From sequence record KY963424: a DNA stretch of 64,000 bases. The stretch is one strand, 5' to 3'. Origin of the DNA: Shigella phage SSP1. This document shows positions 1 through 64,000 of this stretch, piece after piece (within the stretch, counting starts at the first letter, position 1; the number at the start of each line of letters is the position of its first letter). Made by a program: the position numbers and the translations under genes. The notes beneath the pieces were generated by a model. It searched no databases, was not told the DNA's origin, and saw nothing but the letters and a program-made list of their open reading frames with translations.

Positions 1-29
1 TGCAGGTTCGAATCCTGTGCCCAGCACCA
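1..29 (+). tRNA. 3-prime fragment of a tRNA (T-arm, acceptor strand, CCA), truncated by window start
   Basis: GGTTCGAATCC T-loop context followed by acceptor strand and terminal CCA at 27-29. Confidence 0.55.
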
Positions 30-211
30 ATTTAAGGATTAGTATGTTTAAACTCCTAGTAGTTATCTGGTATAGCCAATCAAATAGAGCTAATACCTCT
101 CACGTTATAGACTTTAATACTAAAAATGAAGCTGAAGAAGCATATGCTAATTTAATACAACGTAATAAAGAATCTCGTAGTATAGTTTATGAAGTGACTA
201 AACTTTATTAA
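17..211 (+). CDS. hypothetical small protein (start uncertain, probably internal ATG near 44)
   Basis: ORF in track; 5-prime end overlaps tRNA fragment so annotated start is doubtful. Confidence 0.3.
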   Translation: MPSTNLRISMFKLLVVIWYSQSNRANTSHVIDFNTKNEAEEAYANLIQRNKESRSIVYEVTKLY

Positions 212-219
212 AAATTCAT

Positions 220-248
220 TTGCTTTCTCTCTTATTTATTGTTATAAT
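220..248 (+). promoter_or_regulatory. T5 early-type sigma70 promoter (TTGCTT-N17-TATAAT)
   Basis: -35 TTGCTT 220-225, -10 TATAAT 243-248, 17-bp spacer, conserved leader ATAAATTAATGAGAGGG before ATG 279. Confidence 0.75.
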
Positions 249-278
249 ATTTATATAAATTAATGAGAGGGAAACCAA

Positions 279-572
279 ATGAAACGTTATCTTTCTGTTG
301 TGTTCCAAACTGGTGGTCAACGCTATACCTATGAATTTCCTAGCTCTTGGAAGATCAAAGAAGGTGATCAAGTAGTAGTGTTAACACCGCGTGAGGGTTT
401 CAAGGTAGTAACGGTTAAGCAAGTATTTCCAAAAGATCGTGAACCAGCTAAAGGCATTCGCTATAAGATGATTCATGGTGTAGTTCGTCAAGTACCACGA
501 GCGGAAGTCGAAATCAAAGTAGATAAAGATGGTAAACTTAAATATACCTCTTGCTTAGATGAGTTGCTATAA
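279..572 (+). CDS. hypothetical early protein
   Basis: ORF directly downstream of consensus promoter and RBS-containing leader. Confidence 0.6.
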   Translation: MKRYLSVVFQTGGQRYTYEFPSSWKIKEGDQVVVLTPREGFKVVTVKQVFPKDREPAKGIRYKMIHGVVRQVPRAEVEIKVDKDGKLKYTSCLDELL

Positions 573-778
573 TGAGAATTACTTTCACAGAAAAGATTAT
601 GGGTAATGGTGTTATGATCATTACCGCATGGGATGGTAATCAGTGGTGTAGTGTTTCAGGTATTAAGCCTGAAGAACAAACACTAGAAAATATCTCAAAG
701 ATTAAGCGAAGAATGGCAGAACGTGCACGACTTCCAGGTGCGCCTAGAAATGGTAAACGTTCTGCAATTAAATATTAA
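572..778 (+). CDS. hypothetical early protein
   Basis: ORF overlapping previous stop (ATGA-type coupling). Confidence 0.5.
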   Translation: MRITFTEKIMGNGVMIITAWDGNQWCSVSGIKPEEQTLENISKIKRRMAERARLPGAPRNGKRSAIKY

Positions 779-779
779 T

Positions 780-856
780 GCTTCGGTAGCTTAGCGATCT
801 AAAGCACTCGGCTGATAACCGAGAGATCGGGGGTTTAAATCCCTCCCGGAGTACCA
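780..856 (+). tRNA. tRNA-Ile (anticodon GAU)
   Basis: Cloverleaf by eye: acceptor GCTTCGG/CCGGAGT, anticodon stem CTCGG/CCGAG with loop CTGATAA, T-stem GGGGG/CCCTC, 3-prime CCA. Confidence 0.7.
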
Positions 857-953
857 AATTTAGGAATTAAGACTATGCGTCCAGGAAAGTTTAAAAAAGC
901 TAATTGGTCTAAAGAGTATAAAGAATACTTACTTAGTCTAGTAAAACATAACA

Positions 954-1027
954 GTTAGTTGGCAGAGTGGTTATGCACCTCCCTCATACGGAGCGACTAC
1001 AGTGGTTCAAATCCACTACTAACTACC
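954..1027 (+). tRNA. tRNA with CAU anticodon (Met or lysidine-Ile)
   Basis: Acceptor AGTTAGT/ACTAACT, anticodon loop CTCATAC, T-arm AGTGGTTCAAATCCACT, 3-prime CCA. Confidence 0.65.
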
Positions 1028-1065
1028 ATTAAAATAGCTAGAGATAGCTAAATTTAGGAGCAGCT

Positions 1066-1260
1066 ATGTTAACAATTAAAATAATGTCAGCCAAGAATGG
1101 TGAACATATCCATACGGGCAAAAGCGTAAGCTTTAATCCTAGAAATAAGAGATTGGCTATAGTTGGAGTAGATCAAGCCATCTTTTTAAAAGAAGATGAA
1201 GTAGCATACGTCATGAACCAAACTGGTAAGACAGTTTCCGTATACTATGGAAAAGTATAA
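1066..1260 (+). CDS. hypothetical protein
   Basis: ORF with RBS AGGAG upstream. Confidence 0.5.
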   Translation: MLTIKIMSAKNGEHIHTGKSVSFNPRNKRLAIVGVDQAIFLKEDEVAYVMNQTGKTVSVYYGKV

Positions 1261-1302
1261 AGAATAAAGAGCTGAGCCAAATTCTAACATCGGGGAGATC
1301 TA

Positions 1303-1671
1303 ATGAAAGCATATCAAAATCTTAAATCTGGCGTAATTAACCTTGTTCATGAAAATCAGATTATTCAGCTATACTCCGACAATGGTGAACTTAAACAGAA
1401 AGTTCTAGTCGAAGATCTAGAAGGTATCACACCTCACTTTGACCCTGAGGCCTTTCGCATTGTAGATGTGGAAGTGGTTCCTCAAGTCGAGGGTGGTCAG
1501 CACCTAAATGTCAATGTGTTAAGCCGTGATCAGCTTTTGGATGCACAGAAACATCCTGAAAAATATCCTCAGTTGACCATCCGTGTCTCTGGCTATGCTG
1601 TTCGATTTAACGCATTGACGCGTGAACAACAGAACGACGTTATTAGTCGTACATTTACTCAGGCGATATAA
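1303..1671 (+). CDS. autonomous glycyl-radical cofactor (GrcA/YfiD-like)
   Basis: C-terminus [55 protein letters not shown] closely matches the GrcA/PFL glycyl-radical domain (RVSGY radical glycine motif). Confidence 0.8.
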
Positions 1672-1752
1672 TGGGGTTTGGATACGATTTCTCCCAGCTA
1701 CGCAAGGTAGTCGAGCAAACTCCATTTATCTCCCAAGTTTTAGGAGAAATGT

Positions 1753-2052
1753 GTGGATCGAGCATTAAGACGCCATCACCGGCAACGTGTGAAAAACAAT
1801 CGCAAAAAGTATTGGACAGTCTTCCCACATGAAGAAAGTCCTAAGCGGTTAGGCATTATCACTACCACTCCTTGCATCTGTTCTTGTTGGATGTGTGGGA
1901 ATCCTCGCAAATACTATAAGAATAGTAAAGCAGGTATGAAAATCTCGGAGATTAAAAAGATGGATGCAATGATTATGGGCATCACCTTTACAGGTGGTAT
2001 CTCTGATGAATTCGACGGTTTTGTAACTCAGGATATTGTCGAAATTATCTAA
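1753..2052 (+). CDS. hypothetical Cys-rich protein (GTG start, uncertain)
   Basis: ORF with CxCxC..CxxC cluster; non-ATG start in track. Confidence 0.35.
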   Translation: MDRALRRHHRQRVKNNRKKYWTVFPHEESPKRLGIITTTPCICSCWMCGNPRKYYKNSKAGMKISEIKKMDAMIMGITFTGGISDEFDGFVTQDIVEII

Positions 2053-2061
2053 TTAATAATA

Positions 2062-2098
2062 AACCCCAGCTATTGAATACGTAGTCTGGGGTTTTCTT
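2062..2098 (+). terminator. putative intrinsic terminator
   Basis: Stem AACCCCAG/CTGGGGTT followed by TTTCTT. Confidence 0.5.
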
Positions 2099-2116
2099 GT
2101 ATATAGGATTTTCGAA

Positions 2117-2302
2117 ATGAAAATTTTTAAAGTGAACTATAGCGGCCTGTGGTTAGGTGGTACAGCTATTGTTGTTGCGGAAACTGTGGAAGAAGCAATC
2201 GAACTGGCTAGAAACCATAGAAGTTCTATAGAATTCGAGGATGTGACAGTAGAAGAACTCCCGAGCAGTGGGGTAGTATACAACGACAACGGAGATTACT
2301 GA
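2117..2302 (+). CDS. hypothetical protein
   Basis: ORF with upstream RBS. Confidence 0.45.
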   Translation: MKIFKVNYSGLWLGGTAIVVAETVEEAIELARNHRSSIEFEDVTVEELPSSGVVYNDNGDY

Positions 2303-2360
2303 TGTTATATTTTGAAGTTCGCCCACATTAAGTTAATTTAAAAGACTTAATGGAGGTAAT

Positions 2361-2756
2361 ATGAGCCGTACATATCGTAAACAATCTGGTGATCGTCACT
2401 GGCGTGATGCACATCGTTCTACTTATAATTTTCATAGCACTAATATCCGTATTCCGTATATCTACACGGATAGGGATGGTAAGCAGTGGAAGTATTATCA
2501 AGTTCGATCCAATGAAGCATGGGCTAAAACTTGGGATGAAATTGAGAAGGAGATTCAGGAAAATATCATCCGTAACGAGAAGAAAGATGGGCACTGGTGG
2601 GATTCTGTTAGTAGGAATGTTAAGTGGCATTCTAACAAAATGGTTCGTCAAGGAAACCGTCGCGAACTTCATCGTGTGATGAAAGATCCAGAAAATTACG
2701 ACTATAATCGCGATCATGATCTGCGTAAGCGTGGGTTATGGTGGTGCTACGACTAA
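2361..2756 (+). CDS. hypothetical basic protein
   Basis: ORF with RBS GGAGG; Trp/Arg-rich. Confidence 0.5.
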   Translation: MSRTYRKQSGDRHWRDAHRSTYNFHSTNIRIPYIYTDRDGKQWKYYQVRSNEAWAKTWDEIEKEIQENIIRNEKKDGHWWDSVSRNVKWHSNKMVRQGNRRELHRVMKDPENYDYNRDHDLRKRGLWWCYD

Positions 2757-2773
2757 TTTCGTAAATAATTCAT

Positions 2774-2802
2774 TTGCTAAAACCCTCTCCTTTTGATATA
2801 AT
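2774..2802 (+). promoter_or_regulatory. T5 early-type promoter (TTGCTA-N17-TATAAT)
   Basis: -35 2774-2779, -10 2797-2802, conserved leader ATAAATTGATGAGAGGG. Confidence 0.75.
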
Positions 2803-2832
2803 ATTTATATAAATTGATGAGAGGGCTTTGAA

Positions 2833-3105
2833 ATGAAAGAAGCAGAAATTAATGAAATGGCTAGAGTATTCATCGTTTCCTATATGCAAGGCAGTTGCAA
2901 TAGTTTATTCGAGTCCGCTGTAGTATTTCAGGAAATGTTAGCCGAAAAAGGCGTACATATGGAAGATACTGAAATTGAAGATCTTCTAATGGAAACTTGT
3001 AGTAGTGCTGAAGTCTTCCAGTGTGGTAACTGTAATTGGTGGTGTCCAGAGCATGATCGTTCTGAAGAAGGTTCCTACTGTTCCGATTGTGAAGGAGAAG
3101 AATAA
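2833..3105 (+). CDS. hypothetical acidic Cys-rich protein
   Basis: ORF downstream of consensus promoter; C-terminal CGNCNWWC..CSDC motif. Confidence 0.55.
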   Translation: MKEAEINEMARVFIVSYMQGSCNSLFESAVVFQEMLAEKGVHMEDTEIEDLLMETCSSAEVFQCGNCNWWCPEHDRSEEGSYCSDCEGEE

Positions 3106-3404
3106 TGAATAAGTTTATTATTGCTCTGGTGATTTCAGCAGTTAGTTTCGGTTCTCTGGCATCTACCAAAGTTTCTATGAAAAATGGTAATGTTAAAGTT
3201 CAACAGAACGGCATTATTACCGAATATGGTAAAGTTCGTGATGTTAAGGAACGTAATGGTAAAGTAGAAATCTATACTAATAAAAACTTCTCTACTCCAG
3301 CCGTTACTATTAGCAAACGCGGTGAAATAACCACTCAACGTACTAATAGCTCCAGTTCTTTTACTTGTCGTTATGATTGCGACTTTGAAGGTGAAGATGA
3401 ATAA
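3105..3404 (+). CDS. putative secreted/periplasmic protein
   Basis: N-terminal signal-peptide-like MNKFIIALVISAVSFGSLAS. Confidence 0.5.
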   Translation: MNKFIIALVISAVSFGSLASTKVSMKNGNVKVQQNGIITEYGKVRDVKERNGKVEIYTNKNFSTPAVTISKRGEITTQRTNSSSSFTCRYDCDFEGEDE

Positions 3405-3792
3405 TTTAGACCCTAGAATTAAATTTGCAATTACAGAAATCCAAGATCAAATTGATGAGGATTTCACTGTTTGGTCAAGGTCTGGTAATGGAGAATATTG
3501 CCAGCTTTATAGTATGAAAATGGGTATCTCAATTGAGCTTAATATCAACTCTGAAGGTAGGGTAGAAGCCCAACCCATGTTCAGTGTTCCAGGCTTCTCT
3601 GGATTTGTTGCAGGTATAAAATTGTGTCTACCAAATAACCATCTTCATCGAGTTATTTGTCAGTTAGAGACTATTAAGCATTTCTTGCCAGAAGGTAACA
3701 TTAATGACTACTACCATGAAGTTGTAGCAGCTCATATGATGAAAGAACGCAAACGTCGGAGAGAAGAACGTGAAAAGACTAAACATCAATAG
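3397..3792 (+). CDS. hypothetical protein
   Basis: ORF; start moved to internal ATG with SD-like GGTGAAG upstream. Confidence 0.45.
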   Translation: MNNLDPRIKFAITEIQDQIDEDFTVWSRSGNGEYCQLYSMKMGISIELNINSEGRVEAQPMFSVPGFSGFVAGIKLCLPNNHLHRVICQLETIKHFLPEGNINDYYHEVVAAHMMKERKRRREEREKTKHQ

Positions 3793-4066
3793 CACAGTGC
3801 AGATTCCAGCAACTAAGGATGTTTTAACATTCCTACGGAGTGAAAACGCTCAGTTTTGGCATGATCATGTTGTAAAGAACGGTAGTACTCCAGATGTAGT
3901 TGCCTTTGCTAAAAAACGTATCGAAGAATATAAAGATCCAGAGATTAAAGATGGGATGATCACTATGCAATTGTGGGTAGCCATGAATACGTTTGGACCT
4001 ACTATGAGTCTAGGAGTTACTCCACTGTTTACTAATATTCTAATTAATGAAAAGGATCTGAAATGA
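3770..4066 (+). CDS. hypothetical protein
   Basis: ORF overlapping neighbours in operon-like array. Confidence 0.45.
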   Translation: MKRLNINSTVQIPATKDVLTFLRSENAQFWHDHVVKNGSTPDVVAFAKKRIEEYKDPEIKDGMITMQLWVAMNTFGPTMSLGVTPLFTNILINEKDLK

Positions 4067-4347
4067 TTATCTCTCCATTTGCTCTTTGGTTCGTCATCGG
4101 ATCTGTGGTTGCTATTTATAGCTTGGTTGATGATCTGTATATTTCTAAGAATAAAGATGTAATATTATACGTTATACATAAAACTCGACCGTTAGACATA
4201 CCACCTCTTGATGATAAAACATTACTCAGATGTGCTAGATCTATGATATTTATTGTGGATATTCTTCTAGGCCCAACATCTGTGTTTTTCTTTTATAGAA
4301 AAACTCGTAATATGAAAAAGTTTAAAGCTGAAATGCGGAATATTTAA
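4063..4347 (+). CDS. hypothetical membrane protein
   Basis: Two hydrophobic segments (LWFVIGSVVAIYSLV; IFIVDILLGPTSVFFFY). Confidence 0.5.
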   Translation: MIISPFALWFVIGSVVAIYSLVDDLYISKNKDVILYVIHKTRPLDIPPLDDKTLLRCARSMIFIVDILLGPTSVFFFYRKTRNMKKFKAEMRNI

Positions 4348-4457
4348 AGAACTCGCGTAGGACCGAGTTGCGTCACCTGCAACTGTTACGGATAAGGGAG
4401 TCGTGCCCCTTAGTGCGGTAAGTGGTGAGGTGGCTGCTAGCCCTAACTGGAGATAAT

Positions 4458-4802
4458 ATGACTATATTACTAATTCTTATTACAACTTGGTTTTTAATCG
4501 GTGCTGGATATGCTATAGCTATTATTAGACATTTGGACGAATACTCTGCTGAATGGTTTGTTAAGTATCTACGTATTGATAATCAAGAACATGAGTTTAA
4601 AGATGAAAAGCAGAAAAAAGCAGTAAATAATATGACAGCCAAAGAATGCTTGTTCTACATGCGTATTGTAGGGTTCTTTGGACTATTAGTTGCTGGCCCA
4701 ATTGGTTCTACCATTGCTCCATATAAAGAAACAGTTGCTGACATCAAATTGTGGAGAAATGCAGGGGTACTACGCAAAGCTAGAGAAACTAATATTATAT
4801 AA
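4458..4802 (+). CDS. hypothetical membrane protein
   Basis: ATG with GGAG RBS; TM segments ILLILITTWFLIGAGYAIAII and IVGFFGLLVAGPIG. Confidence 0.5.
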   Translation: MTILLILITTWFLIGAGYAIAIIRHLDEYSAEWFVKYLRIDNQEHEFKDEKQKKAVNNMTAKECLFYMRIVGFFGLLVAGPIGSTIAPYKETVADIKLWRNAGVLRKARETNII

Positions 4803-4847
4803 GATTGATGCTAAATCAACTTACTAGCAAAAGCAAATAATGACAAA

Positions 4848-4881
4848 GCCCAGCCTGCACTTTTGCGACTGGGCTATTTTT
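4848..4881 (+). terminator. putative intrinsic terminator
   Basis: GCCCAG...CTGGGC stem followed by TATTTTT. Confidence 0.5.
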
Positions 4882-4896
4882 ATAATAAAATTTTAG

Positions 4897-4925
4897 TTGC
4901 TTAGATGCCCAAACTTTTGTATAAT
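4897..4925 (+). promoter_or_regulatory. T5 early-type promoter (TTGCTT-N17-TATAAT)
   Basis: -35 4897-4902, -10 4920-4925, 17-bp spacer. Confidence 0.7.
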
Positions 4926-4956
4926 ATGTTTATAGATTGAGGCAAGAGGATTAAAT

Positions 4957-5637
4957 ATGAAAATCATCTCTAAATTCGTAGATGTGTATGATTTGCAGAA
5001 CAGTTTATTTGACGCAGATCGTGTTTGGGAACGTAAAACTGAAGAGCTAACAATAAAAGCCCCAGATGATGGCAACTATATGATCATGCAAGAACGTAGG
5101 ATTGCTCGTATTGAGGGGAAGATTGGCTACTTTAAAATTTTGCCTTTCTTCCTAGCTGGGGAGATTTACTGGTTATACCACATTGATGTACTGGATACCC
5201 AAGTAAAAACCTTCAGTCTGGACAAGGCGTTAGAAATTTTAGATGAGAAGGGATGGTCAACAGGGTTTTCTTTGCTAGACATAAACAGAGGGAAGCCAAA
5301 AGAGTCGATCTTATCGTGGCAAGAAGAAGTTACCCCGAAAGCTAAAGAAGCCTTATCTGAGCTAAGAGTACCGCTAGCAGTTCTAGATTCATTAGTTCCA
5401 AATGATAAAGATAACAATAAATACTTCAAGATTATAACTAATCCGCGTCTACACCTATCAGGTATTCCGTGGCAGGAAATTGAAAGTAACTTATACCGTT
5501 TACACCAGATGATCGAGCAATATATCTGGGGCGTGTTAGGAACCGGTGAACCAAATACTATTACGATTTCCGATAAGGATCGCTTAGCTGCACATGGATT
5601 TGATACTGTTACTTCTTTTAGGAATATGAAAAGATGA
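4957..5637 (+). CDS. hypothetical protein
   Basis: 226-aa ORF downstream of promoter. Confidence 0.55.
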   Translation: MKIISKFVDVYDLQNSLFDADRVWERKTEELTIKAPDDGNYMIMQERRIARIEGKIGYFKILPFFLAGEIYWLYHIDVLDTQVKTFSLDKALEILDEKGWSTGFSLLDINRGKPKESILSWQEEVTPKAKEALSELRVPLAVLDSLVPNDKDNNKYFKIITNPRLHLSGIPWQEIESNLYRLHQMIEQYIWGVLGTGEPNTITISDKDRLAAHGFDTVTSFRNMKR

Positions 5638-6131
5638 TCAGTAAGGAAGAGCTAAGAAGAATGTTCGATTACCAAGAAGATGGTAATCTTATCTGGAAAC
5701 CCAGGGAAGGGGACGAACATTTTAATAAGATATTCGCCGGAACAGTAGCAGGATCTAGACAAAGTACAGGGCATAGAGTAGTTGAACTATATAATGGTTC
5801 CCTAGCTATAGGGGCGCACAGATTAATCTATGCATGGCATACTGGAGAATGGCCTGAAATAGTTGATCACAAGGACAAAGACCCAACTAATGATAGATTT
5901 GAGAATCTAAGACCTGCTACAAGATCTGATAATGCTTGTAACCAAAAAGTAAGAAGCGATAACCATTTAGGCGTTAAAAATATCCATAGAAAAACAAATG
6001 GGACTTACCAAGTAAGAATTACCAAACATGGTAAGCAAGTTTCGAAAACACTTAAGAGTTTGGAAGAGGCTATAAAATGGCGGGATACCAAACTCAAAGA
6101 ACTCCACGGTGAGTTTGCGAGTACAGGCTAA
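5634..6131 (+). CDS. HNH homing endonuclease with AP2-like DNA-binding region
   Basis: AHRLIYAWHTGEWPEIVDHKDKDPTNDRFENLRPATRSDN HNH_3-type motif; paralog of minus-strand ORF 29527-30024. Confidence 0.75.
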   Translation: MISKEELRRMFDYQEDGNLIWKPREGDEHFNKIFAGTVAGSRQSTGHRVVELYNGSLAIGAHRLIYAWHTGEWPEIVDHKDKDPTNDRFENLRPATRSDNACNQKVRSDNHLGVKNIHRKTNGTYQVRITKHGKQVSKTLKSLEEAIKWRDTKLKELHGEFASTG

Positions 6132-6574
6132 TGCGGAAAGGGTTTGTAGACTTAGTTTGGAATAACAAGATGTATATCCTGGGAGCAGGTCTAGCGATAG
6201 GCATCGGGTTCGGCACTTATCACTTAGTAGATAAAGTGGAGACTTTAGCGGGAGATCTTGCGGTAGCTACTAAAAAGATTTCTTCTCTAGAGATTTCCCT
6301 TAATAAGGTGAAAGCTGAAAGCGAACTTCGTGAGACTAGAATGAATCAGTATTTCACGATGAATAATATTTCTCAAGCAGACTTAGATAAGAAAATTGGT
6401 CAGCTTGATAAAGCACTTAACCGCCAAGATATTATAGCCGCAAAGCCTGGATTGGTAACATTAATTGCTAAAAAGCAGAGTAAGGAGTTCGAGGAAAGAT
6501 TAGCATGTTTAACTGGAAACTTGGAATACTGCTCGCAGCCGCAATCACAATCACAGGCTGTGCACAAGAAATAG
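6131..6574 (+). CDS. candidate i-spanin (inner-membrane spanin)
   Basis: N-terminal TM segment then coiled-coil-like periplasmic domain; 3-prime end overlaps a lipoprotein gene. Confidence 0.45.
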   Translation: MRKGFVDLVWNNKMYILGAGLAIGIGFGTYHLVDKVETLAGDLAVATKKISSLEISLNKVKAESELRETRMNQYFTMNNISQADLDKKIGQLDKALNRQDIIAAKPGLVTLIAKKQSKEFEERLACLTGNLEYCSQPQSQSQAVHKK

Positions 6575-6858
6575 AGTCAGAACCCACACATGAGCTACCA
6601 ACAGCTCATGTAGACTGGCCTAAAGGACTTCAACCTTGTAGCTTTGACTTTAAGTTTGAAAAGAAATTAGCTACAAATGGGGAAGATGGCGTAGTAGTTG
6701 TTGTACCATATAAAGATTGGAATATGTTGGCAAAATGCCGTGAGGCAGAATATTCATATATTTCACGACTGACAAGTATGGTTTGCTTCTATCGCCAAGA
6801 TTTGCAAGAAAAACGTTGTTTAGTATATTATCCACCAATTAACAATAGGAAAGATTAA
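6505..6858 (+). CDS. candidate o-spanin (outer-membrane lipoprotein)
   Basis: Lipobox ITGC after hydrophobic signal; overlapped architecture with upstream TM/coiled-coil gene. Confidence 0.45.
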   Translation: MFNWKLGILLAAAITITGCAQEIESEPTHELPTAHVDWPKGLQPCSFDFKFEKKLATNGEDGVVVVVPYKDWNMLAKCREAEYSYISRLTSMVCFYRQDLQEKRCLVYYPPINNRKD

Positions 6859-7610
6859 TGTCAGTATTAGTCGGTTTACATGGTGAAGCTGGTTCGGGAA
6901 AAGATACCGTTGCAAAATTAATTATCGATTGGTGTAATGACACGTATCCAACGTGTTTTTCTCGTCGTTATAGTTTTGCTAAGCCCGTTTATGAACTTGC
7001 ATCCGTAATCCTCGGTGTAACTCCAGAGTTTCTAGGAGAGCGCAGGGGAAAAGAGATTGACCAATGGTTTACGGTCACACAGTCTCAATTGGAGCGAGCC
7101 AGAGATGTGTGGTTTAAGTACGGTATAGATAAGTTTGAAGACTTCTCGTACGTTTGGCCTATTTTTGAGGAAAAATATCTTAATCCTCAACAACTTATCT
7201 CAGAGAATAAAGAGGACGGACTTTATAGTTTATTTATTTCTCCGAGAAAAATGTTACAGCTCGTAGGAACAGAGCTAGGAAGGCAGCTGGTGCATGAACG
7301 CATTTGGCTCATAATTCTGGAGCAATCCATCGCTAAAGACGACCCAGACGTCGCCGTAATAACAGATGTTAGATTCCCCAATGAAGGAGAGTTACTCAGA
7401 GAAACAAACCATTTAGATATGGATTCTTTGATAGTAAATGTAGTACCAGCTGAGCAGAAGTTCACTATTAAATCAGATCATCCATCTGAAAGTGGTATTC
7501 CTGCAAAATATATTACTCACGAATTAGTTAATAAATTCGATGGTATCAATAACCTTAAACTAGAAGTTTATAACTTCTGTGACTTAGAGCTAGAACCACT
7601 AGTTGGATAA
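6858..7610 (+). CDS. dnk: deoxynucleoside monophosphate kinase
   Basis: P-loop GEAGSGKDT at N-terminus; 250 aa as recalled for T5 dNMP kinase. Confidence 0.7.
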   Translation: MSVLVGLHGEAGSGKDTVAKLIIDWCNDTYPTCFSRRYSFAKPVYELASVILGVTPEFLGERRGKEIDQWFTVTQSQLERARDVWFKYGIDKFEDFSYVWPIFEEKYLNPQQLISENKEDGLYSLFISPRKMLQLVGTELGRQLVHERIWLIILEQSIAKDDPDVAVITDVRFPNEGELLRETNHLDMDSLIVNVVPAEQKFTIKSDHPSESGIPAKYITHELVNKFDGINNLKLEVYNFCDLELEPLVG

Positions 7611-7622
7611 TCAAGGATCGCT

Positions 7623-8204
7623 ATGACTAATAAAAAAGAAAAGACTAACCTGTTTCACTCCATTCGCCAATCTAATGAGTATACCTTTTTCTTTGATGAA
7701 GAATTAGGCCCGCCGGATGAATACCGTGATTTATCAATGGTACTTATGCAAGCAAATGAGGACGACGAAATTAATCTGATGATTAATGGCCCGGGTGGTT
7801 ATGTTGATACTGCTGCACAGTTATCTAACTTAATTGCTAATTGCCGTGGAACAGTTATAGGACATCTGGTTGGTCCTAGTGCTTCTGCTTACTGCACAAT
7901 TTTCCTATCCTGTCATGGGTGGGTAGTACACCCACATGCTACGCTAATGGGACACACGTTCTCTGGCGGATTCTGTGAGAAGGGTCAAGAAATCAAGAAA
8001 GCCTATGAATCTTACAACAAGTTCGTAGAAGATATGATGCTAGATGTCTACTATCCGTTCTTCTCAATAGACGAAATCGACGAGATGGTAAAAGACAATA
8101 AAAATATCTATCTAGATAGCAAAGAAATCCATAAGCGTATTGAAATCTTGGCAAAATATCGATCTGAGCAATATAATAAAGCCCAGTTATCTCGATCAGA
8201 GTAG
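7623..8204 (+). CDS. ClpP-like serine protease (putative)
   Basis: INGPGGYV...GPSASAYC...HPHA resembles ClpP INSPGG / catalytic Ser / His spacing. Confidence 0.45.
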   Translation: MTNKKEKTNLFHSIRQSNEYTFFFDEELGPPDEYRDLSMVLMQANEDDEINLMINGPGGYVDTAAQLSNLIANCRGTVIGHLVGPSASAYCTIFLSCHGWVVHPHATLMGHTFSGGFCEKGQEIKKAYESYNKFVEDMMLDVYYPFFSIDEIDEMVKDNKNIYLDSKEIHKRIEILAKYRSEQYNKAQLSRSE

Positions 8205-8228
8205 CATAATGAAGAGTAAGTAGTTTTA

Positions 8229-8260
8229 AGCCAGGGTTTAACGACCCTGGCTTTTCTTTT
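8229..8260 (+). terminator. intrinsic terminator
   Basis: Stem AGCCAGGG/CCCTGGCT, loop TTTAACGA, then TTTTCTTTT. Confidence 0.7.
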
Positions 8261-8322
8261 ATCTAAAATTCTTCTTGACAACGACAAAATTTTATGCTCC
8301 AAATAAGATCTTTAAAAACACA

Positions 8323-8351
8323 TTGTAATTTTCCTCCAAAATTAGTATAAT
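8323..8351 (+). promoter_or_regulatory. sigma70 promoter (TTGTAA-N17-TATAAT)
   Basis: -35 8323-8328, -10 8346-8351; RBS GAGGAGG 8363-8369. Confidence 0.6.
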
Positions 8352-8375
8352 GGTACTGGTTAGAGGAGGTTACAA

Positions 8376-9032
8376 TTGGAAAAGTTCTTACAATTATTAA
8401 CGGTACTGCTCCAAGAAGCGAAAGATCCAGCATCGCTTCTTAAACGTCTGCTAACTATCTTAGTTGCTGTCATTATTTTCTTATTTGTTAGTAATACTAG
8501 TGAGGTGATGTCATTCTTAAAGACTTTCTCCACGTCTGCGGTTCTACAGGATGTTCAAACTCAAAGGATAAGTAATTTTCCTAACGTAGCTAGAGAAAAG
8601 AGCATGGTGCTTTTTTCCCAAACGGGTGCGGATGCTGTTTTTGTCGTAAAGTATAAACCCGATGCCGTTAATGATTATTCTAACATTATTGCATGGGAAA
8701 GCAATGCGCAATTAGATAGGACTGACTTGGCCGATAAAGCGGTAAATAAAACGTCTGAGCTATATAGACGACACTTAGACGGCTTTAACTACGCATCGGA
8801 CTTAAGTGTAAAAGTAAATAAATACATGGGGTTAAATATACCTGCGTTTAAGAATGTTACTTTTAATTACATATACACTTGTCCGTATTTCAATCTAAAC
8901 AATATCTATGCTGGATATATTGGTATTGCTTGGAAAGATAATCCTGTAGATGCAGCCGATTCTGAGAAATTTAACGAGTACTTAACAAAGCTCTGTTCCC
9001 CACAACAGAGATCTTTAGGTAGATCAATATGA
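8376..9032 (+). CDS. hol: holin (T5-type)
   Basis: 218 aa, N-terminal TM LLKRLLTILVAVIIFLFV, immediately upstream of and coupled to endolysin; TTG start. Confidence 0.7.
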   Translation: MEKFLQLLTVLLQEAKDPASLLKRLLTILVAVIIFLFVSNTSEVMSFLKTFSTSAVLQDVQTQRISNFPNVAREKSMVLFSQTGADAVFVVKYKPDAVNDYSNIIAWESNAQLDRTDLADKAVNKTSELYRRHLDGFNYASDLSVKVNKYMGLNIPAFKNVTFNYIYTCPYFNLNNIYAGYIGIAWKDNPVDAADSEKFNEYLTKLCSPQQRSLGRSI

Positions 9033-9442
9033 GTTTTAAATTTAGTCAAAGAAGTTTAGATAGATTAAAAGGTGTTCATCCAGACTTAGTAAGAGTAACT
9101 CATAGGGCTTTAGAATTAAGCCCGTATGATTTTACGATTACAGAAGGACTTCGTTCTCTAGAGCAAAGTGCTAAGAATATTGCTAATGGAACCTCGTTTT
9201 TAAAAGACCCAAGCAAATCCAAGCATGTTCAAGGTAGGGCGGTAGATTTTGCTCCACTTAAGGATGGAAAGATTGACTGGAATGACCTAGAATCCTTCAA
9301 GTTAGTGGCAGATGCCTTCTTCAAAGCAGCCGAAGAGCTAGGAGTAAAGATTAGATGGGGTGGTGATTGGAACCAAAATGGAAGTTATAAGGATGAAATC
9401 CAACGAGGTACTTTTGACGGACCACACATAGAACTAGTTTAA
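9029..9442 (+). CDS. lys: endolysin, L-alanyl-D-glutamate peptidase (M15 family)
   Basis: 137 aa; ALELSPYDFTITEGLRS..NIANGTSFLKDPSKSKH..DF..DWND matches recalled T5 endolysin. Confidence 0.85.
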   Translation: MSFKFSQRSLDRLKGVHPDLVRVTHRALELSPYDFTITEGLRSLEQSAKNIANGTSFLKDPSKSKHVQGRAVDFAPLKDGKIDWNDLESFKLVADAFFKAAEELGVKIRWGGDWNQNGSYKDEIQRGTFDGPHIELV

Positions 9443-9453
9443 TTAATAACTGA

Positions 9454-9477
9454 GGCGGGAATATTCCCGCCTTTTTA
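9454..9477 (+). terminator. intrinsic terminator
   Basis: Perfect palindrome GGCGGGAAT/ATTCCCGCC followed by TTTTT. Confidence 0.8.
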
Positions 9478-9519
9478 GGCAAAGGGGGCTTTAATAATTT
9501 TTGAAGATAGGAGAAAGCC

Positions 9520-9936
9520 ATGTTTGCAGAACTATTCCTTATGATGCTGCTGGGTATCTGGAAAATAAGTCTAGTAGTATTCGTTTTAATGATAGTCTTT
9601 ACTATCCTTGCATTAACTACCCGAAATAGCTTATTAATAAAGGTTATTCACGGACTAGAGTATATAATTATGGGTTCATTCGGCGTTTGTAAATGCAATT
9701 GCCATAGAGATACGAAATATTGTTGGTTATGGATGGAACTAGAGAATCCTATATCCATAGCTTTGGCTGTTTCATTCGGCATGATTCTTATGGCCCTTAT
9801 TCTAGCATTAATACCTTTGATGTTAGCTGGGGGAGTTACAGCGTATTTCACCCTTTTCTCCCCGATACTTATGTACTCAATTTACCCAATAACTATGTAT
9901 CTAGTTAGGAGAAGATTTATACATGCAGTAGATTAA
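9520..9936 (+). CDS. hypothetical polytopic membrane protein
   Basis: Several hydrophobic segments across 138 aa. Confidence 0.5.
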   Translation: MFAELFLMMLLGIWKISLVVFVLMIVFTILALTTRNSLLIKVIHGLEYIIMGSFGVCKCNCHRDTKYCWLWMELENPISIALAVSFGMILMALILALIPLMLAGGVTAYFTLFSPILMYSIYPITMYLVRRRFIHAVD

Positions 9937-9949
9937 GATAAAAAAGTAG

Positions 9950-9978
9950 TTGACTTTTAGCCCTAGTTATTGTATAAT
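9950..9978 (+). promoter_or_regulatory. T5 early-type promoter (TTGACT-N17-TATAAT)
   Basis: -35 9950-9955, -10 9973-9978, leader ACATAAATTAGTTAAGAGAGG. Confidence 0.75.
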
Positions 9979-10011
9979 ATATACATAAATTAGTTAAGAG
10001 AGGTATATATT

Positions 10012-10443
10012 ATGTCTGATCGTTTCTATACTCAAATGGCGGAACATTTTCGTATACCACATTACGAGCTAAACATTGCACTCCGTGACCATGACTCTCC
10101 TGAGTACAAAAAGCTCGAAAAGAAAGCGGAAAAATCTATTGATACAAAGGTAGGTGCATCTATGTCTAAGGGCAAAAAGTTAACTCGTCTTGATCTTAAT
10201 AAAATTTTAACTGAACTTTTGGGTACTGATATTGAAGGTGCTAAATTACCGCTTCTTGTACTAGAGACTATGATTAAAAAGGTCAAAAATAAAGAATATA
10301 AGAAGGTAGAAGTCCCAGAAGGCAGATTAAAGGCTCCTTATCAGGAAGCATTAACCGAGTGTTTGGGTGTAAATCTTGATCTGAGCACCGCAACAGTAAA
10401 AACCATGAAAAACTTCTTAGAGGCCATTAATAACTATGAGTAA
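10012..10443 (+). CDS. hypothetical protein
   Basis: ORF downstream of consensus promoter. Confidence 0.55.
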   Translation: MSDRFYTQMAEHFRIPHYELNIALRDHDSPEYKKLEKKAEKSIDTKVGASMSKGKKLTRLDLNKILTELLGTDIEGAKLPLLVLETMIKKVKNKEYKKVEVPEGRLKAPYQEALTECLGVNLDLSTATVKTMKNFLEAINNYE

Positions 10444-10726
10444 ATTAGTATATCTATTGAAAGGTTCCACGTGTCGTCCTTGTGCTCTTTTCGAGCCAGT
10501 ATTTGATAAAGTAGTCAGTGACTATAATTTGGAAGTCCACAAAGAGACTGATAATACAGAATTAATGCAGAAATTTGGTGTGCGCCAAGTTCCTGTAGTA
10601 GTTCTGGCAGATCGCTTACCTAATGGTCGAGTAGAAGCTAATCATATTTTGATTGGACGTCAGCTTCGTAAAGAAACTATGCACGAAGCTATTAAAAATT
10701 TCCTGGATGATAATCCAGAGGACTAA
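10436..10726 (+). CDS. thioredoxin/glutaredoxin-like protein
   Basis: CxxC active-site-like CRPC near N-terminus and VPVVV beta-strand typical of thioredoxin fold. Confidence 0.55.
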   Translation: MSKLVYLLKGSTCRPCALFEPVFDKVVSDYNLEVHKETDNTELMQKFGVRQVPVVVLADRLPNGRVEANHILIGRQLRKETMHEAIKNFLDDNPED

Positions 10727-10732
10727 TAAACA

Positions 10733-10765
10733 AAGCCTGATCTTAGCTGATCAGGCTTTTATTTT
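10733..10765 (+). terminator. intrinsic terminator
   Basis: 10-bp stem AAGCCTGATC/GATCAGGCTT then TTTTATTTT. Confidence 0.8.
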
Positions 10766-10767
10766 AC

Positions 10768-10796
10768 TTGCTTTTTGCTAAAAATTTTGGTATAAT
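10768..10796 (+). promoter_or_regulatory. T5 early-type promoter (TTGCTT-N17-TATAAT)
   Basis: -35 10768-10773, -10 10791-10796, leader ATAAATTGATAGGAG. Confidence 0.75.
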
Positions 10797-10824
10797 ACTT
10801 ATATAAATTGATAGGAGTATTACG

Positions 10825-11202
10825 ATGAACTATGCATATCTAATTATTAATAACAATGTAGTTTGTGGTACTCGCGCCGTTGAGATGGGTATTACAGAAG
10901 AAAAGTATAAGTCACTTCCAGAAAAGGAACAACAATATTATGTTGAAGAAGCTGCTTGGGAATATGCTGATGTTTATCCCGAACAACGTGAAGATCGCGT
11001 TACTATTGTTGTTTCTTTGGGGCTGGTTGGCTGTGATACCGAAGTTGATACAGACCTAGAGACTTTAGAAGAGTGGGAAGAATTAGACATTTCAGCTAAA
11101 AACTCTTTAATCCGTGAGGCTTTTTGGGAAGCAGTTGACTGCCATGTTGTCTTCGAGCCTAACGATGAGGAAGCTGAGAAGCATACTAACCAATGGGGAT
11201 AA
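10825..11202 (+). CDS. hypothetical acidic protein
   Basis: ORF downstream of promoter. Confidence 0.55.
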   Translation: MNYAYLIINNNVVCGTRAVEMGITEEKYKSLPEKEQQYYVEEAAWEYADVYPEQREDRVTIVVSLGLVGCDTEVDTDLETLEEWEELDISAKNSLIREAFWEAVDCHVVFEPNDEEAEKHTNQWG

Positions 11203-11206
11203 TTAA

Positions 11207-11452
11207 ATGTTAGCGGAACAAGCAAAACGTTTAGCCAGGATAAATAGAGCTGCACTCCTTAAGAGCAAGAAGAAAACGTATAAGTATATTAAAAAGAGAA
11301 TAGTTTCTTCCGTAGGTATTGGAGGTTCTTTTGTACAGTTTAATCGTGATGAAATTAGTTATGAAGCTATAAAAGCCCTCTATAAAGAGGGCTATACTCT
11401 CCAACTATCTAATGATTATGGCACAACTATTTTAACTGTTATTTGGGAATAA
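11207..11452 (+). CDS. hypothetical protein
   Basis: ORF with basic N-terminus. Confidence 0.45.
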   Translation: MLAEQAKRLARINRAALLKSKKKTYKYIKKRIVSSVGIGGSFVQFNRDEISYEAIKALYKEGYTLQLSNDYGTTILTVIWE

Positions 11453-12306
11453 TTATGAAAAAAGAATTTAACCTGCATGAAATGTTAGTAGTACCAGACG
11501 ATGCTAATCTGTTCTTCGTAGGAGATATTCACGGCTGTAATGATATGCTGGAAGATGCTCTTAAACTAGCAGGATATAAAGAAAAGCGTGACTATGTTGT
11601 CTGTGTTGGTGACTTAATTGACCGAGGCACACAAAACCTACAAGTCTTAGCCAAATTCCTATATAATCCACGTTTTATCAGTGTACGTGGTAATCATGAT
11701 CAATTTATGATTGTGGGAGATTGGGCTAATTGGATGTATAATGGTGGTATGTGGGCCATGAATGAACTAGATGCAGACACCATTAAAAATATTGCCGAAG
11801 ATATGGCTGAAAAAATGCCTCTACTTATGACTGTGCTACATAGAGGGAAAAAATATGGTGTAGCACATGCCGCAGTACCAATTGAATACAAAGAATGTGG
11901 CAATGAAGTAAAAATCCCTAATTGGGACAATCTAGTAGTACAACTAGAACATGCCACAGGTCATGAGTTAGGGGATCTTATGGATGCCTACCTATGGGAT
12001 CGTGATGTTATTCAAGATGTATTTTCCCATATGTCTGAGGATGCAAATCACCCATACTTTAAAAAGTATGCAGGGATGCCGGAAGAACTAATAAACGTAG
12101 TGCCAGAAGTTAAAGGGGTAGATTTCGTGTTTCACGGACATACTGGAGTTCCTTACCCACTTCTTTATAAGAACCGTGTTTATCTTGATACTGGCGGTGT
12201 TTTCAACGGGCAGTTGACGGTTGCGCAAGTTAACGATGAAACTGGCAAAATCACCACATTTACCACAGACAAAAATGATAGCTGCGGTGTACAGAGGATT
12301 CTTTAA
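11443..12306 (+). CDS. Ser/Thr protein phosphatase (metallophosphatase)
   Basis: Motifs GDIHGC, GDLIDRG, GNHD characteristic of PPP-family phosphatases. Confidence 0.8.
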   Translation: MGIIMKKEFNLHEMLVVPDDANLFFVGDIHGCNDMLEDALKLAGYKEKRDYVVCVGDLIDRGTQNLQVLAKFLYNPRFISVRGNHDQFMIVGDWANWMYNGGMWAMNELDADTIKNIAEDMAEKMPLLMTVLHRGKKYGVAHAAVPIEYKECGNEVKIPNWDNLVVQLEHATGHELGDLMDAYLWDRDVIQDVFSHMSEDANHPYFKKYAGMPEELINVVPEVKGVDFVFHGHTGVPYPLLYKNRVYLDTGGVFNGQLTVAQVNDETGKITTFTTDKNDSCGVQRIL

Positions 12307-12827
12307 TGAAAGTTCGCTTTTGGAGTGATCTCCACTTGGGGCATGCAAATATTACTAAATTCAGACCAATCTTCTCTACTATGGAAGAGCATGATGAATT
12401 TATTATGGATACTATTACATCCATGAAAGATAAGCGTACAGTATTCTATATTTTAGGAGACGCATTTGTATCTAGAAATGGTTTGGAGAAGTTCGAAAAA
12501 CTCTTTGGCAATGTTAGAACTACGTTAGTTCTGGGAAACCACGACTTAGAACGAGAAGGATTATCTTTCAAAGACTTAATAGGAGTTGTAGATAACGTAC
12601 AATCACTAGTTAAATATAAAAACTTCTGGCTTTCCCATGCTCCAATACACCCTGGGGAGCTGAGAGGTAAAAAGAACTTACATGGGCATACTCACTTTGA
12701 GTTAATGGGAGATCCTCGTTATATTAACGTTTGTGTCGAGTATGCAAAATCACCAGTACGCCTGGAAGACATCATGGGTGGTAAGTACACTTCGCATGAT
12801 AAAACTAGTTGGATGTTAGATGTCTAA
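12306..12827 (+). CDS. calcineurin-like metallophosphoesterase
   Basis: Motifs DLHLGH, GDAF, GNHD, HGHTH. Confidence 0.7.
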   Translation: MKVRFWSDLHLGHANITKFRPIFSTMEEHDEFIMDTITSMKDKRTVFYILGDAFVSRNGLEKFEKLFGNVRTTLVLGNHDLEREGLSFKDLIGVVDNVQSLVKYKNFWLSHAPIHPGELRGKKNLHGHTHFELMGDPRYINVCVEYAKSPVRLEDIMGGKYTSHDKTSWMLDV

Positions 12828-12935
12828 GTATATAGCTGAGGCTATTATTAAACGAATCATACAAGCGATAGCGATACTTATAATCATTTGTATTGCTATT
12901 GGTACGGGATTAGGCATTTTAATTAAAAGTTTTAT

Positions 12936-12964
12936 TTGCTAAAATGCTTAAGTTTCTGTATAAT
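12936..12964 (+). promoter_or_regulatory. T5 early-type promoter (TTGCTA-N17-TATAAT)
   Basis: -35 12936-12941, -10 12959-12964, leader ATAAATTGATGAGAAGG. Confidence 0.75.
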
Positions 12965-12994
12965 TACTTTATAAATTGATGAGAAGGAATCAAA

Positions 12995-13426
12995 ATGAAC
13001 AAAGTTGATAAAGCTCTAGTTTTCGCAGCAGCAGATAAGTTTGAACAAGTTAAGGCAACTTTCCGAACCTTGTTCCAGTCTTACGTTCAGGATAAGTCTA
13101 ATCCTATCTCTGAACGTTTGATGGTCTGGGAATGTCATGCTTGCAATGCCCTATTAATTGCGGATTATCGTAGCGATATAGATAAAAATCTGTGCGAAAT
13201 TCTTATCCCTGAGGAGGCAGAACGTTATCAGTTAATCTCTTTCCAAGATTTGGCGGAGCATATCATTCCTGATGATCTTTGGGATAAATACTACGGTGAT
13301 CCTGAAGATGAGGGAATGACTCCAGAAGCCTGTATTGAGCTGATCTGCAAAGATCATCCTGAAATTGCAGAGAAATTTGAAAAAGTTTTTGCTTCTGAGT
13401 TCTCCGGCGTTGTTAACGATTGGTAA
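12995..13426 (+). CDS. hypothetical acidic protein
   Basis: ORF downstream of promoter. Confidence 0.55.
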   Translation: MNKVDKALVFAAADKFEQVKATFRTLFQSYVQDKSNPISERLMVWECHACNALLIADYRSDIDKNLCEILIPEEAERYQLISFQDLAEHIIPDDLWDKYYGDPEDEGMTPEACIELICKDHPEIAEKFEKVFASEFSGVVNDW

Positions 13427-13443
13427 GTACTTAAAAAATTCAG

Positions 13444-13472
13444 TTGCTTTAAGCCTTAAAATTCTGTATAAT
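13444..13472 (+). promoter_or_regulatory. T5 early-type promoter (TTGCTT-N17-TATAAT)
   Basis: -35 13444-13449, -10 13467-13472, leader CATAAATTAATGAGAGAGG. Confidence 0.75.
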
Positions 13473-13504
13473 AAGTTCATAAATTAATGAGAGAGGAAAT
13501 TCTA

Positions 13505-13756
13505 ATGGAAAACATGACTAAAAATGAAATGGCTAACGTTCTGGCAATTCTCCTCGATATGCAAGGATTTGAGGGGCAACTGATGAAAATGTCTATTCCG
13601 GCAATGAAAAAGATGTATGATTCCCTGAATAAGAATGCTATGGCGTTCAACCTTGCAAAACAGGAAGCACGTTTTGCGAAAGAGCATCAGGCAACTGCCG
13701 AACGCCGTGCAGCATCCTTTGAGCGTGAAGTTAAGCAACTGAAAGGTAAGAAATAA
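13505..13756 (+). CDS. hypothetical protein
   Basis: Track ORF starts at ATG inside the conserved promoter leader; real start more likely ATG 13505. Confidence 0.5.
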   Translation: MENMTKNEMANVLAILLDMQGFEGQLMKMSIPAMKKMYDSLNKNAMAFNLAKQEARFAKEHQATAERRAASFEREVKQLKGKK

Positions 13757-13917
13757 TGGAGAATAAACTAGCATTAGTAGCAATAATGGTAGTTTTCCAA
13801 GCGATATTTTTGGGACTTATCCACAATAAAGTTTCTAAACTAGAAAACTCAGCAAAAGAACTGAAAGTAGAAATGTGTAAATTAGTCCCGGATAACGAAA
13901 AATGTAGGGGTATTTAA
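13756..13917 (+). CDS. small hydrophobic protein (53 aa)
   Basis: TAATG-coupled to both neighbours; TM segment LALVAIMVVFQAIFLGLI; below ORF-track length cutoff. Confidence 0.4.
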   Translation: MENKLALVAIMVVFQAIFLGLIHNKVSKLENSAKELKVEMCKLVPDNEKCRGI

Positions 13918-14198
13918 TGTTAATTGAAATTCTCATCGGATTGCTAGTGCTTATGACACTAGCAGCGATTGGTGGGGTTATTGGTATTGTAAGCCTACGA
14001 AAAAATATGGAGAGTATGCTTATTACTAATAGTGGACTCCACTGCCGCTTAATAGGACAAGAACAAGATATTGAACTAGCTCAGAGACGCTCAGATATTC
14101 TAAAAGAAAAACTAAACAATATCGAAGCAATTGCTGGGAATACAAAACTACCTAATAAAGTAATGCGTGCACAGATAATTACGGAGATTAAAAAATGA
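13917..14198 (+). CDS. hypothetical membrane protein
   Basis: N-terminal TM segment MLIEILIGLLVLMTLAAIGGVIGIV. Confidence 0.5.
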   Translation: MLIEILIGLLVLMTLAAIGGVIGIVSLRKNMESMLITNSGLHCRLIGQEQDIELAQRRSDILKEKLNNIEAIAGNTKLPNKVMRAQIITEIKK

Positions 14199-14440
14199 TG
14201 ATGTTTATTCTAGCGTTTTATCTAATTGTGGTTAGTGTACTGGTTACTAAATACCACACATGGACGCCAAAGAATGTTGTTAAGGTAGCCTTATTTGTTA
14301 TTCCAGTTCCACTTATTATCTTTTCTATGTTACTGGTGATGTTAGTTGGTAAAATAACAAAAACTGATATTAAACGTATTGCTTATGAATTGCAACAGTC
14401 TTGTGATATGGTAGAGGATATTCTTAAAGATGAAGCTTAA
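14195..14440 (+). CDS. hypothetical membrane protein
   Basis: Two hydrophobic segments; overlapping stop/start with neighbours. Confidence 0.5.
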   Translation: MMMFILAFYLIVVSVLVTKYHTWTPKNVVKVALFVIPVPLIIFSMLLVMLVGKITKTDIKRIAYELQQSCDMVEDILKDEA

Positions 14441-14756
14441 TTTTAATGAATTAAATACCTTACATGAGATATTACAGTTTGTGAATAATAATATTAGTAT
14501 TCCAGATGATACACTAGAAGTTCTCATGTTAATCGAGAAAAAGGTAGGAATTGAAATTGAGGACTCTTGGAAACCACTTTCTGTATTAACACCACTTAAT
14601 ATGAAAGTGATAGTTAAAAATATTGATACTGGTGAAGAGTGTGAAATGATTCGTAAAGAACTAGCTGATAGCTATTCACCAAAGTCTGTAGTAATGTACC
14701 ATGATGATACTGCTAAGACTCTACAGACAGCTAGTTACGTATGGCGTCTCCCATGA
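14430..14756 (+). CDS. hypothetical protein
   Basis: ORF in coupled array. Confidence 0.45.
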   Translation: MKLNFNELNTLHEILQFVNNNISIPDDTLEVLMLIEKKVGIEIEDSWKPLSVLTPLNMKVIVKNIDTGEECEMIRKELADSYSPKSVVMYHDDTAKTLQTASYVWRLP

Positions 14757-14855
14757 TTGATTTAGTACCAATTACTGCGGGGCTACTAGCACTATTAGTG
14801 CTCGCAGTTTTTATTATTGTGGAGCAGGCCAAAGTAATAAGGAGACTTAAAAACA

Positions 14856-15056
14856 ATGATAAAACGTCTTGTTTATCAGGCACCAAAGATTGTAACTGAG
14901 TATTTTGTATTACTGCCTCAGATTGTATTTCTAACAGCATTATTTAATATACTTTTTCGACATCTAGGAATAACGGAAAATATCTTCTACACTTCTGAAC
15001 TACTTCCTTTTATGTACGAAGGCATCATCGTGGCAATTAACGGAGTTCGTAAATGA
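14856..15056 (+). CDS. hypothetical small membrane protein
   Basis: Hydrophobic stretch YFVLLPQIVFLTALFNILF. Confidence 0.4.
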   Translation: MIKRLVYQAPKIVTEYFVLLPQIVFLTALFNILFRHLGITENIFYTSELLPFMYEGIIVAINGVRK

Positions 15057-15514
15057 CAGCACTACAACAACTACAGAATTACTGGTTTGATAACCAATTT
15101 AACGATCTCTTCATCCAGTTGTTTGTCGAAACGAACGGACGCTTCAACTACCGATTCTTTAATAAGTTTCACGAAACAAAATTCTCGCATACAGAAATTA
15201 ATGCAGCGATCCAAGACCTAACTGGTTCTAAAGTAGTTCAATATCGTGAAGTAGACTTTACACCAGATTGTTTTGGGTTTGAATTGTTTAAGAAAGCATA
15301 TAAATTTGGTAAGTTTGAGGATGCTCGTCAATGGGTTCATGATTTCTGGTACAACACTGATATTGTTCCTAGTCGTGTGCTGATTCTTAACTGGATTGCT
15401 AAGCAACATCCACCTAAAGCTCAATCGTCCTTCTTACCAACTGACACAGGAAACCTCTACCATGACAGAAAAGAAAAATCCATTGCTGGAGCAGATGAAG
15501 GAATGGGAGAGTAA
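15053..15514 (+). CDS. hypothetical protein
   Basis: 153-aa ORF overlapping previous stop. Confidence 0.5.
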   Translation: MTALQQLQNYWFDNQFNDLFIQLFVETNGRFNYRFFNKFHETKFSHTEINAAIQDLTGSKVVQYREVDFTPDCFGFELFKKAYKFGKFEDARQWVHDFWYNTDIVPSRVLILNWIAKQHPPKAQSSFLPTDTGNLYHDRKEKSIAGADEGMGE

Positions 15515-15833
15515 TATTGAATCTGGTCTAGTAGATGGAGAAGATATTGTTAACTCTATGTTAGAAGTAACAATAGATAATATTGATCCCATCTTAGCTA
15601 GTGAAACCTCAGATCTTATAGGACTTTCTATTGCATTCGATTCTTTGGCTAAATTAGCTTTAGATGATGAAGAGATAACCAAAGAAGATCTCGCCTCAGC
15701 TATGAATATGGCTATTAACGCTTACATTGGCAAACGTACCGATGAACTCGACAAACAAATCAAAAAGCGTGATACAACGTTAAATCTTATGGAAACGGCC
15801 ACTATGTTAAGAAGTGGTAAGCAACTTCATTAA
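15462..15833 (+). CDS. hypothetical acidic protein (start ambiguous: 15396, 15462 or 15495)
   Basis: ORF overlaps the previous gene; several in-frame ATGs. Confidence 0.4.
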   Translation: MTEKKNPLLEQMKEWESNIESGLVDGEDIVNSMLEVTIDNIDPILASETSDLIGLSIAFDSLAKLALDDEEITKEDLASAMNMAINAYIGKRTDELDKQIKKRDTTLNLMETATMLRSGKQLH

Positions 15834-15840
15834 TTTTAGA

Positions 15841-15868
15841 GGCCAGGACTTAATTGTTCTGGCCTTTT
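15841..15868 (+). terminator. putative intrinsic terminator
   Basis: GGCCAG...CTGGCC stem followed by TTTT. Confidence 0.6.
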
Positions 15869-15887
15869 GTGTTTCAAGGAATATAAT

Positions 15888-16085
15888 ATGAAAGCACTAG
15901 ATAATTACTTAAAGGCTAAATATAGCCCTACAGAAGATCAATCTGCTGTAACTTGTGAAATAAGTCGAAATAATACAGTACGATTGGCTCAAAAAGGCGG
16001 AGGAACATCTGCCAGTATTATTTGGCTATCAGAAGAACAAGCAAAAGACTTGTACCATAAACTAGACAAGTTATTTAACAAGTAG
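15888..16085 (+). CDS. hypothetical protein
   Basis: ATG with AGGA RBS; track ORF uses upstream TTG. Confidence 0.45.
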   Translation: MKALDNYLKAKYSPTEDQSAVTCEISRNNTVRLAQKGGGTSASIIWLSEEQAKDLYHKLDKLFNK

Positions 16086-16086
16086 T

Positions 16087-16533
16087 ATGAGAGAAAAAGT
16101 AAATGAATTATTAATCGAGGAAGCTAACAACTTCCCAATAAATAGGTTTATCAAATCGGATGGGTCTATTAATAGAACTAAGATTAAGCAGTTACATCCC
16201 GACTTTCAACAAGAAGCACTAAACCTTATATTTATCAAGAAAGCTGTTGCAGTTCATGGAGCTTTCTTTGGGTATGAGCGTGTAAATTACAAAACAATGC
16301 AACAACAAGTCGAGATCTACTGTCCAGATCATGAAGGATATTACTGGCAAACTGCTAGATCTCATTTAGAAGGGCATGGTTGTCGACTGTGTGCACACAA
16401 GGTTGTACAGCGTGTCACGGATTATGGAACTTATACCGTGCCAGCATGTTATCATAAATTTGTAATTGACGATAATCATATAGTTTGGTATAATAAGTTT
16501 TCAAAGCTAAGAATGGAGATAAATAGTGAGTAG
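16087..16533 (+). CDS. hypothetical protein with Cys/His cluster
   Basis: CPDHEGYYW...HLEGHGCRLCAHK suggests a metal-binding site. Confidence 0.5.
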   Translation: MREKVNELLIEEANNFPINRFIKSDGSINRTKIKQLHPDFQQEALNLIFIKKAVAVHGAFFGYERVNYKTMQQQVEIYCPDHEGYYWQTARSHLEGHGCRLCAHKVVQRVTDYGTYTVPACYHKFVIDDNHIVWYNKFSKLRMEINSE

Positions 16534-16816
16534 CTATATTATATGGTCAAATCCATTAGCAGCACTTAGTAACAAACTATTTAAAACAACGTTGGGCTAT
16601 AATGAAATAGACTTAAGCAGTCGCCCCATACCAAATACATGCTCACTAGTCCCAGATCTGTATAAAGTAGTAATAAATAACGTAGAATATTTGGTTGACG
16701 AATTTGACAGAAGGTATATACTAGAGAGTATTTATGATGCCAGTATATCAATGAATGAATTGATAGAGCATGCCCAAATGTGTGATAAAAGTTGGATGTT
16801 AATATGGAAATCATAG
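16526..16816 (+). CDS. hypothetical protein
   Basis: ORF in coupled array. Confidence 0.45.
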   Translation: MSSYIIWSNPLAALSNKLFKTTLGYNEIDLSSRPIPNTCSLVPDLYKVVINNVEYLVDEFDRRYILESIYDASISMNELIEHAQMCDKSWMLIWKS

Positions 16817-17037
16817 CAATTATTTTAGTAGTTATGTTATTCATCGTAGTACTTGTATCTTTTGCTATTATGCGTAGAGCTAGAGAACTAGCAGAAGATC
16901 TAGTAAAATTACGTGGTGAGTTGGCTGCTCTTAAACTACAACGAGAGGCCTTAAAAGTATTTGTAGCTCAAGGTAGCGCAGCGCATACAGCAGAAGACTT
17001 CATCGTATCTCTCAAACGTTACATGGGAATCAAATAA
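16792..17037 (+). CDS. hypothetical membrane protein
   Basis: N-terminal TM segment IIAIILVVMLFIVVLVSFAIM. Confidence 0.45.
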   Translation: MDVNMEIIAIILVVMLFIVVLVSFAIMRRARELAEDLVKLRGELAALKLQREALKVFVAQGSAAHTAEDFIVSLKRYMGIK

Positions 17038-17222
17038 TGGAAACATTACTTCTTGTATTACTAGGAGGCTCACTCCTAATAATCCTGGGGCTGATACTGA
17101 TTTGCAGTCGCCTCAATACTAAGAATCTAGAGTTAACCTGTGAGAATGAAATTCTCAATAATGAACTCTTTCAATATAACATCGCAGCTCATAAACTGTT
17201 AGACAAACTGGAGGATATATAA
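17037..17222 (+). CDS. hypothetical small membrane protein
   Basis: N-terminal TM segment LLLVLLGGSLLIILGLILI. Confidence 0.45.
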   Translation: METLLLVLLGGSLLIILGLILICSRLNTKNLELTCENEILNNELFQYNIAAHKLLDKLEDI

Positions 17223-17836
17223 TGTTTACACAACAACCTATTCAAGTAGTACCGGATCATGAACTGAACACATGGGATTATAGCTTTAAAGATTTAACTG
17301 CTACTGTACAATTTAAATCTATGAAGCTAACATTTGCACATACGGATCTTAAAGCCTGTAAAGATCTTGAAGGTAAGCTCGAAGATGCTCGTAAGATTTT
17401 TGGCAAGGCTCGCATCCCAGCTGATAATCTAATTAACGCATTAATCGATGCAGGGTACAAACTTGTGAAGACTGAGGTGAACCGCCCTAGTACTCCAGTG
17501 ACTATTAGAGATCCGTGGCCGTCAGGGACAATCTCAATGCTGAATAACTCCGATAAAAGATTAATGTCGGATATGCACAATGTTCCTTGTGGGGGTGTGG
17601 TAAGTAGTACGCAGTCATATAAGTTTGGGGAAGATTACGGCCCTTCTGTACAGCTGAAACATACTCAAGAAGCTTTTGAATCTGATATGCGAAGCGTAGC
17701 ACCTGCGGATGCTGGAGTTTCTAGGAGTTCTGTTTATGCTATTCATTTTAATAATCCTAGTAAACATGGAAGTTTAGAGGATGCTATTATGGAGGCGTTG
17801 GGAGCCGCTATTAATGAAGATAAGAGAGGTAATTAA
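17222..17836 (+). CDS. hypothetical protein
   Basis: 204-aa ORF coupled to neighbours. Confidence 0.5.
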   Translation: MFTQQPIQVVPDHELNTWDYSFKDLTATVQFKSMKLTFAHTDLKACKDLEGKLEDARKIFGKARIPADNLINALIDAGYKLVKTEVNRPSTPVTIRDPWPSGTISMLNNSDKRLMSDMHNVPCGGVVSSTQSYKFGEDYGPSVQLKHTQEAFESDMRSVAPADAGVSRSSVYAIHFNNPSKHGSLEDAIMEALGAAINEDKRGN

Positions 17837-18177
17837 TGATATTTGGTAAAACAAAAATAGCCCCTGCTGGGGAAAATTTAATTACTCTTAGCCTTTACTA
17901 TAAAGACGAGGATTCTGAGGTAGAGACATTAGAATACGTGGTGGTAGTAAACAGTAAGGCTAAAGAGACAGAATTATTTAATACATTAATAGAGATATCA
18001 AACTGTGAATCTCTACCCCCATTGACCCCTAGAAATGTTGCCCATATGGTTAACCAGCTAGGAATGCTGTGGTATAAATTAGAACCTAGTAAAAGTAATA
18101 CTACAGGAACTTTTAAACCACGAAGAGAGAAAAAGACACAAGTTAGTGATACTAGTCAGCAGGCATGGGATATATGA
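17836..18177 (+). CDS. hypothetical protein
   Basis: ORF in coupled array. Confidence 0.45.
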   Translation: MIFGKTKIAPAGENLITLSLYYKDEDSEVETLEYVVVVNSKAKETELFNTLIEISNCESLPPLTPRNVAHMVNQLGMLWYKLEPSKSNTTGTFKPRREKKTQVSDTSQQAWDI

Positions 18178-18920
18178 TTGAAGAAGCTAATAAATTTAAG
18201 AATATACTCGCTTTAGCAGTAACAGCAGATCACAAATGTCTATCAGAGCTAGAGCCAGATGTCAAACATGCAGTAATGTTTGTTTGTGAGATGTTCCCTG
18301 CTAAATGGGAGGGCAAGAAGATTAAGTTTGATATTAATGCTCCTCAAGCAGATCTAGCGTATTCATACGTGGATATGAACAAAGTATTGAAGTCTTTAGA
18401 TCCAACTGCTAAAGGGCATAGAGCTAACTTTTTACATGTTATTATAGATGAACCTTTGCCAACATATCCAGAAGCAAACGTTCGTCAGGCACTAGAGGCC
18501 TATCCTGAACAACTTCTTATTCCGCCTAAGAAATGTAAGTATGACCATCTTCCCCCTCTAAAATATATGGAGAGTGTTTCTTTCGAGGATATTAATAAAA
18601 CAATTGGAGCTATGATAGCACGGATTGCAGTATCTCATACCCGTAAGATTCCATTAACGGATATTGAAGATAACATTCTTTATGCTATTCATGATGAAGA
18701 GAATACCTTTAGACGTCTTGCGGATGTTCTAGGATTAGGATCATTAACTGCGGCTGTGCTTAACTATGCTCCTAAAACAAATAAATACCCTAGAGGTACG
18801 TTAACCTATGAGGAATCTGGATCAGAATCTTCGTTTCTAGCAACATATATTTACCTAGCATCTAAAGGGGTATATCTCAAAGCCAAGAAGAATCCAAAAA
18901 CGTTAGCAAAATCTTCTTGA
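18165..18920 (+). CDS. hypothetical protein
   Basis: 251-aa ORF; last + strand early gene before the repeat region. Confidence 0.5.
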   Translation: MGYMIEEANKFKNILALAVTADHKCLSELEPDVKHAVMFVCEMFPAKWEGKKIKFDINAPQADLAYSYVDMNKVLKSLDPTAKGHRANFLHVIIDEPLPTYPEANVRQALEAYPEQLLIPPKKCKYDHLPPLKYMESVSFEDINKTIGAMIARIAVSHTRKIPLTDIEDNILYAIHDEENTFRRLADVLGLGSLTAAVLNYAPKTNKYPRGTLTYEESGSESSFLATYIYLASKGVYLKAKKNPKTLAKSS

Positions 18921-19261
18921 CGTTATTAAAAATGTATGTTATAATAATCTCATAGATTAACAATAACTCTTATTGTGAACTCTAGGGGCGATGATTATTA
19001 CAACTCTATTTGCGTCTGTGCTATAGCGGCTAGTCTTAGCGCGGGCCAATATTAGAGTTCTTCCGTAATACTCACGCGCCCCACGAGGAATCTCACATGA
19101 AATGGGGGATCATTTACTTTTAAAACATACGAATATATTTAAAGGCAATATTTGTATTCAAGATGATACACTTGTTGCCGCTCTCCATCTCTAGGATCAC
19201 ATACACTTTCCTAGAAACTCCAGAGTTCTCACGAGATATCACACTTCTAGTGGGCGGTTCT

Positions 19262-19333
19262 CCTAAGTTTCTAGGAACATATACTAGGCGGTTAATACAG
19301 GGCGGTTATGGGGAGGGCGGTTATTTCTAGACA
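19262..19333 (+). repeat. four direct copies of GGCGGTT(A/C)
   Basis: GGCGGTT at 19263, 19297, 19311, 19326. Confidence 0.7.
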
Positions 19334-19366
19334 ACATTTTTTGAAAACACATTTTCAGAAATTATT

Positions 19367-19972
19367 GTCGGATTTGCACACTGACATAAGTTTAAAAACT
19401 GGTCGGATTTGCACAATTGCCTAAGTTTTTAGGAACATATAATCTCCTGAAAATGCCAGCATTATTTCGGGCCGAAGGCCCATGGTTGCCTGAGTTTTTA
19501 GAGCCACAGAAATTTTCACTTGTCAAGCTATTTTGCCCCATTTAGCAAATAAAATTTTACTTTATCTCCACTAATCTCAAATTAACCCAAATCTTCTCAA
19601 CTCTTCCCCAAAATCCCCACAAATCAGGTGCTCCGCACCAAACATGCGCCCCTCTAGCTTCCCCCCCCCCCCTAATTTTCTCTCGCTCTCTCAACTTCTC
19701 CCCAAACCCACACAATCACACACCCTCTCATCGAAGTCACAAAAATATTCCTGAAACCATAAATCTGTCTCCTAGTAAACTCGTGTCGGATTTGCACATA
19801 CCCCACAGGATTCGAACGCAGTTCGAGATTGCTGGAGTTTTTGGGAAAATTCATTGTCGGATTTGCACACTATAAAAATTTTTCGGGTCGGATTTGCACA
19901 CTACCAAAAATTGTCGGATTCGCACATACACGCCCGCACGTAACACCCGTGGAGCAATGTCGGTTTTGCACA
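19367..19972 (+). repeat. dispersed array of seven copies of 14-mer GTCGGATTTGCACA
   Basis: Exact copies at 19367, 19402, 19785, 19856, 19887; one-mismatch copies at 19913 and 19959; same orientation. Confidence 0.85.
19661..19672 (+). repeat. C12 homopolymer within a G-depleted C/A/T-rich tract
   Basis: Twelve consecutive C; surrounding 19560-19780 has about 6 percent G on + strand. Confidence 0.85.
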
Positions 19973-20002
19973 AAAGCGCAGGGCAATTGCCCTGCGCTAA
20001 AT

Positions 20003-20160
20003 ACGAATGATAATAAGAATCATTCTCATTTAAAAAGCGGAATGAGAATGATAATAATTCGCATTTAGAAAGTGAAATGAGAATCAATCTCATTTAAAAA
20101 GTGGAATGATTCTCATTTAGATAGTGGAATGCAAATGATAATGATTCGCATTTAAGAACG
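20003..20160 (+). repeat. tandem array of degenerate AT-rich palindromic repeats (AATGAGAAT...ATTCTCATT / TGATAAT cores)
   Basis: About five tandem units each ending CATTTA(R)AAAG; extra copy at 20491-20512; resembles Fur-box-like GATAAT arrays. Confidence 0.6.
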
Positions 20161-20161
20161 G

Positions 20162-20295
20162 AAGTGAGAAACACTGTTATTTAAGTTATCCACAGACTTA
20201 TCAACAGCACGATTTGACTTGACAAAACCCTAGCCATTTTGAAGCGTTATTAACAGACTTATCCACAGCTTATCCTACTGTATAAATATACAGTA
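20162..20295 (+). repeat. left arm of about 135-bp imperfect inverted repeat carrying DnaA boxes
   Basis: Reverse complement of 23553-23686 aligns with few mismatches; TTATCCACA at 20186-20194 and 20259-20267, TTATCAACA at 20198-20206. Confidence 0.8.
20276..20295. promoter_or_regulatory. LexA (SOS) box-like palindrome TACTGTATAAATATACAGTA
   Basis: 19 of 20 matches to E. coli LexA consensus TACTGTATATATATACAGTA. Confidence 0.55.
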
Positions 20296-20550
20296 TTCCT
20301 ACGCAGTGAATAATTCTAATATAGCGTTAAAACGCTCTCAAACGCATTCTAACGCGTTTAATTTTGGTGGGGATACTAAATCAAGGGCAAAATTGAAGGA
20401 GGCTTGAAAATTAGTTAGCGCGCTAACGATCACACAAGGCGACACGTAACACCCGAATCATTAGCAGGCTAACCATCGCGGGCGCGGTCAAATGAGAATG
20501 ATTATCATTTGAAAATTGGGGCACTTCCAGATAGTTGCGCCCCGTGATTA

Positions 20551-20745
20551 TTAGTCTGGTAGTCGATGCGTGATCTTTTCCTCCTCCCCATATGAGTCCA
20601 CCAAATACTTATAATAACCATCGTGATCATAAATCACTTTATCATATTCGCCACGCTCAACCGCTTGTCGGTTTTCCGGCGTATCGGGCACGTAAAAAAC
20701 ATCAACCATTGTACTAGTTTTGGTTACAACAATTTTATTGCTCAT
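20551..20745 (-). CDS. hypothetical protein (cassette gene 8)
   Basis: 64-aa ORF, GC-richer composition, last gene of minus-strand cassette. Confidence 0.45.
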   Translation of the reverse strand: MSNKIVVTKTSTMVDVFYVPDTPENRQAVERGEYDKVIYDHDGYYKYLVDSYGEEEKITHRLPD

Positions 20746-20855
20746 AATAACTCCCTAGTAAATATATTTTTGCCAATAGTGGCGAACGTTATCGCCCCCA
20801 GCGGAATCATTAGCGGCCTTACTATTACCAACGAAAGTATATAATCTCATTAGTA

Positions 20856-21017
20856 TTATTTTCCTTGCATTAATTTATATATAACGAACATTCCGCAAAA
20901 CTGCCCTAATATAGTGCAGACAACAAGGGATAACACAATATTGCCGATTGTGTTATAAATAACCATACCAACAATAAGGGATAACGCATATCCTAGCAAA
21001 GCAATATAAACAGCCAT
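20856..21017 (-). CDS. small two-TM membrane protein (cassette)
   Basis: ATG one nt after upstream stop; hydrophobic MAVYIALLGYALSLIVGMVIY and LSLVVCTILGQFCGMFVIY. Confidence 0.45.
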   Translation of the reverse strand: MAVYIALLGYALSLIVGMVIYNTIGNIVLSLVVCTILGQFCGMFVIYKLMQGK

Positions 21018-21018
21018 A

Positions 21019-21363
21019 TTATTTACCCATTTTTCGAAACGCTGTTTCAATACTATCAGCCGTGGATTGAATATATGCTCCTTTCATTATCAGGCGCTCG
21101 GTGCACACCTTACGGAAAATATTAATAAAATCATCCTCATTTTCTGCAATTAATGCTTCACCCATAACCTGAACGTCGCAAGCTGCAAAGGTTAAAAATT
21201 GAAACGCTAGTTCACGGGCAACGACCGCATTGATTTTATAATGCGCCTTACCCTCATAAATATTAATAACGCCCTTATATGCTGGCGAAAGCTGGTTTAA
21301 ATAGCTTGCTAATAATGCCGGGCGGCAGTTAGCAACAAAACGATTTCCCTCATAAATAACCAT
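21019..21363 (-). CDS. hypothetical protein (cassette)
   Basis: 114-aa ORF with GGGAGG RBS supplied by upstream small ORF. Confidence 0.55.
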   Translation of the reverse strand: MVIYEGNRFVANCRPALLASYLNQLSPAYKGVINIYEGKAHYKINAVVARELAFQFLTFAACDVQVMGEALIAENEDDFINIFRKVCTERLIMKGAYIQSTADSIETAFRKMGK

Positions 21364-21364
21364 T

Positions 21365-21490
21365 TTATAACCTCCCGATCAGATAGCCCGATAATAACAT
21401 AAAGATCCCCAGCGAAAGAGGATCATTCTTAAATAAGGTGGCGATAAAACCGCCAGCCATTGCAAGGGCAATAACAATAACGCTTTTCAT
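21365..21490 (-). CDS. small hydrophobic peptide (41 aa, cassette)
   Basis: ATGA overlap with upstream stop; sequence MKSVIVIALAMAGGFIATLF...; below track cutoff. Confidence 0.4.
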   Translation of the reverse strand: MKSVIVIALAMAGGFIATLFKNDPLSLGIFMLLSGYLIGRL

Positions 21491-21699
21491 AGTACCCCAC
21501 GAAACGCAGCGTAAAAGGTGGCAAAGTGCCTAACCGTTTCAAGGATCACGTTGCCGCGCTTGTCGAATTTCTTTTCAGTAACACGAAAAGCGTTTTTGTT
21601 ACGTGCTACATATTCGATTTTACAATCTGGACGCTCGAATGTGTTAGCATCCACCAGCTTAAAACCTTTCGAACGTGCAAGAGAAACGTTACGAATCAT
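21487..21699 (-). CDS. hypothetical protein (cassette)
   Basis: 70-aa ORF translationally coupled to neighbours. Confidence 0.5.
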   Translation of the reverse strand: MIRNVSLARSKGFKLVDANTFERPDCKIEYVARNKNAFRVTEKKFDKRGNVILETVRHFATFYAAFRGVL

Positions 21700-21701
21700 T
21701 T

Positions 21702-21881
21702 TTATTCTCCTTTACTATTCATGCAGCCCAGCAGATAAGAAAATGCAGCGATACCCGCGCCAATAATAACCATTGGTTTTGTGACTACTAAACCGCAATA
21801 ATCTTGAATGCCGTAAGCGGTGGCGAAAAGGGTCAAAATAGCGCCCAAGATACCCGCCAGAATAGCTCGAAAAATAACCAT
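21702..21881 (-). CDS. small two-TM membrane peptide (59 aa, cassette)
   Basis: GGGGAG RBS; MVIFRAILAGILGAILTLFATAYG...MVIIGAGIAAFSYLLG; below track cutoff. Confidence 0.45.
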   Translation of the reverse strand: MVIFRAILAGILGAILTLFATAYGIQDYCGLVVTKPMVIIGAGIAAFSYLLGCMNSKGE

Positions 21882-21931
21882 TTTTTAATACTCCCCTAGT
21901 TAGTGGGGCGAAAGTAACGCCCCGTTATTAA

Positions 21932-22162
21932 TTACATTAAGATAATTTTTGCAGCTTGTTTTTTGGTGCAATGTTCCGCCTTCAGGGTATCCAGCAAAAA
22001 GCCCGCTGTTTGTTGATCGATTTGATCATTATCATAAAGCGTCTGGATGGTGTTATAAGTTTTAGCAATGCCGTATTCTTGGACCATTTCTTGAATAATC
22101 CAGCGATTTGATACCCAGCCTTTACCAGTGAAAAGAGCGTCAGAAGAAGAAAAAGCAACCAT
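21932..22162 (-). CDS. hypothetical protein (cassette)
   Basis: 76-aa ORF on cassette strand. Confidence 0.5.
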   Translation of the reverse strand: MVAFSSSDALFTGKGWVSNRWIIQEMVQEYGIAKTYNTIQTLYDNDQIDQQTAGFLLDTLKAEHCTKKQAAKIILM

Positions 22163-22277
22163 TTTAAGCCTCCAAATTTTTGGGAAAATTTTCGACCGTC
22201 CTCAAACGGTGTAAAGGCATTATAACAAAAAAGGCCACCATAAAAGGCGACCTTTACAAAACTTTACAATAGGCTAG

Positions 22278-23267
22278 TTATTGCTCGTTTTCGGTGTTAT
22301 TGGTAAAAGTAGAAATATCGATACCTTTTACCATTTCATCGATCATCTCAGCGATGTTAAAACTTTGGACCATTTCCAACATTGCCGCTTCCATAGCCGC
22401 CCCCGCTACCGCTTTCGCTTTCTGGTTACTCGGGGCGTACTGGTCAACCGCTACACTCAGCAGGTTAGCGATCACTACACGACCAACCGGCGTATCAATA
22501 TAGCCTTTGATCATGAACGGTGCTTTTTTAGCCGCTACTTTCGTGATTTGAGTTAGTGCAATTTTACCCGCTTCCAGTTTTGCAGCGTTTACAACGGCAG
22601 ACTTATTGGCGGCAACGATGTTAGCAATCTTGGTCATAGTGTTTTTTCCTTTATTTTCAGTAGTTTGAGTGTGAACGCTTTTAGTGTTAGAATTTACAGC
22701 ATGTTTTTCTATATTGCCAATACTTTCTTCCCTTTCGAAAGAAAATCCGGCGTCAACAATATCGCCGTCATATACCCGATTATATAACTCCGACGGTAGC
22801 AAAAAATTACCGTTATCATCAAAGGCCATTATAGCCGCAAAACGATACCCATCAGAATCCGACCGATTCCAGCCAACTGATAAATAACGCCAAAATGAAT
22901 CAAGAAAATTTTCTACGTCATAAAGATCATTATCATTGGCCTCATAGTTTTCTATTGAAAAAACTTCTAAGCCCGCCCCAGTATCATAGGCTTTTACTGT
23001 GTTGCCTTTTACGATTATGAAATCAGTATCCGGCCCCCGACTAGTGAGTAATTGATAATCCTGATTATACAAAACAAGCGTTGCCCCTTGCTTATATAAC
23101 GGTAGAAAACTATTCATATTATAAGCATCATAAGCATCAAAAAAGTTTTGATGAATAGTTTCAATATTGAAAACAAAATGTTTAATGCTGGTGGTCCTGC
23201 TACCATCCAGCAGGTTACGCAGCGCACCTTTTAAGACGGTTGCGTTATCTGGTTTATATAGCCTCAT
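22278..23267 (-). CDS. hypothetical 329-aa protein (first and largest cassette gene)
   Basis: Long ORF with RBS GAGGAGG; N-terminal Asp/Tyr-rich domain and Ala/Lys-rich helical C-terminal half; no motif I recognise. Confidence 0.6.
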   Translation of the reverse strand: MRLYKPDNATVLKGALRNLLDGSRTTSIKHFVFNIETIHQNFFDAYDAYNMNSFLPLYKQGATLVLYNQDYQLLTSRGPDTDFIIVKGNTVKAYDTGAGLEVFSIENYEANDNDLYDVENFLDSFWRYLSVGWNRSDSDGYRFAAIMAFDDNGNFLLPSELYNRVYDGDIVDAGFSFEREESIGNIEKHAVNSNTKSVHTQTTENKGKNTMTKIANIVAANKSAVVNAAKLEAGKIALTQITKVAAKKAPFMIKGYIDTPVGRVVIANLLSVAVDQYAPSNQKAKAVAGAAMEAAMLEMVQSFNIAEMIDEMVKGIDISTFTNNTENEQ

Positions 23268-23552
23268 TTGTTGGCCTCCTCGTTAATCGGTGAGTGAATG
23301 ATAAGGGTAATTTTCTAGTATAGGCAAAGATTATTTTACTTTTTTATTTTCCTTGCCTAGTGCCTAATTTTATGCTAACCGCGCAGCGGTGTAATAAAGA
23401 GCAAAACACGGCGAAGCCACCAGGGCGCCGCATTGCCGCCACCTGGCCAACGTGTTGGGCCTTTACTTTAATATTACCCCGCAGCGTTTAGCTCGTTAGA
23501 AAGCGTTTTAGGCGGCCTAAAATTGATTGCAGTCGTTAACACTGCCTTTCTA

Positions 23553-23572
23553 CCCTGTATATTTATACAGTA
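23553..23572. promoter_or_regulatory. LexA box-like palindrome (CTGTATATTTATACAG core)
   Basis: CTGT-N8-ACAG with AT spacer, 17 of 20 to LexA consensus; inverted copy of the site at 20276-20295. Confidence 0.5.
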
Positions 23573-23686
23573 GGATAACCTGTGGATAACTCTGTGTAAA
23601 AGTCCCCATATCGCCGCCTATTGTGTCAAATTATTTTGTGCTGTGGATAACGTTGTGGATAACTTAAATGATAGTGGTTCTCACTT
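23553..23686 (+). repeat. right arm of inverted repeat carrying DnaA boxes
   Basis: TGTGGATAA at 23581-23589, 23642-23650, 23654-23662; reverse complement matches 20162-20295. Confidence 0.8.
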
Positions 23687-23696
23687 ATGCCGATAG

Positions 23697-23765
23697 TTTC
23701 TTATAGTTATTATTATAATGGTGATGATTACATATAGCTATTATTATAGTGGTGATGATTTCATA
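23697..23765 (+). repeat. AT-rich direct repeats (two copies of about 31 bp)
   Basis: AGTTATTATTATAATGGTGATGATTACATAT and AGCTATTATTATAGTGGTGATGATTTCATAT in tandem inside a 350-bp AT-rich non-coding stretch. Confidence 0.75.
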
Positions 23766-24045
23766 TAGTTATTATTTCTCATTAATTTATAAGTATATTA
23801 TATATCATGAAATAGTTAGTTGGCTAATGAGATTTTCCGTGATTAATAGTCTGCTAATAGTTCAGGCCGTTACAATCCACCAGCATGATTATCATCCTAG
23901 CAATTATTAGTCTGCTATCTTTCCGATGCATACTAACAAATAAAAGTCAATTAATTAATTTTATAAAATAAGTCATTTGATCTTGATTTTTAAAAGTCAA
24001 GACCTTTTCCAACTATTTTTCAATTTTGCGTTTGTTAATGATTTG

Positions 24046-24285
24046 TTAAGTCGAAAATAGGCGGCCTAAAACGCCCCAGAACGCAATAAAGTTTTTAGCC
24101 ATCCCATCATAAGGGGATATGCCGTTTATCGCTGCCACGAGGTTTTTGGATTTTGTCAAGTAGGGCAGGGCAAATATAAATGAAAAAATTACTTGCCTAT
24201 TTGCTTTGTTTTGTGGTATTCGCGCGCCCGTTTCTTTTAATTTTGGGCCGTCGCCGGACGTGGTGCGGAAAACTGTATTAGCCAT
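24046..24285 (-). CDS. hypothetical protein (doubtful)
   Basis: 79-aa minus-strand ORF without clear RBS or promoter. Confidence 0.25.
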   Translation of the reverse strand: MANTVFRTTSGDGPKLKETGARIPQNKANRQVIFSFIFALPYLTKSKNLVAAINGISPYDGMAKNFIAFWGVLGRLFST

Positions 24286-24286
24286 A

Positions 24287-24314
24287 TTGCTAATAATTTT
24301 GATATAATATAATA
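24287..24314 (+). promoter_or_regulatory. sigma70 promoter (TTGCTA-N16-TATAAT)
   Basis: -35 24287-24292, -10 24309-24314, upstream of HNH gene with AGGAG RBS. Confidence 0.5.
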
Positions 24315-24342
24315 ACCAAATGAAACTAATAGGAGAATACTA

Positions 24343-24684
24343 ATGATTGAACTAACAAAAGATATTGATTTAGAAACCGTACTAGATAACCTTTACTATG
24401 ATGAAACTAGTCCTAGTTGCCTACGGTGGAAAGTATCCCGCCCCGGTTGCGCCCTTCATGGGGTAGCAGGTACTAAACGGAAGGATGGCTATTGGTCTGT
24501 TCAACTAAATAAAGAGCGTTATCTTGCGCATCGTATTGTGTGGTTACTATTTAATTATAAAATAGATAGCAAACTAGTAATTGATCATATTGATCGTAAT
24601 CCTAGTAACAATTTTATTGATAACTTACGGTTAGTAACTCAAGCCGAAAACAACCAAAATAAAGGAGAGTATAGAAAGGCGTAA
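24343..24684 (+). CDS. HNH homing endonuclease
   Basis: LAHRIVWLLF...IDHIDRNPSNNFIDNLRLVTQAENN HNH_3 motif; AT-rich relative to neighbours. Confidence 0.75.
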   Translation: MIELTKDIDLETVLDNLYYDETSPSCLRWKVSRPGCALHGVAGTKRKDGYWSVQLNKERYLAHRIVWLLFNYKIDSKLVIDHIDRNPSNNFIDNLRLVTQAENNQNKGEYRKA

Positions 24685-24804
24685 AATTTACATTTCTTTA
24701 CAAATATAAGGTTGCGCCTTTTTCGTTATTTGTTATTATTTATCTCGTAGGGCGGCAATGACGAACTACACGGCGGGAAGTTTACCGCCGCGCTCTTTAA
24801 AAAT

Positions 24805-24828
24805 TGGGTATATCTTAAAGCCTATCGG
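24805..24828 (+). repeat. left copy of 24-bp inverted repeat TGGGTATATCTTAAAGCCTA(T/C)CGG
   Basis: Reverse complement of 25075-25098 with one mismatch. Confidence 0.8.
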
Positions 24829-24862
24829 CGGTAAACTTATTACATTATAAGGAATCGACGAT

Positions 24863-25066
24863 ATGAAACAAACTTTATTGATCACTGGTAAACCTAGCAA
24901 GGCACTGGATAGCAAAACAAAAAATTTATTGACAGTAGCGCAAAGATCGGTAAAATATCGATTTGAGCAGTACAAGAAAGGCCGCCAGCAAGGTTTAGAA
25001 ATGATCTGGCGAAATATTATGATCGACCTGAAGGAAAATCATAAAAAACTGCAAAAAATAGTTTGA
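24863..25066 (+). CDS. hypothetical basic 67-aa protein flanked by inverted repeats
   Basis: ORF with AAGGAA RBS lying between the two 24-bp repeat copies. Confidence 0.45.
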   Translation: MKQTLLITGKPSKALDSKTKNLLTVAQRSVKYRFEQYKKGRQQGLEMIWRNIMIDLKENHKKLQKIV

Positions 25067-25074
25067 CAACATAG

Positions 25075-25098
25075 CCGGTAGGCTTTAAGATATACCCA
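25075..25098 (-). repeat. right copy of 24-bp inverted repeat
   Basis: CCGGTAGGCTTTAAGATATACCCA is reverse complement of left copy. Confidence 0.8.
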
Positions 25099-25296
25099 GT
25101 TCGATAAGAGCGATAACTTGATACAATTTGACGGTCGGTACTTACCATAATGTGCCCCGCCCCCTAACTGGGATATAGCGGCCCGCGTGGAGTTCCTTAA
25201 ATTGATTTTATAATGGCGAGCGGATTTTTTCTTATTACCTGTTATTTTCCAGCAGGTAATGCGGAACAATCCCCTAAATAACTTGGAGTTTATACC

Positions 25297-25548
25297 ATGA
25301 AAAACGTTATTACCGCGCCTAAAATTGGTCAATCTGTTTTCATCCCTTTCGTTACTAAAACGGATGAATTAACCGGAAAAGCCGAACGTATTAAAGGCGC
25401 GGCGCTCATGCCGTTCGATACAATCGATGCGGTATACGCTGAAACAGAACGCAGTAACAACGGCAAGCCGATTTATAACGTTCGCGTTAAATCTGGCGAC
25501 GTTGTAAAGGTTGTTCAACGCAACGAAAAATGGGAAGCCGTTTTATAA
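25297..25548 (+). CDS. hypothetical pre-early protein
   Basis: ORF preceded by conserved leader CCCCTAAATAACTTGGAGTTTATACC. Confidence 0.55.
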   Translation: MKNVITAPKIGQSVFIPFVTKTDELTGKAERIKGAALMPFDTIDAVYAETERSNNGKPIYNVRVKSGDVVKVVQRNEKWEAVL

Positions 25549-25562
25549 TTTAGTGTTAACTT

Positions 25563-25590
25563 TATATGCCCCAGTAGTTCGGGGCATATA
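25563..25590 (+). other. GC-cored hairpin without U-tract (pre-early intergenic punctuation)
   Basis: 10-bp stem TATATGCCCC/GGGGCATATA with 8-nt loop. Confidence 0.6.
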
Positions 25591-25646
25591 ACGATTAACA
25601 TTATGTTAATCTTATCCCTTAAATTAAATTAATTGGAGTTTATATC

Positions 25647-26054
25647 ATGACTAACGTTAAAGCCGCAAAATTCACCTGGAACGAAGAAAACACCCAAAAA
25701 GCTGTTACCATGTATCAGCAGTTAATCAATGAAAACGGATTAGAATTCGCAAACAGCGACGGCCTGAAAGAGATTGCGAAAGCAGTGGGCGCGACTTCTC
25801 CCGTGTCAGTTCGTTCGAAATTGACCAGCGCGAAAGCCTATCAAAAAAGCGATAAGCCTCGCAAGGTTGGCGGCGGTAGCTCAATCCGCAAGGCTCATTA
25901 TGTGCGAGTAATTGCAAGACACGCCATCGATTCCGGCATTATCAAAGACGCCGATGATCTGGCAAGCCTTGAAAGCGCGAAGCTGGAAACGCTGGACGCC
26001 GTGGCGCAGTTGTTAGGCGTTGCCGATGAGGTGAAACAAGCCGCAGGCGAATAA
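25647..26054 (+). CDS. hypothetical pre-early protein
   Basis: ORF preceded by leader CCTTAAATTAAATTAATTGGAGTTTATATC. Confidence 0.55.
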   Translation: MTNVKAAKFTWNEENTQKAVTMYQQLINENGLEFANSDGLKEIAKAVGATSPVSVRSKLTSAKAYQKSDKPRKVGGGSSIRKAHYVRVIARHAIDSGIIKDADDLASLESAKLETLDAVAQLLGVADEVKQAAGE

Positions 26055-26062
26055 ATTTAATT

Positions 26063-26088
26063 AGTGGGGATTATTCCCCACTATTTTC
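26063..26088 (+). terminator. hairpin / possible terminator
   Basis: Stem AGTGGGGA/TCCCCACT loop TTAT followed by ATTTTCC. Confidence 0.5.
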
Positions 26089-26109
26089 CCCTTGATTGGA
26101 GTTTTTAAA

Positions 26110-26307
26110 ATGATCTTTTACCCCACTGAATCGCTCATTCTAGGCTTATTTATTATGGCGGCCTCGTTATTGTTCGCATATTTTCAAAATGATTTAGATT
26201 CGTATTATTTTAAACGCAAATCTAAGTTAGCGAAGCGTTTGGGCCTGATTTGTTTTATTGCCGCCGTTGCTTGTGGTGTTAGTTCTAGCCTGATGCCGAT
26301 TAGTTAA
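26110..26307 (+). CDS. small two-TM membrane protein (pre-early)
   Basis: ATG after TTGGAGTTTTTAAA leader; hydrophobic LILGLFIMAASLLFAYF and LGLICFIAAVACGV. Confidence 0.5.
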   Translation: MIFYPTESLILGLFIMAASLLFAYFQNDLDSYYFKRKSKLAKRLGLICFIAAVACGVSSSLMPIS

Positions 26308-26319
26308 ATATTGCAAATT

Positions 26320-26345
26320 ATAACGCCTATTATTGGAGGCGTTAT
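26320..26345 (+). other. intergenic hairpin
   Basis: Stem ATAACGCCT/AGGCGTTAT. Confidence 0.55.
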
Positions 26346-26347
26346 AT

Positions 26348-26364
26348 TTGGCAATATTTGCCAA
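26348..26364. promoter_or_regulatory. 17-bp palindrome TTGGCAA-TAT-TTGCCAA (operator-like)
   Basis: Perfect 7-bp half-sites, located about 40 bp upstream of A1 start. Confidence 0.4.
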
Positions 26365-26404
26365 TAACAAACGTTTTTTAATCCCTTTAATGGAGTTTAT
26401 TATT

Positions 26405-28075
26405 ATGATTATTTCCGCAGAAAAACAAACCGTTATCCTGAAGCTGGCCGCTGACTTTAATTTCTATGGTAAACGTCTGCGCGCCACTAAATTGGAAGTA
26501 TGTGACGATATTTCGAAAGCGGTATACGATACACCGAAACACTCTACCGCGATTTGTGATTGGCTGGAAGCAAATAAACCAGCGAAACCGAAAACGGCAA
26601 AAGTAGCAAAAGCTATTAAAAACGACGAGCGCCCCGAGGCGGCTGGAATTATTTCTAGCACGGTGGAACAGTGGGAAGTAAAGCAGGGCAAACGCTTTAT
26701 TATTACATCGATTCAGAATAATACTTTCCCGCATAAAAACTTTTTGGCCTCACTGGAACAATACGCTAAATTTATCGGCGCTGATTTACTTGTTTCTAAG
26801 TATATTTATAACAAAAACGGCTTTCAAAATGGTGAAGGCGCGGACGGTGTAAAATATGATTCCGCGTTTGATAAGTATATTTGCAGCAAAAACGTGTTTT
26901 TAAATAACCGCCGTTTTGCTTTCATGGCTGAAATTAATGTTCTGCCCACTGCAGACTATCCGCTGTCTGGATTCGCAGAAACTGCAACGGCTCTCAATCT
27001 TGAAGGTCTGGCAATTGGTCACGCTAAAATCACCGCCGAAAGCGTGCCAGCTCTCAAAGGTGAAGTAGTACGCCGCATGTACTCAACCGGAACGGCAACA
27101 CTCAAAAACTACATTCAGCAGAAAGCAGGACAGAAAGCGGAAGCACTGCATAATTTCGGTGCGCTGATTGTTGAGTTCGACGAAGACGGTGAGTTTTTTG
27201 TGCGCCAGCTTGAAACGATGGACGAAAGCGGCATGTTTTACGATTTGAATATTTGCGCGACCCCCGCCGGATGTTATGAAACATCGGGGCATGTTTTAGG
27301 TTTACAATATGGCGACATACACGCCGAAAAACTTGATGAGGAGTGCGCCGCAGCGTCATGGGGTCATGGTGATACTTATGGGCTAGTGGATATTCTTAAA
27401 CCTAAATATCAGTTTGTGCATGACGTTCACGATTTTACATCACGCAACCATCACAACCGCGCTTCAGGTGTATTTCTAGCGAAACAGTATGCAGCCGGAC
27501 GTGACAAGGTTCTGGATGATCTCATCGACACCGGGCGCGTGCTGGAATCAATGGAACGTGATTTTAGTCAAACGATCATTGTCGAATCTAATCACGATCT
27601 GGCGCTATCCCGTTGGCTTGATGATCGCAATGCTAACATTAAAGACGATCCAGCCAACGCGGAACTGTATCACCGCCTTAATGCTGCGATTTACGCGGCA
27701 ATCGGTAATCATGACGATACTTTCAACGTGCTGGATTATGCGCTGCGTACGGTTGCAGGTTGCGAGTTTAACGCGATTTTCCTGACAACTGACCAATCGT
27801 TTAAAATCGCAGGCATTGAATGCGGCGTACACGGTCACAACGGCATTAACGGGAGCCGTGGCAATCCGAAGCAATTCAAGAAATTGGGCAAGTTAAACAC
27901 GGGGCACACCCACACCGCCAGCATTTACGGCGGCGTTTATACCGCTGGCGTCGCTGGTTCCCTCGATATGGGCTATAACGTTGGCGCGTCAAGCTGGACG
28001 CAAACGCATTTAATTACCTATGCAAACGGCCAGCGCACTTTGATTGACTTTAAAAACGGCAAATTTTTCGCATAA
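26405..28075 (+). CDS. A1: A1 pre-early protein (metallophosphatase-fold, host DNA degradation/takeover)
   Basis: 556 aa from ATG 26405 as recalled for T5 A1; phosphoesterase motifs GDIHAE and GHGD; conserved pre-early leader. Confidence 0.75.
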   Translation: MIISAEKQTVILKLAADFNFYGKRLRATKLEVCDDISKAVYDTPKHSTAICDWLEANKPAKPKTAKVAKAIKNDERPEAAGIISSTVEQWEVKQGKRFIITSIQNNTFPHKNFLASLEQYAKFIGADLLVSKYIYNKNGFQNGEGADGVKYDSAFDKYICSKNVFLNNRRFAFMAEINVLPTADYPLSGFAETATALNLEGLAIGHAKITAESVPALKGEVVRRMYSTGTATLKNYIQQKAGQKAEALHNFGALIVEFDEDGEFFVRQLETMDESGMFYDLNICATPAGCYETSGHVLGLQYGDIHAEKLDEECAAASWGHGDTYGLVDILKPKYQFVHDVHDFTSRNHHNRASGVFLAKQYAAGRDKVLDDLIDTGRVLESMERDFSQTIIVESNHDLALSRWLDDRNANIKDDPANAELYHRLNAAIYAAIGNHDDTFNVLDYALRTVAGCEFNAIFLTTDQSFKIAGIECGVHGHNGINGSRGNPKQFKKLGKLNTGHTHTASIYGGVYTAGVAGSLDMGYNVGASSWTQTHLITYANGQRTLIDFKNGKFFA

Positions 28076-28082
28076 TTAAATT

Positions 28083-28110
28083 TATAAGCGGGGTATATAC
28101 CCCGCTTATA
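28083..28110 (+). other. GC-cored hairpin without U-tract
   Basis: Stem TATAAGCGGGG/CCCCGCTTATA around TATATA loop. Confidence 0.6.
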
Positions 28111-28142
28111 TCCCTTATTAAATTAATTGGAGTTTTATAACT

Positions 28143-28535
28143 ATGAAAAAGCAAAATATCCCATTCGATCGCGCTCAATCTTCCATCGTTCTGGTTTATT
28201 CTAATGGTGAGCGGTATCACGTTGAGGCCGGTCACGTTGTTGATGATTTAATCGACTTTAATGACGCTTTACAGATTACTACTTTCGCCTATACGCAAGG
28301 CCGCGCAAGTAGTCACATCAAGGCCGCAGGCGTTTATGTTGATACGGTGAAGCAGGAAACGATTATCATCGACGCCGTAAAATCCGGTCTAGCCTTTGCA
28401 GTTGTCGCGCCTTGTCCAGCTTGCTTTGATGATCAGCTATCGAGCGCAAAGGTATATATCTGCGCGGGTGTTCGTTCTCATGTATCCGGCGAAGATATTA
28501 GTTTCATCGCTGATGCGTTGGCTTATGGTCTTTGA
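28143..28535 (+). CDS. A2: A2-like pre-early protein (assignment by position and size)
   Basis: 130-aa ORF between A1 and dmp with conserved leader TTAAATTAATTGGAGTTTTATAACT. Confidence 0.45.
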   Translation: MKKQNIPFDRAQSSIVLVYSNGERYHVEAGHVVDDLIDFNDALQITTFAYTQGRASSHIKAAGVYVDTVKQETIIIDAVKSGLAFAVVAPCPACFDDQLSSAKVYICAGVRSHVSGEDISFIADALAYGL

Positions 28536-28548
28536 TAGTTGATTTATT

Positions 28549-28575
28549 ATTGCCCGCTGATAAATAGCGGGCAAT
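28549..28575 (+). other. GC-cored hairpin without U-tract
   Basis: 10-bp stem ATTGCCCGCT/AGCGGGCAAT, loop GATAAAT. Confidence 0.6.
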
Positions 28576-28615
28576 GCTGGATAAACTAAATCCCTTTAAT
28601 GGAGAACGTAACAAA

Positions 28616-29350
28616 ATGAATCAAGTTAAAATGAATATTACCCGTAATTTCCCGCATATTTCCCGCGTCATGATTTGGGATCTGGACGGAACAATCATTA
28701 ATTCATTCCATCGTGTCGCGCCTTGCTTTGATAGCGAGGGTAATTTAGATTTAAATAAGTATAAGAATGAAGCGTGTAAGCATCATTTAATAATGCAAGA
28801 TACCTTATTGCCTTTGGTTGAATATATGCGCCAGTGCATGAATGACGCAAATACTTTAAACATTATTTGTACCGCTCGACTAATGAGCAAATCGGACTAT
28901 TATTATTTGCGCAAACAAGGCTTACGCGGTCGTGGGGATAGTAATATCCGCGTGTTTTCCCGCGATACGCTGCATAAATATTTTGAAGCTGATAAAGTTA
29001 GCGAAATATACCACAGTAAGGACGCAGTTTATAAATCGTATTATTTTGAGCTATTCAAACAACTATATCCGAACGCTGATTTTACAATGATTGATGATCA
29101 TAAAGGTGTATTATCAGCGGCAGCGTCATACGGATTTAAAACGCTGGACGCGCAAGCCGTTAATGATATTCTATCAATCGGCGTGGCATTGATAGGCGGA
29201 ACCTTTATTGATGAATCTCTCGATGATGATAATGATTATCAGTTCCTAGCGGACCGCTTAAAACTATGTTGGGAAAGCATGACCGAAGAAGAACGCGCAG
29301 AATATAGTTGCAGCCCGCAACAATATATTGAGAAATTAAAAGTTGCGTAA
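28616..29350 (+). CDS. dmp: 5-prime-deoxyribonucleotidase (HAD family)
   Basis: 244 aa from ATG 28616 as recalled for T5 Dmp; HAD motif I WDLDGTI. Confidence 0.75.
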   Translation: MNQVKMNITRNFPHISRVMIWDLDGTIINSFHRVAPCFDSEGNLDLNKYKNEACKHHLIMQDTLLPLVEYMRQCMNDANTLNIICTARLMSKSDYYYLRKQGLRGRGDSNIRVFSRDTLHKYFEADKVSEIYHSKDAVYKSYYFELFKQLYPNADFTMIDDHKGVLSAAASYGFKTLDAQAVNDILSIGVALIGGTFIDESLDDDNDYQFLADRLKLCWESMTEEERAEYSCSPQQYIEKLKVA

Positions 29351-29526
29351 TAATTAAAATTGAAATAGTTTCATCCTGTAATTAAAAATGGTTGCAGGGT
29401 GAAACAGTTAGCAGGGTAATAGTCACGGGGGTGGCGGTTAGCAGACTAAGTATTTTCGCCCTAGCCACTGGACTCACCCACGCGTACGTAATCCAAAGAA
29501 TTTGGCAAAAGTCATTTTAGCGCTAA

Positions 29527-30024
29527 TTAATTATGATTTGCAAACTCACCGTGATAGTGCTCCCTGGCTTTTCTAAGTTCTTTTTCAGCCTGCTCAAGAG
29601 TTTTAAAAGTTCCCACGGTAATCCTATTGCCATTTACACGTAATTTTGCTTCGAACTTTTCCTCACCACGTTTATATACTCCCTTAACTCCGGTAGACTC
29701 ATTCTTCCATCCCGAAGAGTTTTTGCCATTCTCTGCATTTGTTGCTTTACGCAGGTTATTCCATCTATTGTTGAAAGGATCTTGATCTTTATGATCAATG
29801 AGAAACTCACTCGGATCTTCTCCTGTCATGTATAGATATGCTACCCGATGGGCTTTATATAACCCATTACTGCCCATTGATAGGGATATTCCTGAGCTGT
29901 TTCTACTGCCTGCTGGCTTACCTTTACGACTTCCCGAGTTCCAAGTAAAGATACCAGTTCCAGGATCATAATCAAATTTCTTCTGGTATTCTGCTAAGGG
30001 CAGTAGAGGTTTATGATTTGCCAT
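29527..30024 (-). CDS. HNH homing endonuclease with AP2-like domain
   Basis: AHRVAYLYMTGEDPSEFLIDHKDQDPFNNRWNNLRKATNAEN; 165 aa, paralog of 5634-6131. Confidence 0.75.
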   Translation of the reverse strand: MANHKPLLPLAEYQKKFDYDPGTGIFTWNSGSRKGKPAGSRNSSGISLSMGSNGLYKAHRVAYLYMTGEDPSEFLIDHKDQDPFNNRWNNLRKATNAENGKNSSGWKNESTGVKGVYKRGEEKFEAKLRVNGNRITVGTFKTLEQAEKELRKAREHYHGEFANHN

Positions 30025-30229
30025 CTATCTTGGATCTCCTCCGAGAACTTCTTGAACCGTCATTCCACTCCCGCTCAAACTCCGCACGTTTCTCATCAAA
30101 CTTCCGCTCCCTTTCCGCAATCTCCCGCGATACTTCCGCAATATATTTACGATGCTTGTTGATTGCCGCAGTCGTCCCGAAAACTCCCGCGAGTATCCCG
30201 ATAATAAAAGCAATTACAATACTAAACAT
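30011..30229 (-). CDS. small single-pass membrane protein with charged C-terminus
   Basis: TM segment FSIVIAFIIGILAGVFGTTAAI then Arg/Glu-rich tail; coupled to upstream ORF. Confidence 0.5.
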   Translation of the reverse strand: MFSIVIAFIIGILAGVFGTTAAINKHRKYIAEVSREIAERERKFDEKRAEFEREWNDGSRSSRRRSKIDGKS

Positions 30230-30416
30230 CTAATTCCCTCTCAATTTGCAGAATACGGGTGCTATCACAACGTTGCAGTAGTACTAGCTTTTCTAGAATA
30301 ACTTGTTGTTGTTTCACCTGAGCTTCTAGAGTTTTTAGGCGGAGATACACGATACGAGAGACAATGAGGATTACCCAGACTAATATTACTATTAGTGTAA
30401 CTGCCACCTCCATCAT
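30222..30416 (-). CDS. small single-pass membrane protein
   Basis: TM segment VAVTLIVILVWVILIVSRIVYL; ATGA overlap with upstream ORF. Confidence 0.5.
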   Translation of the reverse strand: MMEVAVTLIVILVWVILIVSRIVYLRLKTLEAQVKQQQVILEKLVLLQRCDSTRILQIERELDV

Positions 30417-30520
30417 TTACGTTTCTCCAATAATAAGGTCTCAATTCTAGCTAAGTGATTATCTAAAATACACTGTCCAATAATCACAATCCCTAGTAGT
30501 GTAATAATTACCCATTCCAT
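30413..30520 (-). CDS. small membrane peptide (35 aa)
   Basis: TAATG and ATGA coupling to both neighbours; MEWVIITLLGIVIIGQCIL; below track cutoff. Confidence 0.4.
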   Translation of the reverse strand: MEWVIITLLGIVIIGQCILDNHLARIETLLLEKRK

Positions 30521-30711
30521 TAAATCCACCCCGCCATAGCTGCTAACCAAAAGCCTACGAAAATAAAGAATAAGATAGTTCCGAACCCAAAACTATTTAT
30601 CCAGCTATCATACACCTCTCCACGTCTGCTCTTTCTTTTATTTGACATATCTTTCATGCTCCTGTAAATGTTGTATTTGGAATATTTTATATTTTGTGCA
30701 TAACCAACCAT
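30520..30711 (-). CDS. small C-terminally anchored membrane protein
   Basis: Basic N-terminus, C-terminal TM segment FGFGTILFFIFVGFWLAAMAGWI. Confidence 0.5.
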   Translation of the reverse strand: MVGYAQNIKYSKYNIYRSMKDMSNKRKSRRGEVYDSWINSFGFGTILFFIFVGFWLAAMAGWI

Positions 30712-30823
30712 GCTTGTGACTTCCTAGAGGACTTCTACTTTTCTTACATAGTGGTTTCTGCCAATATACCATCCAAGAAATAAAAAATTTAGTTTACTTG
30801 GATGTCTTTTTGCTTTATACTAA

Positions 30824-31090
30824 TTACAGGTAGTTAGATTGCTCTAGTTTAAATTTACAATCACCATATTTAAGGTCAAACTGACTGAGATCCCACCACC
30901 CAAACTTAGTGCGGAGCTGTACTACTGGAAAGCGATCTCCCTTAATACGAACTTTTTGAACCTTGAGGCCGTAATGTTCTTCTCCAGCACCACCAAAAGA
31001 TTTTACAAATCCAGTACAAAATGGTTTGGGAGCAGGTGCACAACCAGATAACATAACTGTGGTAACTAGTGCAATCACAAACTTTTTCAT
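30824..31090 (-). CDS. llp: Llp-like lytic-conversion lipoprotein (receptor-blocking)
   Basis: Signal peptide with lipobox LSGC; divergent from and adjacent to the receptor-binding protein gene; own strong early promoter. Confidence 0.65.
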   Translation of the reverse strand: MKKFVIALVTTVMLSGCAPAPKPFCTGFVKSFGGAGEEHYGLKVQKVRIKGDRFPVVQLRTKFGWWDLSQFDLKYGDCKFKLEQSNYL

Positions 31091-31121
31091 ATTTATCTCT
31101 CCATTTCTAATTTATGAATCT

Positions 31122-31150
31122 ATTATAGCAAAATAGAGGGATGAAAGCAA
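31122..31150 (-). promoter_or_regulatory. T5 early-type promoter for llp (TTGCTT-N17-TATAAT)
   Basis: Minus-strand -35 at 31145-31150, -10 at 31122-31127, then AGATTCATAAATTAGAAATGGAGAG leader. Confidence 0.75.
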
Positions 31151-31175
31151 ATACATTTTTATAATAGGAGATTAT

Positions 31176-32933
31176 ATGGGTTTTTTCGCTGGAAAATATA
31201 GCGATGGTAAGACCGTACTATCTTTAAATACTGAATCTGGTGGTGACATTAATCGTCACTATAGTCCAAATGCTAATAGTATTTTTCATAGTGATATGCC
31301 ATTTGTCCTAGTTGATGGTACTTACGAGGCTGGGTTAGGAAATGCTGGAAATGGGTTTTTTGTATGCCAGATGCCTTCTGACATAATAAATATTAAATCC
31401 AACGACCCAGGTAGAGTTATACTAACTGCTATTGAGATTAATGGTACTCATAGGGCTTTTCTTAACGGTACTCAGAGTAAGGTGGGTCAAACTATAGTTG
31501 CCACTCAAGCAGATCCTTTTAGATCTTTTGCTAGTGTTTCCCAGACTAGTGGATTTGCATTTGGTAATAGCCTGGCATCTGGTACATATAACTATAATCC
31601 ATCTATAGGACATGAAGAATCTATTTCTAGGAATGGTACAGGGGGTACTACCTTACATAGTACGTATCATGGTATAGTTAGGCCAGGTGCAGGAGCTCCA
31701 GTAGGTATTACTGTTGCAGAAGCTTTTGCACAGTTAGGATTCCCTACTAATAGTAGTACAGTACCTATAGATGGTAATAACCAATATTACTGGGACCCAG
31801 GATGGATGTCTCCTTTAGGATCAGCACACAGAGGGCACGATTGGTTTTATGTTTGTAACTCTAACATACGTGGGTATGGTGGGGTAAGACAAGGTCTTCC
31901 TGGTAATGTAAATACTATGTATCATGATGGAGGTAACAGATTTGTTTGTAGGGGTTCTACAACTAATTTAGCTAACCAATCTGGTAACGCTACAATATTA
32001 CAGGATTGGTATAACATAACCCCTACTAAAGTTATTTGGTACGTTTTGAATTTAAGATACTCAAATGGTGGTATGAGTATCTCTGGTAATCCTTTTACTG
32101 GTTCAGATATTCTTATATCTCCTTCTAATTTCATAATTAAAGGGGTTAGTCTTCCCAATACTGGATACAAGTTTATTAACCAAAACGCTTTCGGTAACTT
32201 AGGTTATAGACCAGATATGGAATACATTGGAAATAACGCAGCATACACTGGGGCCTTTGGGGATACCACTGCAAGATGTGAACTTGTAGGTTCTAGTAAC
32301 GGGAGTTTATGGTCTCCTGTAGACTATGGAGGGGCTAAGTCTCAAATTAGTATTTACAAATTCGGAGCTGGTAAGCAATGGTACGTAAACTCTAATGATA
32401 ATACTATCGGTAATGAACACGGGGTTGTTTGGGGGCCTTCAGCAGTTCCACTACGACTTTTTAGCGGAAATGTTGGTAGTTCTTACATGGGGGATGATAT
32501 TACTCCCAGCTATCCAGGAACTGGAGATAGATACGTTGGTTTATCAACTATTGGGCTAGGTATACCGGGTGGCAATGCTACAGTAATTCTTACCACTGAA
32601 GTTATATCAGGTAATCTTAACTGTGCAGGTGTTCCTGCTAATACATGGAATAACGGTGTGTTTCAAGTGCAAGGAAGAAGAGCATATAGTTATAGTAATG
32701 GAGACGCGATATTCCACCAGATTTTAACACTACCAGTAGGGTATTTAGTACCTTTTCATACTACATCTGCTTTTAGATACACACCTAACAATGCCCTAAG
32801 TAGAAATAGTTTTATATACACTGCTAAAAATCTGGGGAACGGAAATGTAGAGTTAGGGGTAGTTATGCACGTAAGTTTAGGTAGTGCAGTTTTCCTACCT
32901 AGATTAAGAGTAACAGTTCAACGCCTTACCTAA
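31176..32933 (+). CDS. receptor-binding tail protein (pb5-like)
   Basis: 585 aa; N-terminus [17 protein letters not shown] resembles recalled pb5 family start; Gly/Asn-rich; position next to llp as in T5. Confidence 0.65.
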
Positions 32934-32943
32934 AGGAGGAAAT

Positions 32944-33426
32944 ATGGCAAATGATGTATTAGTACCAGATCTTATGTCCCCTGAAGGGATGGATGTAATT
33001 GAAGCTTATTTACAGTGCGGTAGTGATGTGCCCTCTGCCGCACGTAGTCTCGGAATGTCAGAAATTGCTTTCCGAGATATTATGAATCGTAGTGAAGTTA
33101 AGAACTACTTAAATGATATTTTTATGGAGAGTGGATTCCGTAACAGAGATCGTTTATTTGGTGTTCTGGATGAAGTTATCAAGCGTAAACTAGAGGAGCT
33201 AGAAGAAACCGGCATGGGTTCTGATCAGGATATTATGGATATTCTCTGGAAAGCACATAAAATGAAAATGGAAGAAATGAAAATGATGGTAGAATTGGAG
33301 AAAGTGAAGGCAGCAGCCCGTACTCCAGCTAATCAGACTAATATCCAGAATAACATTATTGCTGGAGCTGGAGATCAAAACTACATGGATTTAATTACTT
33401 CCCTAGCTACTGGAGGTAAGAAGTAA
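32944..33426 (+). CDS. terminase small subunit (putative)
   Basis: Directly upstream of and coupled to the large terminase; HTH-like [17 protein letters not shown]. Confidence 0.5.
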
Positions 33427-34742
33427 TGGAAGTATCAAGACCCTATGTTAATACAGTAGATGTTATTGATTTCGGAATAGATAAGCGTTTCTTTCGTCTA
33501 CCTGTTTCGGGAATACTAGCGCAAGAAGGTATTACACCTAATGGCCCTCAAATAGCAATTATCAATGCCCTAGAAGACCCTAGACATCGTTTTGTAACGG
33601 CGTGTGTATCACGCCGTGTGGGTAAGTCCTTTATAGCATATACACTTGGGTTCCTAAAACTGCTGGAACCTAATGTGAAAGTACTAGTAGTTGCTCCTAA
33701 CTACTCACTGGCCAATATCGGATGGTCTCAGATTCGTGGTCTTATTAAAAAGTACGGCCTACAAACCGAACGTGAGAACGCTAAAGATAAAGAGATTGAG
33801 CTGGCAAACGGCTCACTGTTTAAACTAGCTTCCGCGGCGCAGGCTGACTCAGCAGTTGGACGTTCATATGATTTTATCATCTTTGATGAGGCGGCAATTT
33901 CTGATGTTGGTGGTGATGCCTTTAGAGTTCAGCTACGTCCTACCCTAGATAAACCTAATTCTAAGGCTCTATTTATCTCTACCCCTCGTGGAGGTAACTG
34001 GTTTAAGGAGTTTTATGCCTATGGATTTGATGATACATTACCTAACTGGGTATCTATTCATGGTACATATCGTGATAACCCACGTGCTGATCTGAATGAT
34101 ATCGAAGAAGCACGTCGTACAGTTAGTAAAAACTACTTCCGTCAGGAATATGAGGCTGACTTCTCTGTATTCGAAGGTCAGATCTTTGATACCTTTAATG
34201 CTATCGATCATGTTAAAGACCTCAAAGGTATGCGTCACTTCTTTAAAGATGATGAAGCATTCGAAACGTTGCTCGGTATTGACGTTGGTTATCGTGATCC
34301 TACAGCAGTTCTTACTATCAAGTATCACTATGATACGGATACTTACTATGTATTAGAAGAGTACCAGCAAGCGGAGAAAACCACAGCTCAGCATGCTGCT
34401 TACATTCAGCACTGTATAGATCGTTATAAAGTTGATCGTGTTTTTGTTGACTCTGCCGCAGCTCAGTTCCGTCAGGACTTAGCGTATGAACATGAGATTG
34501 CCTCTGCTCCTGCTAAGAAATCTGTCCTAGATGGCCTAGCATGTTTACAAGCACTATTCCAACAGGGTAAGATTATTGTAGATGCTTCATGTTCCTCATT
34601 AATTCATGCACTGCAGAACTATAAGTGGGATTTCCAAGAAGGTGAAGAAAAATTATCACGTGAAAAACCACGTCATGATGCTAACTCTCACCTTTGTGAT
34701 GCTCTGCGCTATGGAATTTACTCTATTTCCCGTGGTAAATAA
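33426..34742 (+). CDS. terminase large subunit
   Basis: Walker A-like SRRVGKS, Walker B IIFDEA, C-terminal nuclease-like acidic motifs; 438 aa. Confidence 0.85.
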   Translation: MEVSRPYVNTVDVIDFGIDKRFFRLPVSGILAQEGITPNGPQIAIINALEDPRHRFVTACVSRRVGKSFIAYTLGFLKLLEPNVKVLVVAPNYSLANIGWSQIRGLIKKYGLQTERENAKDKEIELANGSLFKLASAAQADSAVGRSYDFIIFDEAAISDVGGDAFRVQLRPTLDKPNSKALFISTPRGGNWFKEFYAYGFDDTLPNWVSIHGTYRDNPRADLNDIEEARRTVSKNYFRQEYEADFSVFEGQIFDTFNAIDHVKDLKGMRHFFKDDEAFETLLGIDVGYRDPTAVLTIKYHYDTDTYYVLEEYQQAEKTTAQHAAYIQHCIDRYKVDRVFVDSAAAQFRQDLAYEHEIASAPAKKSVLDGLACLQALFQQGKIIVDASCSSLIHALQNYKWDFQEGEEKLSREKPRHDANSHLCDALRYGIYSISRGK

Positions 34743-34856
34743 ATAAGTATAGGATGGGATACTACTCAGTTGGTATCCCATCCCTGCATTTTAAAATCCC
34801 CTTTACAAATTCGATACGATTATGTATACTATATTCATACAGTTGAGGAGAACACT

Positions 34857-35294
34857 ATGGCAAGCAATGTAAAATATAAACGCGATGCTATATCCCTTAT
34901 GAGAGACGGAATAAAAAGTCAATATAAAAAAGACTCTCAATGTGCTATCTGCGGTTGTGCTGAAGAATTAGAGCTTCATCATTACCATACGGTGTCTCTA
35001 CTAGTTAAAAAATTTGCTAAAGAACTCCAATTGGATTTCACTGACGAAGAAATAGTCCTTTCAAATAGGACGGCATTCTATGATCGATATAGGCATGAGC
35101 TAGTAGAAGACACTGTTACCCTTTGTGTACACCATCACCAATTATTACATAAGGTTTACACAAAAGAACCTCCTTTATTTTCTGCTAATAAGCAAAAAGT
35201 GTGGGTTCAAAAGCAGAAAGACAAATTACAGAATCCTCAAGAAAAGACACAAGTCAAGACTGAAACAAAATCAGGATTCGCAAGGTTCTTATAA
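34857..35294 (+). CDS. HNH endonuclease (terminase/portal-associated)
   Basis: CAICGC...LELHHYH...CVHHHQLLH zinc-binding HNH motif; GAGGAG RBS at internal ATG. Confidence 0.65.
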   Translation: MASNVKYKRDAISLMRDGIKSQYKKDSQCAICGCAEELELHHYHTVSLLVKKFAKELQLDFTDEEIVLSNRTAFYDRYRHELVEDTVTLCVHHHQLLHKVYTKEPPLFSANKQKVWVQKQKDKLQNPQEKTQVKTETKSGFARFL

Positions 35295-36511
35295 TGGGTT
35301 TTAAAAGCTGGATTACTGAAAAGCTAAATCCGGGTCAACGTATTATAAGAGACATGGAACCAGTTAGTCATCGCACTAACCGTAAGCCTTTTACCACTGG
35401 ACAAGCCTACAGTAAAATTGAGATTCTCAATAGAACTGCTAATATGGTTATAGATAGTGCGGCGGAGTGTTCTTATACTGTCGGAGATAAATATAATATT
35501 GTCACGTATGCCAATGGCATCAAGGCAAAGACTCTAGACACTCTCTTAAATGTACGACCTAATCCATTCATGGATATAAGCACATTCCGTAGACTTGTAG
35601 TCACTGACCTACTTTTTGAAGGTTGTGCATACATCTATTGGGATGGCACAGCACTTTATCATGTCCCTGCTGCACTTATGCAAGTAGAGGCAGATGCCAA
35701 TAAGTTTATCAAAAAATTTATATTTAATAATCAGATAGACTATCGCGTAGATGAGATTATCTTTATAAAGGATAACAGTTACGTGTGTGGCACAAATTCT
35801 CAAATTTCTGGACAATCTCGTGTTGCTACTGTTATTGATTCTCTTGAGAAGCGATCTAAGATGCTTAACTTTAAAGAGAAATTCCTCGATAACGGAACCG
35901 TGATTGGTCTTATTCTTGAGACGGATGAAATCCTGAACAAGAAATTGCGTGAGCGTAAACAAGAAGAATTACAACTAGATTATAATCCTAGTACTGGTCA
36001 GTCCTCTGTCCTGATTCTAGATGGTGGTATGAAAGCTAAACCGTACTCCCAAATATCCTCTTTTAAAGATCTAGACTTTAAGGAAGACATTGAAGGATTT
36101 AATAAATCCATCTGTCTAGCCTTTGGTGTTCCGCAAGTGTTACTTGATGGCGGTAATAATGCGAACATTCGACCAAATATCGAACTGTTCTATTACATGA
36201 CTATCATCCCTATGCTGAACAAACTGACTAGTTCTCTTACTTTCTTTTTTGGTTATAAGATTACTCCTAATACTAAGGAAGTAGCTGCGTTAACACCAGA
36301 CAAAGAAGCTGAGGCTAAACATTTAACCTCATTGGTTAATAATGGTATTATGACTGGTAATGAAGCTCGTTTAGAGCTGAACCTTGAACCTTTAGATGAT
36401 GAGCAGATGAATAAGATTCGTATTCCTGCTAACGTTGCTGGTTCTGCAACAGGCGTATCTGGTCAAGAAGGTGGTAGACCTCAAGGTTCCACCGAGGGAG
36501 ATAAAGAATGA
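35294..36511 (+). CDS. portal protein
   Basis: 405-aa protein between terminase and protease/capsid genes; size close to T5 pb7. Confidence 0.75.
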   Translation: MGFKSWITEKLNPGQRIIRDMEPVSHRTNRKPFTTGQAYSKIEILNRTANMVIDSAAECSYTVGDKYNIVTYANGIKAKTLDTLLNVRPNPFMDISTFRRLVVTDLLFEGCAYIYWDGTALYHVPAALMQVEADANKFIKKFIFNNQIDYRVDEIIFIKDNSYVCGTNSQISGQSRVATVIDSLEKRSKMLNFKEKFLDNGTVIGLILETDEILNKKLRERKQEELQLDYNPSTGQSSVLILDGGMKAKPYSQISSFKDLDFKEDIEGFNKSICLAFGVPQVLLDGGNNANIRPNIELFYYMTIIPMLNKLTSSLTFFFGYKITPNTKEVAALTPDKEAEAKHLTSLVNNGIMTGNEARLELNLEPLDDEQMNKIRIPANVAGSATGVSGQEGGRPQGSTEGDKE

Positions 36512-36990
36512 TTGATTATAATGGTCTAAAGACCATTTTTGGTGAAAAACTACCAGAATCTCATATCTTCTTTGCTACGGTTGCTGCGCATAAATATGTT
36601 CCTAGCTATGCTTTTCTACGTAGAGAACTAGGACTTTCATCTGCGCATACTAACCGTAAAGTATGGAAGAAATTTGTAGAGGCATATGGTAAAGCAGTTC
36701 CCCCTGCTCCACCATTAACTCTTTCTAAAGATTTAACTGCTAGTATGTCTATTACAGAAGGGGCAACATTAACACTTTCTGTTACTGCAACCGGTGGCAC
36801 CGGTCCTTATACTTACGCATGGACTAAAGATGGTTCTCCTATTCCAGGTGCTTCAGGAGCTACCTACACTAAGCCTGCAGCAGCTACTGATGATTCTGGA
36901 GTCTATAAAGCAACGGTTACAGATAGCAAGAAAGTTAGTAAACCTTCTACTGCATGTACAGTAACGGTTAATCCAGGTGTTGGAGGCTAA
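36508..36990 (+). CDS. head decoration protein with C-terminal Ig-like domain (pb10-like)
   Basis: C-terminal TLSVTATGGTGPYTYAWTKDGSPIPGASGATYT...GVYKATVTD is an Ig-like domain signature. Confidence 0.6.
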   Translation: MIDYNGLKTIFGEKLPESHIFFATVAAHKYVPSYAFLRRELGLSSAHTNRKVWKKFVEAYGKAVPPAPPLTLSKDLTASMSITEGATLTLSVTATGGTGPYTYAWTKDGSPIPGASGATYTKPAAATDDSGVYKATVTDSKKVSKPSTACTVTVNPGVGG

Positions 36991-36993
36991 TAA

Positions 36994-37626
36994 ATGACAC
37001 AAGCTGCTATTGACTATAACAAGTTAAAATCAGCACCGGTTCATTTAGATGCTTATATTAAATCTATTGATAGCGAATCCAAAGAGGGTGTTGTAAAAAT
37101 CCGTGGATTCGCTAATACAATTAGTAAAGATCGCGCTGGTGATGTAATTCCTGCTTCGGCATGGAAAACATCTAATGCACTTGCTAACTACATGAAAAAC
37201 CCGATTATTCTTTTCGGACATGACCATCGTCGTCCAATCGGCAAGTGTATTGATCTTAACCCTACTGAAATGGGTCTCGAAATCGAATGCGAGATCTACG
37301 AAAGTTCTGATCCGGCTATCTTTTCACTAATTAAAAACGGTGTACTGAAAACTTTTAGTATCGGATTCCGCTGCCTAGATGCAGAGTGGGATGAAGCTAC
37401 TGATATATTTATTATTAAAGATTTAGAACTATACGAAGTCTCGGTAGTTTCTGTACCTTGTAATCAGGACTCAACATTCAACCTCGCTAAGAGCATGAAT
37501 GGTCATGATTATACTGAATGGCGTAAATCTTTTACTGCAATAAGTTCTAAAGCTGTCCCAGCTCAAGAACGTAATCTTTCTGAACTAGAAAAACTTGCGA
37601 TAGCTTTAGGCTACGTTAAAGAATAA
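36994..37626 (+). CDS. prohead protease
   Basis: 210-aa protein immediately upstream of the major capsid gene. Confidence 0.7.
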   Translation: MTQAAIDYNKLKSAPVHLDAYIKSIDSESKEGVVKIRGFANTISKDRAGDVIPASAWKTSNALANYMKNPIILFGHDHRRPIGKCIDLNPTEMGLEIECEIYESSDPAIFSLIKNGVLKTFSIGFRCLDAEWDEATDIFIIKDLELYEVSVVSVPCNQDSTFNLAKSMNGHDYTEWRKSFTAISSKAVPAQERNLSELEKLAIALGYVKE

Positions 37627-37643
37627 CGGAGAATTATTTAAAA

Positions 37644-39020
37644 ATGACTATTGATATTAATAAGCTGAAAGAAGAACTTGGTCTGGGTGATCTGGCTAAA
37701 TCTCTGGAAGGTCTGACCGCTGCTCAGAAAGCTGCTGAAGCTGAACGTATGCGTAAAGAGCAGGAAGAAAAAGAACTGGCCCGTATGAATGACCTGGTTT
37801 CTAAAGCAGTTGGCGAAGATCGTCAGAAACTGGAAGAAGCTCTGACTCTGGTTAAGTCTCTGGACGAGAAATCCAAGAAGAGCGCAGAACTGTTTGCACA
37901 GACTGTAGAAAAACAGCAGGAAACTATTGTTGGTCTCCAGGATGAAATTAAATCTCTGCTGGCAGCTCGTGAAGGACGTTCCTTCGTCGGTGATAGCGTA
38001 GCTAAAGCACTGTACGGTACTCAGGAAAACTTTGAAGATGAAGTTGAAAAACTGGTTCTGTTATCTTATGTAATGGAAAAAGGCGTATTCGAGACCGAGC
38101 ACGGTCAGAGACACCTGAAAGCTGTAAACCAGTCCTCTTCAGTAGAAGTTTCTAGTGAAAGCTATGAAACTATTTTCTCCCAGCGTATTATTCGTGACCT
38201 GCAGAAAGAACTAGTAGTTGGTGCTCTGTTTGAAGAACTGCCAATGTCCAGCAAAATTCTTACTATGCTGGTTGAACCAGATGCTGGTAAAGCTACTTGG
38301 GTAGATGCTAATACATATGGTACTGATGCTACTACTGGTAACGAAGTTAAAGGTGCTCTGACTGAAATTCAGTTCAAAACCTATAAACTGGCTGCTAAGT
38401 CCTTCATTACTGATGAAACTGAAGAAGATGCAATCTTCTCCCTGCTACCATTGCTGCGTAAGCGTCTGATTGAAGCACACGCTGTTTCTATCGAAGAAGC
38501 GTTTATGACTGGTGACGGTACTGGTAAGCCTAAGGGTCTGCTGAAACTGGCTGAAGGCGATAGTGCTAAAGTTATTACTGAAGCTAAAGCTGATGGTTCT
38601 GTTCTAGTAACTGCTAAAACTATCTCTAAACTGCGTCGTAAACTGGGCCGTCATGGTCTGAAACTGAGCAAACTGGTACTTATCGTATCTATGGATGCTT
38701 ACTACGATCTGCTGGAAGATGAAGAATGGCAGGATGTTGCCCAGGTTGGTAATGATGCTGTTAAACTGCAAGGTCAGGTTGGTCGTATTTACGGTCTGCC
38801 GGTTGTAGTTTCTGAGTTCTTCCCGGCTAAAGCTAACTCTGCAGAGTTCGCAGTTATTGTTTATAAAGATAACTTCGTAATGCCGCGTCAGCGTGCTGTT
38901 ACTGTTGAACGTGAGCGCCAAGCTGGTAAACAGCGTGATGCGTACTACGTTACTCAGCGTGTTAACCTGCAACGTTACTTCGAAAACGGCGTTGTATCTG
39001 GTGCTTACGCTGCATCTTAA
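37644..39020 (+). CDS. major capsid protein precursor (pb8-like) with N-terminal scaffolding delta domain
   Basis: 458 aa; coiled-coil-rich first 150 aa; strongly host-optimised codon usage; position after protease. Confidence 0.85.
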   Translation: MTIDINKLKEELGLGDLAKSLEGLTAAQKAAEAERMRKEQEEKELARMNDLVSKAVGEDRQKLEEALTLVKSLDEKSKKSAELFAQTVEKQQETIVGLQDEIKSLLAAREGRSFVGDSVAKALYGTQENFEDEVEKLVLLSYVMEKGVFETEHGQRHLKAVNQSSSVEVSSESYETIFSQRIIRDLQKELVVGALFEELPMSSKILTMLVEPDAGKATWVDANTYGTDATTGNEVKGALTEIQFKTYKLAAKSFITDETEEDAIFSLLPLLRKRLIEAHAVSIEEAFMTGDGTGKPKGLLKLAEGDSAKVITEAKADGSVLVTAKTISKLRRKLGRHGLKLSKLVLIVSMDAYYDLLEDEEWQDVAQVGNDAVKLQGQVGRIYGLPVVVSEFFPAKANSAEFAVIVYKDNFVMPRQRAVTVERERQAGKQRDAYYVTQRVNLQRYFENGVVSGAYAAS

Positions 39021-39041
39021 TACAGGCTTTTCAGCCGATAA

Positions 39042-39065
39042 GGAGAGCTTCGGCTCTCCTTTTTT
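39042..39065 (+). terminator. intrinsic terminator
   Basis: Stem GGAGAGC/GCTCTCC with UUCG tetraloop then TTTTTT. Confidence 0.85.
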
Positions 39066-39079
39066 ATTGGGAAAAATAA

Positions 39080-39592
39080 ATGCAAATCATCACAGCCGAA
39101 GATTATAGATTATATGGTAGCTTAAAACGACCTGAATTAGAATCTGGTGTAGAAATGATGATTACTGCTGCCAATGCGCTGATCACGAGCCTTCTAGGCA
39201 TGGATGATGCTGATGCGGTAGACCAGTTAATCAATACAAAACCTACACGTAGGAAATATTTTCTGAGTTCACCATCTGCTACCTCCGTAACTAAAGTGAC
39301 GATTAATGATAATGAGATTGACCCAGAGCAGTATAAGCTATACTCTGACGGTATTATCCTTCTCAAATTTAATCCTCCAGAAGGTTATATGGATGTAGCA
39401 TATACACAAGGTGGATTTAATCCAGTGCCTGAAGATCTCAAACTTGCAGCGTGTATGCTAGTAGATCATTGGCATAAACAAGATTATCGCCAAGCTAAAA
39501 CAATTGGTGGTGAAACAGTAACCTTCAATAGCACTAAGTCTGGTATTCCAGAGCATATTCGTACTATTATTGAAGTATATAGGAGAGTATAA
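39080..39592 (+). CDS. head completion / head-tail connector protein (putative)
   Basis: 170-aa ORF immediately after capsid gene. Confidence 0.5.
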   Translation: MQIITAEDYRLYGSLKRPELESGVEMMITAANALITSLLGMDDADAVDQLINTKPTRRKYFLSSPSATSVTKVTINDNEIDPEQYKLYSDGIILLKFNPPEGYMDVAYTQGGFNPVPEDLKLAACMLVDHWHKQDYRQAKTIGGETVTFNSTKSGIPEHIRTIIEVYRRV

Positions 39593-40359
39593 TGTCTCTT
39601 TCCGATCTAGCTAAACAAATTATTAAAGAGCAGCTAGATACTGCAGGACGATCTGAAAATAATAAGAATACTGTTGTGTACTCTGTTGAAACAGGGTTAA
39701 AAGATCCTACCAGAGATGGTACTATTGCTCAAGTATCTTTTAAGTTTTCAAAACCCGTATCACAAGATCTTCTTGATGTTAGAACAGCCTCCATACTAAA
39801 AGCTGTATCCTCTAGTTTAGATATTTCAGGAGATTTAGGTGCTCTAGAAAATTTAATACAAGCAACTGCTGGTAAAAAATCTGCTGTAGGTAAAAAACGT
39901 TCTACAGGCAGAGTACAGGTAAACTTTGGAGATCCTAAAGACGTAGAGGATGGATACTCAGGTGCAATAACAGGTGCTTCCGGACGTTTCGTGTCTAATA
40001 GCAATATGAAGGTTATATTAGAGATAGTTGCTAAAGAATACTTAATAAAGGATATGAAAAAGACAGGAGCGCCATTAAAATTTAGAACCGGTCGCTTTGC
40101 AAATTCTCTAAAAATTAAGGATGTTATGCTTAGAGACGCAGAGACTAGTAAAGGTTCTCCTGAATTGAACGTAACATATAATTATATGACTCGTCCATAT
40201 TCTGTGTTCAACCCCGCAGTATCTACATATAGAAGATTATCTCTACGACCTTATCCTGGCGCTAGAAACCCACAAAAACTTATTGGTGAGGCTATAGCAA
40301 AAGCTGCAAGAGACCTGATTCACTCCAGATATAAAATTAAGGTTAATCAAGGAACCTAA
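39592..40359 (+). CDS. neck / tail completion protein (putative)
   Basis: 255-aa ORF in head-tail joining position. Confidence 0.45.
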   Translation: MSLSDLAKQIIKEQLDTAGRSENNKNTVVYSVETGLKDPTRDGTIAQVSFKFSKPVSQDLLDVRTASILKAVSSSLDISGDLGALENLIQATAGKKSAVGKKRSTGRVQVNFGDPKDVEDGYSGAITGASGRFVSNSNMKVILEIVAKEYLIKDMKKTGAPLKFRTGRFANSLKIKDVMLRDAETSKGSPELNVTYNYMTRPYSVFNPAVSTYRRLSLRPYPGARNPQKLIGEAIAKAARDLIHSRYKIKVNQGT

Positions 40360-40362
40360 TAA

Positions 40363-40848
40363 ATGGACCATAGAACAAGTATTGCACAAGCTATGGTTGA
40401 CCGAATCTCTAAACAAATGGATGGTTCTCAACCTGACGAATATTTTAATAACCTATACGGAAACGTTTCTCGTCAAACTTATAAATTTGAGGAAATACGA
40501 GAGTTTCCTTATGTGGCAGTTCATATCGGAACTGAAACTGGGCAGTATCTTCCTTCAGGCCAACAGTGGATGTTTTTAGAACTTCCAATCCTGGTGTACG
40601 ATAAAGAGAAAACAGACATTCAAGAGCAACTTGAAAAACTCGTAGCGGATATAAAAACCGTTATTGACACAGGTGGAAATTTAGAATATACTGTTAGTAA
40701 ACCTAATGGATCGACCTTCCCATGTGAGGCAACTGATATGATCATTACATCAGTTAGTACAGATGAGGGTCTACTGGCCCCATATGGTTTAGCAGAAATA
40801 AATGTAACAGTGAGGTATCAGCCTCCACGTAGGTCACTTCGCAGATAA
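40363..40848 (+). CDS. tail terminator protein (putative)
   Basis: 161-aa ORF directly upstream of tail tube gene. Confidence 0.5.
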   Translation: MDHRTSIAQAMVDRISKQMDGSQPDEYFNNLYGNVSRQTYKFEEIREFPYVAVHIGTETGQYLPSGQQWMFLELPILVYDKEKTDIQEQLEKLVADIKTVIDTGGNLEYTVSKPNGSTFPCEATDMIITSVSTDEGLLAPYGLAEINVTVRYQPPRRSLRR

Positions 40849-40874
40849 GTTACAGATTAGGAGAAAATAATTAA

Positions 40875-42281
40875 ATGTCTTTACAACTATTACGTAATAC
40901 TCGAATCTTCGTGTCTACGGTTAAGACCGGTCACAATAAGACCAACACGCAAGAGATTCTAGTTCAGGATGATATTTCTTGGGGTCAGGACAGTAACTCA
41001 ACAGATATTACTGTTAATGAAGCTGGTCCGCGTCCAACTCGTGGTTCTAAACGTTTTAATGACTCTTTAAACGCAGCTGAGTGGAGTTTCTCTACTTATA
41101 TCCTGCCATATAAAGATAAAACTACTAACAAACAGATTGTTCCTGACTATATGTTATGGCATGCACTTTCTAGTGGTAAAGCTCTTAACCTAGAAGGTGA
41201 TACAGGAGCACACAATAACGAAGCTAACTTTATGGTTAACTTCAAAGATAACTCTTATCACGAGTTAGCAATGTTACATATTTATATTCTGACCGATAAA
41301 GCATGGAGTTATATCGATTCCTGTCAGATTAATCAGGCAGAAGTTAACGTTGATATTGAAGATATTGGTCGTGTAACTTGGTCTGGTAATGGTAATCAGC
41401 TTATTCCTCTGGATGCTCAGCCATTTGATCCTGATACTGTAGGTATTGATGATGAAACTTATATGACTATTCAGAGTTCTTATATCAAGAACAAATTGAC
41501 TATCCTGAAAATTAAGGATATGGATTCTGATAAGGCATATGATATCCCTATTACTGGCGGTACTTTCACCATTAATAACAATATCACGTACCTAACCCCG
41601 AATATTATGTCCCGTGTAAATATTCCGATCGGTTCATTTACTGGTGCGTTTGAATTAACTGGTTCACTAACTGCCTATCTAAATGATAAATCTCTTGGTT
41701 CTATGGAGCTGTACAAAGATCTTATCAAGACTCTGAAGGTAGTTAACAAGTTTGAAATTGCACTTATCCTTGGTGGTGAGTATGATGATGAACGCCCGGC
41801 AGCTGTGTTAGTTGCTAAACAGGCGCATGTTAACATTCCTACTATTGAGACTGATGATGTACTTGGTACTTCAGTAGAGTTTAAAGCTATTCCTACAGAT
41901 CTGGATACTGGTGATGAAGGTTATCTTGGTTTCTCTAGCAAGTATACTAAAACCACTGTGGCTAATCTGATTGCTACAGGAGATGGCGCTAAAACTCCAC
42001 CAAAACTAGTTGAATCAATCACAGTTAAATCTGCTGGTAATGTCACTTCAGTAGCGAACAGTAATACTCTACAGATGTCTGTTGAAGTAACTCCGCCAGA
42101 TGCTACTAATAGTGCCGTAACCTGGTCTATTTCTAGTGGTGATGCAGCTACAATTGATCCAGAGTCTGGTCTATTAACTGCGGACACTACTAAGACAGGC
42201 TCTGTTACTGTCAAAGCTGTAGCTAAAGACGGTTCTGGTGTAGAAGGTACTAAGAGCATTACAGTTACTGCTGGTGGCTAA
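40875..42281 (+). CDS. major tail tube protein (pb6-like) with C-terminal Ig-like domain
   Basis: 468 aa; C-terminal Big_2-like segment VTSVANSNTLQMSVEVTPPDATNSAVTWSISSGDAATIDPESGLLTA. Confidence 0.8.
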   Translation: MSLQLLRNTRIFVSTVKTGHNKTNTQEILVQDDISWGQDSNSTDITVNEAGPRPTRGSKRFNDSLNAAEWSFSTYILPYKDKTTNKQIVPDYMLWHALSSGKALNLEGDTGAHNNEANFMVNFKDNSYHELAMLHIYILTDKAWSYIDSCQINQAEVNVDIEDIGRVTWSGNGNQLIPLDAQPFDPDTVGIDDETYMTIQSSYIKNKLTILKIKDMDSDKAYDIPITGGTFTINNNITYLTPNIMSRVNIPIGSFTGAFELTGSLTAYLNDKSLGSMELYKDLIKTLKVVNKFEIALILGGEYDDERPAAVLVAKQAHVNIPTIETDDVLGTSVEFKAIPTDLDTGDEGYLGFSSKYTKTTVANLIATGDGAKTPPKLVESITVKSAGNVTSVANSNTLQMSVEVTPPDATNSAVTWSISSGDAATIDPESGLLTADTTKTGSVTVKAVAKDGSGVEGTKSITVTAGG

Positions 42282-42285
42282 TTAA

Positions 42286-43185
42286 ATGTACTACTCTCTA
42301 ATGAGAGAGTCAAAAGTTATAGTTGAGTATGATGGTAGGGCATTTCATTTTGATGCCCTATCAAACTATGATATACAGACTTCCTACGAGGAATTCAAGA
42401 CTCTTCGTAGGACTGTTCATCGTAGAACTAACTATGCAGACTCTATTATAAATGCTCAAACTCCCTCTTCTATCTCTCTAGCAGTAAATTTCAGTAATAC
42501 TCTTACTGAGGCTAACTTCTTTGAATGGTTAGGTTTTGATAGAAAAGGTAATACTTTCTTACTCCCACTATATAGTAGTAATATTGAACCTATTATGTTC
42601 AATATCTATATAGTAAATAAAGATAATAACTGTGTATATTTTGAAAACTGTTATGTATCTACGGTAGATTTTTCTTTAGATAAGAACATACCAATTCTTA
42701 ATGTTGGTATTGAGTCTGGGAAATTCTCAGAGGTATCTACCTATAGAGAAGCAGCTTCTATTATACAGGGTGAAGTAATGTCTTACAGCCCAGTAATAGC
42801 TTCTACTAATGGCAGCATCTTACCCGGTCTTATTTCTGCCTCTTTATCTTTCCAACAGCAGTGCTCCTGGAGAGAGGATAAGAGTGTTTTTGATATAAAT
42901 AAAATTTATAATAATAAAAGAGCCTATGTAACTGAAATGAATGCTTCGGCAACCATCTCTCTATACTACTTAAAACGTTTTGCAGGAGATATGGTTTATA
43001 ATATAGAACCGGAGATAGATATACCTTTAACGATAAGAAATAATAATATTTCTATAGATTTTCCTTCAGCACGTATTACAAAACGCCTAGAGTTCTCAGA
43101 TGTGTATAGAGTTGAGTGGGATATTATACCTACTGCTTCTTCAGACCCAGTGAGAATAGATTTCTTTGGAGAAATTAAAAAATGA
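42286..43185 (+). CDS. hypothetical tail-associated protein
   Basis: 299-aa ORF between tail tube and tape measure genes. Confidence 0.45.
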   Translation: MYYSLMRESKVIVEYDGRAFHFDALSNYDIQTSYEEFKTLRRTVHRRTNYADSIINAQTPSSISLAVNFSNTLTEANFFEWLGFDRKGNTFLLPLYSSNIEPIMFNIYIVNKDNNCVYFENCYVSTVDFSLDKNIPILNVGIESGKFSEVSTYREAASIIQGEVMSYSPVIASTNGSILPGLISASLSFQQQCSWREDKSVFDINKIYNNKRAYVTEMNASATISLYYLKRFAGDMVYNIEPEIDIPLTIRNNNISIDFPSARITKRLEFSDVYRVEWDIIPTASSDPVRIDFFGEIKK

Positions 43186-43586
43186 TTAATTTAAAAGATA
43201 TTACTCTTGATACTCGTACTATTACTCTTTCCTACCCAGGTATGCCGAACTTTAAACTAGAACTTAACTATATGTCTCGTGCTACCTCTAAACGTGTTAT
43301 TTCTTCTGCTAAACGCGATGAATGGGTTAACGGTACTTTGATTCAGGTGCAGGATGATGATAAGTTCATTGAAGCCTTTGTTGACGCAGCTATTAAAGGC
43401 TGGACTGGCTTAACTGTTGGTGACGTTGAAAAACTGATGCTGATTGAAACAGACGCTGATCCTACTACTGAAGTTCCTTTTAGCCGCGATAATGCTGTAA
43501 TGCTCATGCAGAACTCTGCTGCGTTTGATTCTTGGATCAACCAGACAGTGTTCCACTTAGACACTTTTCGTAGCCCAAAAGCGTAA
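43182..43586 (+). CDS. putative tail assembly chaperone
   Basis: 134-aa acidic protein upstream of tape measure gene. Confidence 0.45.
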   Translation: MINLKDITLDTRTITLSYPGMPNFKLELNYMSRATSKRVISSAKRDEWVNGTLIQVQDDDKFIEAFVDAAIKGWTGLTVGDVEKLMLIETDADPTTEVPFSRDNAVMLMQNSAAFDSWINQTVFHLDTFRSPKA

Positions 43587-43647
43587 AGAACTCCTAGATG
43601 CTGTTGCTGATTTTGCAGATAAATGTATTAAAAGCTCAGCATCTAAA

Positions 43648-44016
43648 ATGACCAAACAACAATATTTGATACTTTGTGAGTCAATGGGTATAGAACCTGA
43701 TCCTAAGGCTATGCCCGTTGAACTCGAAGATTTTCCACCTATTGTATCTATTAGTATGAATATTTATAACAGTCTGATTGACTGTTTCATACCTGGTGAC
43801 TTTCCTATTTTTATAGGTAAGGATAAGGCTGCATTAGGTGTTTTATTTGATATTTATGGGATTACTGATCCTATAGAAAAAGAATTTGTTCTACACATTA
43901 TCAATATATTTGATGCTAAAGCTGTAGATGCTGCACGTAAGCGTGCTGAGAAGCATAAACCGCAAAACGGAAGGATTCCTAACGTTAAGCCACATGCTAG
44001 ATCTCGTGCACGGTAA
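43648..44016 (+). CDS. putative tail assembly protein
   Basis: 122-aa ORF immediately upstream of tape measure gene. Confidence 0.4.
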   Translation: MTKQQYLILCESMGIEPDPKAMPVELEDFPPIVSISMNIYNSLIDCFIPGDFPIFIGKDKAALGVLFDIYGITDPIEKEFVLHIINIFDAKAVDAARKRAEKHKPQNGRIPNVKPHARSRAR

Positions 44017-44051
44017 AAGTTTCCTCCAATGGGCGTTCCACGATGAGGCTT

Positions 44052-44082
44052 GGCTCTGGGTGATTTGCCCAGAGCCTTTTTT
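44052..44082 (+). terminator. intrinsic terminator
   Basis: 9-bp stem GGCTCTGGG/CCCAGAGCC then TTTTTT. Confidence 0.85.
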
Positions 44083-44099
44083 ATTGGGAAAAATAAAAC

Positions 44100-47000
44100 A
44101 TGACTGATAAGCTAATACGAGAATTACTAATAGACGTTAAACAGAAGGGGGCAACTCGTACTGCAAAGTCTATTGAAAACGTATCTGATGCGTTGGAAAA
44201 TGCTGCTGCTGCTTCCGAACTGACAAATGAGCAGTTAGGTAAAATGCCCAAAACCCTTTACTCCATTGAGAGGGCAGCAGATAGAGCAGCGAAAAGTCTT
44301 ACTAAAATGCAAGCTAGTAGGGGTATGGCTGGTATCACTAAATCTATTAATGATATTGGTGATAAACTAGACTACCTAGCTATCCAACTTATTGAAGTAA
44401 CAGATAAACTAGAAATTGGATTCGATGGAGTTTCTAGATCTGTTAAAGCAATGGGTAATGATGTTGCAGCTGCAACAGAGAAAGTTCAAGATAGATTGTA
44501 TGATACTAATAGAGCATTAGGTGGCACAGCTAGAGGTTTTAATGACACTGCTGGTGCCGCTGGTAGAGCTTCTAGAGCTATTGGTAATACTTCTGGTTCA
44601 GCGCGTGGTGCAACTCGTGATTTTGCGGCAATGGCTAAGATCGGTGGTAGTCTACCTATTATGTACGCAGCTCTTGCTTCCAACATCTTCGTTTTGCAAT
44701 CAGCATTTGAACAACTTAAACTAGGTGATCAGCTAAATCGTCTAGAAAAATTTGGTGTTATAGTAGGTACTCAGACAGGTACTCCTGTTCAGACCCTTGC
44801 TAGATCACTACAAGAAGCTGCTGGATATGCTATTTCTTTTGAGGAAGCGATGAGACAGGCGTCTTCAGCATCTGCTTATGGATTTGATGCCGAACAACTT
44901 AATAAATTTGGTTTAGTAGCTCGTCGTGCTGCTGCTGTTCTTGGCGTTGATATGACTGATGCACTTAACCGTGTAATTAAGGGTGTATCTAAACAAGAAA
45001 TCGAACTTCTGGATGAACTTGGTGTCACCATCCGTCTTAATGATGCATACGCTGATTATGTTAAACAGTTAAATGCTGCAAACACAGGTATAACATATAA
45101 TGTTAATAATCTTACCACTTTCCAGAAGCAACAAGCATACGCTAACGCGGTAATTGCTGAATCTACTAAGCGTTTTGGCTACCTAGATGAAGTACTACGT
45201 GCAACTCCGTGGGAGCAATTTGCTGCTAATGCAGATGCTGCACTAAGAAAAATACAACAAGCTGCTGCTAAGTATTTAGGGCCAGTAATTGATGCTATCA
45301 ACACAGTATTTTATACATCTCAGGCTTCTATATCTGCTGAAGCAGCTAGAGCTCAAGAAAAAACTAATAGACAGATAGACCCTACCAACGTTGGTGCTGT
45401 TGCTTTAAGTTTAGCTGCTTCTGAAGAAGGCTATAATAAAGCTCTAGATATGTATAAGGAATCTCTTGATAAGCGTAATAAGCTAAAATCTGAGTTCGAT
45501 AAACGAATGGAACAAGCAGATTTCTATACAAAACTAGCTATACGTCAGGTTGGAGAAGGTATTCCTGTTGGTATTGCAGCAGCAGGTGCCTCGGAGGCCA
45601 ATAAGCAATTTGTAGCAGAAACTGCAGCTATGGGTCTACAAGTAACTAGACTTGGTAAGGAAGTAGAGGATTCTACAGAGAATCTCAATGCTTGGAAATC
45701 AGCGTATCAAGCTGCTGGGGCTGCTGCTGCAAAAGCTAATCCAGAGTTTCAGAAGCAAATTAATCTACAGAGAGATACTACTGATCCTGATGCTGTATAC
45801 GATTTTAACTCTACTGTATTAAAAGGACTAACTGAGCAGCAGAAAGCGTACAATCAGACTAAGAAAACTGCTAGTGACTTAGCTAATGATATACAGAACG
45901 TTGCTCAGAATACAGATACTGCTGCTAAAACTAGTGCTACTTTAGCAGATGCTATAAAAAACATAGAATCTCTATCTCTAGGTACTGGTAAGAGTGCTGA
46001 TGAATATGTTAAAAATCTTAACCTAGGCTACAATACTCTGTCTGAAATGAAAACTGCGTCTCAGGCCTTATCTGAGTATGTTAAACTAACTGGTAATGAA
46101 ACTAAAAATCAGTTAGCAGTTCAACAGAAGATAGCTGATGTATATAACCAAACTAAGGATAAAGAAAAAGCACAGGAAGCTGGTAGGCGTTTAGAACTCC
46201 AACAGTTAGAAGAGCAAGAAGCTGCTTTACGCCGTGTTCTTCAAACAAACCAGGGAAATAAAGCTGTTGAGAAAGAAATTGAAAAAATTCAGCTGGAGAA
46301 ACTTAAGCTTACCAATCAGGGCATGGAAGCTCAGAAGAAAGTTAAGGATTATACAGATAAAATTCTGGGTGTAGATCGTGAGATAGCTCTTCTGAATGAC
46401 CGTACTATGACTAGCACTCAGTATAGATTAGCACAGTTAAAGTTAGAACTAACCATAGAGGAGGAAAAATACGAGTGGTATTTAAAACAAGCGGATAAAC
46501 AAAAAGAGGCAGAACAGTCTAGACGTGCTCAAGCACAGATAAGTAGAGAGTTATGGGAAGCAGAGAAACAAGCTACTGCTACTCATGTATCCGCCCTTAT
46601 GGATGCCTTAGAGGTTAGCCAAACGCAGAGAAATGTCACTGGTCAGTCCCAGATTCTCACTGAAAGGTTATCTATTCTGCAGCAGCAGCTGGAGCTGTCT
46701 AAAGGTAATACTGAAGAAGAAATTAAATATCGTAATGAGATTTATAAAACTTCAGCAGCCTTAGAACAGCTTAGGAAACAGAGGGATAGCCAGATGCAGC
46801 AACAGGTAGGGTCTTCTGTAGGTGCTGTATATACTCCTACAACTGGACTATCTGGAGAAGATAAAGATTTTGCTGATATGCAAAATAGAATGGCTTCTTA
46901 TGACCAGGCAATCTCTAAATTATCTGAGCTAAACTCTGAAGCAACCGCTGTGGCTCAAAGTATGGGTAATCTAACTAATGCCATGATCCAGTTCTCCCAG

Positions 47001-47780
47001 GGATCTTTAGATACTACTTCCCTGATTGCTTCTGGTATGCAGACTGTGGCCTCTATGATTCAATATAGTACTAGTCAACAGGTTAGTGCAATTGATCAGG
47101 CTATTGCAGCAGAGCAAAAACGCGATGGTAAATCAGAAGCATCTAAAGCTAAGTTGAAGAAGCTGGAAGCTGAAAAGCTGAAGATTCAACAAGACGCAGC
47201 TAAGAAGCAGATTATCATCCAAACTGCAGTAGCTGTAATGCAGGCGGCAACAGCTGTTCCATACCCGTTCTCTATCCCTCTGATGGTAGCGGCAGGTTTA
47301 GCGGGTGCTCTGGCCCTCGCCCAAGCATCTTCTGCATCGAGTATGTCGAGTATTGCTGATTCGGGAGCTGATACAACTAGTTACTTAGCCTTAGGAGAGC
47401 GCCAAAAGAATATAGATGTGTCCATGTCTGCTAATGCAGGTGAACTATCTTATATCCGTGGCGATAAAGGCATAGGCGGTGCTAATTCTTTCGTTCCTCG
47501 TGCTGAGGGTGGTAACATGTACCCAGGGGTTAGCTATCAAATGGGTGAGCATGGTACAGAAGTAGTTACACCTATGGTTCCTATGAAAGCTACACCTAAT
47601 GATGAGCTAAAAACCTCATCTAACTCAACTTCAGGAAGACCCATCATCCTGAATATTAGTGCTATGGATGCTGCAAGTTTTAGAGAGTTTGCTTCTAGTA
47701 ATAGTAGTGCTCTAAGAGACGCAGTAGAATTAGCTCTGAATGAGAACGGTGCTAGTCTGAAAACATTAGGAAATTCTTAA
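44100..47780 (+). CDS. tape measure protein (pb2-like)
   Basis: 1226 aa, Ala/Gln-rich coiled-coil composition, hydrophobic segment near C-terminus, upstream of distal tail protein. Confidence 0.85.
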   Translation: MTDKLIRELLIDVKQKGATRTAKSIENVSDALENAAAASELTNEQLGKMPKTLYSIERAADRAAKSLTKMQASRGMAGITKSINDIGDKLDYLAIQLIEVTDKLEIGFDGVSRSVKAMGNDVAAATEKVQDRLYDTNRALGGTARGFNDTAGAAGRASRAIGNTSGSARGATRDFAAMAKIGGSLPIMYAALASNIFVLQSAFEQLKLGDQLNRLEKFGVIVGTQTGTPVQTLARSLQEAAGYAISFEEAMRQASSASAYGFDAEQLNKFGLVARRAAAVLGVDMTDALNRVIKGVSKQEIELLDELGVTIRLNDAYADYVKQLNAANTGITYNVNNLTTFQKQQAYANAVIAESTKRFGYLDEVLRATPWEQFAANADAALRKIQQAAAKYLGPVIDAINTVFYTSQASISAEAARAQEKTNRQIDPTNVGAVALSLAASEEGYNKALDMYKESLDKRNKLKSEFDKRMEQADFYTKLAIRQVGEGIPVGIAAAGASEANKQFVAETAAMGLQVTRLGKEVEDSTENLNAWKSAYQAAGAAAAKANPEFQKQINLQRDTTDPDAVYDFNSTVLKGLTEQQKAYNQTKKTASDLANDIQNVAQNTDTAAKTSATLADAIKNIESLSLGTGKSADEYVKNLNLGYNTLSEMKTASQALSEYVKLTGNETKNQLAVQQKIADVYNQTKDKEKAQEAGRRLELQQLEEQEAALRRVLQTNQGNKAVEKEIEKIQLEKLKLTNQGMEAQKKVKDYTDKILGVDREIALLNDRTMTSTQYRLAQLKLELTIEEEKYEWYLKQADKQKEAEQSRRAQAQISRELWEAEKQATATHVSALMDALEVSQTQRNVTGQSQILTERLSILQQQLELSKGNTEEEIKYRNEIYKTSAALEQLRKQRDSQMQQQVGSSVGAVYTPTTGLSGEDKDFADMQNRMASYDQAISKLSELNSEATAVAQSMGNLTNAMIQFSQGSLDTTSLIASGMQTVASMIQYSTSQQVSAIDQAIAAEQKRDGKSEASKAKLKKLEAEKLKIQQDAAKKQIIIQTAVAVMQAATAVPYPFSIPLMVAAGLAGALALAQASSASSMSSIADSGADTTSYLALGERQKNIDVSMSANAGELSYIRGDKGIGGANSFVPRAEGGNMYPGVSYQMGEHGTEVVTPMVPMKATPNDELKTSSNSTSGRPIILNISAMDAASFREFASSNSSALRDAVELALNENGASLKTLGNS

Positions 47781-47787
47781 AACTGGA

Positions 47788-47810
47788 GGAGGACTTTGAG
47801 TCCTCCTTTT
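47788..47810 (+). terminator. intrinsic terminator
   Basis: Stem GGAGGACT/AGTCCTCC then TTTT. Confidence 0.8.
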
Positions 47811-47889
47811 CTTTATGGAAAAATAAAAATTTCTTGATAAAATTTTCTAATACTATTATAATATTGTTATTAAAGAGGAGAAATTAACT

Positions 47890-48504
47890 ATGAGATTACC
47901 AGACCCATACACGAATCCGGAACTTTCAGGCTTAGGATTCGAAAGTGTTAACCTGATTGATAATGACCCAGTAATTCGTGATGAGTTACCAAATGGTAAA
48001 GTTAACGAAGTTAAGGTATCCGCTCAATACTGGGGTATAAATATTTCTTACCCAGAATTATTTCCAGATGAATATAGTGTTCTAGATGCTTTTATTCTAG
48101 AATACAAAAGGACTGGTGGTTATATAGATGTTATATTACCACAATACGAAGCTTTTAGAGTTAGAGGTAATACTAGTCTAGTAAATATACCTGCTGGACA
48201 GAAGGGTTCTAATATAACTATGGATACAAAAGGACTTCTTACAGGTACTCCAAAACCGGGGGATCTATTTAAGCTGTCTAACCACCCAAAAGTATATAAA
48301 ATAACATCATTTAACAAATCAGGTAATACATGGTCCATAAACCTATACCCTGATTTATTTATAACTACTACTGGAGCGGAGAAGCCAGTATTTAATGGAA
48401 TACTATTTAGAACAAAACTCATGAATGGTGATGCTTTTGGATCTACACTAAATAATAACGGAACATACTCCAACATCTCATTAAATTTACGGGAAAGTCT
48501 ATGA
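47890..48504 (+). CDS. distal tail protein (pb9-like)
   Basis: 204 aa as recalled for T5 pb9; positioned between tape measure and hub. Confidence 0.75.
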   Translation: MRLPDPYTNPELSGLGFESVNLIDNDPVIRDELPNGKVNEVKVSAQYWGINISYPELFPDEYSVLDAFILEYKRTGGYIDVILPQYEAFRVRGNTSLVNIPAGQKGSNITMDTKGLLTGTPKPGDLFKLSNHPKVYKITSFNKSGNTWSINLYPDLFITTTGAEKPVFNGILFRTKLMNGDAFGSTLNNNGTYSNISLNLRESL

Positions 48505-51350
48505 AAAAAATATTAGATAGTGCTAGAAACTACTTAAAAAATAATAGCAGAATAAAAACTGCTAGTCTAATTTCTCTAGAGTTGCCTAGCTCTACTGGTA
48601 CTAGTACTGCTTTTATTTATTTAACTGATTATTTTAGAGATGTACTATATAATGGTATTTTGTATCAGGCTGGTAAAGTTAAATCTATTAGCGCACATAA
48701 ACAAAACAGAGATTTATCTATTGGCAGTCTATCTTTTACTATTACGGGTACAGCGCAGGATGAAGTACTGAAATTAGTGCAGAATGGTGTGTCCTTTTTA
48801 GATAGAACAGTATCAATCCACCAAGCAATTATTACAGAGGATGGTTCTATTTTACCTGTAGACCCAGACACAAACGGGCCTTTATTATACTTTAGAGGTA
48901 GAATTACTGGTGGAGGTATTAAGGATAATATTAGTACTTCGGGAGTTGGAACCTCCACAATTACTTGGAATTGTTCTAACCAATTCTATGATTTTGATAG
49001 GGTTAATGGTAGATTTACTGATGATGCTTCTCATAGAGGGCTTGAAGTTGTAGCAGGGCAATTACTTCCATCTAACGGGGCTAAAAGACTTGAGTACCAA
49101 GAAGACTACGGTTTCTTTCACGCCAATAAAAGTATCTCTATTCTAGCAAAGTATCAGGTACAGGAGGAAAGATACAAGCTAAAGTCTAAGAAAAAGCTAT
49201 TTGGACTATCCAGAAGTTATAGTCTTAAAAAGTATTATGAGACTGTTACTAAAGAAGTAGATATAGATTTTAACCTTGCTGCTAAATATATACCAGTAGT
49301 TTATGGTGTGCAGAAAATACCTGGAATACCTATTTTTGCGGATACGGAATTACATAATCCTAATATAGTTTACGTAGTATATGCTTTTGCTGAAGGAGAG
49401 ATAGACGGTTTTCTTGACTTTTCCTTTGGTGATAATCCTATGATTTGTATGGACTCTAATGATAGCTCTGCTAGAACCTGCTTCGGTGTTAAAAAAGTAG
49501 CAGGAGACACCATGCAAAGAATAGCATCAGGAATATCTTCTAGTAGTCCTTCTGTGCATGGCCAGGAATATAAATATAACGATGGTAATGGTGATATAAG
49601 GATTTGGACTTATCATGGAAAAGCCGATCAAACTGCTTCTGAAGTATTAGTAAATATAGCGAAGGAGCGTGGGTTCTATCTCCAAAGTATGAACGGTAAT
49701 GGACCTGAGTACTGGGATGCTAGATATAAACTATTAGATACTGCATACGCGGTAGTACGCTTTACTATTAATGAAAATAGAACTGAGATCCCAGAAGTTA
49801 GTGCTGAGATTCAGGGTAAGAAGATAAAAATCTACCATTCTGATGGTAGAGTAACTGCTAATAGTACTAGTTTAAATGGTATTTGGCAAACACTTGACTA
49901 CTTAACTTCAGATAGGTATGGTGCAAACATTGCTATTGATCAGTTCCCTCTCCAACAATTGGTACAAGAAGCTGCTATCTTAGATATTATAGATGAATCT
50001 TACCAGGTATCTTGGCAGCCATACTGGAGATATGTTGGGTGGACTGATCCATTAGCAGAAAATAGGCAAATAGTACAAATGAATACTATTCTAGATACAT
50101 CTGAATCAGTATTTAAAAACGTGCAAGGTTTGCTAGAGTCCTACGGTGGGGCTATTAACAACTTATCTGGTCAATATAGGATTACTGTAGAAAAATATTC
50201 TAATACTCCATTAGAGATTAATTTTCTGGATACTTATGGTGATTTAGAGCTATCAGATACTACTGGTAGAAATAAATTCAACTCAGTTCAAGCATCCATC
50301 GTAGACCCAGCTCTTAGCTGGAAAACTAACTCTATTACCTTTTACAACTCTAAATATAAAGAGCAAGATAAAAATTTAGACAAAAAATTACAATTATCTT
50401 TTGCAAATATAACTAACTACTATACTGCTAGAAGTTTTGCAGACAGAGAGCTTAAAAAATCTAGGTATTCTAGAACCCTCTCATTTTCTTTACCATACCA
50501 ATTCATTGGTATTGAGCCTAACGATGCTATTGCATTTACATACGACCGTTATGGATGGGATAAGAAATACTTTTTAGTAGATGAAGTCGAAAACTCTAGA
50601 GAAGGAAAGATAAATGTTACTCTACAAGAGTATGGGGAAGATGTATTTATCAACTCTGATCAAGTAGATAATAGTGGTAATGATATACCAGATATTAGTA
50701 ACAATGTTCTTCCTCCTAGAGATTTTAAATATACCCCTACACCCGGTGGTTTAGTTGGTTCTATAGGAAAAAATGGTGAGCTATCTTGGCTTCCAAGTTT
50801 AACTAATAACGTAGTTTATTACTCTATCATGCATTCAGGTCATGCTGAACCCTATATCGTACAGCAACTAGAAACAAATCCCAATGAACGCATGATCCAA
50901 GAGATAATTGGAGAGCCTGCAGGTTTAGCAATATTTGAAATAAGGGCCGTGGATATAAACGGTAGAAGAAGTTCTCCAGTAACATTATCTATAGAACTTA
51001 ACTCTGCTAAAAACCTAAGTGTAGTATCTAATTTTAGGGTAACTAATACGGCTTCTGGGGATGTAACTGAGTTTGTAGGCCCAGATGTAAAACTAGCTTG
51101 GGATAGGATACCAGAAGAAGATATAATAGAAAGTATATTCTATACTCTGGAGATCTATGATTCTCAGAATAGAATGCTAAGAAGTGTACGTATTGAAAAT
51201 CAGTATACTTATGACTATTTATTAATGTATAATAAGGCAGATTTTGCTCTTCATAACAGCGATGCTCTAGGAATCAATAGAAAACTATATTTTCGTATTA
51301 GAGCAGAAGGAGATGATGGAGAACAGTCTGTGGAGTGGGCATCCATTTAA
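48501..51350 (+). CDS. baseplate hub protein (pb3-like)
   Basis: 949 aa as recalled for T5 pb3; follows distal tail protein. Confidence 0.8.
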   Translation: MKKILDSARNYLKNNSRIKTASLISLELPSSTGTSTAFIYLTDYFRDVLYNGILYQAGKVKSISAHKQNRDLSIGSLSFTITGTAQDEVLKLVQNGVSFLDRTVSIHQAIITEDGSILPVDPDTNGPLLYFRGRITGGGIKDNISTSGVGTSTITWNCSNQFYDFDRVNGRFTDDASHRGLEVVAGQLLPSNGAKRLEYQEDYGFFHANKSISILAKYQVQEERYKLKSKKKLFGLSRSYSLKKYYETVTKEVDIDFNLAAKYIPVVYGVQKIPGIPIFADTELHNPNIVYVVYAFAEGEIDGFLDFSFGDNPMICMDSNDSSARTCFGVKKVAGDTMQRIASGISSSSPSVHGQEYKYNDGNGDIRIWTYHGKADQTASEVLVNIAKERGFYLQSMNGNGPEYWDARYKLLDTAYAVVRFTINENRTEIPEVSAEIQGKKIKIYHSDGRVTANSTSLNGIWQTLDYLTSDRYGANIAIDQFPLQQLVQEAAILDIIDESYQVSWQPYWRYVGWTDPLAENRQIVQMNTILDTSESVFKNVQGLLESYGGAINNLSGQYRITVEKYSNTPLEINFLDTYGDLELSDTTGRNKFNSVQASIVDPALSWKTNSITFYNSKYKEQDKNLDKKLQLSFANITNYYTARSFADRELKKSRYSRTLSFSLPYQFIGIEPNDAIAFTYDRYGWDKKYFLVDEVENSREGKINVTLQEYGEDVFINSDQVDNSGNDIPDISNNVLPPRDFKYTPTPGGLVGSIGKNGELSWLPSLTNNVVYYSIMHSGHAEPYIVQQLETNPNERMIQEIIGEPAGLAIFEIRAVDINGRRSSPVTLSIELNSAKNLSVVSNFRVTNTASGDVTEFVGPDVKLAWDRIPEEDIIESIFYTLEIYDSQNRMLRSVRIENQYTYDYLLMYNKADFALHNSDALGINRKLYFRIRAEGDDGEQSVEWASI

Positions 51351-53407
51351 TGATTTCGAATAATGCACCAGCCAAAATGGTCTTAAATAGTATAATGACT
51401 GGATATACAATGGCATATGTCCAGCACTCTATATATACTGACTATGACGTTATTGGCAGATCTTTTTGGTTAAAGACAGGAGAAAGTGTAGATAGACGTG
51501 ATTATACTGGTATAGATACTTTCTTCGTAATGATTAATAATCTGACCCCTTCAACCTCTTATGAGATTCAAGGGGCTTTCTACGACTCTATTATTGATTC
51601 TGAACTGTTAGAGGCTAAGATTGGTATCAATCTCTCTAATGAGACTAACTTTAGGACAAAAGAGAAGCCAACAATTGTTGCAGCAAGATCTGAATCAGAA
51701 CCTGTGGATGTTGGGGTAGGTGCACCGATAGTTATCGTAGAAACAACTGGTGAAGCAAGCTACTGTACTATTGAGTTAAAAAGTACAGCTACTGAAGACA
51801 GTCCTTGGACTAAGTATTACATTGGTGCTTTAGGTTCTACTATTAAATTTGGTGGAGTTCCTATCGGAGATTACAAGATCAGAATATCTGGTCAAGTAAC
51901 TATGCCTGATGGTGTTACAGTTGATTCTTCTGGGTATTATGAATTCCCTAATATTTTAACTGTAGCGTATAATTTTGTTCCTCCTACTGCACCTATCAAT
52001 ATTGTTTTTAAAGCTGCACGAATTGCTGATGGTAAAGAACGCTATGATGTTAGAATTGAGTGGGATTGGGAACGCGGTGGCGGTGCTAATGTTCGTGAGT
52101 TCTTGGTTACTTATATAAACTCTGAAGAATACGGTAAGACTGGCTGGGCTAAAGCCCAAAAGATAAACGTTGGTGCTGCTAGAGCTGCAACAATTATATC
52201 CTTTCCATGGAAAGTTGAGCATACTTTTAAGGTATCATCAATTGCCTGGGGACCAAATAAGCAGGATATAACAGAATCAGCTCCTGTAACATTTATATTG
52301 AATGAAGATACTCCTCTAGACAACAGCTTTGTCAATGAGACGGGTATTGATGTTAACTATGCCTTTATTAAAGGCAGCATGAAAGATGGAGAAATCTGGA
52401 GACAGACATTCTTAATCGATGCAGCTACTGGTGCTATTAACATCGGTCTGCTAGATGAAGAGGGAAAAGCACCTATTTCTTTTGATCCTATAAACCGTGT
52501 TGTTAACGTTGATGGTAAAGTAATTACTAGAGATATTAATGCTGCGAATTTTATCATGACTAACTTATCCGGTAAGGATAATCCAGCAATTTATACTCAA
52601 GGTAAATCTTGGGGAGATAATAACTCCGGTATTTGGATGGGCATGGATAATACCTCTGCCAAAGCTAAGTTAGACATTGGTAATGCCACACAGTGGATTC
52701 GTTATGATGGTGATGTGCTACGTATCTCTAGTGGTGTAGTAATTGGGACACCAAATGGCGATGTAGATATTGGTACTGGGATGCAGGGTAAACAAACAGT
52801 ATTTGTTTATAAGTTAGCAACATCTCTACCCGCTAAACCACTAGAACAAGATTACCCGCCTCCTGGTTGGTCAAAAACTCCACCTAACCGTACAGATATG
52901 ACACAAAATATCTATGCAACTACGGGTACACTTGATCCGGTTACTAACAAACTTCTTGAAGGTACTAGCTGGTCTGATGTAGTTCAGTGGAGTGGTACTG
53001 AAGGTACTATTGGTGCAGATGGTCAAAGGGGGCCTGGCATGTATTCCTTAGGTATTCCAGGTCTTGGAGGCTGGGATGATGGACAAGCTAATGCCTTCTT
53101 CCAGAATAACTTTGGTAGTCCACCAGTTAGATATGATGTATTGACTGAGTTTAATAGTAATGCTCCGCAATCTGCATTTACTCGTCAATGGAATGGTTCC
53201 GGTTGGATTAACCCTGCAATGGTTCTTCATGGCAACATGATTGTTAATGGAACTGTGACTGCTGATAAGATTGTGGCAGGAAATGCCTTCTTATCACAAA
53301 TCGGTGTTAATATAATCTATGATAGAAATGCTGCGTTATCAGGGAACCCTGAAGCATACTATAAGATGAAGATAGACCTAAATAGTGGGTATATCCATAT
53401 AAGGTAA
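51335..53407 (+). CDS. central straight fibre / baseplate protein (pb4-like)
   Basis: About 690 aa following hub gene; alternative TAATG-coupled start at 51350. Confidence 0.7.
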
Positions 53408-53411
53408 AATA

Positions 53412-53834
53412 ATGAGTACAGAAAATAGAGTAATTGATATTGTTGTTGATGAGAAAGTACCTTATGGTCTTGTCATGCAGTTTATGGATGTTGATGATAG
53501 TGTCTACCCTCCCTCTGAAATACCTGTTAACCTAACAGGTTACTCACTTCGTGGAACTATTAAAGCAAGTCTTGATGAAGATGCAGAAACTTTAGCTACT
53601 TTTAAAACTCGTATAATCGATGCGGCTCAAGGAGCTGCTGCTATTAGCCTTAGTGTTGGAGATGTTAATAATATTGGTATTAAGGCATCCAAAGAGCGTG
53701 ATAAATATAACCCAAGACAACGTTTTGCAGGCTATTACGATATTCTAATGACCCGCGATGTTATTGGTTCAGAAGTCAGTTCTTTCCGTATTATGGAAGG
53801 AAAGGTTTATGTGAGTGATGGGGTAACTCAATAA
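53412..53834 (+). CDS. collar protein (p132-like)
   Basis: 140 aa immediately upstream of L-shaped fibre gene. Confidence 0.6.
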
Positions 53835-56800
53835 TGGCACTTAAAACTAAAATTATTGTACAGCAGATTCTGAACATAGATGACACTACAACTACTGCTA
53901 GTAAGTACCCTAAATATACAGTAGTTTTAGGAAATTCTATTAGCTCTATTACTGCTGGTGAATTAACTTCTGCTGTAGAAGCCTCCGCTGCTTCTGCGGC
54001 AGCAGCAAAAGGTTCTGAAATTGCTGCTAAAGATTCTGAGAATAAAGCAAAAGACTCCGAAATTATGGCGGGTATCTATGCAGATTCTTCCCAAACATCA
54101 GCTACTCAATCCGCAGCTTCAGCAGCAGAATCTGAGAAACAAGCTAGATTATCTCAGAAGAGTGCAGATGCTTCTGCTACATCAGCGGAAGAGTCTAAAG
54201 GATTTAGAGATTCTGCTGAACTAGCTGCTCAGAATGCTGAGAACAGTCGTAGACTTGCTGAACAAGCTAAGTCTGCTGCGCAAGCTGCTCAAACAGCGGC
54301 TGAAACTGCTAAGACTGGTGCTGAAACAGCAAAAGCTGGAGCAGATGCTGCTGCTACAACTGCTGGAGAACACGCTGCTGCTGCGAAACAATCAGAATTA
54401 AATGCTAAAACTTCTGAGACTAATGCTGCTAGCTCTGCTACAGAAGCGGGGGACAAAGCTATTGATGCTACTACTGAAGCAGATCGTGCTAAAGCTGAAG
54501 CAGATCGTGCAACTCAGATTGTTGATAGTAAACTTGATAAGGTAGATATTTCTGGTTTCATCAAAGTTTATAAGACTAAAGCAGAAGCCGATGCGGATGT
54601 TGGAAGTCGTGTACTAGGGGAGAAGATCCTAGTATGGAATCAAACTGATTCAAAATATGGGTGGTATAAGGTCACTGGTACTGCCGAAGCTCCTGTTCTA
54701 GAATTAGCAGAAATAGAGCAAAAGCTAGTTTCTATTAATAACGTTCGTGCAGATGACGCGGGTAACGTACAGATTACTCTTCCTGGTGGTAACCCCTCTT
54801 TATGGCTAGGTGAAGTTACTTGGTTCCCTTATGATAAAGATTCAGGTGTTGGCTATCCCGGTGTTCTGCCTGCCGATGGCCGTGAAGTCCTTCGTGTAGA
54901 CTACCCAGACACTTGGGAAGCCATCGAAGCTGGTCTAATTCCTTCTGTATCAGAAGCTGAATGGCAGGCTGGTGCAATACTCTACTTCTCCACTGGTGAT
55001 GGTTCTACAACCTTCCGTTTACCAGATATGATGCAAGGGCAGGCTTTCCGTGCACCAACTAAAGGTGAAGAAAATGCTGGTGCTATCAAAGAACAAATTC
55101 CTTATATCACCACTGTGAATGGAATTAGTCCTGCTGACGATACTGGAGCTATTAAGCTCCCTTACGTGGCGATGGTTAATGGAACTATTATACCAGATGA
55201 GAATGGAAACCTAGCACTAGGTAACGTTGTTACTAAGAATGTTTGGAATGGTACTGATGGAGAAGTTCTACTTCGTGGTGCTTTTGGTTTAGGTGGTGCT
55301 GGTATTGCGTTAAATGAACCTGATATAGTATCATTTTTTAAGGCTATGAGAGCTTTTGGCTCTGGGTATTATCGCAATGATACGGGATTTGATGGCTTGC
55401 CTGCATACGCTGCAGGTTTCTACTCCAGGGTAGCAGATACTAACTCGTTTATCTGCCCATCGTATGGTAGTGCTTCAGTATTTGTAGCTGCAATCAATGA
55501 TGCTGGTTTAGATAGTGAAAACCCTATTGTTCATACTAATATTCTTTATGGTACTGTTAATAAGCCAGATCTAAATGGTGATACTAATGGAGTTCTTAGT
55601 GTTGGTAAAGGCGGTACTGGAGCTACCACAGTTAGTGCTGCTAAGAAAGCTTTAGAAGTTGGTGGAGTTTTCTGTAATGATAGCCCAGCTGATGCTGCTT
55701 TCAACTCTCTCCAGAGCCCTGCTGGTATTCATGAGTTTAGACTAACTAATGAGGGGTTATGGGGTGTATGGAAGAAGGGGGAAGAAACGGTAGCTGCGTT
55801 GCCTATAGGCTCTGGTGGTACAGGAGCTACTGATAAAGTTGCTGCACGTGATAACTTTGAATTGGGGTATCATAATACTCCTAGATTTACTGGGGTAGAT
55901 CTATCTAATCCCGAAAGCATACCCTATAGTGGTATCCTTAATCTAAACAGGCTAAAGGAATCTGATCAAAATGTTATTACTCAGGGTAGAATCTATCATG
56001 AGATGCAATCAGATTTGGCTAAAATTACCCTTCATATTAACAATACTTTAAATGGTGCAAACCGTTATATACAGTTTGTAGAAAATGGTGATTTAACTGG
56101 GCTACAGAATGTACATGCAGTTAACTACCTTGCAAGTGGTTATGTTACAGCCCAGGGATGGATCAAAGGCGGGGAAAAAATCTATATACAGCAAACAGGT
56201 GGGGGCAACAGGGAAATTAGTATGGCTGTACCTACTCCTAATAATGACCCTGGTGCTGGTTCTTGGGTTAACTTACTACAGGGTAACTGGTATAACGGTT
56301 ACTGGCAAGTAGGTGGTATCCGTGGTAGTGGACCGGACTTAGACTGCCTCCGTATTGGAGTTAACAACTCTGGTACAGATTGGAAGGAATTCAATTTCTA
56401 CAACTCCTATGGTGGCCATATAACTGCTCCAAAAGGTTTTCGTGGTCAGTGTACTCAAGGATATTGGGGCTTAGAGTGGGATTACATGGGCGCCCCATTT
56501 CATGCAGAGTCTGTAGCAAATAATGATGGTGGTTGGTCTCCTATAGTATCGGGAGGTTCTTTATCCGCTGGTGGATATCATTTAAGAATAGGCCTTGGCT
56601 GTATCTCTAATGGTAACGCTGCATGGCCTGACGCTGCTCTTAAGTTAAATGGGGATGGCCAGTTCCACCGTTCATTCAACTTTAGAACAAACGGTAGCGT
56701 GTATACTTGGGGTAATGATCCTTGGGGAGGTAACTATGACTTTGCTATGAACCCTTCTTCAGATAGAGATATCAAAAGAGATATTAATTATGATGATGGG

Positions 56801-57184
56801 TTAGCCTCCTATGAGAATATAAAGCAATTTAAACCTACCACATTTATCTATAAACTAGATAAGTATAATCGTGTACGCCGTGGTGTTATTGCTCAAGATC
56901 TTTATAAAATTGACCCTGAGTACGTAAAACTGGTTCCTGGTTCCCCTATCATAGAAACTCCAGAACATCATTGCTGTGACGAAAAAACTGAGAACGTAGA
57001 AAGTAAGATCATTGACTATGAGGATGATACTTTAGCTCTGGATATTAACCCGATCGCTATTGATACGGCATTAGCAGTTCGTTACTTGTCTCTAAAGTTC
57101 GAAGAGTCCCAGGAAGAACTGAAGTCCGTTAAGGCAGAACTGGCAGAGTTAAAAGCTCTAGTAGCCACTCTGGTAAATAAGTAA
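53834..57184 (+). CDS. L-shaped tail fibre protein A with C-terminal intramolecular chaperone (S74-like) domain
   Basis: 1116 aa; Ala/Glu/Ser-rich N-terminal coiled region; GGTGATT repeats; C-terminal DRDIKRDINYDDGLASYENIKQFKPTTFIYKLD...GVIAQDL chaperone domain. Confidence 0.8.
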   Translation: MALKTKIIVQQILNIDDTTTTASKYPKYTVVLGNSISSITAGELTSAVEASAASAAAAKGSEIAAKDSENKAKDSEIMAGIYADSSQTSATQSAASAAESEKQARLSQKSADASATSAEESKGFRDSAELAAQNAENSRRLAEQAKSAAQAAQTAAETAKTGAETAKAGADAAATTAGEHAAAAKQSELNAKTSETNAASSATEAGDKAIDATTEADRAKAEADRATQIVDSKLDKVDISGFIKVYKTKAEADADVGSRVLGEKILVWNQTDSKYGWYKVTGTAEAPVLELAEIEQKLVSINNVRADDAGNVQITLPGGNPSLWLGEVTWFPYDKDSGVGYPGVLPADGREVLRVDYPDTWEAIEAGLIPSVSEAEWQAGAILYFSTGDGSTTFRLPDMMQGQAFRAPTKGEENAGAIKEQIPYITTVNGISPADDTGAIKLPYVAMVNGTIIPDENGNLALGNVVTKNVWNGTDGEVLLRGAFGLGGAGIALNEPDIVSFFKAMRAFGSGYYRNDTGFDGLPAYAAGFYSRVADTNSFICPSYGSASVFVAAINDAGLDSENPIVHTNILYGTVNKPDLNGDTNGVLSVGKGGTGATTVSAAKKALEVGGVFCNDSPADAAFNSLQSPAGIHEFRLTNEGLWGVWKKGEETVAALPIGSGGTGATDKVAARDNFELGYHNTPRFTGVDLSNPESIPYSGILNLNRLKESDQNVITQGRIYHEMQSDLAKITLHINNTLNGANRYIQFVENGDLTGLQNVHAVNYLASGYVTAQGWIKGGEKIYIQQTGGGNREISMAVPTPNNDPGAGSWVNLLQGNWYNGYWQVGGIRGSGPDLDCLRIGVNNSGTDWKEFNFYNSYGGHITAPKGFRGQCTQGYWGLEWDYMGAPFHAESVANNDGGWSPIVSGGSLSAGGYHLRIGLGCISNGNAAWPDAALKLNGDGQFHRSFNFRTNGSVYTWGNDPWGGNYDFAMNPSSDRDIKRDINYDDGLASYENIKQFKPTTFIYKLDKYNRVRRGVIAQDLYKIDPEYVKLVPGSPIIETPEHHCCDEKTENVESKIIDYEDDTLALDINPIAIDTALAVRYLSLKFEESQEELKSVKAELAELKALVATLVNK

Positions 57185-57190
57185 GAGTAT

Positions 57191-57209
57191 AGGGGAGTAA
57201 TTCTCCCCT
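57191..57209 (+). other. intergenic hairpin between fibre genes
   Basis: Stem AGGGGAG/CTCCCCT with 5-nt loop. Confidence 0.5.
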
Positions 57210-57227
57210 ATTTACTAAGGAAATACT

Positions 57228-59315
57228 ATGTCACGTAATTTAATGCCTAAATCTGGCGCAATGGCGCCTTACGTAGTAGTTAACAGAGACGCTGCAGTTG
57301 CTGGTGTTTTCTCTGTCGATGGAGAGGCTGGTGCTGTTGTACTAACTTCCAAATATCTACAAATTACAAAATATACTACTGATAAAGCTGCTACTGATGC
57401 ATCTATTAATAGTATTAATGAATCAATTGGTAATATTAATACTGCATTAGGTGGTATTAATACTACTTTAGGTACTAAAGCTGCTAAAGGTGCTAATAAC
57501 GATATTACAGAATTAAATGCACTGACTAAAGCTATTACTATTGCTCAGGGTGGTACTGGTGCTACTACGTTAGAGGGTGCTAAGAAGGCCTTACAAGTTG
57601 AGCGCCTTCGCCAACAGAGTAATGGAACTTTTATTGTATCTCCTAATGAGAAATATTCTTTATTTATATATGATAGTGGAGATTTTGGTCTACTTGATAA
57701 TTCTACCGCAGCAGTACAAGCATTAAAAGTTGCATTTGGTGGTACTGGAGGAACTACTCCAAAAGCAGCAAGAAAAAATCTTAATGTTCCGGTTGGCGCC
57801 TCGGCTGAAAAAATTGCTGATGGGGAAGATGTTCTAAACTATATTGCGGTTGCAGGTCAAAGTGGATACTATTCATCTGGTGAATTAATAGTTAATGGGC
57901 CTCCTAAGCAAGAAGGTTGGTGGGCCTATAACTTCCACTGTCATGGTGTGGATATTAACGGAGCTGCTCAGTATGGTACACTAAAAGCTACAGGAGCACT
58001 TGGAAGTACTTGGATCAATATTCTAGATGGTACAGACAACTGGAGAGGATGGAAAGAGCAATTTAATACCCAGTCTATCATACAGTTTTCAAATGGGGGT
58101 ACTGGTGCTACTTCTAAAGATGGTGCAAGAACTAACCTGGATATTGACAGATTCAAACAAAGTGCTACTGAGACTATGGTATATGCTCCCGGAAGTGGAT
58201 TTAGAATCACTGCTAGGCCTAATGGGGAATGGGGTACATGGAGAGATGATACCGGTACTTGGGTTCCTTTGGCTATTACAGCCGGGGGTACAGGAGCTAA
58301 TTCTGCCGACCAAGCTAGAAAAAATCTAGAGTTAACAGAGTGGAACCTCTTATCCTCTATGGATGGTAAATACCCTAATGGGTTTAATTTTGACACTCTT
58401 GCTGTAAATAGTAAGTTTACTGTTCCACCTACTGGAGGAAATATTGTTGGTACCCGACCATACCAACAAATAAACGGGTTGGAAGACGCTTGGTTTTTCC
58501 TAGAGACTCTAGTACACCCAGATCCTAACTATAGAATGCAAAGAGCCACCACGTTTACAGGAACTTGGAAAGGTTCAGTAAGCGTACGTATTATGGAGAA
58601 TGGTACTTGGGGTGTATGGCAACAAGCTCATGGGGCTTTGGGGCAATTAGTTAATGCAATCTCTAACCGAGGTGCCATTAGAGTACAGGGGGCTGCAAGT
58701 GGGGAATCTGGGTCACTAATAAGTGGTGCTATTACTGGTGGTTCATTTACTGATTGGAGATCAAGACCTACAGGAGTACTAGTAGAACATACTGGATTGG
58801 ATTCTGCATCTTCTGTATTTAAAAGCGTAATGTGGGGTGTAGACTGGTTAGCCGGTATGGATGTAGTAGGCTGGAGTGCCGGCGGTGCACAGTTAAACAT
58901 GTATTGCAGGGGGGCTGAGTTTCGTTTTGATAGCGCTGGTAATGCTGTTGGTGGTAACTGGGTAAGCAGTTCTGATATTCGCATGAAAGCCAATCTTAAG
59001 GAAATTGAGAATGCTCGTGATAAGGTTAAGTCTCTAGTAGGCTATACATACTACAAGAGAAATACTCTAGCAGAAGAAAGAGATACCGTGTACAGTACTG
59101 AGGCTGGTGTTATCGCTCAAGATGTGCAATCTGTTCTCCCAGAAGCAGTGTACAAGATTGAGCCACAAAAAGAAGACAGTATGCTTGGTGTCTCCCATGC
59201 AGGTGTCAATGCTCTTCTAGTTAATGCTTTTAATGAACTTAACGAAGTTGTTGAAAAGCAGCAACAAGAGATTGATGAGCTTAAGAAACTGGTAAAACAG
59301 TTACTTGATAAATAA
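57228..59315 (+). CDS. second tail fibre protein (LtfB-like) with C-terminal intramolecular chaperone domain
   Basis: 695 aa; four GGTG(A/G)(T/N) repeats; C-terminal SSSDIRMKANLKEIENARDKVKSLVGYTYY...GVIAQDVQ chaperone domain. Confidence 0.75.
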   Translation: MSRNLMPKSGAMAPYVVVNRDAAVAGVFSVDGEAGAVVLTSKYLQITKYTTDKAATDASINSINESIGNINTALGGINTTLGTKAAKGANNDITELNALTKAITIAQGGTGATTLEGAKKALQVERLRQQSNGTFIVSPNEKYSLFIYDSGDFGLLDNSTAAVQALKVAFGGTGGTTPKAARKNLNVPVGASAEKIADGEDVLNYIAVAGQSGYYSSGELIVNGPPKQEGWWAYNFHCHGVDINGAAQYGTLKATGALGSTWINILDGTDNWRGWKEQFNTQSIIQFSNGGTGATSKDGARTNLDIDRFKQSATETMVYAPGSGFRITARPNGEWGTWRDDTGTWVPLAITAGGTGANSADQARKNLELTEWNLLSSMDGKYPNGFNFDTLAVNSKFTVPPTGGNIVGTRPYQQINGLEDAWFFLETLVHPDPNYRMQRATTFTGTWKGSVSVRIMENGTWGVWQQAHGALGQLVNAISNRGAIRVQGAASGESGSLISGAITGGSFTDWRSRPTGVLVEHTGLDSASSVFKSVMWGVDWLAGMDVVGWSAGGAQLNMYCRGAEFRFDSAGNAVGGNWVSSSDIRMKANLKEIENARDKVKSLVGYTYYKRNTLAEERDTVYSTEAGVIAQDVQSVLPEAVYKIEPQKEDSMLGVSHAGVNALLVNAFNELNEVVEKQQQEIDELKKLVKQLLDK

Positions 59316-59320
59316 AAGAA

Positions 59321-59349
59321 AACCCCAGTGGATTGCCCACTGGGGTTTA
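59321..59349. terminator. bidirectional intrinsic terminator between convergent genes
   Basis: 12-bp stem AAACCCCAGTGG/CCACTGGGGTTT, A-run upstream and T-run downstream. Confidence 0.85.
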
Positions 59350-59352
59350 TTA

Positions 59353-59619
59353 TTACCTGCTACCAGCAATAATACCTAAATTAAACACTGCTAACATAGC
59401 TCGAAGAGTAGGATCTTCTGAATTACTACATAGTTCGATAAAAGCCTCCTCATCCCAATGGATTACATTGCCTTCACGATCTACTTTGAGAACTACGTTA
59501 TTCATGTCTGGTTCTGCTACCATAACATGATGATATGTAGCGGGATGTTCAAATGATCCTACCATATTAGGATCAACAAAATTATTTACTTCCTGAACTT
59601 CCAAATCCACCTTCTCCAC
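59353..59619 (-). CDS. hypothetical protein
   Basis: 88-aa ORF downstream of dUTPase on minus strand. Confidence 0.5.
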   Translation of the reverse strand: MEKVDLEVQEVNNFVDPNMVGSFEHPATYHHVMVAEPDMNNVVLKVDREGNVIHWDEEAFIELCSNSEDPTLRAMLAVFNLGIIAGSR

Positions 59620-60028
59620 GATTAGTCTCCTCTAGTTCGTCAACGATTTTAAAATTATGGGTTGAGTAGTGTGGTACTATCACCAACTGACAAAGTCTTT
59701 CGAAATTTTCTAATGTTTGTATTTCAGAACCGTAGTTAAATAGATTCATCTTAATAGTTCCACGATAGTCTGAGTCAATCACTCCTGCGGTGTTTGCGAT
59801 CATCAGATGACGCTTACCTAAAGAGCTGCGAGGAACTACCAAACCGAACCAACCTCGCGGAATTTCCACCGCGACACCGGTGTCAATCATTAAGGATTTG
59901 CCTGGTGCAATAGCACGTAAATCTGCGGCAGGGTTAGTACCAAAGAACGCTCGTAAATCCATACCTGCGGCATCTTCGGAACCAATCTTAGGCATACAAT
60001 CTGGATGAGTTAATTTAATTTTAATCAT
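59582..60028 (-). CDS. dut: dUTPase
   Basis: 148 aa; conserved dUTPase motifs AGMDLRA, GLVVPRSSLG, IDSDYRG, RGEGGFGSSG. Confidence 0.9.
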   Translation of the reverse strand: MIKIKLTHPDCMPKIGSEDAAGMDLRAFFGTNPAADLRAIAPGKSLMIDTGVAVEIPRGWFGLVVPRSSLGKRHLMIANTAGVIDSDYRGTIKMNLFNYGSEIQTLENFERLCQLVIVPHYSTHNFKIVDELEETNRGEGGFGSSGSK

Positions 60029-60900
60029 TGTTCTGCAATCTCCAAAATATCTTTTGTAAACTTATCTAATACATCTTGACCTACAGCAGCAATAGCATCT
60101 ACACAGTAGGTAGGTAAATCAACCAGAATTAAGTTTCGGTAAAGCAATTCTTCCGAAGCATTTAAATTCTGTATATATTTCTGTTTTCCAGGTAGTGGAA
60201 GCTGATCAATAATATCCAGAACGTTACCAAATTCACGAATAATATTATACCCGCGTTTTGCCCCAATACCTTCAACACCACGGATATTATCCCCTAAATC
60301 ACCCATAATTGCTTTCAGAGAGATAAACTGCTCTACATCGTCAACATTATGATGCTCATACATATCACGAAGATGGTATTCGCGACGTGTTGTAAAAGAG
60401 AAGCGAGAAACTTTATCAGTTAATAAAGTATCCCAGTCACCATCAGTAGAAATCAACCAAACGTGATCATACAGATGTCCAATGAGTTTAACGATATAAG
60501 CCGCCATATCATCTGCTTCTACACCACGAATAGTGAATGTTGGGAATGTAGTTTCACATAGTTCGAAAGCATCTTTCAAATACTCGAAGAACTGCTCATC
60601 TAACGCTTTCTCCTCTTCCGTACGCTGCGAGTATTTCTCATCTCGATTCCCTTTATACTCAGGGAGATGCTCTAAGCGGAATGCAGACTTCCCTTTATCT
60701 CCTAAAACTATTGTAGTTCTAGCGGAATAAGATTTTGCTAGAGACTGAATAGTGGAAACATAACTTGAGGCAAATGGTTTTTTACTGTTATTATGCTTGA
60801 AGCGAAAGCCTAAGTTAGTTCCATCAACAATCATTAGGTTACGACGGGAAGCCATTTCAGCTTCCTCTTCTTCAATAAATTTTCCCCAGGATTTACTCAT
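60025..60900 (-). CDS. D15: flap endonuclease / 5-prime-3-prime exonuclease
   Basis: 291 aa; N-terminus MSKSWGKFIEEEEAEMASRRNLMIVDGTNLGFRF matches recalled T5 D15 exonuclease. Confidence 0.9.
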   Translation of the reverse strand: MSKSWGKFIEEEEAEMASRRNLMIVDGTNLGFRFKHNNSKKPFASSYVSTIQSLAKSYSARTTIVLGDKGKSAFRLEHLPEYKGNRDEKYSQRTEEEKALDEQFFEYLKDAFELCETTFPTFTIRGVEADDMAAYIVKLIGHLYDHVWLISTDGDWDTLLTDKVSRFSFTTRREYHLRDMYEHHNVDDVEQFISLKAIMGDLGDNIRGVEGIGAKRGYNIIREFGNVLDIIDQLPLPGKQKYIQNLNASEELLYRNLILVDLPTYCVDAIAAVGQDVLDKFTKDILEIAEQ

Positions 60901-61382
60901 TATTTAATTAAGTCCTCAACAGATGCATGATGTAGCCACGGCTCAAATAAACCAATTACGATTTCCATGTCTTTCTTATTTAACACCATATGGGTACGAC
61001 TCATTAAGTTGTCAACCATCGGGTCTGAGCTATCCAAAGCTATTAACCACTGTCCTCTGTCTTTCTTGAATATTAATGCAGGTTTGGAGTTCATCTGCTC
61101 ACCTTCACGTGAGCACTGCTGCCACCACTTCTCTAGAGTGGATTCACCAACATTAAATAAATTACTTGATATATTATCATCTTTATACCACTTAACTTCG
61201 AAGCAGTATTTACTAATGTGTCCGCTTTGTGGTGGAAGGTAGATGTCACCCTTCAATCCGTGGCTCTGGCCAAAAGCACCAGAACCAGGAACACGTTCCC
61301 ACTCAAGACCTGTACGTTCACGTAAAATATCTCTTACCTGATATTCACCACGTTTACCCTTCTCTCTACTATCTACAGCCAT
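60900..61382 (-). CDS. D14: D14-like protein (function unknown)
   Basis: 160-aa ORF between flap endonuclease and SbcC-like genes. Confidence 0.55.
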   Translation of the reverse strand: MAVDSREKGKRGEYQVRDILRERTGLEWERVPGSGAFGQSHGLKGDIYLPPQSGHISKYCFEVKWYKDDNISSNLFNVGESTLEKWWQQCSREGEQMNSKPALIFKKDRGQWLIALDSSDPMVDNLMSRTHMVLNKKDMEIVIGLFEPWLHHASVEDLIK

Positions 61383-61385
61383 GTT

Positions 61386-63224
61386 TTATTCTAAGTAGGA
61401 AAATCCTTCTGCATCTTTTTTGACAGTAATCTTATGGGCCAATGGATGCGTATGCCCATGAGAAACAATGATAGAATTTAGACTTTCTTCCTCATTTAAT
61501 AATTCAACAAGGGTGTCAAGTCCTTTAGTATCAATAAAGCTAATTACTTCATCAAGGAATAGAAGATTAATATTAACTTTACTAATAGATGTTAGTAGCA
61601 TTCGAATAGCTAACAGAGTTGCTAGGTTGATTCTACTTTGCTGACCAGTAGAGCAGTTCTCCATACTGGTACGGTTTCCATCATTGAAGATTACTACTTG
61701 TAATTTCGTTTCATCAAGCTCAAATCCAAGTGCGAACTTACCGCCAGTCATAATAGAAAGGTATTTATTGATAAGCTCTTCAAATACTTTCACACTATGC
61801 TCTAGTTTATACCCTACCAGATTTTTCAATGCGGCGATCAGAATATCGAGATCAGCAACAGCTTCTGATACTCCATCTAGTTTGGAAGTAATCTCAGACA
61901 TTTCTGCCTCAGCTTTCTCAATCTGTTCTAGTTTCGCTCTATATTTTGCATTGGCTAATTCAACATTTGCATTATGCTCTTTGGCAATTGCAACCTTAGA
62001 ACGTCCGTCAGCGATTTCCTGTTCTAGTTGTCGGATTTGCACCTGTAGGTTTTGCACATTGAGTTCTTCAAAAGAGGCATCACTCATTGAATTTTTGAAC
62101 TCGTCTCTAGCTGCTACTGCTTTATCCAAAGCATCCTTTGCTCTGATATACGTAGTGTACTCAAGTTGTTCTTTCTTCAGCTGTTCTAGCTTGGTTTCAA
62201 GAGATTGCTTCTCTTTGAACAGAGGATCATATTCTGTTCTAGCCATATCCATTGCTTTTTGAGCAGCAGTTATATCCAGATGAGTACCACAAGTAGGACA
62301 TTCAGTATTTGAAGCCTCTTGCTTGAACTTCTGATAACGTTTCTTGACTTCGCCCGCACGTGAGGTCACAATTGTTAGGTCACGCGTAACACTCGAGATC
62401 TCTTCATTTTGGTCGGTGGGCGCAGGTAAATTTTTGAAAGGCTCGAAAGATTGTTCGGCAACTTGTACAGCTTTGTCCAAATTACGCAATTTAGTAATAT
62501 TAGCCTCTTGAGACTTGGCTAATGCCGCCTTAATTTTCGATTCAGTAAGTTCTTGTGCTAAGGGTTCTTCGTCAAACTCAGGCACTTCGACTGGTTCCTG
62601 CAAAGTTCCCAGATTATTCTTTCCATTAAGGATTTTCGTAATTACAGCCATTTGGCCCTGCAAATTATTCAAGGTATTTGCTATTTCTTTACGGTCGGCC
62701 TTAATAGTTTCTGACATTTCTTTGTACTGTTCTTGATTGAACAAGTTAACAAGAAAAGCCTTACGTGTTGCATCTGTTGCTTTTAGAAAATCTAGGTTGG
62801 AACCCACTGATTGATAAATTAGTTTGGTGAATGTTTGGAAGTCACCACCCATAATCTCTTCAATCATCTTGTATGTTTGAGTTGCCGTGTGGCCACTAAT
62901 ATCTTCTCCATTCTTAATAAGAGTTACTTTAGCAGTTGATTTAACTACTTTATGCAATTCATACTCATCTTCATCTTTTGAGAAGTAAGCGTGCATATCA
63001 TACTCTTTTTTCGGAGAAGACCAGGAGAACAGAGCATCCTTCTTAATACCACGTGAGTTCTTATTATAAAATAGTTCTTCAATAACAGTAGCAATAGTGG
63101 ATTTTCCTAACCCATTGCCACCAATTAGTTGGGTAACTGGATTCTTATCGAAATGAATTACGATGTCCTTACCGTAAGACATAACGTTACTAAATTTTAG
63201 TGTCTTAATTGTAATCTTTGACAT
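61386..63224 (-). CDS. D13: SbcC/Rad50-like recombination ATPase
   Basis: Walker A GGNGLGKST, long coiled-coil middle, CxxC zinc hook (CPTCG), C-terminal signature/Walker B LLFLDEV; start set at internal Met. Confidence 0.85.
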   Translation of the reverse strand: MSKITIKTLKFSNVMSYGKDIVIHFDKNPVTQLIGGNGLGKSTIATVIEELFYNKNSRGIKKDALFSWSSPKKEYDMHAYFSKDEDEYELHKVVKSTAKVTLIKNGEDISGHTATQTYKMIEEIMGGDFQTFTKLIYQSVGSNLDFLKATDATRKAFLVNLFNQEQYKEMSETIKADRKEIANTLNNLQGQMAVITKILNGKNNLGTLQEPVEVPEFDEEPLAQELTESKIKAALAKSQEANITKLRNLDKAVQVAEQSFEPFKNLPAPTDQNEEISSVTRDLTIVTSRAGEVKKRYQKFKQEASNTECPTCGTHLDITAAQKAMDMARTEYDPLFKEKQSLETKLEQLKKEQLEYTTYIRAKDALDKAVAARDEFKNSMSDASFEELNVQNLQVQIRQLEQEIADGRSKVAIAKEHNANVELANAKYRAKLEQIEKAEAEMSEITSKLDGVSEAVADLDILIAALKNLVGYKLEHSVKVFEELINKYLSIMTGGKFALGFELDETKLQVVIFNDGNRTSMENCSTGQQSRINLATLLAIRMLLTSISKVNINLLFLDEVISFIDTKGLDTLVELLNEEESLNSIIVSHGHTHPLAHKITVKKDAEGFSYLE

Positions 63225-64000
63225 ATTTCGCAGCTCTAGCCAAGATTCTATCAATGTCACCTTGAGATAGCTTCTCAACTTCACGGAAGTAAAGTTCAAG
63301 TTCACCTAACATATCAAGATCAACAAGATTTAACTTAGCGTCTTTAGTAACTCGATGATTAATCTTCTTATCTAATAAATCAGAGTCTTTGATAGACTTT
63401 AATTGAACAACGTCACCAGTAACTTCATAGACTACACGATCATAATCACTAGGTTCCATCTCTTCACCAGCTCCGATTGTTTTACGAATCAGTTGTGGTA
63501 AATCACCGAGTTCAATCCATTCTACTTTTAATGTATCGGTATCAATGATAAAGCAACCATTTGTACCTTTTGTGCGTTCTCTATGGAACGATGTAGTTAA
63601 TGGAGACCCTGGGTAGAGGAGTCTAGTAGATCCGATAGTCTGGCTATTAGTATAAGAATGTAAATCGCCAGCAATTACAGTATCATAACAGTTGTACTTA
63701 GTTAGATCAATTTCTGGTTTTACATGTGGAGGGATTTCACCACGAACATGCGTGAAACATAGTTTTGATTCAGATGGTTTCCACTTAGACTTATGGATCT
63801 CATCATACGGAACAATATCAAATTCAGGGGAACGATATGGTTTGGTAATTACTTCCCACTTCCCACTCGTTACTTTATTAATAACTCCCGCATAATGATA
63901 TAGGCATGAAATAGTTTTAGTTAACATTTCATGATTTCCAGTAAAGATTTTGCCCGGATGGTCAAGTCTTGACATGAACTGTTCAAGCAGTTCTATTTCT
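63205..64000 (-). CDS. D12: SbcD/Mre11-like nuclease, 5-prime truncated by window end
   Basis: Phosphoesterase motifs GNHE, GDLHS, HGH; reading frame open to window edge so true start lies beyond 64000. Confidence 0.8.
   Translation of the reverse strand, partial: EIELLEQFMSRLDHPGKIFTGNHEMLTKTISCLYHYAGVINKVTSGKWEVITKPYRSPEFDIVPYDEIHKSKWKPSESKLCFTHVRGEIPPHVKPEIDLTKYNCYDTVIAGDLHSYTNSQTIGSTRLLYPGSPLTTSFHRERTKGTNGCFIIDTDTLKVEWIELGDLPQLIRKTIGAGEEMEPSDYDRVVYEVTGDVVQLKSIKDSDLLDKKINHRVTKDAKLNLVDLDMLGELELYFREVEKLSQGDIDRILARAAKYVKDYN

What the first reader, a model, noticed from the sequence alone, without database searches (positions are those of the whole stretch)
1303..1671. Phage-encoded GrcA-like glycyl-radical spare-part protein
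The C-terminal 60 aa are nearly identical in pattern to the glycyl-radical domain of GrcA and pyruvate formate-lyase, including RVSGYAV. Such a protein could rescue oxygen-damaged pyruvate formate-lyase in the host. It is an auxiliary metabolic gene among the tRNAs.
Basis: partly seen in the sequence, partly recalled or inferred. Interest (0 to 1): 0.45.

Follow-up and report, generated by a model that had tools for sequence, protein, structure and literature searches.

The report
Phage T5-type GrcA spare-part gene
This is a real, well-conserved gene of a T5-like phage for a small protein that can probably replace the oxygen-broken radical end of the host's pyruvate formate-lyase, but it is an ordinary, already annotated gene whose phage T4 counterpart was tested in 2001.

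Summary
Window 1303..1671 (+) is an intact 122-aa ORF. Its last 60 residues are 78-85% identical to the glycyl-radical domains of E. coli GrcA, PflB and TdcE. The PFL-activase recognition heptapeptide RVSGYAV is exact, and the radical glycine is G97.

The window is a T5-like phage, 98.5% identical to Salmonella phage Spc35. The gene is the ortholog of T5.056. About 430 T5-like genomes carry it at 90% protein identity or more, and 28 distinct orthologous sequences give dN/dS = 0.07. Over its full length it is 51% identical to the T4-type vs.6/Y06I protein, which has been shown to rebuild oxygen-cleaved pyruvate formate-lyase.

It lies at the far edge of the T5 tRNA cluster, about 275 bp after tRNA-Ile and tRNA-Met. 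A promoter and a terminator annotated in T5 are conserved around this block. I found no phage activase, so the host enzyme PflA would have to install the radical.

Function in T5-type phages has not been tested. The finding is already known: GenBank records annotate it as "autonomous glycyl radical cofactor", "pyruvate formate-lyase" and similar names. Interest is low.

One minor new point: the T5-type gene is an old, diverged lineage, whereas the T4-type tail is 94% nucleotide-identical to host grcA.

The parts
1303..1671 (+). CDS of 122 aa plus stop: T5-type autonomous glycyl-radical cofactor (GrcA/Y06I-like), ortholog of T5.056
   Evidence: ORF list. Pfam PF01228 E=4e-18. phrog_1209 over the full length, E=8e-47. 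PDB GrcA 6OWR E=2e-29. T5.056 lies at the same position in NC_005859. dN/dS = 0.069 over 28 distinct sequences.
1292..1297 (+). Shine-Dalgarno GGGGAG, 5 nt upstream of the ATG
   Evidence: Read directly from the sequence.
1303..1482 (+). N-terminal half (residues 1-60). It is a diverged version of the GrcA/Y06I N-half. Its likely role is helping the protein bind damaged PFL.
   Evidence: MKAYQxL and R-x-V-x-V-E-x-x-P are shared with T4-type and jumbo-phage proteins, and there is a loose pattern match to bacterial GrcA. dN/dS = 0.11. AF2 predicts a beta-sheet here (pLDDT 83-88), and does the same for a bacterial GrcA control. The role in binding cleaved PFL is inferred from YfiD truncation data (PMC8683613).
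1483..1668 (+). Glycyl-radical domain (residues 61-122), the part that would dock into the PFL barrel
   Evidence: Aligns with PflB 698-758 and GrcA 52-126. 78-85% identical to the GrcA, PflB and TdcE tails. dN/dS = 0.017. In the fold search, 41-44 aligned columns superpose on the glycyl-radical domains of other glycyl-radical enzymes at 0.9-1.6 A; the full-domain alignments to YfiD/6OWR and PflB give rmsd 7.1-9.8 A.
1582..1602 (+). RVSGYAV, the heptapeptide recognised by the PFL activating enzyme. The G97 codon is at 1591-1593 and is the predicted radical site.
   Evidence: Positions. Invariant in all alignments. The RVSGYAV peptide is the PFL-AE substrate analogue crystallised in PDB 3CB8 (PMC10665898).
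780..856 (+). tRNA-Ile (GAU), upstream in the same transcription unit
   Evidence: ARAGORN. Rfam RF00005, 64.7 bits.
953..1028 (+). tRNA-Met (CAU), the last tRNA of the cluster
   Evidence: ARAGORN. Rfam RF00005, 52 bits.
220..248 (+). Promoter-like site TTGCTT-17-TATAAT with a TG extension. It is homologous to the annotated T5 promoter P11 and is the likely start of the unit that includes the gene.
   Evidence: Aligned with the T5 P11 feature, 90% identity. Coordinates. T5 annotation. Activity in this phage is inferred.
2061..2098 (+). Rho-independent terminator, homologous to the one annotated in T5 downstream of T5.055
   Evidence: Aligned with the T5 terminator feature. Hairpin followed by a T-run folds at -17.1 kcal/mol. 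The simple scan missed it, presumably because the hairpin has a bulged stem or a loop longer than the scan's 8-nt limit.
1066..1260 (+). Flanking small ORF (64 aa, phrog_3909, unknown function) between tRNA-Met and the gene. No evidence links it functionally to the gene.
   Evidence: Absent at this position in T5, where T5.056 follows tRNA-Met by 13 bp.
1671..1832 (+). Downstream small ORF (53 aa, phrog_31464). Its ATG overlaps the stop codon of the gene (TAATG). Function unknown.
   Evidence: Annotated in TrudiRoth. Not similar to T4 vs.5, the gene that follows vs.6.

Best explanation
[quoted passage not shown] The proposed mechanism has five steps.

1. The gene is transcribed with the last tRNAs of the T5-type tRNA cluster, from a P11-like promoter to a conserved terminator. 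This is inferred from conserved T5 regulatory features.
2. The host radical-SAM activase PflA abstracts a hydrogen from G97 within the exact RVSGYAV recognition motif and creates a glycyl radical. This is inferred. No phage activase was found.
3. When oxygen has cut host PflB (or TdcE) at its own radical glycine, the C-terminal 60 residues of the phage protein dock into the barrel in place of the lost fragment. They re-supply the radical to the Cys418/Cys419 pair, restoring conversion of pyruvate to acetyl-CoA and formate. This has been shown for T4 Y06I and E. coli YfiD and is inferred here.
4. The N-terminal half helps the protein bind damaged PFL, as in YfiD. This is inferred.
5. The benefit to the phage would be continued fermentative acetyl-CoA and ATP supply in a micro-oxic gut host. 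I reason from general knowledge that a T5-infected cell can no longer replace its own PflB or GrcA, because T5 shuts off host expression and degrades host DNA. This step is inference.
For: - Domain identity: Pfam Gly_radical E=4e-18. NCBIfam best hits are GrcA, GrcA3 and GrcA2, then the PFL C-terminus. PDB GrcA E=2e-29 and PflB E=2e-26, with residue-by-residue alignments.
- Conserved residues: G97 and RVSGYAV are intact. 44 invariant columns are shared with GrcA, PflB, TdcE and T4-type vs.6.
- Homology to the tested protein: full-length match to T4-type vs.6, 51% identity, E=7e-39; phrog_1209 over residues 1-122. Y06I and YfiD are experimentally validated spare parts, and the YfiD N-half is needed for binding (PMC8683613).
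- Activase recognition: the RVSGYAV peptide is the PFL-AE substrate analogue (PMC10665898).
- Selection: dN/dS is 0.069 overall, 0.11 for the N-half and 0.017 for the C-half. All 30 T5-type copies examined are intact at 122 aa.
- Distribution: tblastn finds it in 1582 phage records, 431 of them at 90% identity or more.
- Structure: 41-44 aligned columns of the AF2 model superpose on the glycyl-radical domains of other glycyl-radical enzymes at 0.9-1.6 A.
- No PflA-like gene in the window or in 49 kb of Spc35.
- Conserved promoter and terminator.
Against: - No experiment exists for any T5-type protein. My literature searches found none.
- The protein falls below NCBIfam's GrcA equivalog cutoff (118 against 170 bits), and only residues 54-121 match that model.
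- The N-half is strongly diverged from both GrcA and T4 vs.6, so binding or target preference could differ.
- The benefit to the phage is untested.
- As I recall, the T5 tRNA region can be deleted in the laboratory without loss of viability. I did not check this here.
Confidence: 0.8

Rival explanations
1. Decoy or inhibitor. The protein soaks up host PflA activity, or occupies PFL without restoring catalysis, and so redirects pyruvate flux or blocks formate production rather than repairing PFL.
For: The N-terminal half differs strongly from GrcA. The score is below the GrcA equivalog cutoff. No functional data exist for the T5 type.
Against: Every residue invariant in catalytically competent GrcA, PflB and TdcE tails is kept, including the radical glycine. 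The C-half has dN/dS = 0.017, which points to selection for the complete native interface. The full-length homolog Y06I restores activity. A decoy would not need to keep G97 and the whole docking surface.
Confidence: 0.06
2. Spare part for the phage's own class III ribonucleotide reductase (NrdD) rather than for host PFL. One GenBank record even names it 'ribonucleotide reductase subunit'.
For: The 98.5%-identical relative Spc35 encodes an NrdD-like anaerobic RNR, which is also a glycyl-radical enzyme. NC_048145 and Citrobacter phage YZU-L1 carry the annotation 'ribonucleotide reductase subunit'.
Against: The phage NrdD tail has a different motif (RVCGYLG). tblastn with the NrdD protein finds no match at the window ORF. 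The ORF is 78-85% identical to PFL-type tails. NCBIfam ranks only formate-lyase and GrcA models at the top.
Confidence: 0.03
3. Decaying remnant of a captured host pflB/tdcE 3' end with no function.
For: The domain is a copy of the end of a host gene. A few truncated copies exist: SUT_E420 matches only residues 1-66, and P0033 is 67 aa.
Against: All 30 T5-type copies examined are intact at 122 aa, with dS = 0.38 but dN = 0.026. The gene has a good ribosome-binding site and is conserved across phage families. Nucleotide identity to host genes is only 71-74%, with saturated third positions, so it has been maintained for a long time.
Confidence: 0.02
4. Same biochemistry but a different use. The protein supplies a radical domain to intact, non-activated or radical-quenched PflB or TdcE, boosting PFL-type activity under fully anaerobic conditions rather than repairing oxygen damage. 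It may prefer TdcE.
For: [quoted passage not shown] The fragment after the glycine matches TdcE at 24/26 positions, against 20/26 for PflB and 19/26 for GrcA.
Against: The differences among the tails are few and peripheral. No data distinguish the possible targets. This is a variation of the main explanation rather than a true alternative.
Confidence: 0.09

Closest known systems
Bacteriophage T4 Y06I (gene vs.6), autonomous glycyl-radical cofactor
   Same: Same size (120 against 122 aa) and the same two-part architecture. The N-terminus MKAYQxL is shared. Identity is 51% over the full length, and both belong to PHROG family phrog_1209. Both are encoded by a virulent enterobacterial phage with no accompanying PFL activase.
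   Different: The T4-type tail is 100% amino-acid and 94% nucleotide identical to E. coli grcA. The T5-type tail is 80% amino-acid and 71-74% nucleotide identical to any host paralog and is closest to TdcE. The genomic context differs: T4 has it between ipIII/e and regB/tk, T5 at the edge of the tRNA cluster. The neighbours are not homologous. The T4 protein has been tested biochemically; the T5-type protein has not.
E. coli GrcA (YfiD), PDB 6OWR
   Same: A small stand-alone protein with a C-terminal glycyl-radical domain. 74% identity over 74 residues. RVSGYAV is identical. The predicted secondary-structure pattern of both halves is the same.
   Different: The first ~50 residues of the phage protein are not detectably aligned to GrcA by BLASTP or HMMER. 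It scores 118 bits against the 170-bit TIGR04365 equivalog cutoff. It lacks the two-residue 'VR' insertion before EGGQH. It is phage-encoded, so it is presumably under phage rather than host control.
C-terminal glycyl-radical domains of PflB and TdcE (host formate-lyases)
   Same: 78% (PflB) and 85% (TdcE) identity over the last 60 residues. The radical glycine is at the equivalent position, PflB G734.
   Different: The phage protein lacks the ~700-residue catalytic barrel with Cys418/Cys419. It cannot be a formate-lyase on its own. GenBank names such as 'pyruvate formate-lyase', '2-ketobutyrate formate-lyase' and 'acetyltransferase' over-state what it is.
T5.056 of phage T5 and its orthologs in Demerecviridae
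   Same: Orthologs: 92% identity with T5 (L028), in the same position after tRNA-Ile and tRNA-Met. 99.2% identical to the Salmonella phage PK7 protein.
   Different: Nothing of substance. This window has one extra 64-aa ORF between tRNA-Met and the gene.

Membership tests
Glycyl-radical domain proteins (Pfam PF01228) | Significant match to the Gly_radical profile above the gathering score | tested here: met
   66.3 bits against a cutoff of 22.2, E=4.1e-18, residues 62-103.
Glycyl-radical domain proteins (Pfam PF01228) | Conserved radical glycine in the R-V-x-G-[FWY] fingerprint | tested here: met
   RVSGYAV at residues 94-100, with G97. Invariant in 30 T5-type copies and 55 diverse homologs.
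[quoted passage not shown] | Score at or above the curated equivalog cutoff over the full length | tested here: not met
   118.2 bits against a cutoff of 170, and only residues 54-121 align. The protein is therefore not a strict GrcA equivalog by NCBI's rule, although it is the best-scoring family.
[quoted passage not shown] | A small stand-alone protein (~120-130 aa) made of an N-terminal half plus a PFL-type C-terminal radical domain, with no catalytic barrel | tested here: met
   122 aa. The C-terminal 60 aa are 78-85% identical to the GrcA, PflB and TdcE tails. AF2 predicts the same order of secondary-structure elements as for a GrcA control.
[quoted passage not shown] | Radical installed by PFL activating enzyme (PflA) | not testable with these tools
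   Only indirect evidence: the exact heptapeptide RVSGYAV used as the PFL-AE substrate is present.
[quoted passage not shown] | Restores catalysis to O2-cleaved PFL | not testable with these tools
   Shown for YfiD and T4 Y06I (PMC8683613). Inferred here from homology.
Phage Y06I/vs.6 family (phrog_1209) | Full-length profile match including the phage-type N-terminus | tested here: met
   phrog_1209 E=7.9e-47, residues 1-122 on profile positions 1-121 of 121. BLASTP to T4-type vs.6 covers residues 1-122 at 51% identity.
Pyruvate / 2-ketobutyrate formate-lyase (as many GenBank records name it) | Complete ~760-aa enzyme with the catalytic barrel and Cys418/Cys419 | tested here: not met
   Only PflB residues 698-758 are matched. 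TIGR01255 scores 84 bits against a cutoff of 994. The ORF is 122 aa.

The most novel reading that the evidence does not exclude
The T5-type protein may belong to an old lineage of spare-part proteins that circulates among phages. Jumbo-phage and other phage homologs share features such as '...DAQ(K/E)(H/N)PE...' and 'DVISRTFT'. This lineage would be independent of the recent host-derived tail seen in T4-type phages. Its TdcE-like tail and diverged N-half could give it a different target or mode of action: preferential service of TdcE, or of intact but radical-less PFL after host shut-off. The phage would then control a host radical enzyme rather than merely repair oxygen damage.
Probability: 0.12. 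Interest if true: 0.4.

Novelty: already known. Interest (0 to 1): 0.15.

Why it matters
The gene is a tidy example of a phage carrying a 'spare part' for a host central-metabolism enzyme. Together with the class III ribonucleotide reductase found in close relatives, it indicates that T5-like phages are adapted to replicate in oxygen-poor or oxygen-fluctuating gut hosts. That could matter for phage therapy and for studying phage fitness under realistic, non-aerated conditions.

It adds nothing new in kind. The gene has been annotated in T5 (as T5.056) and in hundreds of relatives, and the T4 counterpart was characterised in 2001. The practical value of this check is mainly corrective. Database names such as 'pyruvate formate-lyase', '2-ketobutyrate formate-lyase', 'acetyltransferase-related protein' and 'ribonucleotide reductase subunit' are misleading. 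'Autonomous glycyl-radical cofactor (GrcA/Y06I-like)' is the appropriate name.

Tried and rejected
- Conserved gene neighbourhood between T4 and T5. The genes next to T4 vs.6 (vs.5 and the upstream ORF) and those next to the window gene have no similarity and fall in different PHROG families, all of unknown function. There is no operon-level clue.
- A phage activase. tblastn with E. coli PflA against the window and against 49 kb of Spc35 gave only noise, E>=1.
- NrdD as the target. The phage NrdD tail is unrelated to the ORF.
- Literature on the T5-type protein. Searches for 'T5-like' plus 'pyruvate formate-lyase' plus 'phage', and for 'glycyl radical' plus 'Demerecviridae', returned nothing. 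An AMG-oriented search returned irrelevant papers. Two searches failed because a term was too short. Kammel & Sawers 2022 (PMC9112899) is not held.
- An ordered N-terminal domain as a distinguishing feature. AF2 predicts a confident beta-sheet for residues 1-55. The same prediction came out for a bacterial GrcA-type control, whose N-half is reported disordered by NMR. This is therefore neither a difference nor reliable evidence of order. Foldseek found no PDB match for the N-half.
- The consensus promoter/terminator scan around the gene was no better than shuffles and missed the terminator. Alignment with the annotated T5 features was more informative.
- Rfam found nothing in the window other than the two tRNAs.

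Full report
**1. What is in the sequence**

Window 1303..1671 on the + strand is an ATG-initiated ORF of 122 codons ending in TAA. A GGGGAG Shine-Dalgarno sequence lies at 1292-1297, five bases before the start codon. The translation ends ...[45 protein letters not shown] is residues 94-100, and the glycine is G97 (nt 1591-1593).

**2. Is it more than chance?**

Yes, by a wide margin.
- Pfam Gly_radical (PF01228): E=4e-18, 66 bits against a gathering score of 22.
- NCBIfam: the three GrcA models rank first (TIGR04365, 118 bits), followed by the C-terminus of formate C-acetyltransferase.
- PDB sequences: GrcA/YfiD (6OWR) E=2e-29 and PflB (1H16 and others) E=2e-26, with near-gapless alignments from residue ~50-61 to 121.
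- Anchored on [10 protein letters not shown], the last 60 residues are identical at 48/60 positions to E. coli GrcA, 47/60 to PflB and 51/60 to TdcE. The fragment from the glycine onward is the piece PFL loses on oxygen cleavage. It matches TdcE at 24/26, PflB at 20/26 and GrcA at 19/26.
- In a six-sequence alignment (window, a T5-like ortholog, T4-type vs.6, GrcA, PflB tail, TdcE tail), 44 columns of the domain are invariant, including E63-V72 and L91-N103.
- Across 55 diverse homologs, 31 columns remain invariant, including T92-A99.

The sequence passes it.

**3. What genome this is**

The first 25 kb of the window are 98.5% identical to Salmonella phage Spc35 (Tequintavirus, Demerecviridae). 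Hundreds of T5-like Salmonella and Escherichia phages match at 85-97%.

The ORF is the ortholog of T5.056 of phage T5. That gene is annotated 'putative acetyltransferase-related protein, identified by match to InterPro IPR001150' and sits directly after tRNA-Ile and tRNA-Met.

In the window, ARAGORN and Rfam find only two tRNAs, Ile(GAU) at 780-856 and Met(CAU) at 953-1028. In relatives, the other ~20 tRNAs lie further upstream, beyond the window start. So the gene is at the distal edge of the tRNA cluster rather than in its middle.

The T5-annotated promoter P11 is conserved at window 220-248 (TTGCTT-17-TATAAT with a TG extension; 90% identity over the aligned region). The T5-annotated rho-independent terminator is conserved at 2061-2098 and folds at -17.1 kcal/mol. 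By homology the transcription unit is:
- P11-like promoter
- ORF 279-572
- ORF 572-778
- tRNA-Ile
- tRNA-Met
- ORF 1066-1260
- the grcA-like gene
- one or two small ORFs
- terminator

That these sites are active in this phage is inferred.

**4. Is it a working gene?**

Thirty T5-type copies (the window plus 29 loci from IMG/VR) are all intact at 122 aa. They comprise 28 distinct DNA sequences and 17 distinct proteins. Nei-Gojobori estimates over 378 pairs are:

| Region | dS | dN | dN/dS |
|---|---|---|---|
| Whole gene | 0.38 | 0.026 | 0.069 |
| N-terminal 60 codons | 0.43 | 0.047 | 0.11 |
| C-terminal 62 codons | 0.33 | 0.006 | 0.017 |

Both halves are under purifying selection, and the radical domain extremely so. 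A tblastn search of 50,697 phage records finds the protein in 1582 records. Of these, 431 are at 90% identity or more (T5-like phages). About 1000 are at ~51% with full coverage (T4-like Straboviridae). The rest include jumbo phages and others. The 'decaying fragment' idea is refuted.

**5. Relation to known proteins**

The closest characterised relative is T4 Y06I, gene vs.6. A T4-type vs.6 protein from phage IME537 aligns over residues 1-122 at 51% identity (E=7e-39) and shares the N-terminus MKAYQxL. PHROG family phrog_1209 matches the whole window protein (E=8e-47).

According to PMC8683613, Knappe and co-workers (Wagner et al. 2001) showed three things. E. coli YfiD and T4 Y06I are activated by the PFL activating enzyme. 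They form a complex with O2-cleaved PFL. That complex has restored activity. As of 2021 these were the only two validated spare-part proteins.

The same paper reports that the YfiD N-half (residues 1-60) is disordered in solution but is needed for binding to cleaved PFL and for efficient activation.

The heptapeptide RVSGYAV is the substrate analogue used with PFL-AE, including in the crystal structure 3CB8 (PMC10665898). It is present unchanged in the window protein.

Against bacterial GrcA, only the C-terminal ~70 residues align by BLASTP or HMMER. The TIGR04365 score of 118 bits is below the 170-bit equivalent cutoff. By NCBI's rule the protein is not a strict GrcA equivalog.

A wider alignment nevertheless shows a loose shared pattern in the N-half across bacterial and phage proteins: M-x-[AG]-x-Q-[IV]..., G-[TS]-I-[FW]-[LI], A-[RK]-[IVC]-[IV]-x-[SA]-K, and R-[ED]-V-x-[IV]-E-x-x-P.

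AlphaFold2 predicts the same succession of beta-strands in the N-half for the window protein (pLDDT 83-88) and for a bacterial GrcA-type control (pLDDT 80-86). The YfiD N-half is disordered by NMR, so I treat this only as support for a common architecture, perhaps one that folds on binding. It is not a distinguishing feature.

In the Foldseek search, 41-44 aligned columns of the model's radical domain superpose on the glycyl-radical domains of other glycyl-radical enzymes at 0.9-1.6 A, and YfiD (6OWR) is the top hit. The longer alignments to YfiD and PflB (58-65 columns) give rmsd 7.1-9.8 A. The N-half has no significant PDB match.

**6. Mechanism (shown or inferred)**

- Shown here: the sequence features, conservation, selection, genomic placement, and absence of a PflA-like gene. 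tblastn with E. coli PflA gave only noise (E>=1) in the window and in Spc35 20-69 kb.
- Established for homologs: activation by PflA, and reconstitution of cleaved PFL.
- Inferred for this protein: host PflA generates a radical on G97. Residues ~61-122 insert into O2-cleaved PflB or TdcE in place of the lost C-terminal fragment, and the radical is relayed to Cys419/Cys418. The N-half assists docking. The phage thereby keeps pyruvate flowing to acetyl-CoA (and ATP via Pta-AckA) when the host experiences oxygen pulses.
- From general knowledge: T5 shuts off host gene expression and degrades host DNA early, so the infected cell cannot renew PflB or GrcA. This would explain why a phage copy is useful.

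The close relative Spc35 also carries an NrdD-like anaerobic ribonucleotide reductase. That fits a phage adapted to anaerobic hosts.

**7. Rivals**

- Decoy or inhibitor of PflA/PFL. Unlikely, because the complete native interface and the radical glycine are under very strong constraint, and the full-length T4 homolog restores activity.
- Spare part for phage NrdD. The NrdD tail has the motif RVCGYLG and shows no similarity to the ORF.
- Pseudogene. Refuted.
- Service of intact, radical-less PFL or TdcE rather than oxygen repair. Possible. This is a variant of the main model and cannot be distinguished here.

**8. Novelty**

Already known. The gene is annotated in T5 (T5.056), in Spc35, and in hundreds of GenBank records. 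The names used include 'autonomous glycyl radical cofactor' (for example Salmonella phage SP33), 'pyruvate formate-lyase', '2-ketobutyrate formate-lyase', 'putative formate acetyltransferase' and 'ribonucleotide reductase subunit'. A 99.2%-identical protein is deposited for Salmonella phage PK7. The concept of a phage-encoded GrcA-like spare part dates from 2001. No paper on the T5-type protein was found in the searchable library, so direct evidence for this subfamily is still missing.

**9. A small point that may be new**

The two phage lineages have different histories.
- The T4-type vs.6 tail (last 60 codons) is 100% amino-acid and 94% nucleotide identical to E. coli K-12 grcA, with 85% identity at third positions. 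This implies a recent exchange of that domain with the host.
- The T5-type tail is only 71-74% nucleotide identical to grcA, pflB or tdcE, with third positions at 45-50%, which is close to saturation. It carries residues shared with jumbo-phage homologs (LS[RK][DE]QL.DAQ; DVISRTFT).

This suggests an old lineage maintained within phages. It does not change the functional reading.

**10. Verdict**

The finding is ordinary and already annotated, and interest is low (0.15).

Noticed in passing
L002:4184-4360 (T4-type phage IME537 vs.6) compared with L003:2070-2249 (E. coli K-12 grcA): The last 60 codons of T4-type vs.6 are 100% amino-acid and 94% nucleotide identical to E. coli grcA (third positions 85%). 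The window's T5-type gene is only 71-74% nucleotide identical to grcA, pflB or tdcE. The T4 lineage seems to have exchanged its radical domain with the host recently.
   Followed up: partly
window 1066-1260 (+): A 64-aa ORF (phrog_3909, unknown function) sits between tRNA-Met and the grcA-like gene. In phage T5, T5.056 follows tRNA-Met by only 13 bp, so this is a small insertion or deletion difference among T5-like phages.
   Followed up: partly
window 1671-1832 and 1753-2052 (+): Two overlapping small ORFs in different frames lie downstream of the gene, and each matches its own PHROG family (phrog_31464 and phrog_4499). The first starts on the stop codon of the grcA-like gene (TAATG). In TrudiRoth the second is annotated from a later start, so the true start of the second ORF is unclear.
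   Followed up: no
L039:32693-34567 (Salmonella phage Spc35, outside the window): The 98.5%-identical relative encodes an NrdD-like class III ribonucleotide reductase with the radical motif RVCGYLG. That stretch has no annotated NrdG activase and no PflA-like hit. These phages therefore appear to carry two glycyl-radical proteins that would both depend on host activases.
   Followed up: partly
proteins P0080, P0111, P0112, P0116, P0120: Some GrcA-type proteins from metagenomes or genomes have the typical enterobacterial GrcA N-half ([23 protein letters not shown]...) but a PflB- or TdcE-like extreme C-terminus ([24 protein letters not shown]). This suggests gene conversion between grcA and pflB or tdcE.
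   Followed up: no
window 1303-1482 (residues 1-60); models mc961ee32f641 and mb09faf79edbe: AlphaFold2 predicts a confident beta-sheet (pLDDT 80-88) for the N-terminal half of both the phage protein and a bacterial GrcA-type control. NMR reports the YfiD N-half as disordered in solution. It may fold on binding to PFL, or this may be an AF2 over-prediction.
   Followed up: partly
window 2061-2098 (+): A conserved T5-type rho-independent terminator was missed by the consensus terminator scan, presumably because its hairpin has a bulged stem or a loop longer than the scan's 8-nt limit.
   Followed up: yes
GenBank records listed: The same 122-aa protein is named in at least seven different ways across phage records. 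Several names ('pyruvate formate-lyase', '2-ketobutyrate formate-lyase', 'acetyltransferase', 'ribonucleotide reductase subunit') describe enzymes it cannot be on its own. A few records hold truncated copies (SUT_E420 with residues 1-66 only; YZU-L1 with 67 aa).
   Followed up: no

Follow-up and report, generated by a model that had tools for sequence, protein, structure and literature searches.

Overlapping genes for a predicted two-component spanin, set apart from holin and endolysin, in the T5-like Shigella phage SSP1

The stretch of DNA analyzed here, further referred to as the window, comprises 64,000 nucleotides of Shigella phage SSP1 (sequence record KY963424). Between positions 6131 and 6858 it contains two overlapping open reading frames, both located on the plus strand and exactly where an earlier reading of the letters alone (the sequence-only reading) had placed them. 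The first encodes a membrane protein and the second a lipoprotein, which are very probably the two subunits, i-spanin and o-spanin, of a spanin. The elements of the locus and its surroundings, named after their predicted products, are as follows.

5634-6131: HNH homing endonuclease gene, upstream of the i-spanin gene (PF13392, E 9.7e-14)
6131-6574, plus strand: i-spanin gene, 147 amino acids, homologous to T5.045 and T4 PseT.3 (open reading frame call and PHROG 739)
6170-6229, plus strand: transmembrane segment near the N-terminus of the i-spanin, approximately residues 14-33, with a predicted N-in/C-out orientation
6236-6310, plus strand: heptad-repeat (coiled-coil-like) part of the periplasmic helix α1 of the i-spanin, residues 36-60
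6505-6574, plus strand: dual-coding overlap of 70 nt, encoding the i-spanin tail and the o-spanin signal peptide
6505-6858, plus strand: o-spanin gene, precursor of 117 amino acids and mature lipoprotein of 99 amino acids, homologous to T5.044 and T4 PseT.2
6550-6561, plus strand: lipobox I-T-G-C of the o-spanin, residues 16-19 (regular expression and sequence)
6858-7610, plus strand: dNMP kinase gene, dnk (PF21448, E 1.6e-11)
7623-8204, plus strand: ClpP-like protease gene, homologous to T5.042 (PF00574, E 3.9e-8; PHROG 1827, E 5.5e-88)
8228-8253, plus strand: strong hairpin resembling an intrinsic terminator, with a stem of 11 bp followed by a T run, at the end of the spanin-containing unit
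8323-8351, plus strand: promoter-like site TTGTAA-17-TATAAT, 5′ of the holin gene
8376-9032, plus strand: holin gene, 218 amino acids, T4 T-holin family (PF11031, E 1.8e-112; PHROG 860)
9029-9442, plus strand: endolysin gene, 137 amino acids, M15 peptidase homologous to T5 lys (PF13539, E 1.6e-8; PHROG 465)

The i-spanin had been described in the sequence-only reading as a protein with a transmembrane segment and a coiled coil, and both elements can be recognized. Residues 15-33 (YILGAGLAIGIGFGTYHLV) are the most hydrophobic 19-mer on the Kyte-Doolittle scale and constitute the sole hydrophobic segment of the protein. The flanks of this segment carry a net charge of +2 on the N-terminal and of -1 on the C-terminal side, which is consistent with the positive-inside rule and with a bitopic protein having its N-terminus inside and its C-terminus outside. 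Further on, in residues 36-60, leucine, isoleucine, valine or methionine occupies seven of the eight a/d core positions of a heptad pattern, a score reached by 29 of the 2000 shuffled sequences. AlphaFold2 predicts two helices, spanning residues 2-102 and 106-127, with low confidence (pLDDT 58), and the break between them falls exactly at the linker AAKPG. The alignment indicates that the linker between both helices, with AxKPGLV as its pattern, is kept as far as phage T4. Two cysteines, C126 and C134, are present near the C-terminus and are conserved within the T5 family. Judged from its sequence, the protein contains a single membrane helix near the N-terminus, and its C-terminal part, mostly α-helical, is predicted to reside in the periplasm. 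A profile search of the PDB with the i-spanin returned weak matches only, all of them to coiled coils. The protein also gave a match of 19.9 bits to the NCBIfam family FtsL, for which the cut-off is 50. This assignment was rejected, since the match reflects only a common layout, in which a coiled coil comes after a membrane helix.

The o-spanin is encoded in a different frame, as its start lies two bases (modulo 3) downstream of the frame of the i-spanin, and its ATG is preceded by a Shine–Dalgarno-like motif, GAGGAAAG. The precursor has MFNWKLGILLAAAITITGC as its N-terminus. The signal, MFNWKLGILLAAAITITG, is followed by C-A-Q, which puts Cys19 at +1 and Ala20, and not an aspartate, at +2. 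The sequence-only reading had called this protein a lipoprotein with lipobox ITGC, encoded by a gene overlapping the first one. This call stands, as ITGC occupies residues 16-19 of the precursor, which by its sequence carries a signal for signal peptidase II. The alanine at +2 fits a predicted sorting to the outer membrane. Besides the signal peptide, no second hydrophobic segment is present in the o-spanin sequence. A unimolecular spanin, of the type of T1 gp11, was considered as well and rejected, as the membrane anchor is located on a separate protein from the lipoprotein.

In its mature part, the o-spanin contains four cysteines, C45, C78, C94 and C105, all of which are kept within the T5 family. 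Four periplasmic cysteines is also the published maximum for an o-spanin (PMC6139136). An alignment was made of nine o-spanin sequences, i.e., those from the window, T5, Seafire, a Klebsiella phage, Erwinia phage KEY and T4, together with three metagenomic proteins. It contains 15 invariant columns, including the lipobox cysteine and the C-terminal cysteine pair that is shared with T4 PseT.2. No variation occurs, T4 included, at G18, C19, H35, W38, P39, C94, Y96, R97, L100, E102 and C105, and the residue at +2 after the lipobox cysteine is Ala or Ser in all nine homologs. AlphaFold2 proposes a rough strand-helix-strand core for the o-spanin (pLDDT 51). As for the i-spanin (pLDDT 58), this model was built on a shallow alignment, and secondary structure alone was used from both models.

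The relationship to known spanins is provided mainly by phage T4. The i-spanin matches PHROG 739 with an E-value of 1.7e-35 and the o-spanin matches PHROG 812 with an E-value of 6.3e-30. Both families are labeled 'Rz-like spanin', and the T4 proteins PseT.3 and PseT.2 fall into the same two families (E 1.3e-37 and 3.5e-43, respectively). A direct comparison by BLASTP gives 28% identity between the i-spanin and PseT.3 (E 5e-6) and likewise 28% between the o-spanin and PseT.2 (E 1e-7), an identity that covers most of the length in each pair. The o-spanins of T4 and of the window have the motifs H-x-x-WP and, at the C-terminus, C-x-YR-x-x-L-x-E-x-x-C in common. Within the latter, C94 and C105 align with C87 and C98 of PseT.2 and are invariant; both cysteines of PseT.2 are essential (Kongari et al., 2018; PMC6139136). 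The same study describes two periplasmic helices in PseT.3, which matches the AlphaFold2 helices and the AAKPG linker of the i-spanin, and it showed that pseT.3/pseT.2 complement the lysis defect of lambda RzamRz1am (PMC6139136). The spanin identity of the pair, as proposed in the sequence-only reading, is thus backed by homology to experimentally validated proteins as well as to T5.045 and T5.044.

There are also differences with T4. PseT.3 is devoid of cysteines, whereas the i-spanins of the T5 family have the conserved C126 and C134. Compared to PseT.2, the o-spanins of the T5 family have two extra conserved cysteines, C45 and C78, and a longer C-terminus. The T4 spanin genes, which are not located near t and e, are classed as 'separated' (PMC6139136); they merely abut, in contrast to the genes of the window with their overlap of 70 nt. 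A T-type holin and a lack of linkage between spanin and holin genes are common to both phages. However, holin, endolysin and spanins are all dispersed in T4, while in the window the holin gene is next to the endolysin gene, with the spanins at a distance of only 1.5 kb.

Other family and structure resources contribute little. Scans of both spanins against Pfam and NCBIfam gave no family at threshold. Homologs bear a precomputed PF26831 label, but a Pfam search with the spanins of the window gave no match even at E-values up to 10. A profile search of the PDB with the spanin family profiles found no solved spanin or relative, with coiled-coil noise as the only result.

The closest relatives of the locus are found in Salmonella phage SPC35 (NC_015269; Tequintavirus, Demerecviridae) and in phage T5. 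Bases 5600-9500 of the window are 100.0% identical to SPC35 and 92% identical to T5. Taken as a whole, the window is very close to the SPC35 record but mosaic, with 99.6% identity over 3105-15881 and 90-97% elsewhere (BLAST). It was also observed that the window passes through the first-step-transfer/terminal-repeat region straight to late structural genes at approximately 29.5 kb. With only few substitutions, the i-spanin is 94% identical to T5.045 and the o-spanin 98% identical to T5.044. The lengths of the T5 proteins (147 and 117 amino acids), the 70-nt overlap and the neighbors, i.e., hegF upstream and dnk, the ClpP-like gene, holin and lys downstream, are the same as in the window. Both T5.045 and T5.044 are annotated as 'Rz-like spanin' in the T5 RefSeq record, with depositor notes on their similarity to T4 PseT. 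In the SPC35 RefSeq record NC_015269, the i-spanin is annotated as 'Rz-like spanin' too, and there is no CDS where the o-spanin lies. The CDS is missing from the SPC35 GenBank record as well, although the gene itself is present. SPC35 is named in the census of Kongari et al. (2018) as a member of both the T5 i-spanin and the T5 o-spanin family ('T5, EPS7, Stitch, SPC35, ...'). There it is placed in the overlapped class, with an overlap of 70 bp for the T5 spanins (PMC6139136).

Conservation extends well beyond these close relatives. Among the 552 phage records with tblastn matches to the o-spanin, 547 contain a full-length match, with identities down to 38-45%. The hosts of these phages include Salmonella, Escherichia, Klebsiella, Citrobacter, Proteus, Pectobacterium, Providencia and Erwinia, and a single T4-like phage, of Citrobacter, was matched with 29% identity. 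Seafire, Klebsiella phage vB_Kpn_K7_rec3 and Erwinia phage KEY, the latter two showing approximately 40-45% identity, share with the window the gene order i-spanin/o-spanin, dnk, ClpP-like, holin, endolysin. This indicates that the split layout is old and stable and not peculiar to the genome of the window. A variant is found in the phages Shivani and phiR201 and in NR01-like phages. These encode homologous proteins, and their i-spanins retain ACL(T/S)G..EYC as in the window, but a GIY-YIG homing endonuclease gene of approximately 700 bp separates the two spanin genes. The insertion shortens the i-spanin to 141 amino acids and alters the o-spanin's signal sequence. No such insertion interrupts the overlapped genes of the window. 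For Shivani and phiR201, this arrangement with a GIY-YIG gene between the spanin genes has been described before (PMC6139136).

Within the overlap, two protein segments are encoded at once. In the frame of the i-spanin, the 70 nt code for the C-terminal tail from Cys126 to Lys147, including Cys134. The ATG of the o-spanin (6505-6507) straddles the i-spanin codons Ala125 and Cys126 in an arrangement xxA|TGy that was seen in the window, T5, Seafire (with a GTG start), Klebsiella phage vB_Kpn_K7_rec3 and Erwinia phage KEY, i.e., in all five genomes inspected. In each of them, the last two bases of the o-spanin ATG or GTG come from the conserved cysteine codon (TGy) of the i-spanin. The length of the overlap varies from 40 to 88 nt across these five genomes, because the tail of the i-spanin differs between them.

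Toward both sides, the pair is tightly packed against its neighbors. The stop codon of the HNH endonuclease gene overlaps the i-spanin gene's start (TAATG), and the ATG of dnk overlaps the stop codon of the o-spanin gene in the same way (TAATG). These overlaps suggest translational coupling of the pair with the upstream HNH gene and with dnk. The start of the holin gene (8376) lies 1517 nt from the stop of the o-spanin gene (6858). This agrees with the sequence-only reading, in which approximately 1.5 kb with a dNMP kinase and a ClpP-like gene had been noticed between the spanins and the holin, and in which the lysis functions had been called split. The split is supported by the terminator-like hairpin and the promoter-like site listed above, by which the spanins are assigned to one predicted transcription unit and the holin-endolysin pair to another; the T5 annotation has a terminator and a promoter at the equivalent positions. 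Rfam and tRNA scans revealed no RNA elements in or near the spanin pair. Open reading frames on the minus strand around the pair are at most 55 amino acids long, and no support was found for any of them.

In phage lambda, Rz and Rz1 form part of the lysis cassette, where they immediately follow S and R. The proteins of lambda and of the window are of the same class and topology. In both phages, the product of the first gene is a type II protein of the inner membrane whose periplasmic domain is helical, the outer-membrane lipoprotein is read from another frame at this gene's 3′ end, and periplasmic cysteines occur in both subunits. No sequence similarity to Rz/Rz1 was detected, however, and the PHROG search matched 739 and 812 only. 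Moreover, Rz1 is short, proline-rich and fully embedded in Rz, while the mature o-spanin of the window counts 99 amino acids and is not proline-rich. Mechanistic details established for lambda may therefore not transfer to such a large o-spanin that is not rich in prolines.

Altogether, the overlapping genes can be assigned with high confidence, on the strength of sequence comparisons, to a two-component spanin of a T5-like phage from the SPC35 lineage. Features that define such spanins are found together in the pair, i.e., the topology of the i-spanin, its helical and coiled-coil propensity, the lipobox of the o-spanin, the adjacency of both genes and the cysteines in the predicted periplasmic parts. 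Homology combined with the overlapped architecture places the pair in the T5 spanin family as delineated by Kongari et al. (2018). The matches to PHROG 739 and 812, together with the two conserved C-terminal cysteines of the o-spanin, place it in a superfamily with T4 PseT.3/PseT.2.

A working mechanism can be proposed by extension from lambda and T4. The o-spanin would receive its lipid on Cys19 and be directed to the outer membrane, into its inner leaflet. The C-terminal parts of both subunits would bind each other in a complex that spans the periplasm. Disulfide bonds via Cys94 and Cys105 of the o-spanin would stabilize this complex, to which Cys126 and Cys134 of the i-spanin, specific for the T5 family, would probably contribute as well. 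As long as the peptidoglycan mesh cages them, the complexes are expected to build up without harm. After release of the endolysin (9029-9442) by the holin (8376-9032) and breakdown of the wall, they would fuse or disrupt the outer membrane, which would complete lysis. Since spanins would in this scheme be inert until the wall is gone, linkage to or co-regulation with the holin-endolysin pair would not be needed. This would explain the place of the spanin genes in an upstream unit as well as the full dispersal in T4.

The spanin could also be a genuine homolog that is dispensable to the phage, in which case the outer membrane would be broken by osmotic or shear forces or by a disruptin-like peptide, and selection on the pair would be weak. 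Defects in the lambda spanin are masked in shaken cultures to which no divalent cations are added. In addition, no data on the essentiality of the T5 spanin were found in the searchable literature, nor any experiments on a spanin of the T5 family, T5.044 and T5.045 included, be it by CRISPRi-ART, HIDEN-SEQ, phage Tn-seq or otherwise. Nevertheless, strong conservation in hundreds of genomes, down to approximately 40% identity, is seen for both proteins as well as for their cysteines and the dual-coding overlap. Such conservation of both frames argues for purifying selection and against a dispensable relic, which makes this explanation very improbable.

A role outside lysis is equally improbable. 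The lipoprotein would then act in receptor masking or superinfection exclusion, like Llp of T5 or the Cor proteins of phages, and the membrane protein would be unrelated to it. T5-like phages do encode a small receptor-blocking lipoprotein, Llp (PMC4342426), and the pair is located in the early region among genes for nucleotide metabolism instead of beside the holin gene. However, both proteins are homologous to PseT.3 and PseT.2, which replace Rz/Rz1 in lambda. Moreover, a blocker specific for one receptor would not be expected in phages of Klebsiella, Erwinia, Salmonella and Escherichia, whose receptors presumably differ, yet the pair is kept in all of these. The strictly conserved association of the lipoprotein with a membrane protein that is bitopic and helical is, in itself, a spanin signature. 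That 6505-6858 is a chance open reading frame in an alternative frame, with the membrane protein alone being real, is excluded by conservation: although both SPC35 records lack the CDS and a large protein database holds only five o-spanin clusters versus 64 i-spanin clusters, the frame is intact in nearly all records that match it, including the relatives at 38-45% identity, its product has the 15 invariant columns and the PHROG 812 match, its ATG has the Shine–Dalgarno-like motif 5′ of it, and so few clusters are in line with overlapped o-spanins being under-called (PMC6139136).

The two-component spanin is a correct but ordinary finding, of little discovery value. The pair, its overlap, its distance from holin and endolysin and its kinship to T4 are already contained in the T5 annotation and in the 2018 census, in which SPC35 is named. 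The practical value lies in the correction of annotations. In the census, 196 o-spanin genes were found to lack an annotation (PMC6139136), an under-annotation that fits both the five versus 64 clusters and the CDS missing from SPC35. In many records of T5-like phages, the o-spanin is unannotated or listed as 'hypothetical protein', and at least one record truncates it: that of Klebsiella phage vB_Kpn_K7_rec3, in which the o-spanin is annotated as a version of 51 amino acids. Spanin-aware gene calling would recover the missing o-spanin CDS.

The sole part with residual novelty, which is speculative, is the cysteine pattern and the disulfide scheme that may follow from it. It is possible, though rather doubtful, that the T5 family uses a disulfide scheme different from those of lambda and T4, with the dual-coded segment as a constrained module. 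Within such a module, covalent dimerization of the i-spanin, or a heterotypic link between i-spanin and o-spanin, could have co-evolved with translation initiation of the o-spanin. As a second model, the T5 family would conveniently complement T4 in the study of cysteine patterns and of o-spanin folds that differ from the one in lambda. Small additions from the present analysis are the absence of the o-spanin CDS from the SPC35 RefSeq record and the two bases that the o-spanin start codon and the i-spanin cysteine codon have in common.

The membrane lysis genes of the window resemble those of T4 in both of their components. The holin gene (8376-9032) encodes a T-holin (PF11031, E 1.8e-112), and the spanin genes (6131-6858) are of the type of PseT.3/PseT.2, the T4 spanins. 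The endolysin of this siphovirus, in contrast, is unrelated to T4 lysozyme. Because both membrane components are T4-type, their sequences suggest that the holin and spanin genes either share an ancestry common to Demerecviridae and Straboviridae or have been exchanged between these families.

In Erwinia phage KEY, the holin gene is followed by a gene for a 165-aa 'putative lysozyme' (6492-6989 of the KEY sequence), whereas the window encodes a 137-aa M15 peptidase (9029-9442) at that place. The holin and spanins are kept in KEY despite the different endolysin, and the endolysin module thus appears, from this comparison, to have been swapped in a lysis region that is otherwise conserved. In the window, the endolysin gene is directly followed by a further gene:

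9520-9936, + strand: gene for a 138-aa protein, homologue of T5.039 (PHROG 5944, no function assigned)

The T5 record ascribes four transmembrane domains to T5.039 and has a terminator annotated at the spot equivalent to this neighborhood. The position of the gene next to the lysis genes raises the question whether its product modulates lysis.

At its upstream end, the spanin locus is bordered by a homing endonuclease gene, as the i-spanin gene's start adjoins, through a TAATG junction, the following gene:

5634-6131, + strand: HNH homing endonuclease gene (PF13392), homologue of T5 hegF / F-TflVI

In the record of the relative Seafire, no endonuclease gene is annotated upstream of the i-spanin gene, and the i-spanin N-terminus differs, reading MDLIQKLLSGIWQGKW... 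in Seafire vs MRKGFVDLVWNNKM... in the window. Moreover, a GIY-YIG insertion between the spanin genes has been described for Shivani and phiR201 (PMC6139136). Taken together, the HNH gene, the N-terminal difference and this published insertion give the spanin locus the look of a site where homing endonucleases land repeatedly.

The dNMP kinase gene dnk contains a motif known from T5, approximately 180 nt downstream from where the o-spanin gene stops:

7039-7043, inside dnk: A|GCGC, T5-type nick-site motif, assigned by an offset from the dnk start equal to that of the T5 site

At the equal dnk offset, T5 is annotated with a 'major DNA single-chain interruption' of consensus Pu-pGCGC. Given this shared offset, the predicted T5-type nick-site motif is conserved in the window dnk.

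In many T5-like records, the o-spanin region is empty or labeled 'hypothetical protein'. Both the RefSeq and GenBank records of Salmonella phage SPC35 are without an o-spanin CDS (window 6505-6858 compared with NC_015269 22434-22718). For the o-spanin, the record of Klebsiella phage vB_Kpn_K7_rec3 has just a truncated 51-aa 'Rz-like spanin' (4175-4330), while the full lipoprotein ORF begins at 4001 (4001-4330). Besides these gaps, one label stands out in the early region:

11207-11452, + strand: 81-aa ORF, labeled 'major head protein' in SPC35 and T5 RefSeq and also in PHROG 7354

This is probably a propagated mislabel, since a capsid protein would be far larger and would be encoded in another region.

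Finally, the window and the linear SPC35 record are not collinear (window ~19295-29471 and onward). The window passes through the first-step-transfer/terminal-repeat region, reaching SPC35 position 3 at ~29471, beyond which late structural genes follow, namely those for terminase, portal, head and tail. Patches of the window (208-2394, 16086-17839 and 24687-29471) fall to 90-97% identity to SPC35. Given the non-collinearity and the run through the terminal-repeat region into late genes, the source of the window looks like a mosaic relative of SPC35 whose assembly has been circularized or has had its repeats collapsed.

Follow-up and report, generated by a model that had tools for sequence, protein, structure and literature searches.

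A repeat-rich region at the inner end of the terminal repeat of Shigella phage SSP1: a candidate injection stop signal with predicted sites for host DNA-binding proteins

The DNA of phage T5 stops after 8% of it has entered the host and later restarts, a puzzle since the 1960s, and a non-coding region in the genome of Shigella phage SSP1 (KY963424) again raises the question of which sequences could bring such a stop about. Within the window, by which we mean the whole 64,000-nucleotide stretch analysed and to which all coordinates refer unless a T5 record is named, the first-pass annotation had proposed positions 19000–20520 as a candidate injection-stop locus. The source phage is T5-like (Demerecviridae), with the window oriented opposite to the T5 map and, by homology, positions 18921–20550 are the orthologue of T5 Repeat Region 3, the injection stop signal region. 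Nucleotides 9194–10409 of the T5 record AY587007 are homologous to the interval: aligned globally over 2.1 kb, the two are 74% identical, rising above 90% in the core, and the annotated T5 features can be transferred onto it. The corresponding stretch in the T5 RefSeq entry NC_005859 carries a misc_feature (9140..10149) labelled ‘injection stop signal (iss)’, and Davison (2020) named it Repeat Region 3 and judged it the probable iss. Given this orthology, the locus itself is already known from T5.

Both regions are non-coding and lie at the inner end of the left long terminal repeat, beside the pre-early genes, and their annotated elements follow in the same order: palD, IRD'-spacer-IRC' with DnaA boxes, DRC/palE-I, palJ with the 7.9% nick, DRD copies and DRA. 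Alignment to T5 was one of the checks that the first-pass annotation had proposed, and conservation of the repeats in related phages, on which it had staked its claim, is also found. Its placement at the inner edge of the pre-early block agrees with the pre-early genes at 20551–29474 and the terminal repeat at 19501–29474, with A1 (26411–28072), A2 (25647–26054) and dmp all within the repeat. The two phages differ in having seven DRD copies here versus nine in T5, four GGCGGTT copies versus three, and a C12 tract that T5 lacks; the array here is without a 17-nt segment relative to T5, and an extra Fur-like palindrome at 20488–20512 stands where T5 has an unrelated terminator hairpin (palC). 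As an injection stop signal the region remains a candidate, because we found no experiment in the literature to mid-2026 that dissects which element halts T5 injection.

The flanking genes converge on the region, with a 251-aa ORF (+) ending at 18920 and a 64-aa ORF (−) with its stop at 20551, both in PHROG families of unknown function and with no Pfam match. Between them there is no credible ORF, as the first pass had held: the longest internal ones (79–80 aa) are frameshifted or stopped in more divergent relatives. The 79-aa ORF at 19829–20068 (+) is open only in near-identical DNA and is disrupted in Epseptimavirus, phiR2-01, DT571/2-like phages and AY587007, and the 80-aa ORF at 19851–20093 (−) is broken in all 21 relatives checked; we reject both as genes. 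Every repeat listed in the first pass is present at its stated position, and together they far exceed chance expectation. Annotators should thus treat with caution the spurious 30–50-aa ‘hypothetical proteins’ called here in some records. A scan against Rfam 15 for known RNA families gave a sole match, rliI, at 24.2 bits, below its gathering score of 45. By megablast, 454 phage records match the region, 266 of them covering at least 80% of the query. Among 21 aligned relatives, repeat units are conserved at 0.93–0.99 compared with 0.44 for one inter-repeat spacer, so that constraint falls on the sites and not on the spacers; positions 18921–19240 are poorly conserved.

The order of LexA box, DnaA boxes, Fur-like array, direct repeats and repeat end is kept in T5, MM-1, S114, chee130_1, Stitch, phiR2-01, Klebsiella SEL21 and My1, and the ordered module recurs in the Markadamsvirinae and in phage My1, whose A1 protein is 66% identical to that of the window. 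Proteus phage 1 and Vibrio phage Gary, with A1 identities of 42% and 31%, retain it only in part, mainly as LexA-like and DnaA boxes: in both, CTGT-N8-ACAG stands no more than 150 nt from perfect DnaA boxes (at most 0.007 on average in shuffles). Proteus phage 1 also has Fur-like units and tandem repeats of its own, and the part of Vibrio phage Gary that was examined showed no Fur-like array.

Table 1. Sequence features of the region and of the related module in the pre-early block (window coordinates).
Feature	Position	Strand	Basis or remark
GGCGGTT, four copies	19253, 19287, 19301, 19316 (19253..19322)	+	AACCGCC in T5 orientation; 180-250 nt outside terminal repeat
Outer GTCGGATTTGCACA pair (T5 DRD8, DRD7)	19367-19380, 19402-19415	+	Conservation 0.99, 0.98; spacer between them 0.44
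CCTAAGTTTTTAGGAACATATA unit	19420..19441; second copy 19262-19283	+	Conservation moderate, 0.73
Hairpin GGGCCGAAGGCCC	19469..19481	.	20-32 nt outside terminal repeat
Inner end of long terminal repeat, physical right end of virion DNA	19500..19501	.	Homology to T5 and MM-1 ends
Conserved terminus-proximal motif GGGGCAAAATAGCTTGACAAGTGAAAATTTCTGTGG	19504..19539	-	Conservation 0.93-0.96
T5 direct repeats A, copies 3 and 2 (ATTTTGGGGAAGAGTTGAG-like)	19576..19614	-	AY587007 annotation; conservation 0.86
C12 tract, in strongly C-skewed stretch	19661..19672	+	Conservation 0.45; absent from T5
Inner GTCGGATTTGCACA cluster, five copies (T5 DRD5 to DRD1)	19785, 19856, 19887, 19913, 19959 (19785..19972)	+	T5 mapping
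Perfect 12+12 palindrome AGCGCAGGGCAATTGCCCTGCGCT (T5 palindrome J)	19975..19998	.	Mapped from AY587007 9650-9668
Array of about five Fur-box-like palindromes (T5 DRC1-4, palE-I)	20005..20157	.	Fur PWM and consensus match
Four DnaA boxes, two pairs, 3 nt apart within pair (T5 IRC', IRD')	20186..20267	+	Conservation 0.92-0.98
Near-consensus LexA (SOS) box TACTGTATAAATATACAGTA (T5 palindrome D, palD)	20276..20295	.	19/20 consensus positions
Palindrome AAACGCATTCTAACGCGTTT, terminator-like	20340..20359	+	Conservation 0.90
Separate Fur-box-like palindrome AAATGAGAATGATTATCATTT	20488..20512	.	Best PWM score in window, 20.3 bits
G+C hairpin, putative terminator of pre-early operon	20508..20533	-	Read from sequence; just downstream of last pre-early ORF
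Second, inverted LexA-like/DnaA module, outside the interval	23553..23662	-	T5 IRC-spacer-IRD (Repeat Region 2)

We tentatively propose that this is a composite cis-acting region which straddles the inner end of the terminal repeat and quite possibly joins a landing pad for host proteins to a genome-terminus half. The nick palindrome, in which the T5 ‘7.9% major nick’ site has its homologue (CCCTGCGC, 19976–19983) and AAAAGCGCAGGGC is invariant in 21 relatives, would divide the two halves. On one side, 19999–20520 would be the last 0.5 kb or so of first-step DNA, where abundant host DNA-binding proteins could settle on predicted sites of operator quality (a LexA box, four DnaA boxes and some six of Fur type). 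On the other, 19253–19972, with GTCGGATTTGCACA repeats flanking the repeat end, a terminus motif, a hairpin and the GGCGGTT copies, would serve terminase recognition and cutting.

The position of the repeat end bears directly on this division. The independently annotated ends in T5 (10139) and MM-1 (10407) fall at an identical junction of CTGTGGCTC and TAAAAACTC, which corresponds to 19500/19501; the termini of SSP1 itself are placed by this homology, giving a repeat of about 10 kb, with the left terminus of the genome at 29473/29474. Because the junction lies inside the proposed locus, 19000–19500 is unique DNA and not first-step-transfer DNA, and the 7.9% nick and the estimated shear point of T5 map to about 19976–20020, the end of first-step DNA estimated from 7.9% of genome length being good to about ±300 bp. 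It follows that the left half of the locus (19000 to about 19975) is probably beyond the stop point. The original proposal thus stands as regards T5 homology and the iss annotation, and its left half, with the GGCGGTT copies, most GTCGGATTTGCACA copies and the C12 tract, is probably better read as related to the terminus or to packaging.

All four GGCGGTT copies reported in the first pass are present, and the motif appears again 35–42 nt inside the left terminus of the genome (29433–29440; T5 nt 36, MM-1 nt 35, My1 nt 36). Clusters outside the repeat end occur also in T5, MM-1 and My1, so that across the four phages AACCGCC stands at +35/36 from the left end and clustered at +160–250 from the right cut site. 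Its presence near the left end too suggests a packaging-related motif. The hairpin GGGCCGAAGGCCC is 100% conserved in 16 relatives and is likewise found next to the repeat ends annotated in T5 and MM-1. The My1 repeat end is preceded by GGGGGCAAAAGGATTGACAAATGAAAA, a relative of the terminus-proximal motif GGGGCAAAATAGCTTGACAAGTGAAAATTTCTGTGG, at a similar distance, with TTGACA 22 nt before the end versus 20 nt in T5. Terminase recognition sites typically show repeats flanking the packaging terminus, and here a physical terminus, located by homology, is accompanied by repeated motifs common to both ends. The arrangement is reminiscent of the lambda cosB R sites and the SPP1 pacL/pacR boxes, where short repeats flank a sequence-specific terminus; unlike those systems, T5 makes 10-kb direct terminal repeats, and the role of terminase here is putative.

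The GTCGGATTTGCACA repeat of this half had been counted as seven copies, which resolve into five exact ones and two with one mismatch (19913 and 19959). Allowing up to two mismatches, the 64-kb window has 11 matches versus 0.18 expected; those at 17566 and 62030–62058 lie inside ORFs, the latter in one of 639 aa, and we treat them as chance. Four copies of the inner cluster are conserved at 0.93–0.98, and the fifth, at 19785, scores 0.55 because its flank aligned poorly. The inner copies are oriented like the DnaA boxes, each with ATTTGCACA, an 8/9 match to TTWTNCACA; in My1, the GTCGGATTTGCACA motif occurs 10 times or more around the repeat end. The several CCTAAGTTTTTAGGAACATATA-like units of the first pass amount to two good copies (19262 and 19420, versus 0.00 expected) and two degenerate ones (19485 and 19828). 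The C12 tract that it listed is present, though unconserved.

On the injected side of the nick palindrome, palD is a near-consensus candidate LexA box. Its 19 of 20 matching positions compare with 16, 15, 17 and 18 in the K-12 recA, lexA, sulA and umuD boxes, and the consensus TACTG(TA)5CAGTA with up to three mismatches is expected 0.01 times per 64 kb. A position weight matrix (PWM) built from those four boxes gives palD 24.0 bits, versus 22.2–25.1 for the real sites; the next-best site in the window, at 17.9 bits, is the copy in the second module. Conservation is 0.95, with variation mostly in the central bases. Like the E. coli SOS operators (recA, sulA, umuDC), TACTGTATAAATATACAGTA is a 20-bp palindrome with an intact CTGT-N8-ACAG; unlike them, palD has only weak promoter matches nearby (9–10 of 12) and no gene downstream, and lies between convergent operons beside DnaA boxes.

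Those DnaA boxes, noted in the first pass and described by Davison (2020) in T5 IRC'/IRD', form a tight cluster of TTATNCACA 9-mers, two perfect and two variant in 82 bp: TTATCCACA-GAC-TTATCAACA at 20186–20206 (boxes at 20186 and 20198) and TTATTAACA-GAC-TTATCCACA at 20247–20267 (boxes at 20247 and 20259). The second module combines the LexA-like CCCTGTATATTTATACAGTA (23553–23572) with four consensus-class DnaA boxes at 23581–23662 (three TTATCCACA and one TTTTACACA), and five of the six perfect TTATCCACA copies of the 64 kb lie within the two 82-bp clusters. In Davison's model, only these eight boxes matter: membrane-bound DnaA catches them and the DNA stops, the other repeats being accessory. 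An A1/A2 nuclease would next cut on the right-hand side of the block, so that the first-step DNA is left behind while the remainder enters and forms a circle. The box pairs are indeed the best conserved elements here (0.92–0.98), they stand in the two inverted clusters that Davison (2020) described, and perfect TTATCCACA boxes recur in the Proteus and Vibrio relatives. However, as its author concedes, it leaves the LexA box, the Fur-like array and the GTCGGATTTGCACA repeats, which are conserved equally well, without a function, and several of its putative boxes are C6->A variants (TTATCAACA, TTATTAACA); the model is a hypothesis that we regard as decidedly unlikely.

The tandem AT-rich palindromic array of the first pass, at 20005–20184 (TRF periods 23/29/35/87), has the unit consensus AAATGA(G/T)AAT(C/G)ATT(C/A)TCATTT and probably represents candidate Fur-type operator sites. 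With a Fur PWM built from 11 E. coli Fur-regulated promoter sites, eight of the ten top positions of the 64-kb window fall within 20009–20494, the separate unit at 20488–20512 included, and score 15.3–20.3 bits versus 14.3–19.1 for the training sites, values that are optimistic because the training sites were picked by consensus match. Positions 19990–20520 hold 14 scores of at least 8 bits versus a mean of 0.44 in shuffles. Array units match the Fur 19-mer GATAATGATAATCATTATC at 14–16 of 19 positions, compared with 12–16 for nine K-12 Fur-regulated promoter regions, and thus reach the level of authentic operators. The separate palindrome has a core, TGAGAATGATTATCA, one mismatch from the 7-1-7 core TGATAATnATTATCA, and resembles the operators of fecI (TGAGAATGGTTATCA) and fhuA (GAGAATGATTAT); it is found in MM-1, S114 and SEL21 and not at the same place in T5.

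The known E. coli Fur operators (fhuA, fecI, fepDGC-entS, entC, iroN) share with these units the core TGA(T/G)AATnATT(A/C)TCA and equal PWM scores, and in some iron promoters several units are likewise adjacent or overlapping. They differ in that about six units stand here in 0.5 kb without a promoter, and in that half of the array heptamers read TGAGAAT, with G at position 4, and not TGATAAT; the reader may be another Fur-family protein such as Zur. When 5,426 E. coli genomes were searched by blastn with the array, all matches were at E~7, one of them the iroN Fur-box region, an unguided pointer. The other was a prophage intergenic site. We also considered titration of Fur to derepress receptor genes, and reject it on the reasoning that a handful of sites on one DNA molecule face thousands of protein copies; it is further disfavoured because the array is kept across phages with different hosts and hence probably different receptors. 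Readings of the repeats as ARG, PurR or CRP sites fitted poorly by eye.

The palindromes and repeats might instead be read mainly by phage proteins, the candidates being the DNA-binding dimer A2 together with A1, a virion protein and the small subunit of terminase, with the likeness to LexA and Fur sites convergent or irrelevant. The PHROG family of A2 carries the annotation DNA-binding protein, second-step transfer requires A2 according to the literature, the GTCGGATTTGCACA motif is like no recognised host operator and yet is conserved as far as My1, and repeats beside a packaging terminus are what terminase sites generally look like. Newly made A1 and A2 cannot cause the stop, however, because it occurs without phage protein synthesis, and convergence is unlikely to yield a 19/20 LexA match together with Fur scores equal to those of real operators. 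In distant phages, the CTGT/ACAG positions critical for LexA are exactly those preserved. On balance this explanation seems improbable to us.

The layout of DnaA boxes, an A+T-rich block, 7–9 same-orientation 14-nt iterons and then a G+C-skewed stretch also recalls RK2 oriV, F oriS and pSC101, and would suit an iteron-type replication origin, present or ancestral. An identical 22-mer DnaA pair, TTATCCACAGACTTATCAACAG, occurs near iteron-like repeats, just after a gene, in about 12 unrelated viral contigs. Unlike in the plasmid systems, no Rep-like initiator is found among the adjacent ORFs and the iterons are irregularly spaced (26–71 nt, 383 nt); moreover, the replication genes enter only with the second step, and electron microscopy, quoted in Davison (2020), put the T5 origins near the genome centre. 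We consider an origin very improbable. GC skew runs from −0.33 to −0.45 across 19400–19999, and its shift around the region has no bearing on this question because it is confounded by the convergent gene orientation.

That convergence is itself the starting point for another explanation, a transcriptional insulator in which hairpins and DnaA, LexA and Fur roadblocks stop RNA polymerase leaving the pre-early operon, so that early genes are spared antisense transcription and polymerase does not drag the DNA in prematurely. The pre-early operon reads toward the region, and hairpins or terminator-like sites stand at 20508–20533 (the position equivalent to, and not homologous with, T5 palC), 20340–20359 and 19627–19639. 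DnaA-box complexes are generally said to block transcription in an orientation-dependent manner, reportedly from the work of Schaefer and Messer. Simple terminators would suffice for such a purpose, though, the second LexA/DnaA module sits between divergent promoters with nothing to block, and insulation would hardly call for 1.5 kb of DNA whose conservation exceeds that of the genes beside it, all of which makes this highly unlikely in our view.

Returning to the composite region that we favour, host proteins are the expected ligands of its injected half, since the first-step stop needs no phage protein synthesis. They would load as the DNA emerges and, together with the inverted module 3 kb away, could build a bulky nucleoprotein complex, possibly tethered to the membrane through DnaA. 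Such a complex would keep the DNA fixed at the entry pore and would at the same time obstruct RNA polymerase as it leaves the pre-early operon. The T5 identity, the site matches and their conservation are observed; that the proteins bind and contribute causally to the stop is our inference, and several points weigh against the proposal. LexA and Fur binding to this DNA is a prediction, the sites are not classical operators because they overlap no promoter, phage proteins of similar specificity could read the palindromes, and it is not obvious how a protein on DNA that has already entered would keep more from following. Fur binding requires Fe2+, so that any contribution from Fur would vary with iron status. 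In vitro, T5 releases its entire genome into FhuA proteoliposomes, as quoted from the literature, which fits a host factor and does not say which. That the pause depends on three host global regulators, LexA, DnaA and Fur or a Fur-family protein, on operator-grade sites, and not on DnaA alone, is a more specific claim that we put forward as doubtful.

The T5 literature to mid-2026 names DnaA boxes alone, and papers from 2023–2026 call the mechanism poorly understood. The T5 literature that was accessible made no reference to LexA or Fur sites, with a prior remark possible in Davison (2015) or Heusterspreute et al. (1987), and the candidate assignment of palD as a LexA box and of DRC/palE-I as Fur-type boxes is therefore new as far as could be checked. 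What had been described as ‘many repeats and palindromes’ now becomes three specific host candidates, for each of which suitable E. coli mutants and purified protein are available. Setting the terminus and packaging half, with GGCGGTT, GTCGGATTTGCACA and the repeat end, apart from the injected half narrows the possible location of a stop signal, and the LexA-like/DnaA pairing recurs from phages of E. coli to those of Vibrio. If the three regulators do act here, the state of the host, in its SOS response, iron supply and DnaA-ATP, would influence whether, and for how long, the genome pauses at the membrane.

All 454 phage records that match the interval 19000-20520 are T5-like (Tequintavirus, Epseptimavirus and Demerecviridae relatives), and the A1 pre-early protein shares 99.8% identity with its counterpart in Salmonella phage SPC35 and 96% with that of T5. 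The equivalent stretch of the T5 RefSeq record is annotated 'injection stop signal (iss)', with the major nick inside it, and the palindromes C-J, inverted repeats D' and C', direct repeats A-D and '7.9% nick' of AY587007 all transfer to the window. Judged by sequence, the locus is thus the already known T5 iss region, and the first-pass annotation, which proposed an injection-stop locus here, agrees with an accepted, though unproven, assignment. Davison (bioRxiv 10.1101/866236) described it in 25 phages as 'Repeat Region 3', extending 270 bp beyond the terminal repeat and carrying eight DnaA boxes, and proposed that the DNA is halted by membrane-bound DnaA. Publications of 2023 and 2026 again describe an abundance of repeats, palindromes and DnaA boxes; according to them, functional experiments are missing and how the region works is poorly understood.

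The window runs opposite to the standard T5 map and the record is permuted. T5 nucleotide 1, the T5-type left genome end, falls at 29473/29474. It follows that the assembly is permuted and contains the terminal repeat once; past 29474 the window continues with the unique DNA of the right-hand genome end. AY587007 nt 10139, where the left terminal repeat of T5 has its inner end, corresponds to 19501. T5 and MM-1, whose repeat ends were annotated independently of each other, have them at one and the same sequence, ...CTGTGGCTC/TAAAAACTC, here 19500/19501; this places the terminal repeat at 19501-29474. On this mapping the interval straddles the inner repeat boundary, 19000-19500 being unique DNA.

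Convergent genes flank 18921-20550, and the absence of a credible ORF was borne out, as the longest internal ORFs (79-80 aa) are lost in divergent relatives; an Rfam scan of the interval returned nothing above threshold. The repeat inventory also held: four GGCGGTT copies, seven GTCGGATTTGCACA copies (five exact, two with one mismatch), two good and two degenerate CCTAAGTTTTTAGGAACATATA-like units, the C12 run, the tandem A+T-rich palindromic array and the DnaA boxes. With up to two mismatches, GTCGGATTTGCACA matches 11 times in 64 kb against 0.18 expected. The C12 tract is absent from T5 and may be hypervariable or sequencing-prone. A strong promoter-like site (11/12, with an upstream TG) lies immediately past the stop of the 251-aa ORF and faces the non-coding region; the site in the same place in T5 reads TTGACA-17-TATCAT. 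The MM-1 record (PV577657, locus 9958-12002) annotates more than ten 'hypothetical proteins' of 30-50 aa overlapping the repeats, which are probably spurious calls.

Features of the SSP1 interval and its surroundings (conservation scored over 21 aligned relatives)
Feature	Position	Strand	Conservation	Remark
251-aa ORF	end 18920	+		left flank of 18921-20550
Promoter-like site	18917-18945	+		TTGACG-17-TATAAT
Leftmost non-coding part	18921-19240		poor	
GGCGGTT cluster	19253-19322			outside right end of terminal repeat
Hairpin beyond terminus	19469-19481		100% (16 relatives)	
GTCGGATTTGCACA repeats			0.93-0.99	copy at 19785, 0.55
Spacer between two outer GTCGGATTTGCACA repeats			0.44	
C12 tract	19661-19672		poor (0.45)	
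Nick palindrome	19975-19998			T5 palindrome J
A+T-rich palindromic (Fur-like) array	20005-20184		0.85	T5 DRC1-4, palE-I
DnaA boxes	20186-20267			
DnaA pair, IRC'			0.98	
LexA box (palD)	20276-20295		0.95	central bases vary most
64-aa ORF	stop 20551	-		right flank of 18921-20550
Second, inverted module	23553-23662			T5 IRC-spacer-IRD
A1	26411-28072			
Fur 7-1-7 core in dmp	29228-29242			
AACCGCC near left terminus	29433-29440			

In window orientation, the part to the left of the nick palindrome is linked by several observations to the physical end of the genome. A conserved sequence marks the terminus, with GGGGCAAAA..TTGACAA.TGAAAA upstream in T5-like phages and My1, and a fully conserved hairpin lies beyond it. 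Each of T5, MM-1, My1 and SSP1 has AACCGCC (the reverse complement of GGCGGTT, in T5 orientation) 35-36 nt in from the left terminus and a cluster of 2-4 copies outside the right cut site, at a distance of 160-250 nt; the first 20.9 kb of MM-1 hold no further copy. Lying near both termini, the motif is a candidate for recognition by terminase, and we infer that this part serves terminase recognition and cutting.

The repeats are conserved in related phages: across the 21 aligned relatives, spacers are less constrained than sites. T5, MM-1, S114, chee130_1, Stitch, Yersinia phiR2-01 and Klebsiella SEL21 share one order of elements, namely, in window orientation, the GGCGGTT cluster, two direct repeats, the repeat end, five to seven direct repeats, the nick palindrome, the Fur-like array, two DnaA pairs and the LexA box. 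Three phages too divergent for DNA alignment also carry the module. In Pectobacterium phage My1 (A1 66% identical), a LexA box and a DnaA box are followed by an eight-hit Fur-like array and, about 500 bp further along, by the repeat end, which has the same TGTGCAAATCCGAYA repeats on either side. In Proteus phage 1 (A1 42% identical) and Vibrio phage Gary (31%), CTGT-N8-ACAG adjoins TTATCCACA in the equivalent non-coding region (shuffle expectation at most 0.007 per locus). The divergent-promoter region of Proteus phage 1 repeats this pairing; that of Gary has a second DnaA-box cluster without the palindrome. The repeats of Proteus phage 1 themselves are different (4951-5138 and 6117-6270), comprising about ten 15-18-nt CCCACCATTCTATTATTC units in tandem and three units of 46 nt, each with a Fur-like TGATTATCATTA, adjoining DnaA boxes.

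T5 palindrome D, TACTGTATAAATATACAGTA, reads as a near-consensus LexA box, agreeing with the consensus at 19/20 positions, against 16/20 for the authentic K-12 recA box, 15/20 for lexA, 17/20 for sulA and 18/20 for umuD; 0.01 sites with at most three mismatches are expected per 64 kb. Under a position weight matrix (PWM) trained on those four boxes it scores 24.0 bits, and the second-ranked window site, at 23553-23572, scores 17.9. The latter belongs to the inverted module in the divergent pre-early promoter region, where a LexA-like palindrome (17/20) adjoins four consensus-class DnaA boxes, three TTATCCACA and one TTTTACACA. Searched in full text, Davison 2020 mentions neither LexA or SOS nor Fur or iron, and full-text searching found no paper on a T5-Fur box or T5-LexA link, two older papers lying outside its scope.

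The A+T-rich array matches Fur-type boxes. At 14/19 or better, GATAATGATAATCATTATC has six sites within 0.5 kb and about six in the other 63.5 kb; best matches in nine K-12 Fur-regulated promoter regions are 12-16/19. With a PWM trained only on K-12 Fur-regulated promoter sites and iroN (training sites, 14.3-19.1 bits), eight of the top ten window positions (15.3-20.3 bits) lie in 20009-20494 and two in one site within dmp. The unit consensus over eight phages, AAATGA(G/T)AAT(C/G)ATT(C/A)TCATTT, corresponds to the Fur 7-1-7 core, position 4 being G or T, as in authentic fecI, fhuA and entC sites. The dmp coding sequence holds a perfect core, TGATAATCATTATCA, about 240 nt from the left terminus, overlapped by a 19-mer (29222-29240) at 17/19; T5 (nt 228-252) and MM-1 keep this site, which coding constraint could explain. 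In My1, a Fur-like unit, CTAAATGAGAATAAGTCTCATTACC (nt 14-38), occupies the extreme left genome end directly before ACCGCC (nt 36). One array unit is resembled by TTGATAATAAGAATATTTTTCATTTAAAAAA, found in about 36 E. coli genomes and, in O43 RM10042 (2501-2529), lying between the SASA-family esterase and holin genes of a lambdoid prophage.

The exact 22-mer DnaA box pair TTATCCACAGACTTATCAACAG also occurs in IMG/VR contigs otherwise without T5 similarity (L008, L009, L012, L016, L025, L027, L028, L030, L031 and L034), in most of them just past a gene stop and followed by iteron-like repeats such as GGAACGG or GGTAACTG; these loci look like origins of other elements. An iteron-type origin is a rival reading of the SSP1 interval, supported by this identical 22-mer beside iterons in unrelated contigs; however, the interval is without an initiator gene.

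The LexA, DnaA and Fur matches, operator-grade by motif score, are conserved across the family and lie on the stretch that enters last ahead of the 7.9% nick and shear point. Because the stop is independent of phage protein synthesis, host proteins are the expected ligands. LexA, DnaA and a Fur-family protein would load on 19999-20520 as the DNA emerges and, with the inverted LexA/DnaA module, could form a bulky, possibly membrane-tethered complex that holds the DNA and also blocks RNA polymerase. Besides the iteron-type origin, rival readings make DnaA alone responsible, take phage proteins as the ligands, or treat the interval as a transcriptional insulator. We hold with modest confidence that the host-protein complex causes the stop, since how a cytoplasmic complex would block further entry is left unexplained. 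Beyond the known locus, the analysis adds a precise map, divides the interval at the repeat boundary and puts forward three host proteins as candidates (LexA, DnaA and one of the Fur family), with which the old question of how injection stops becomes testable.
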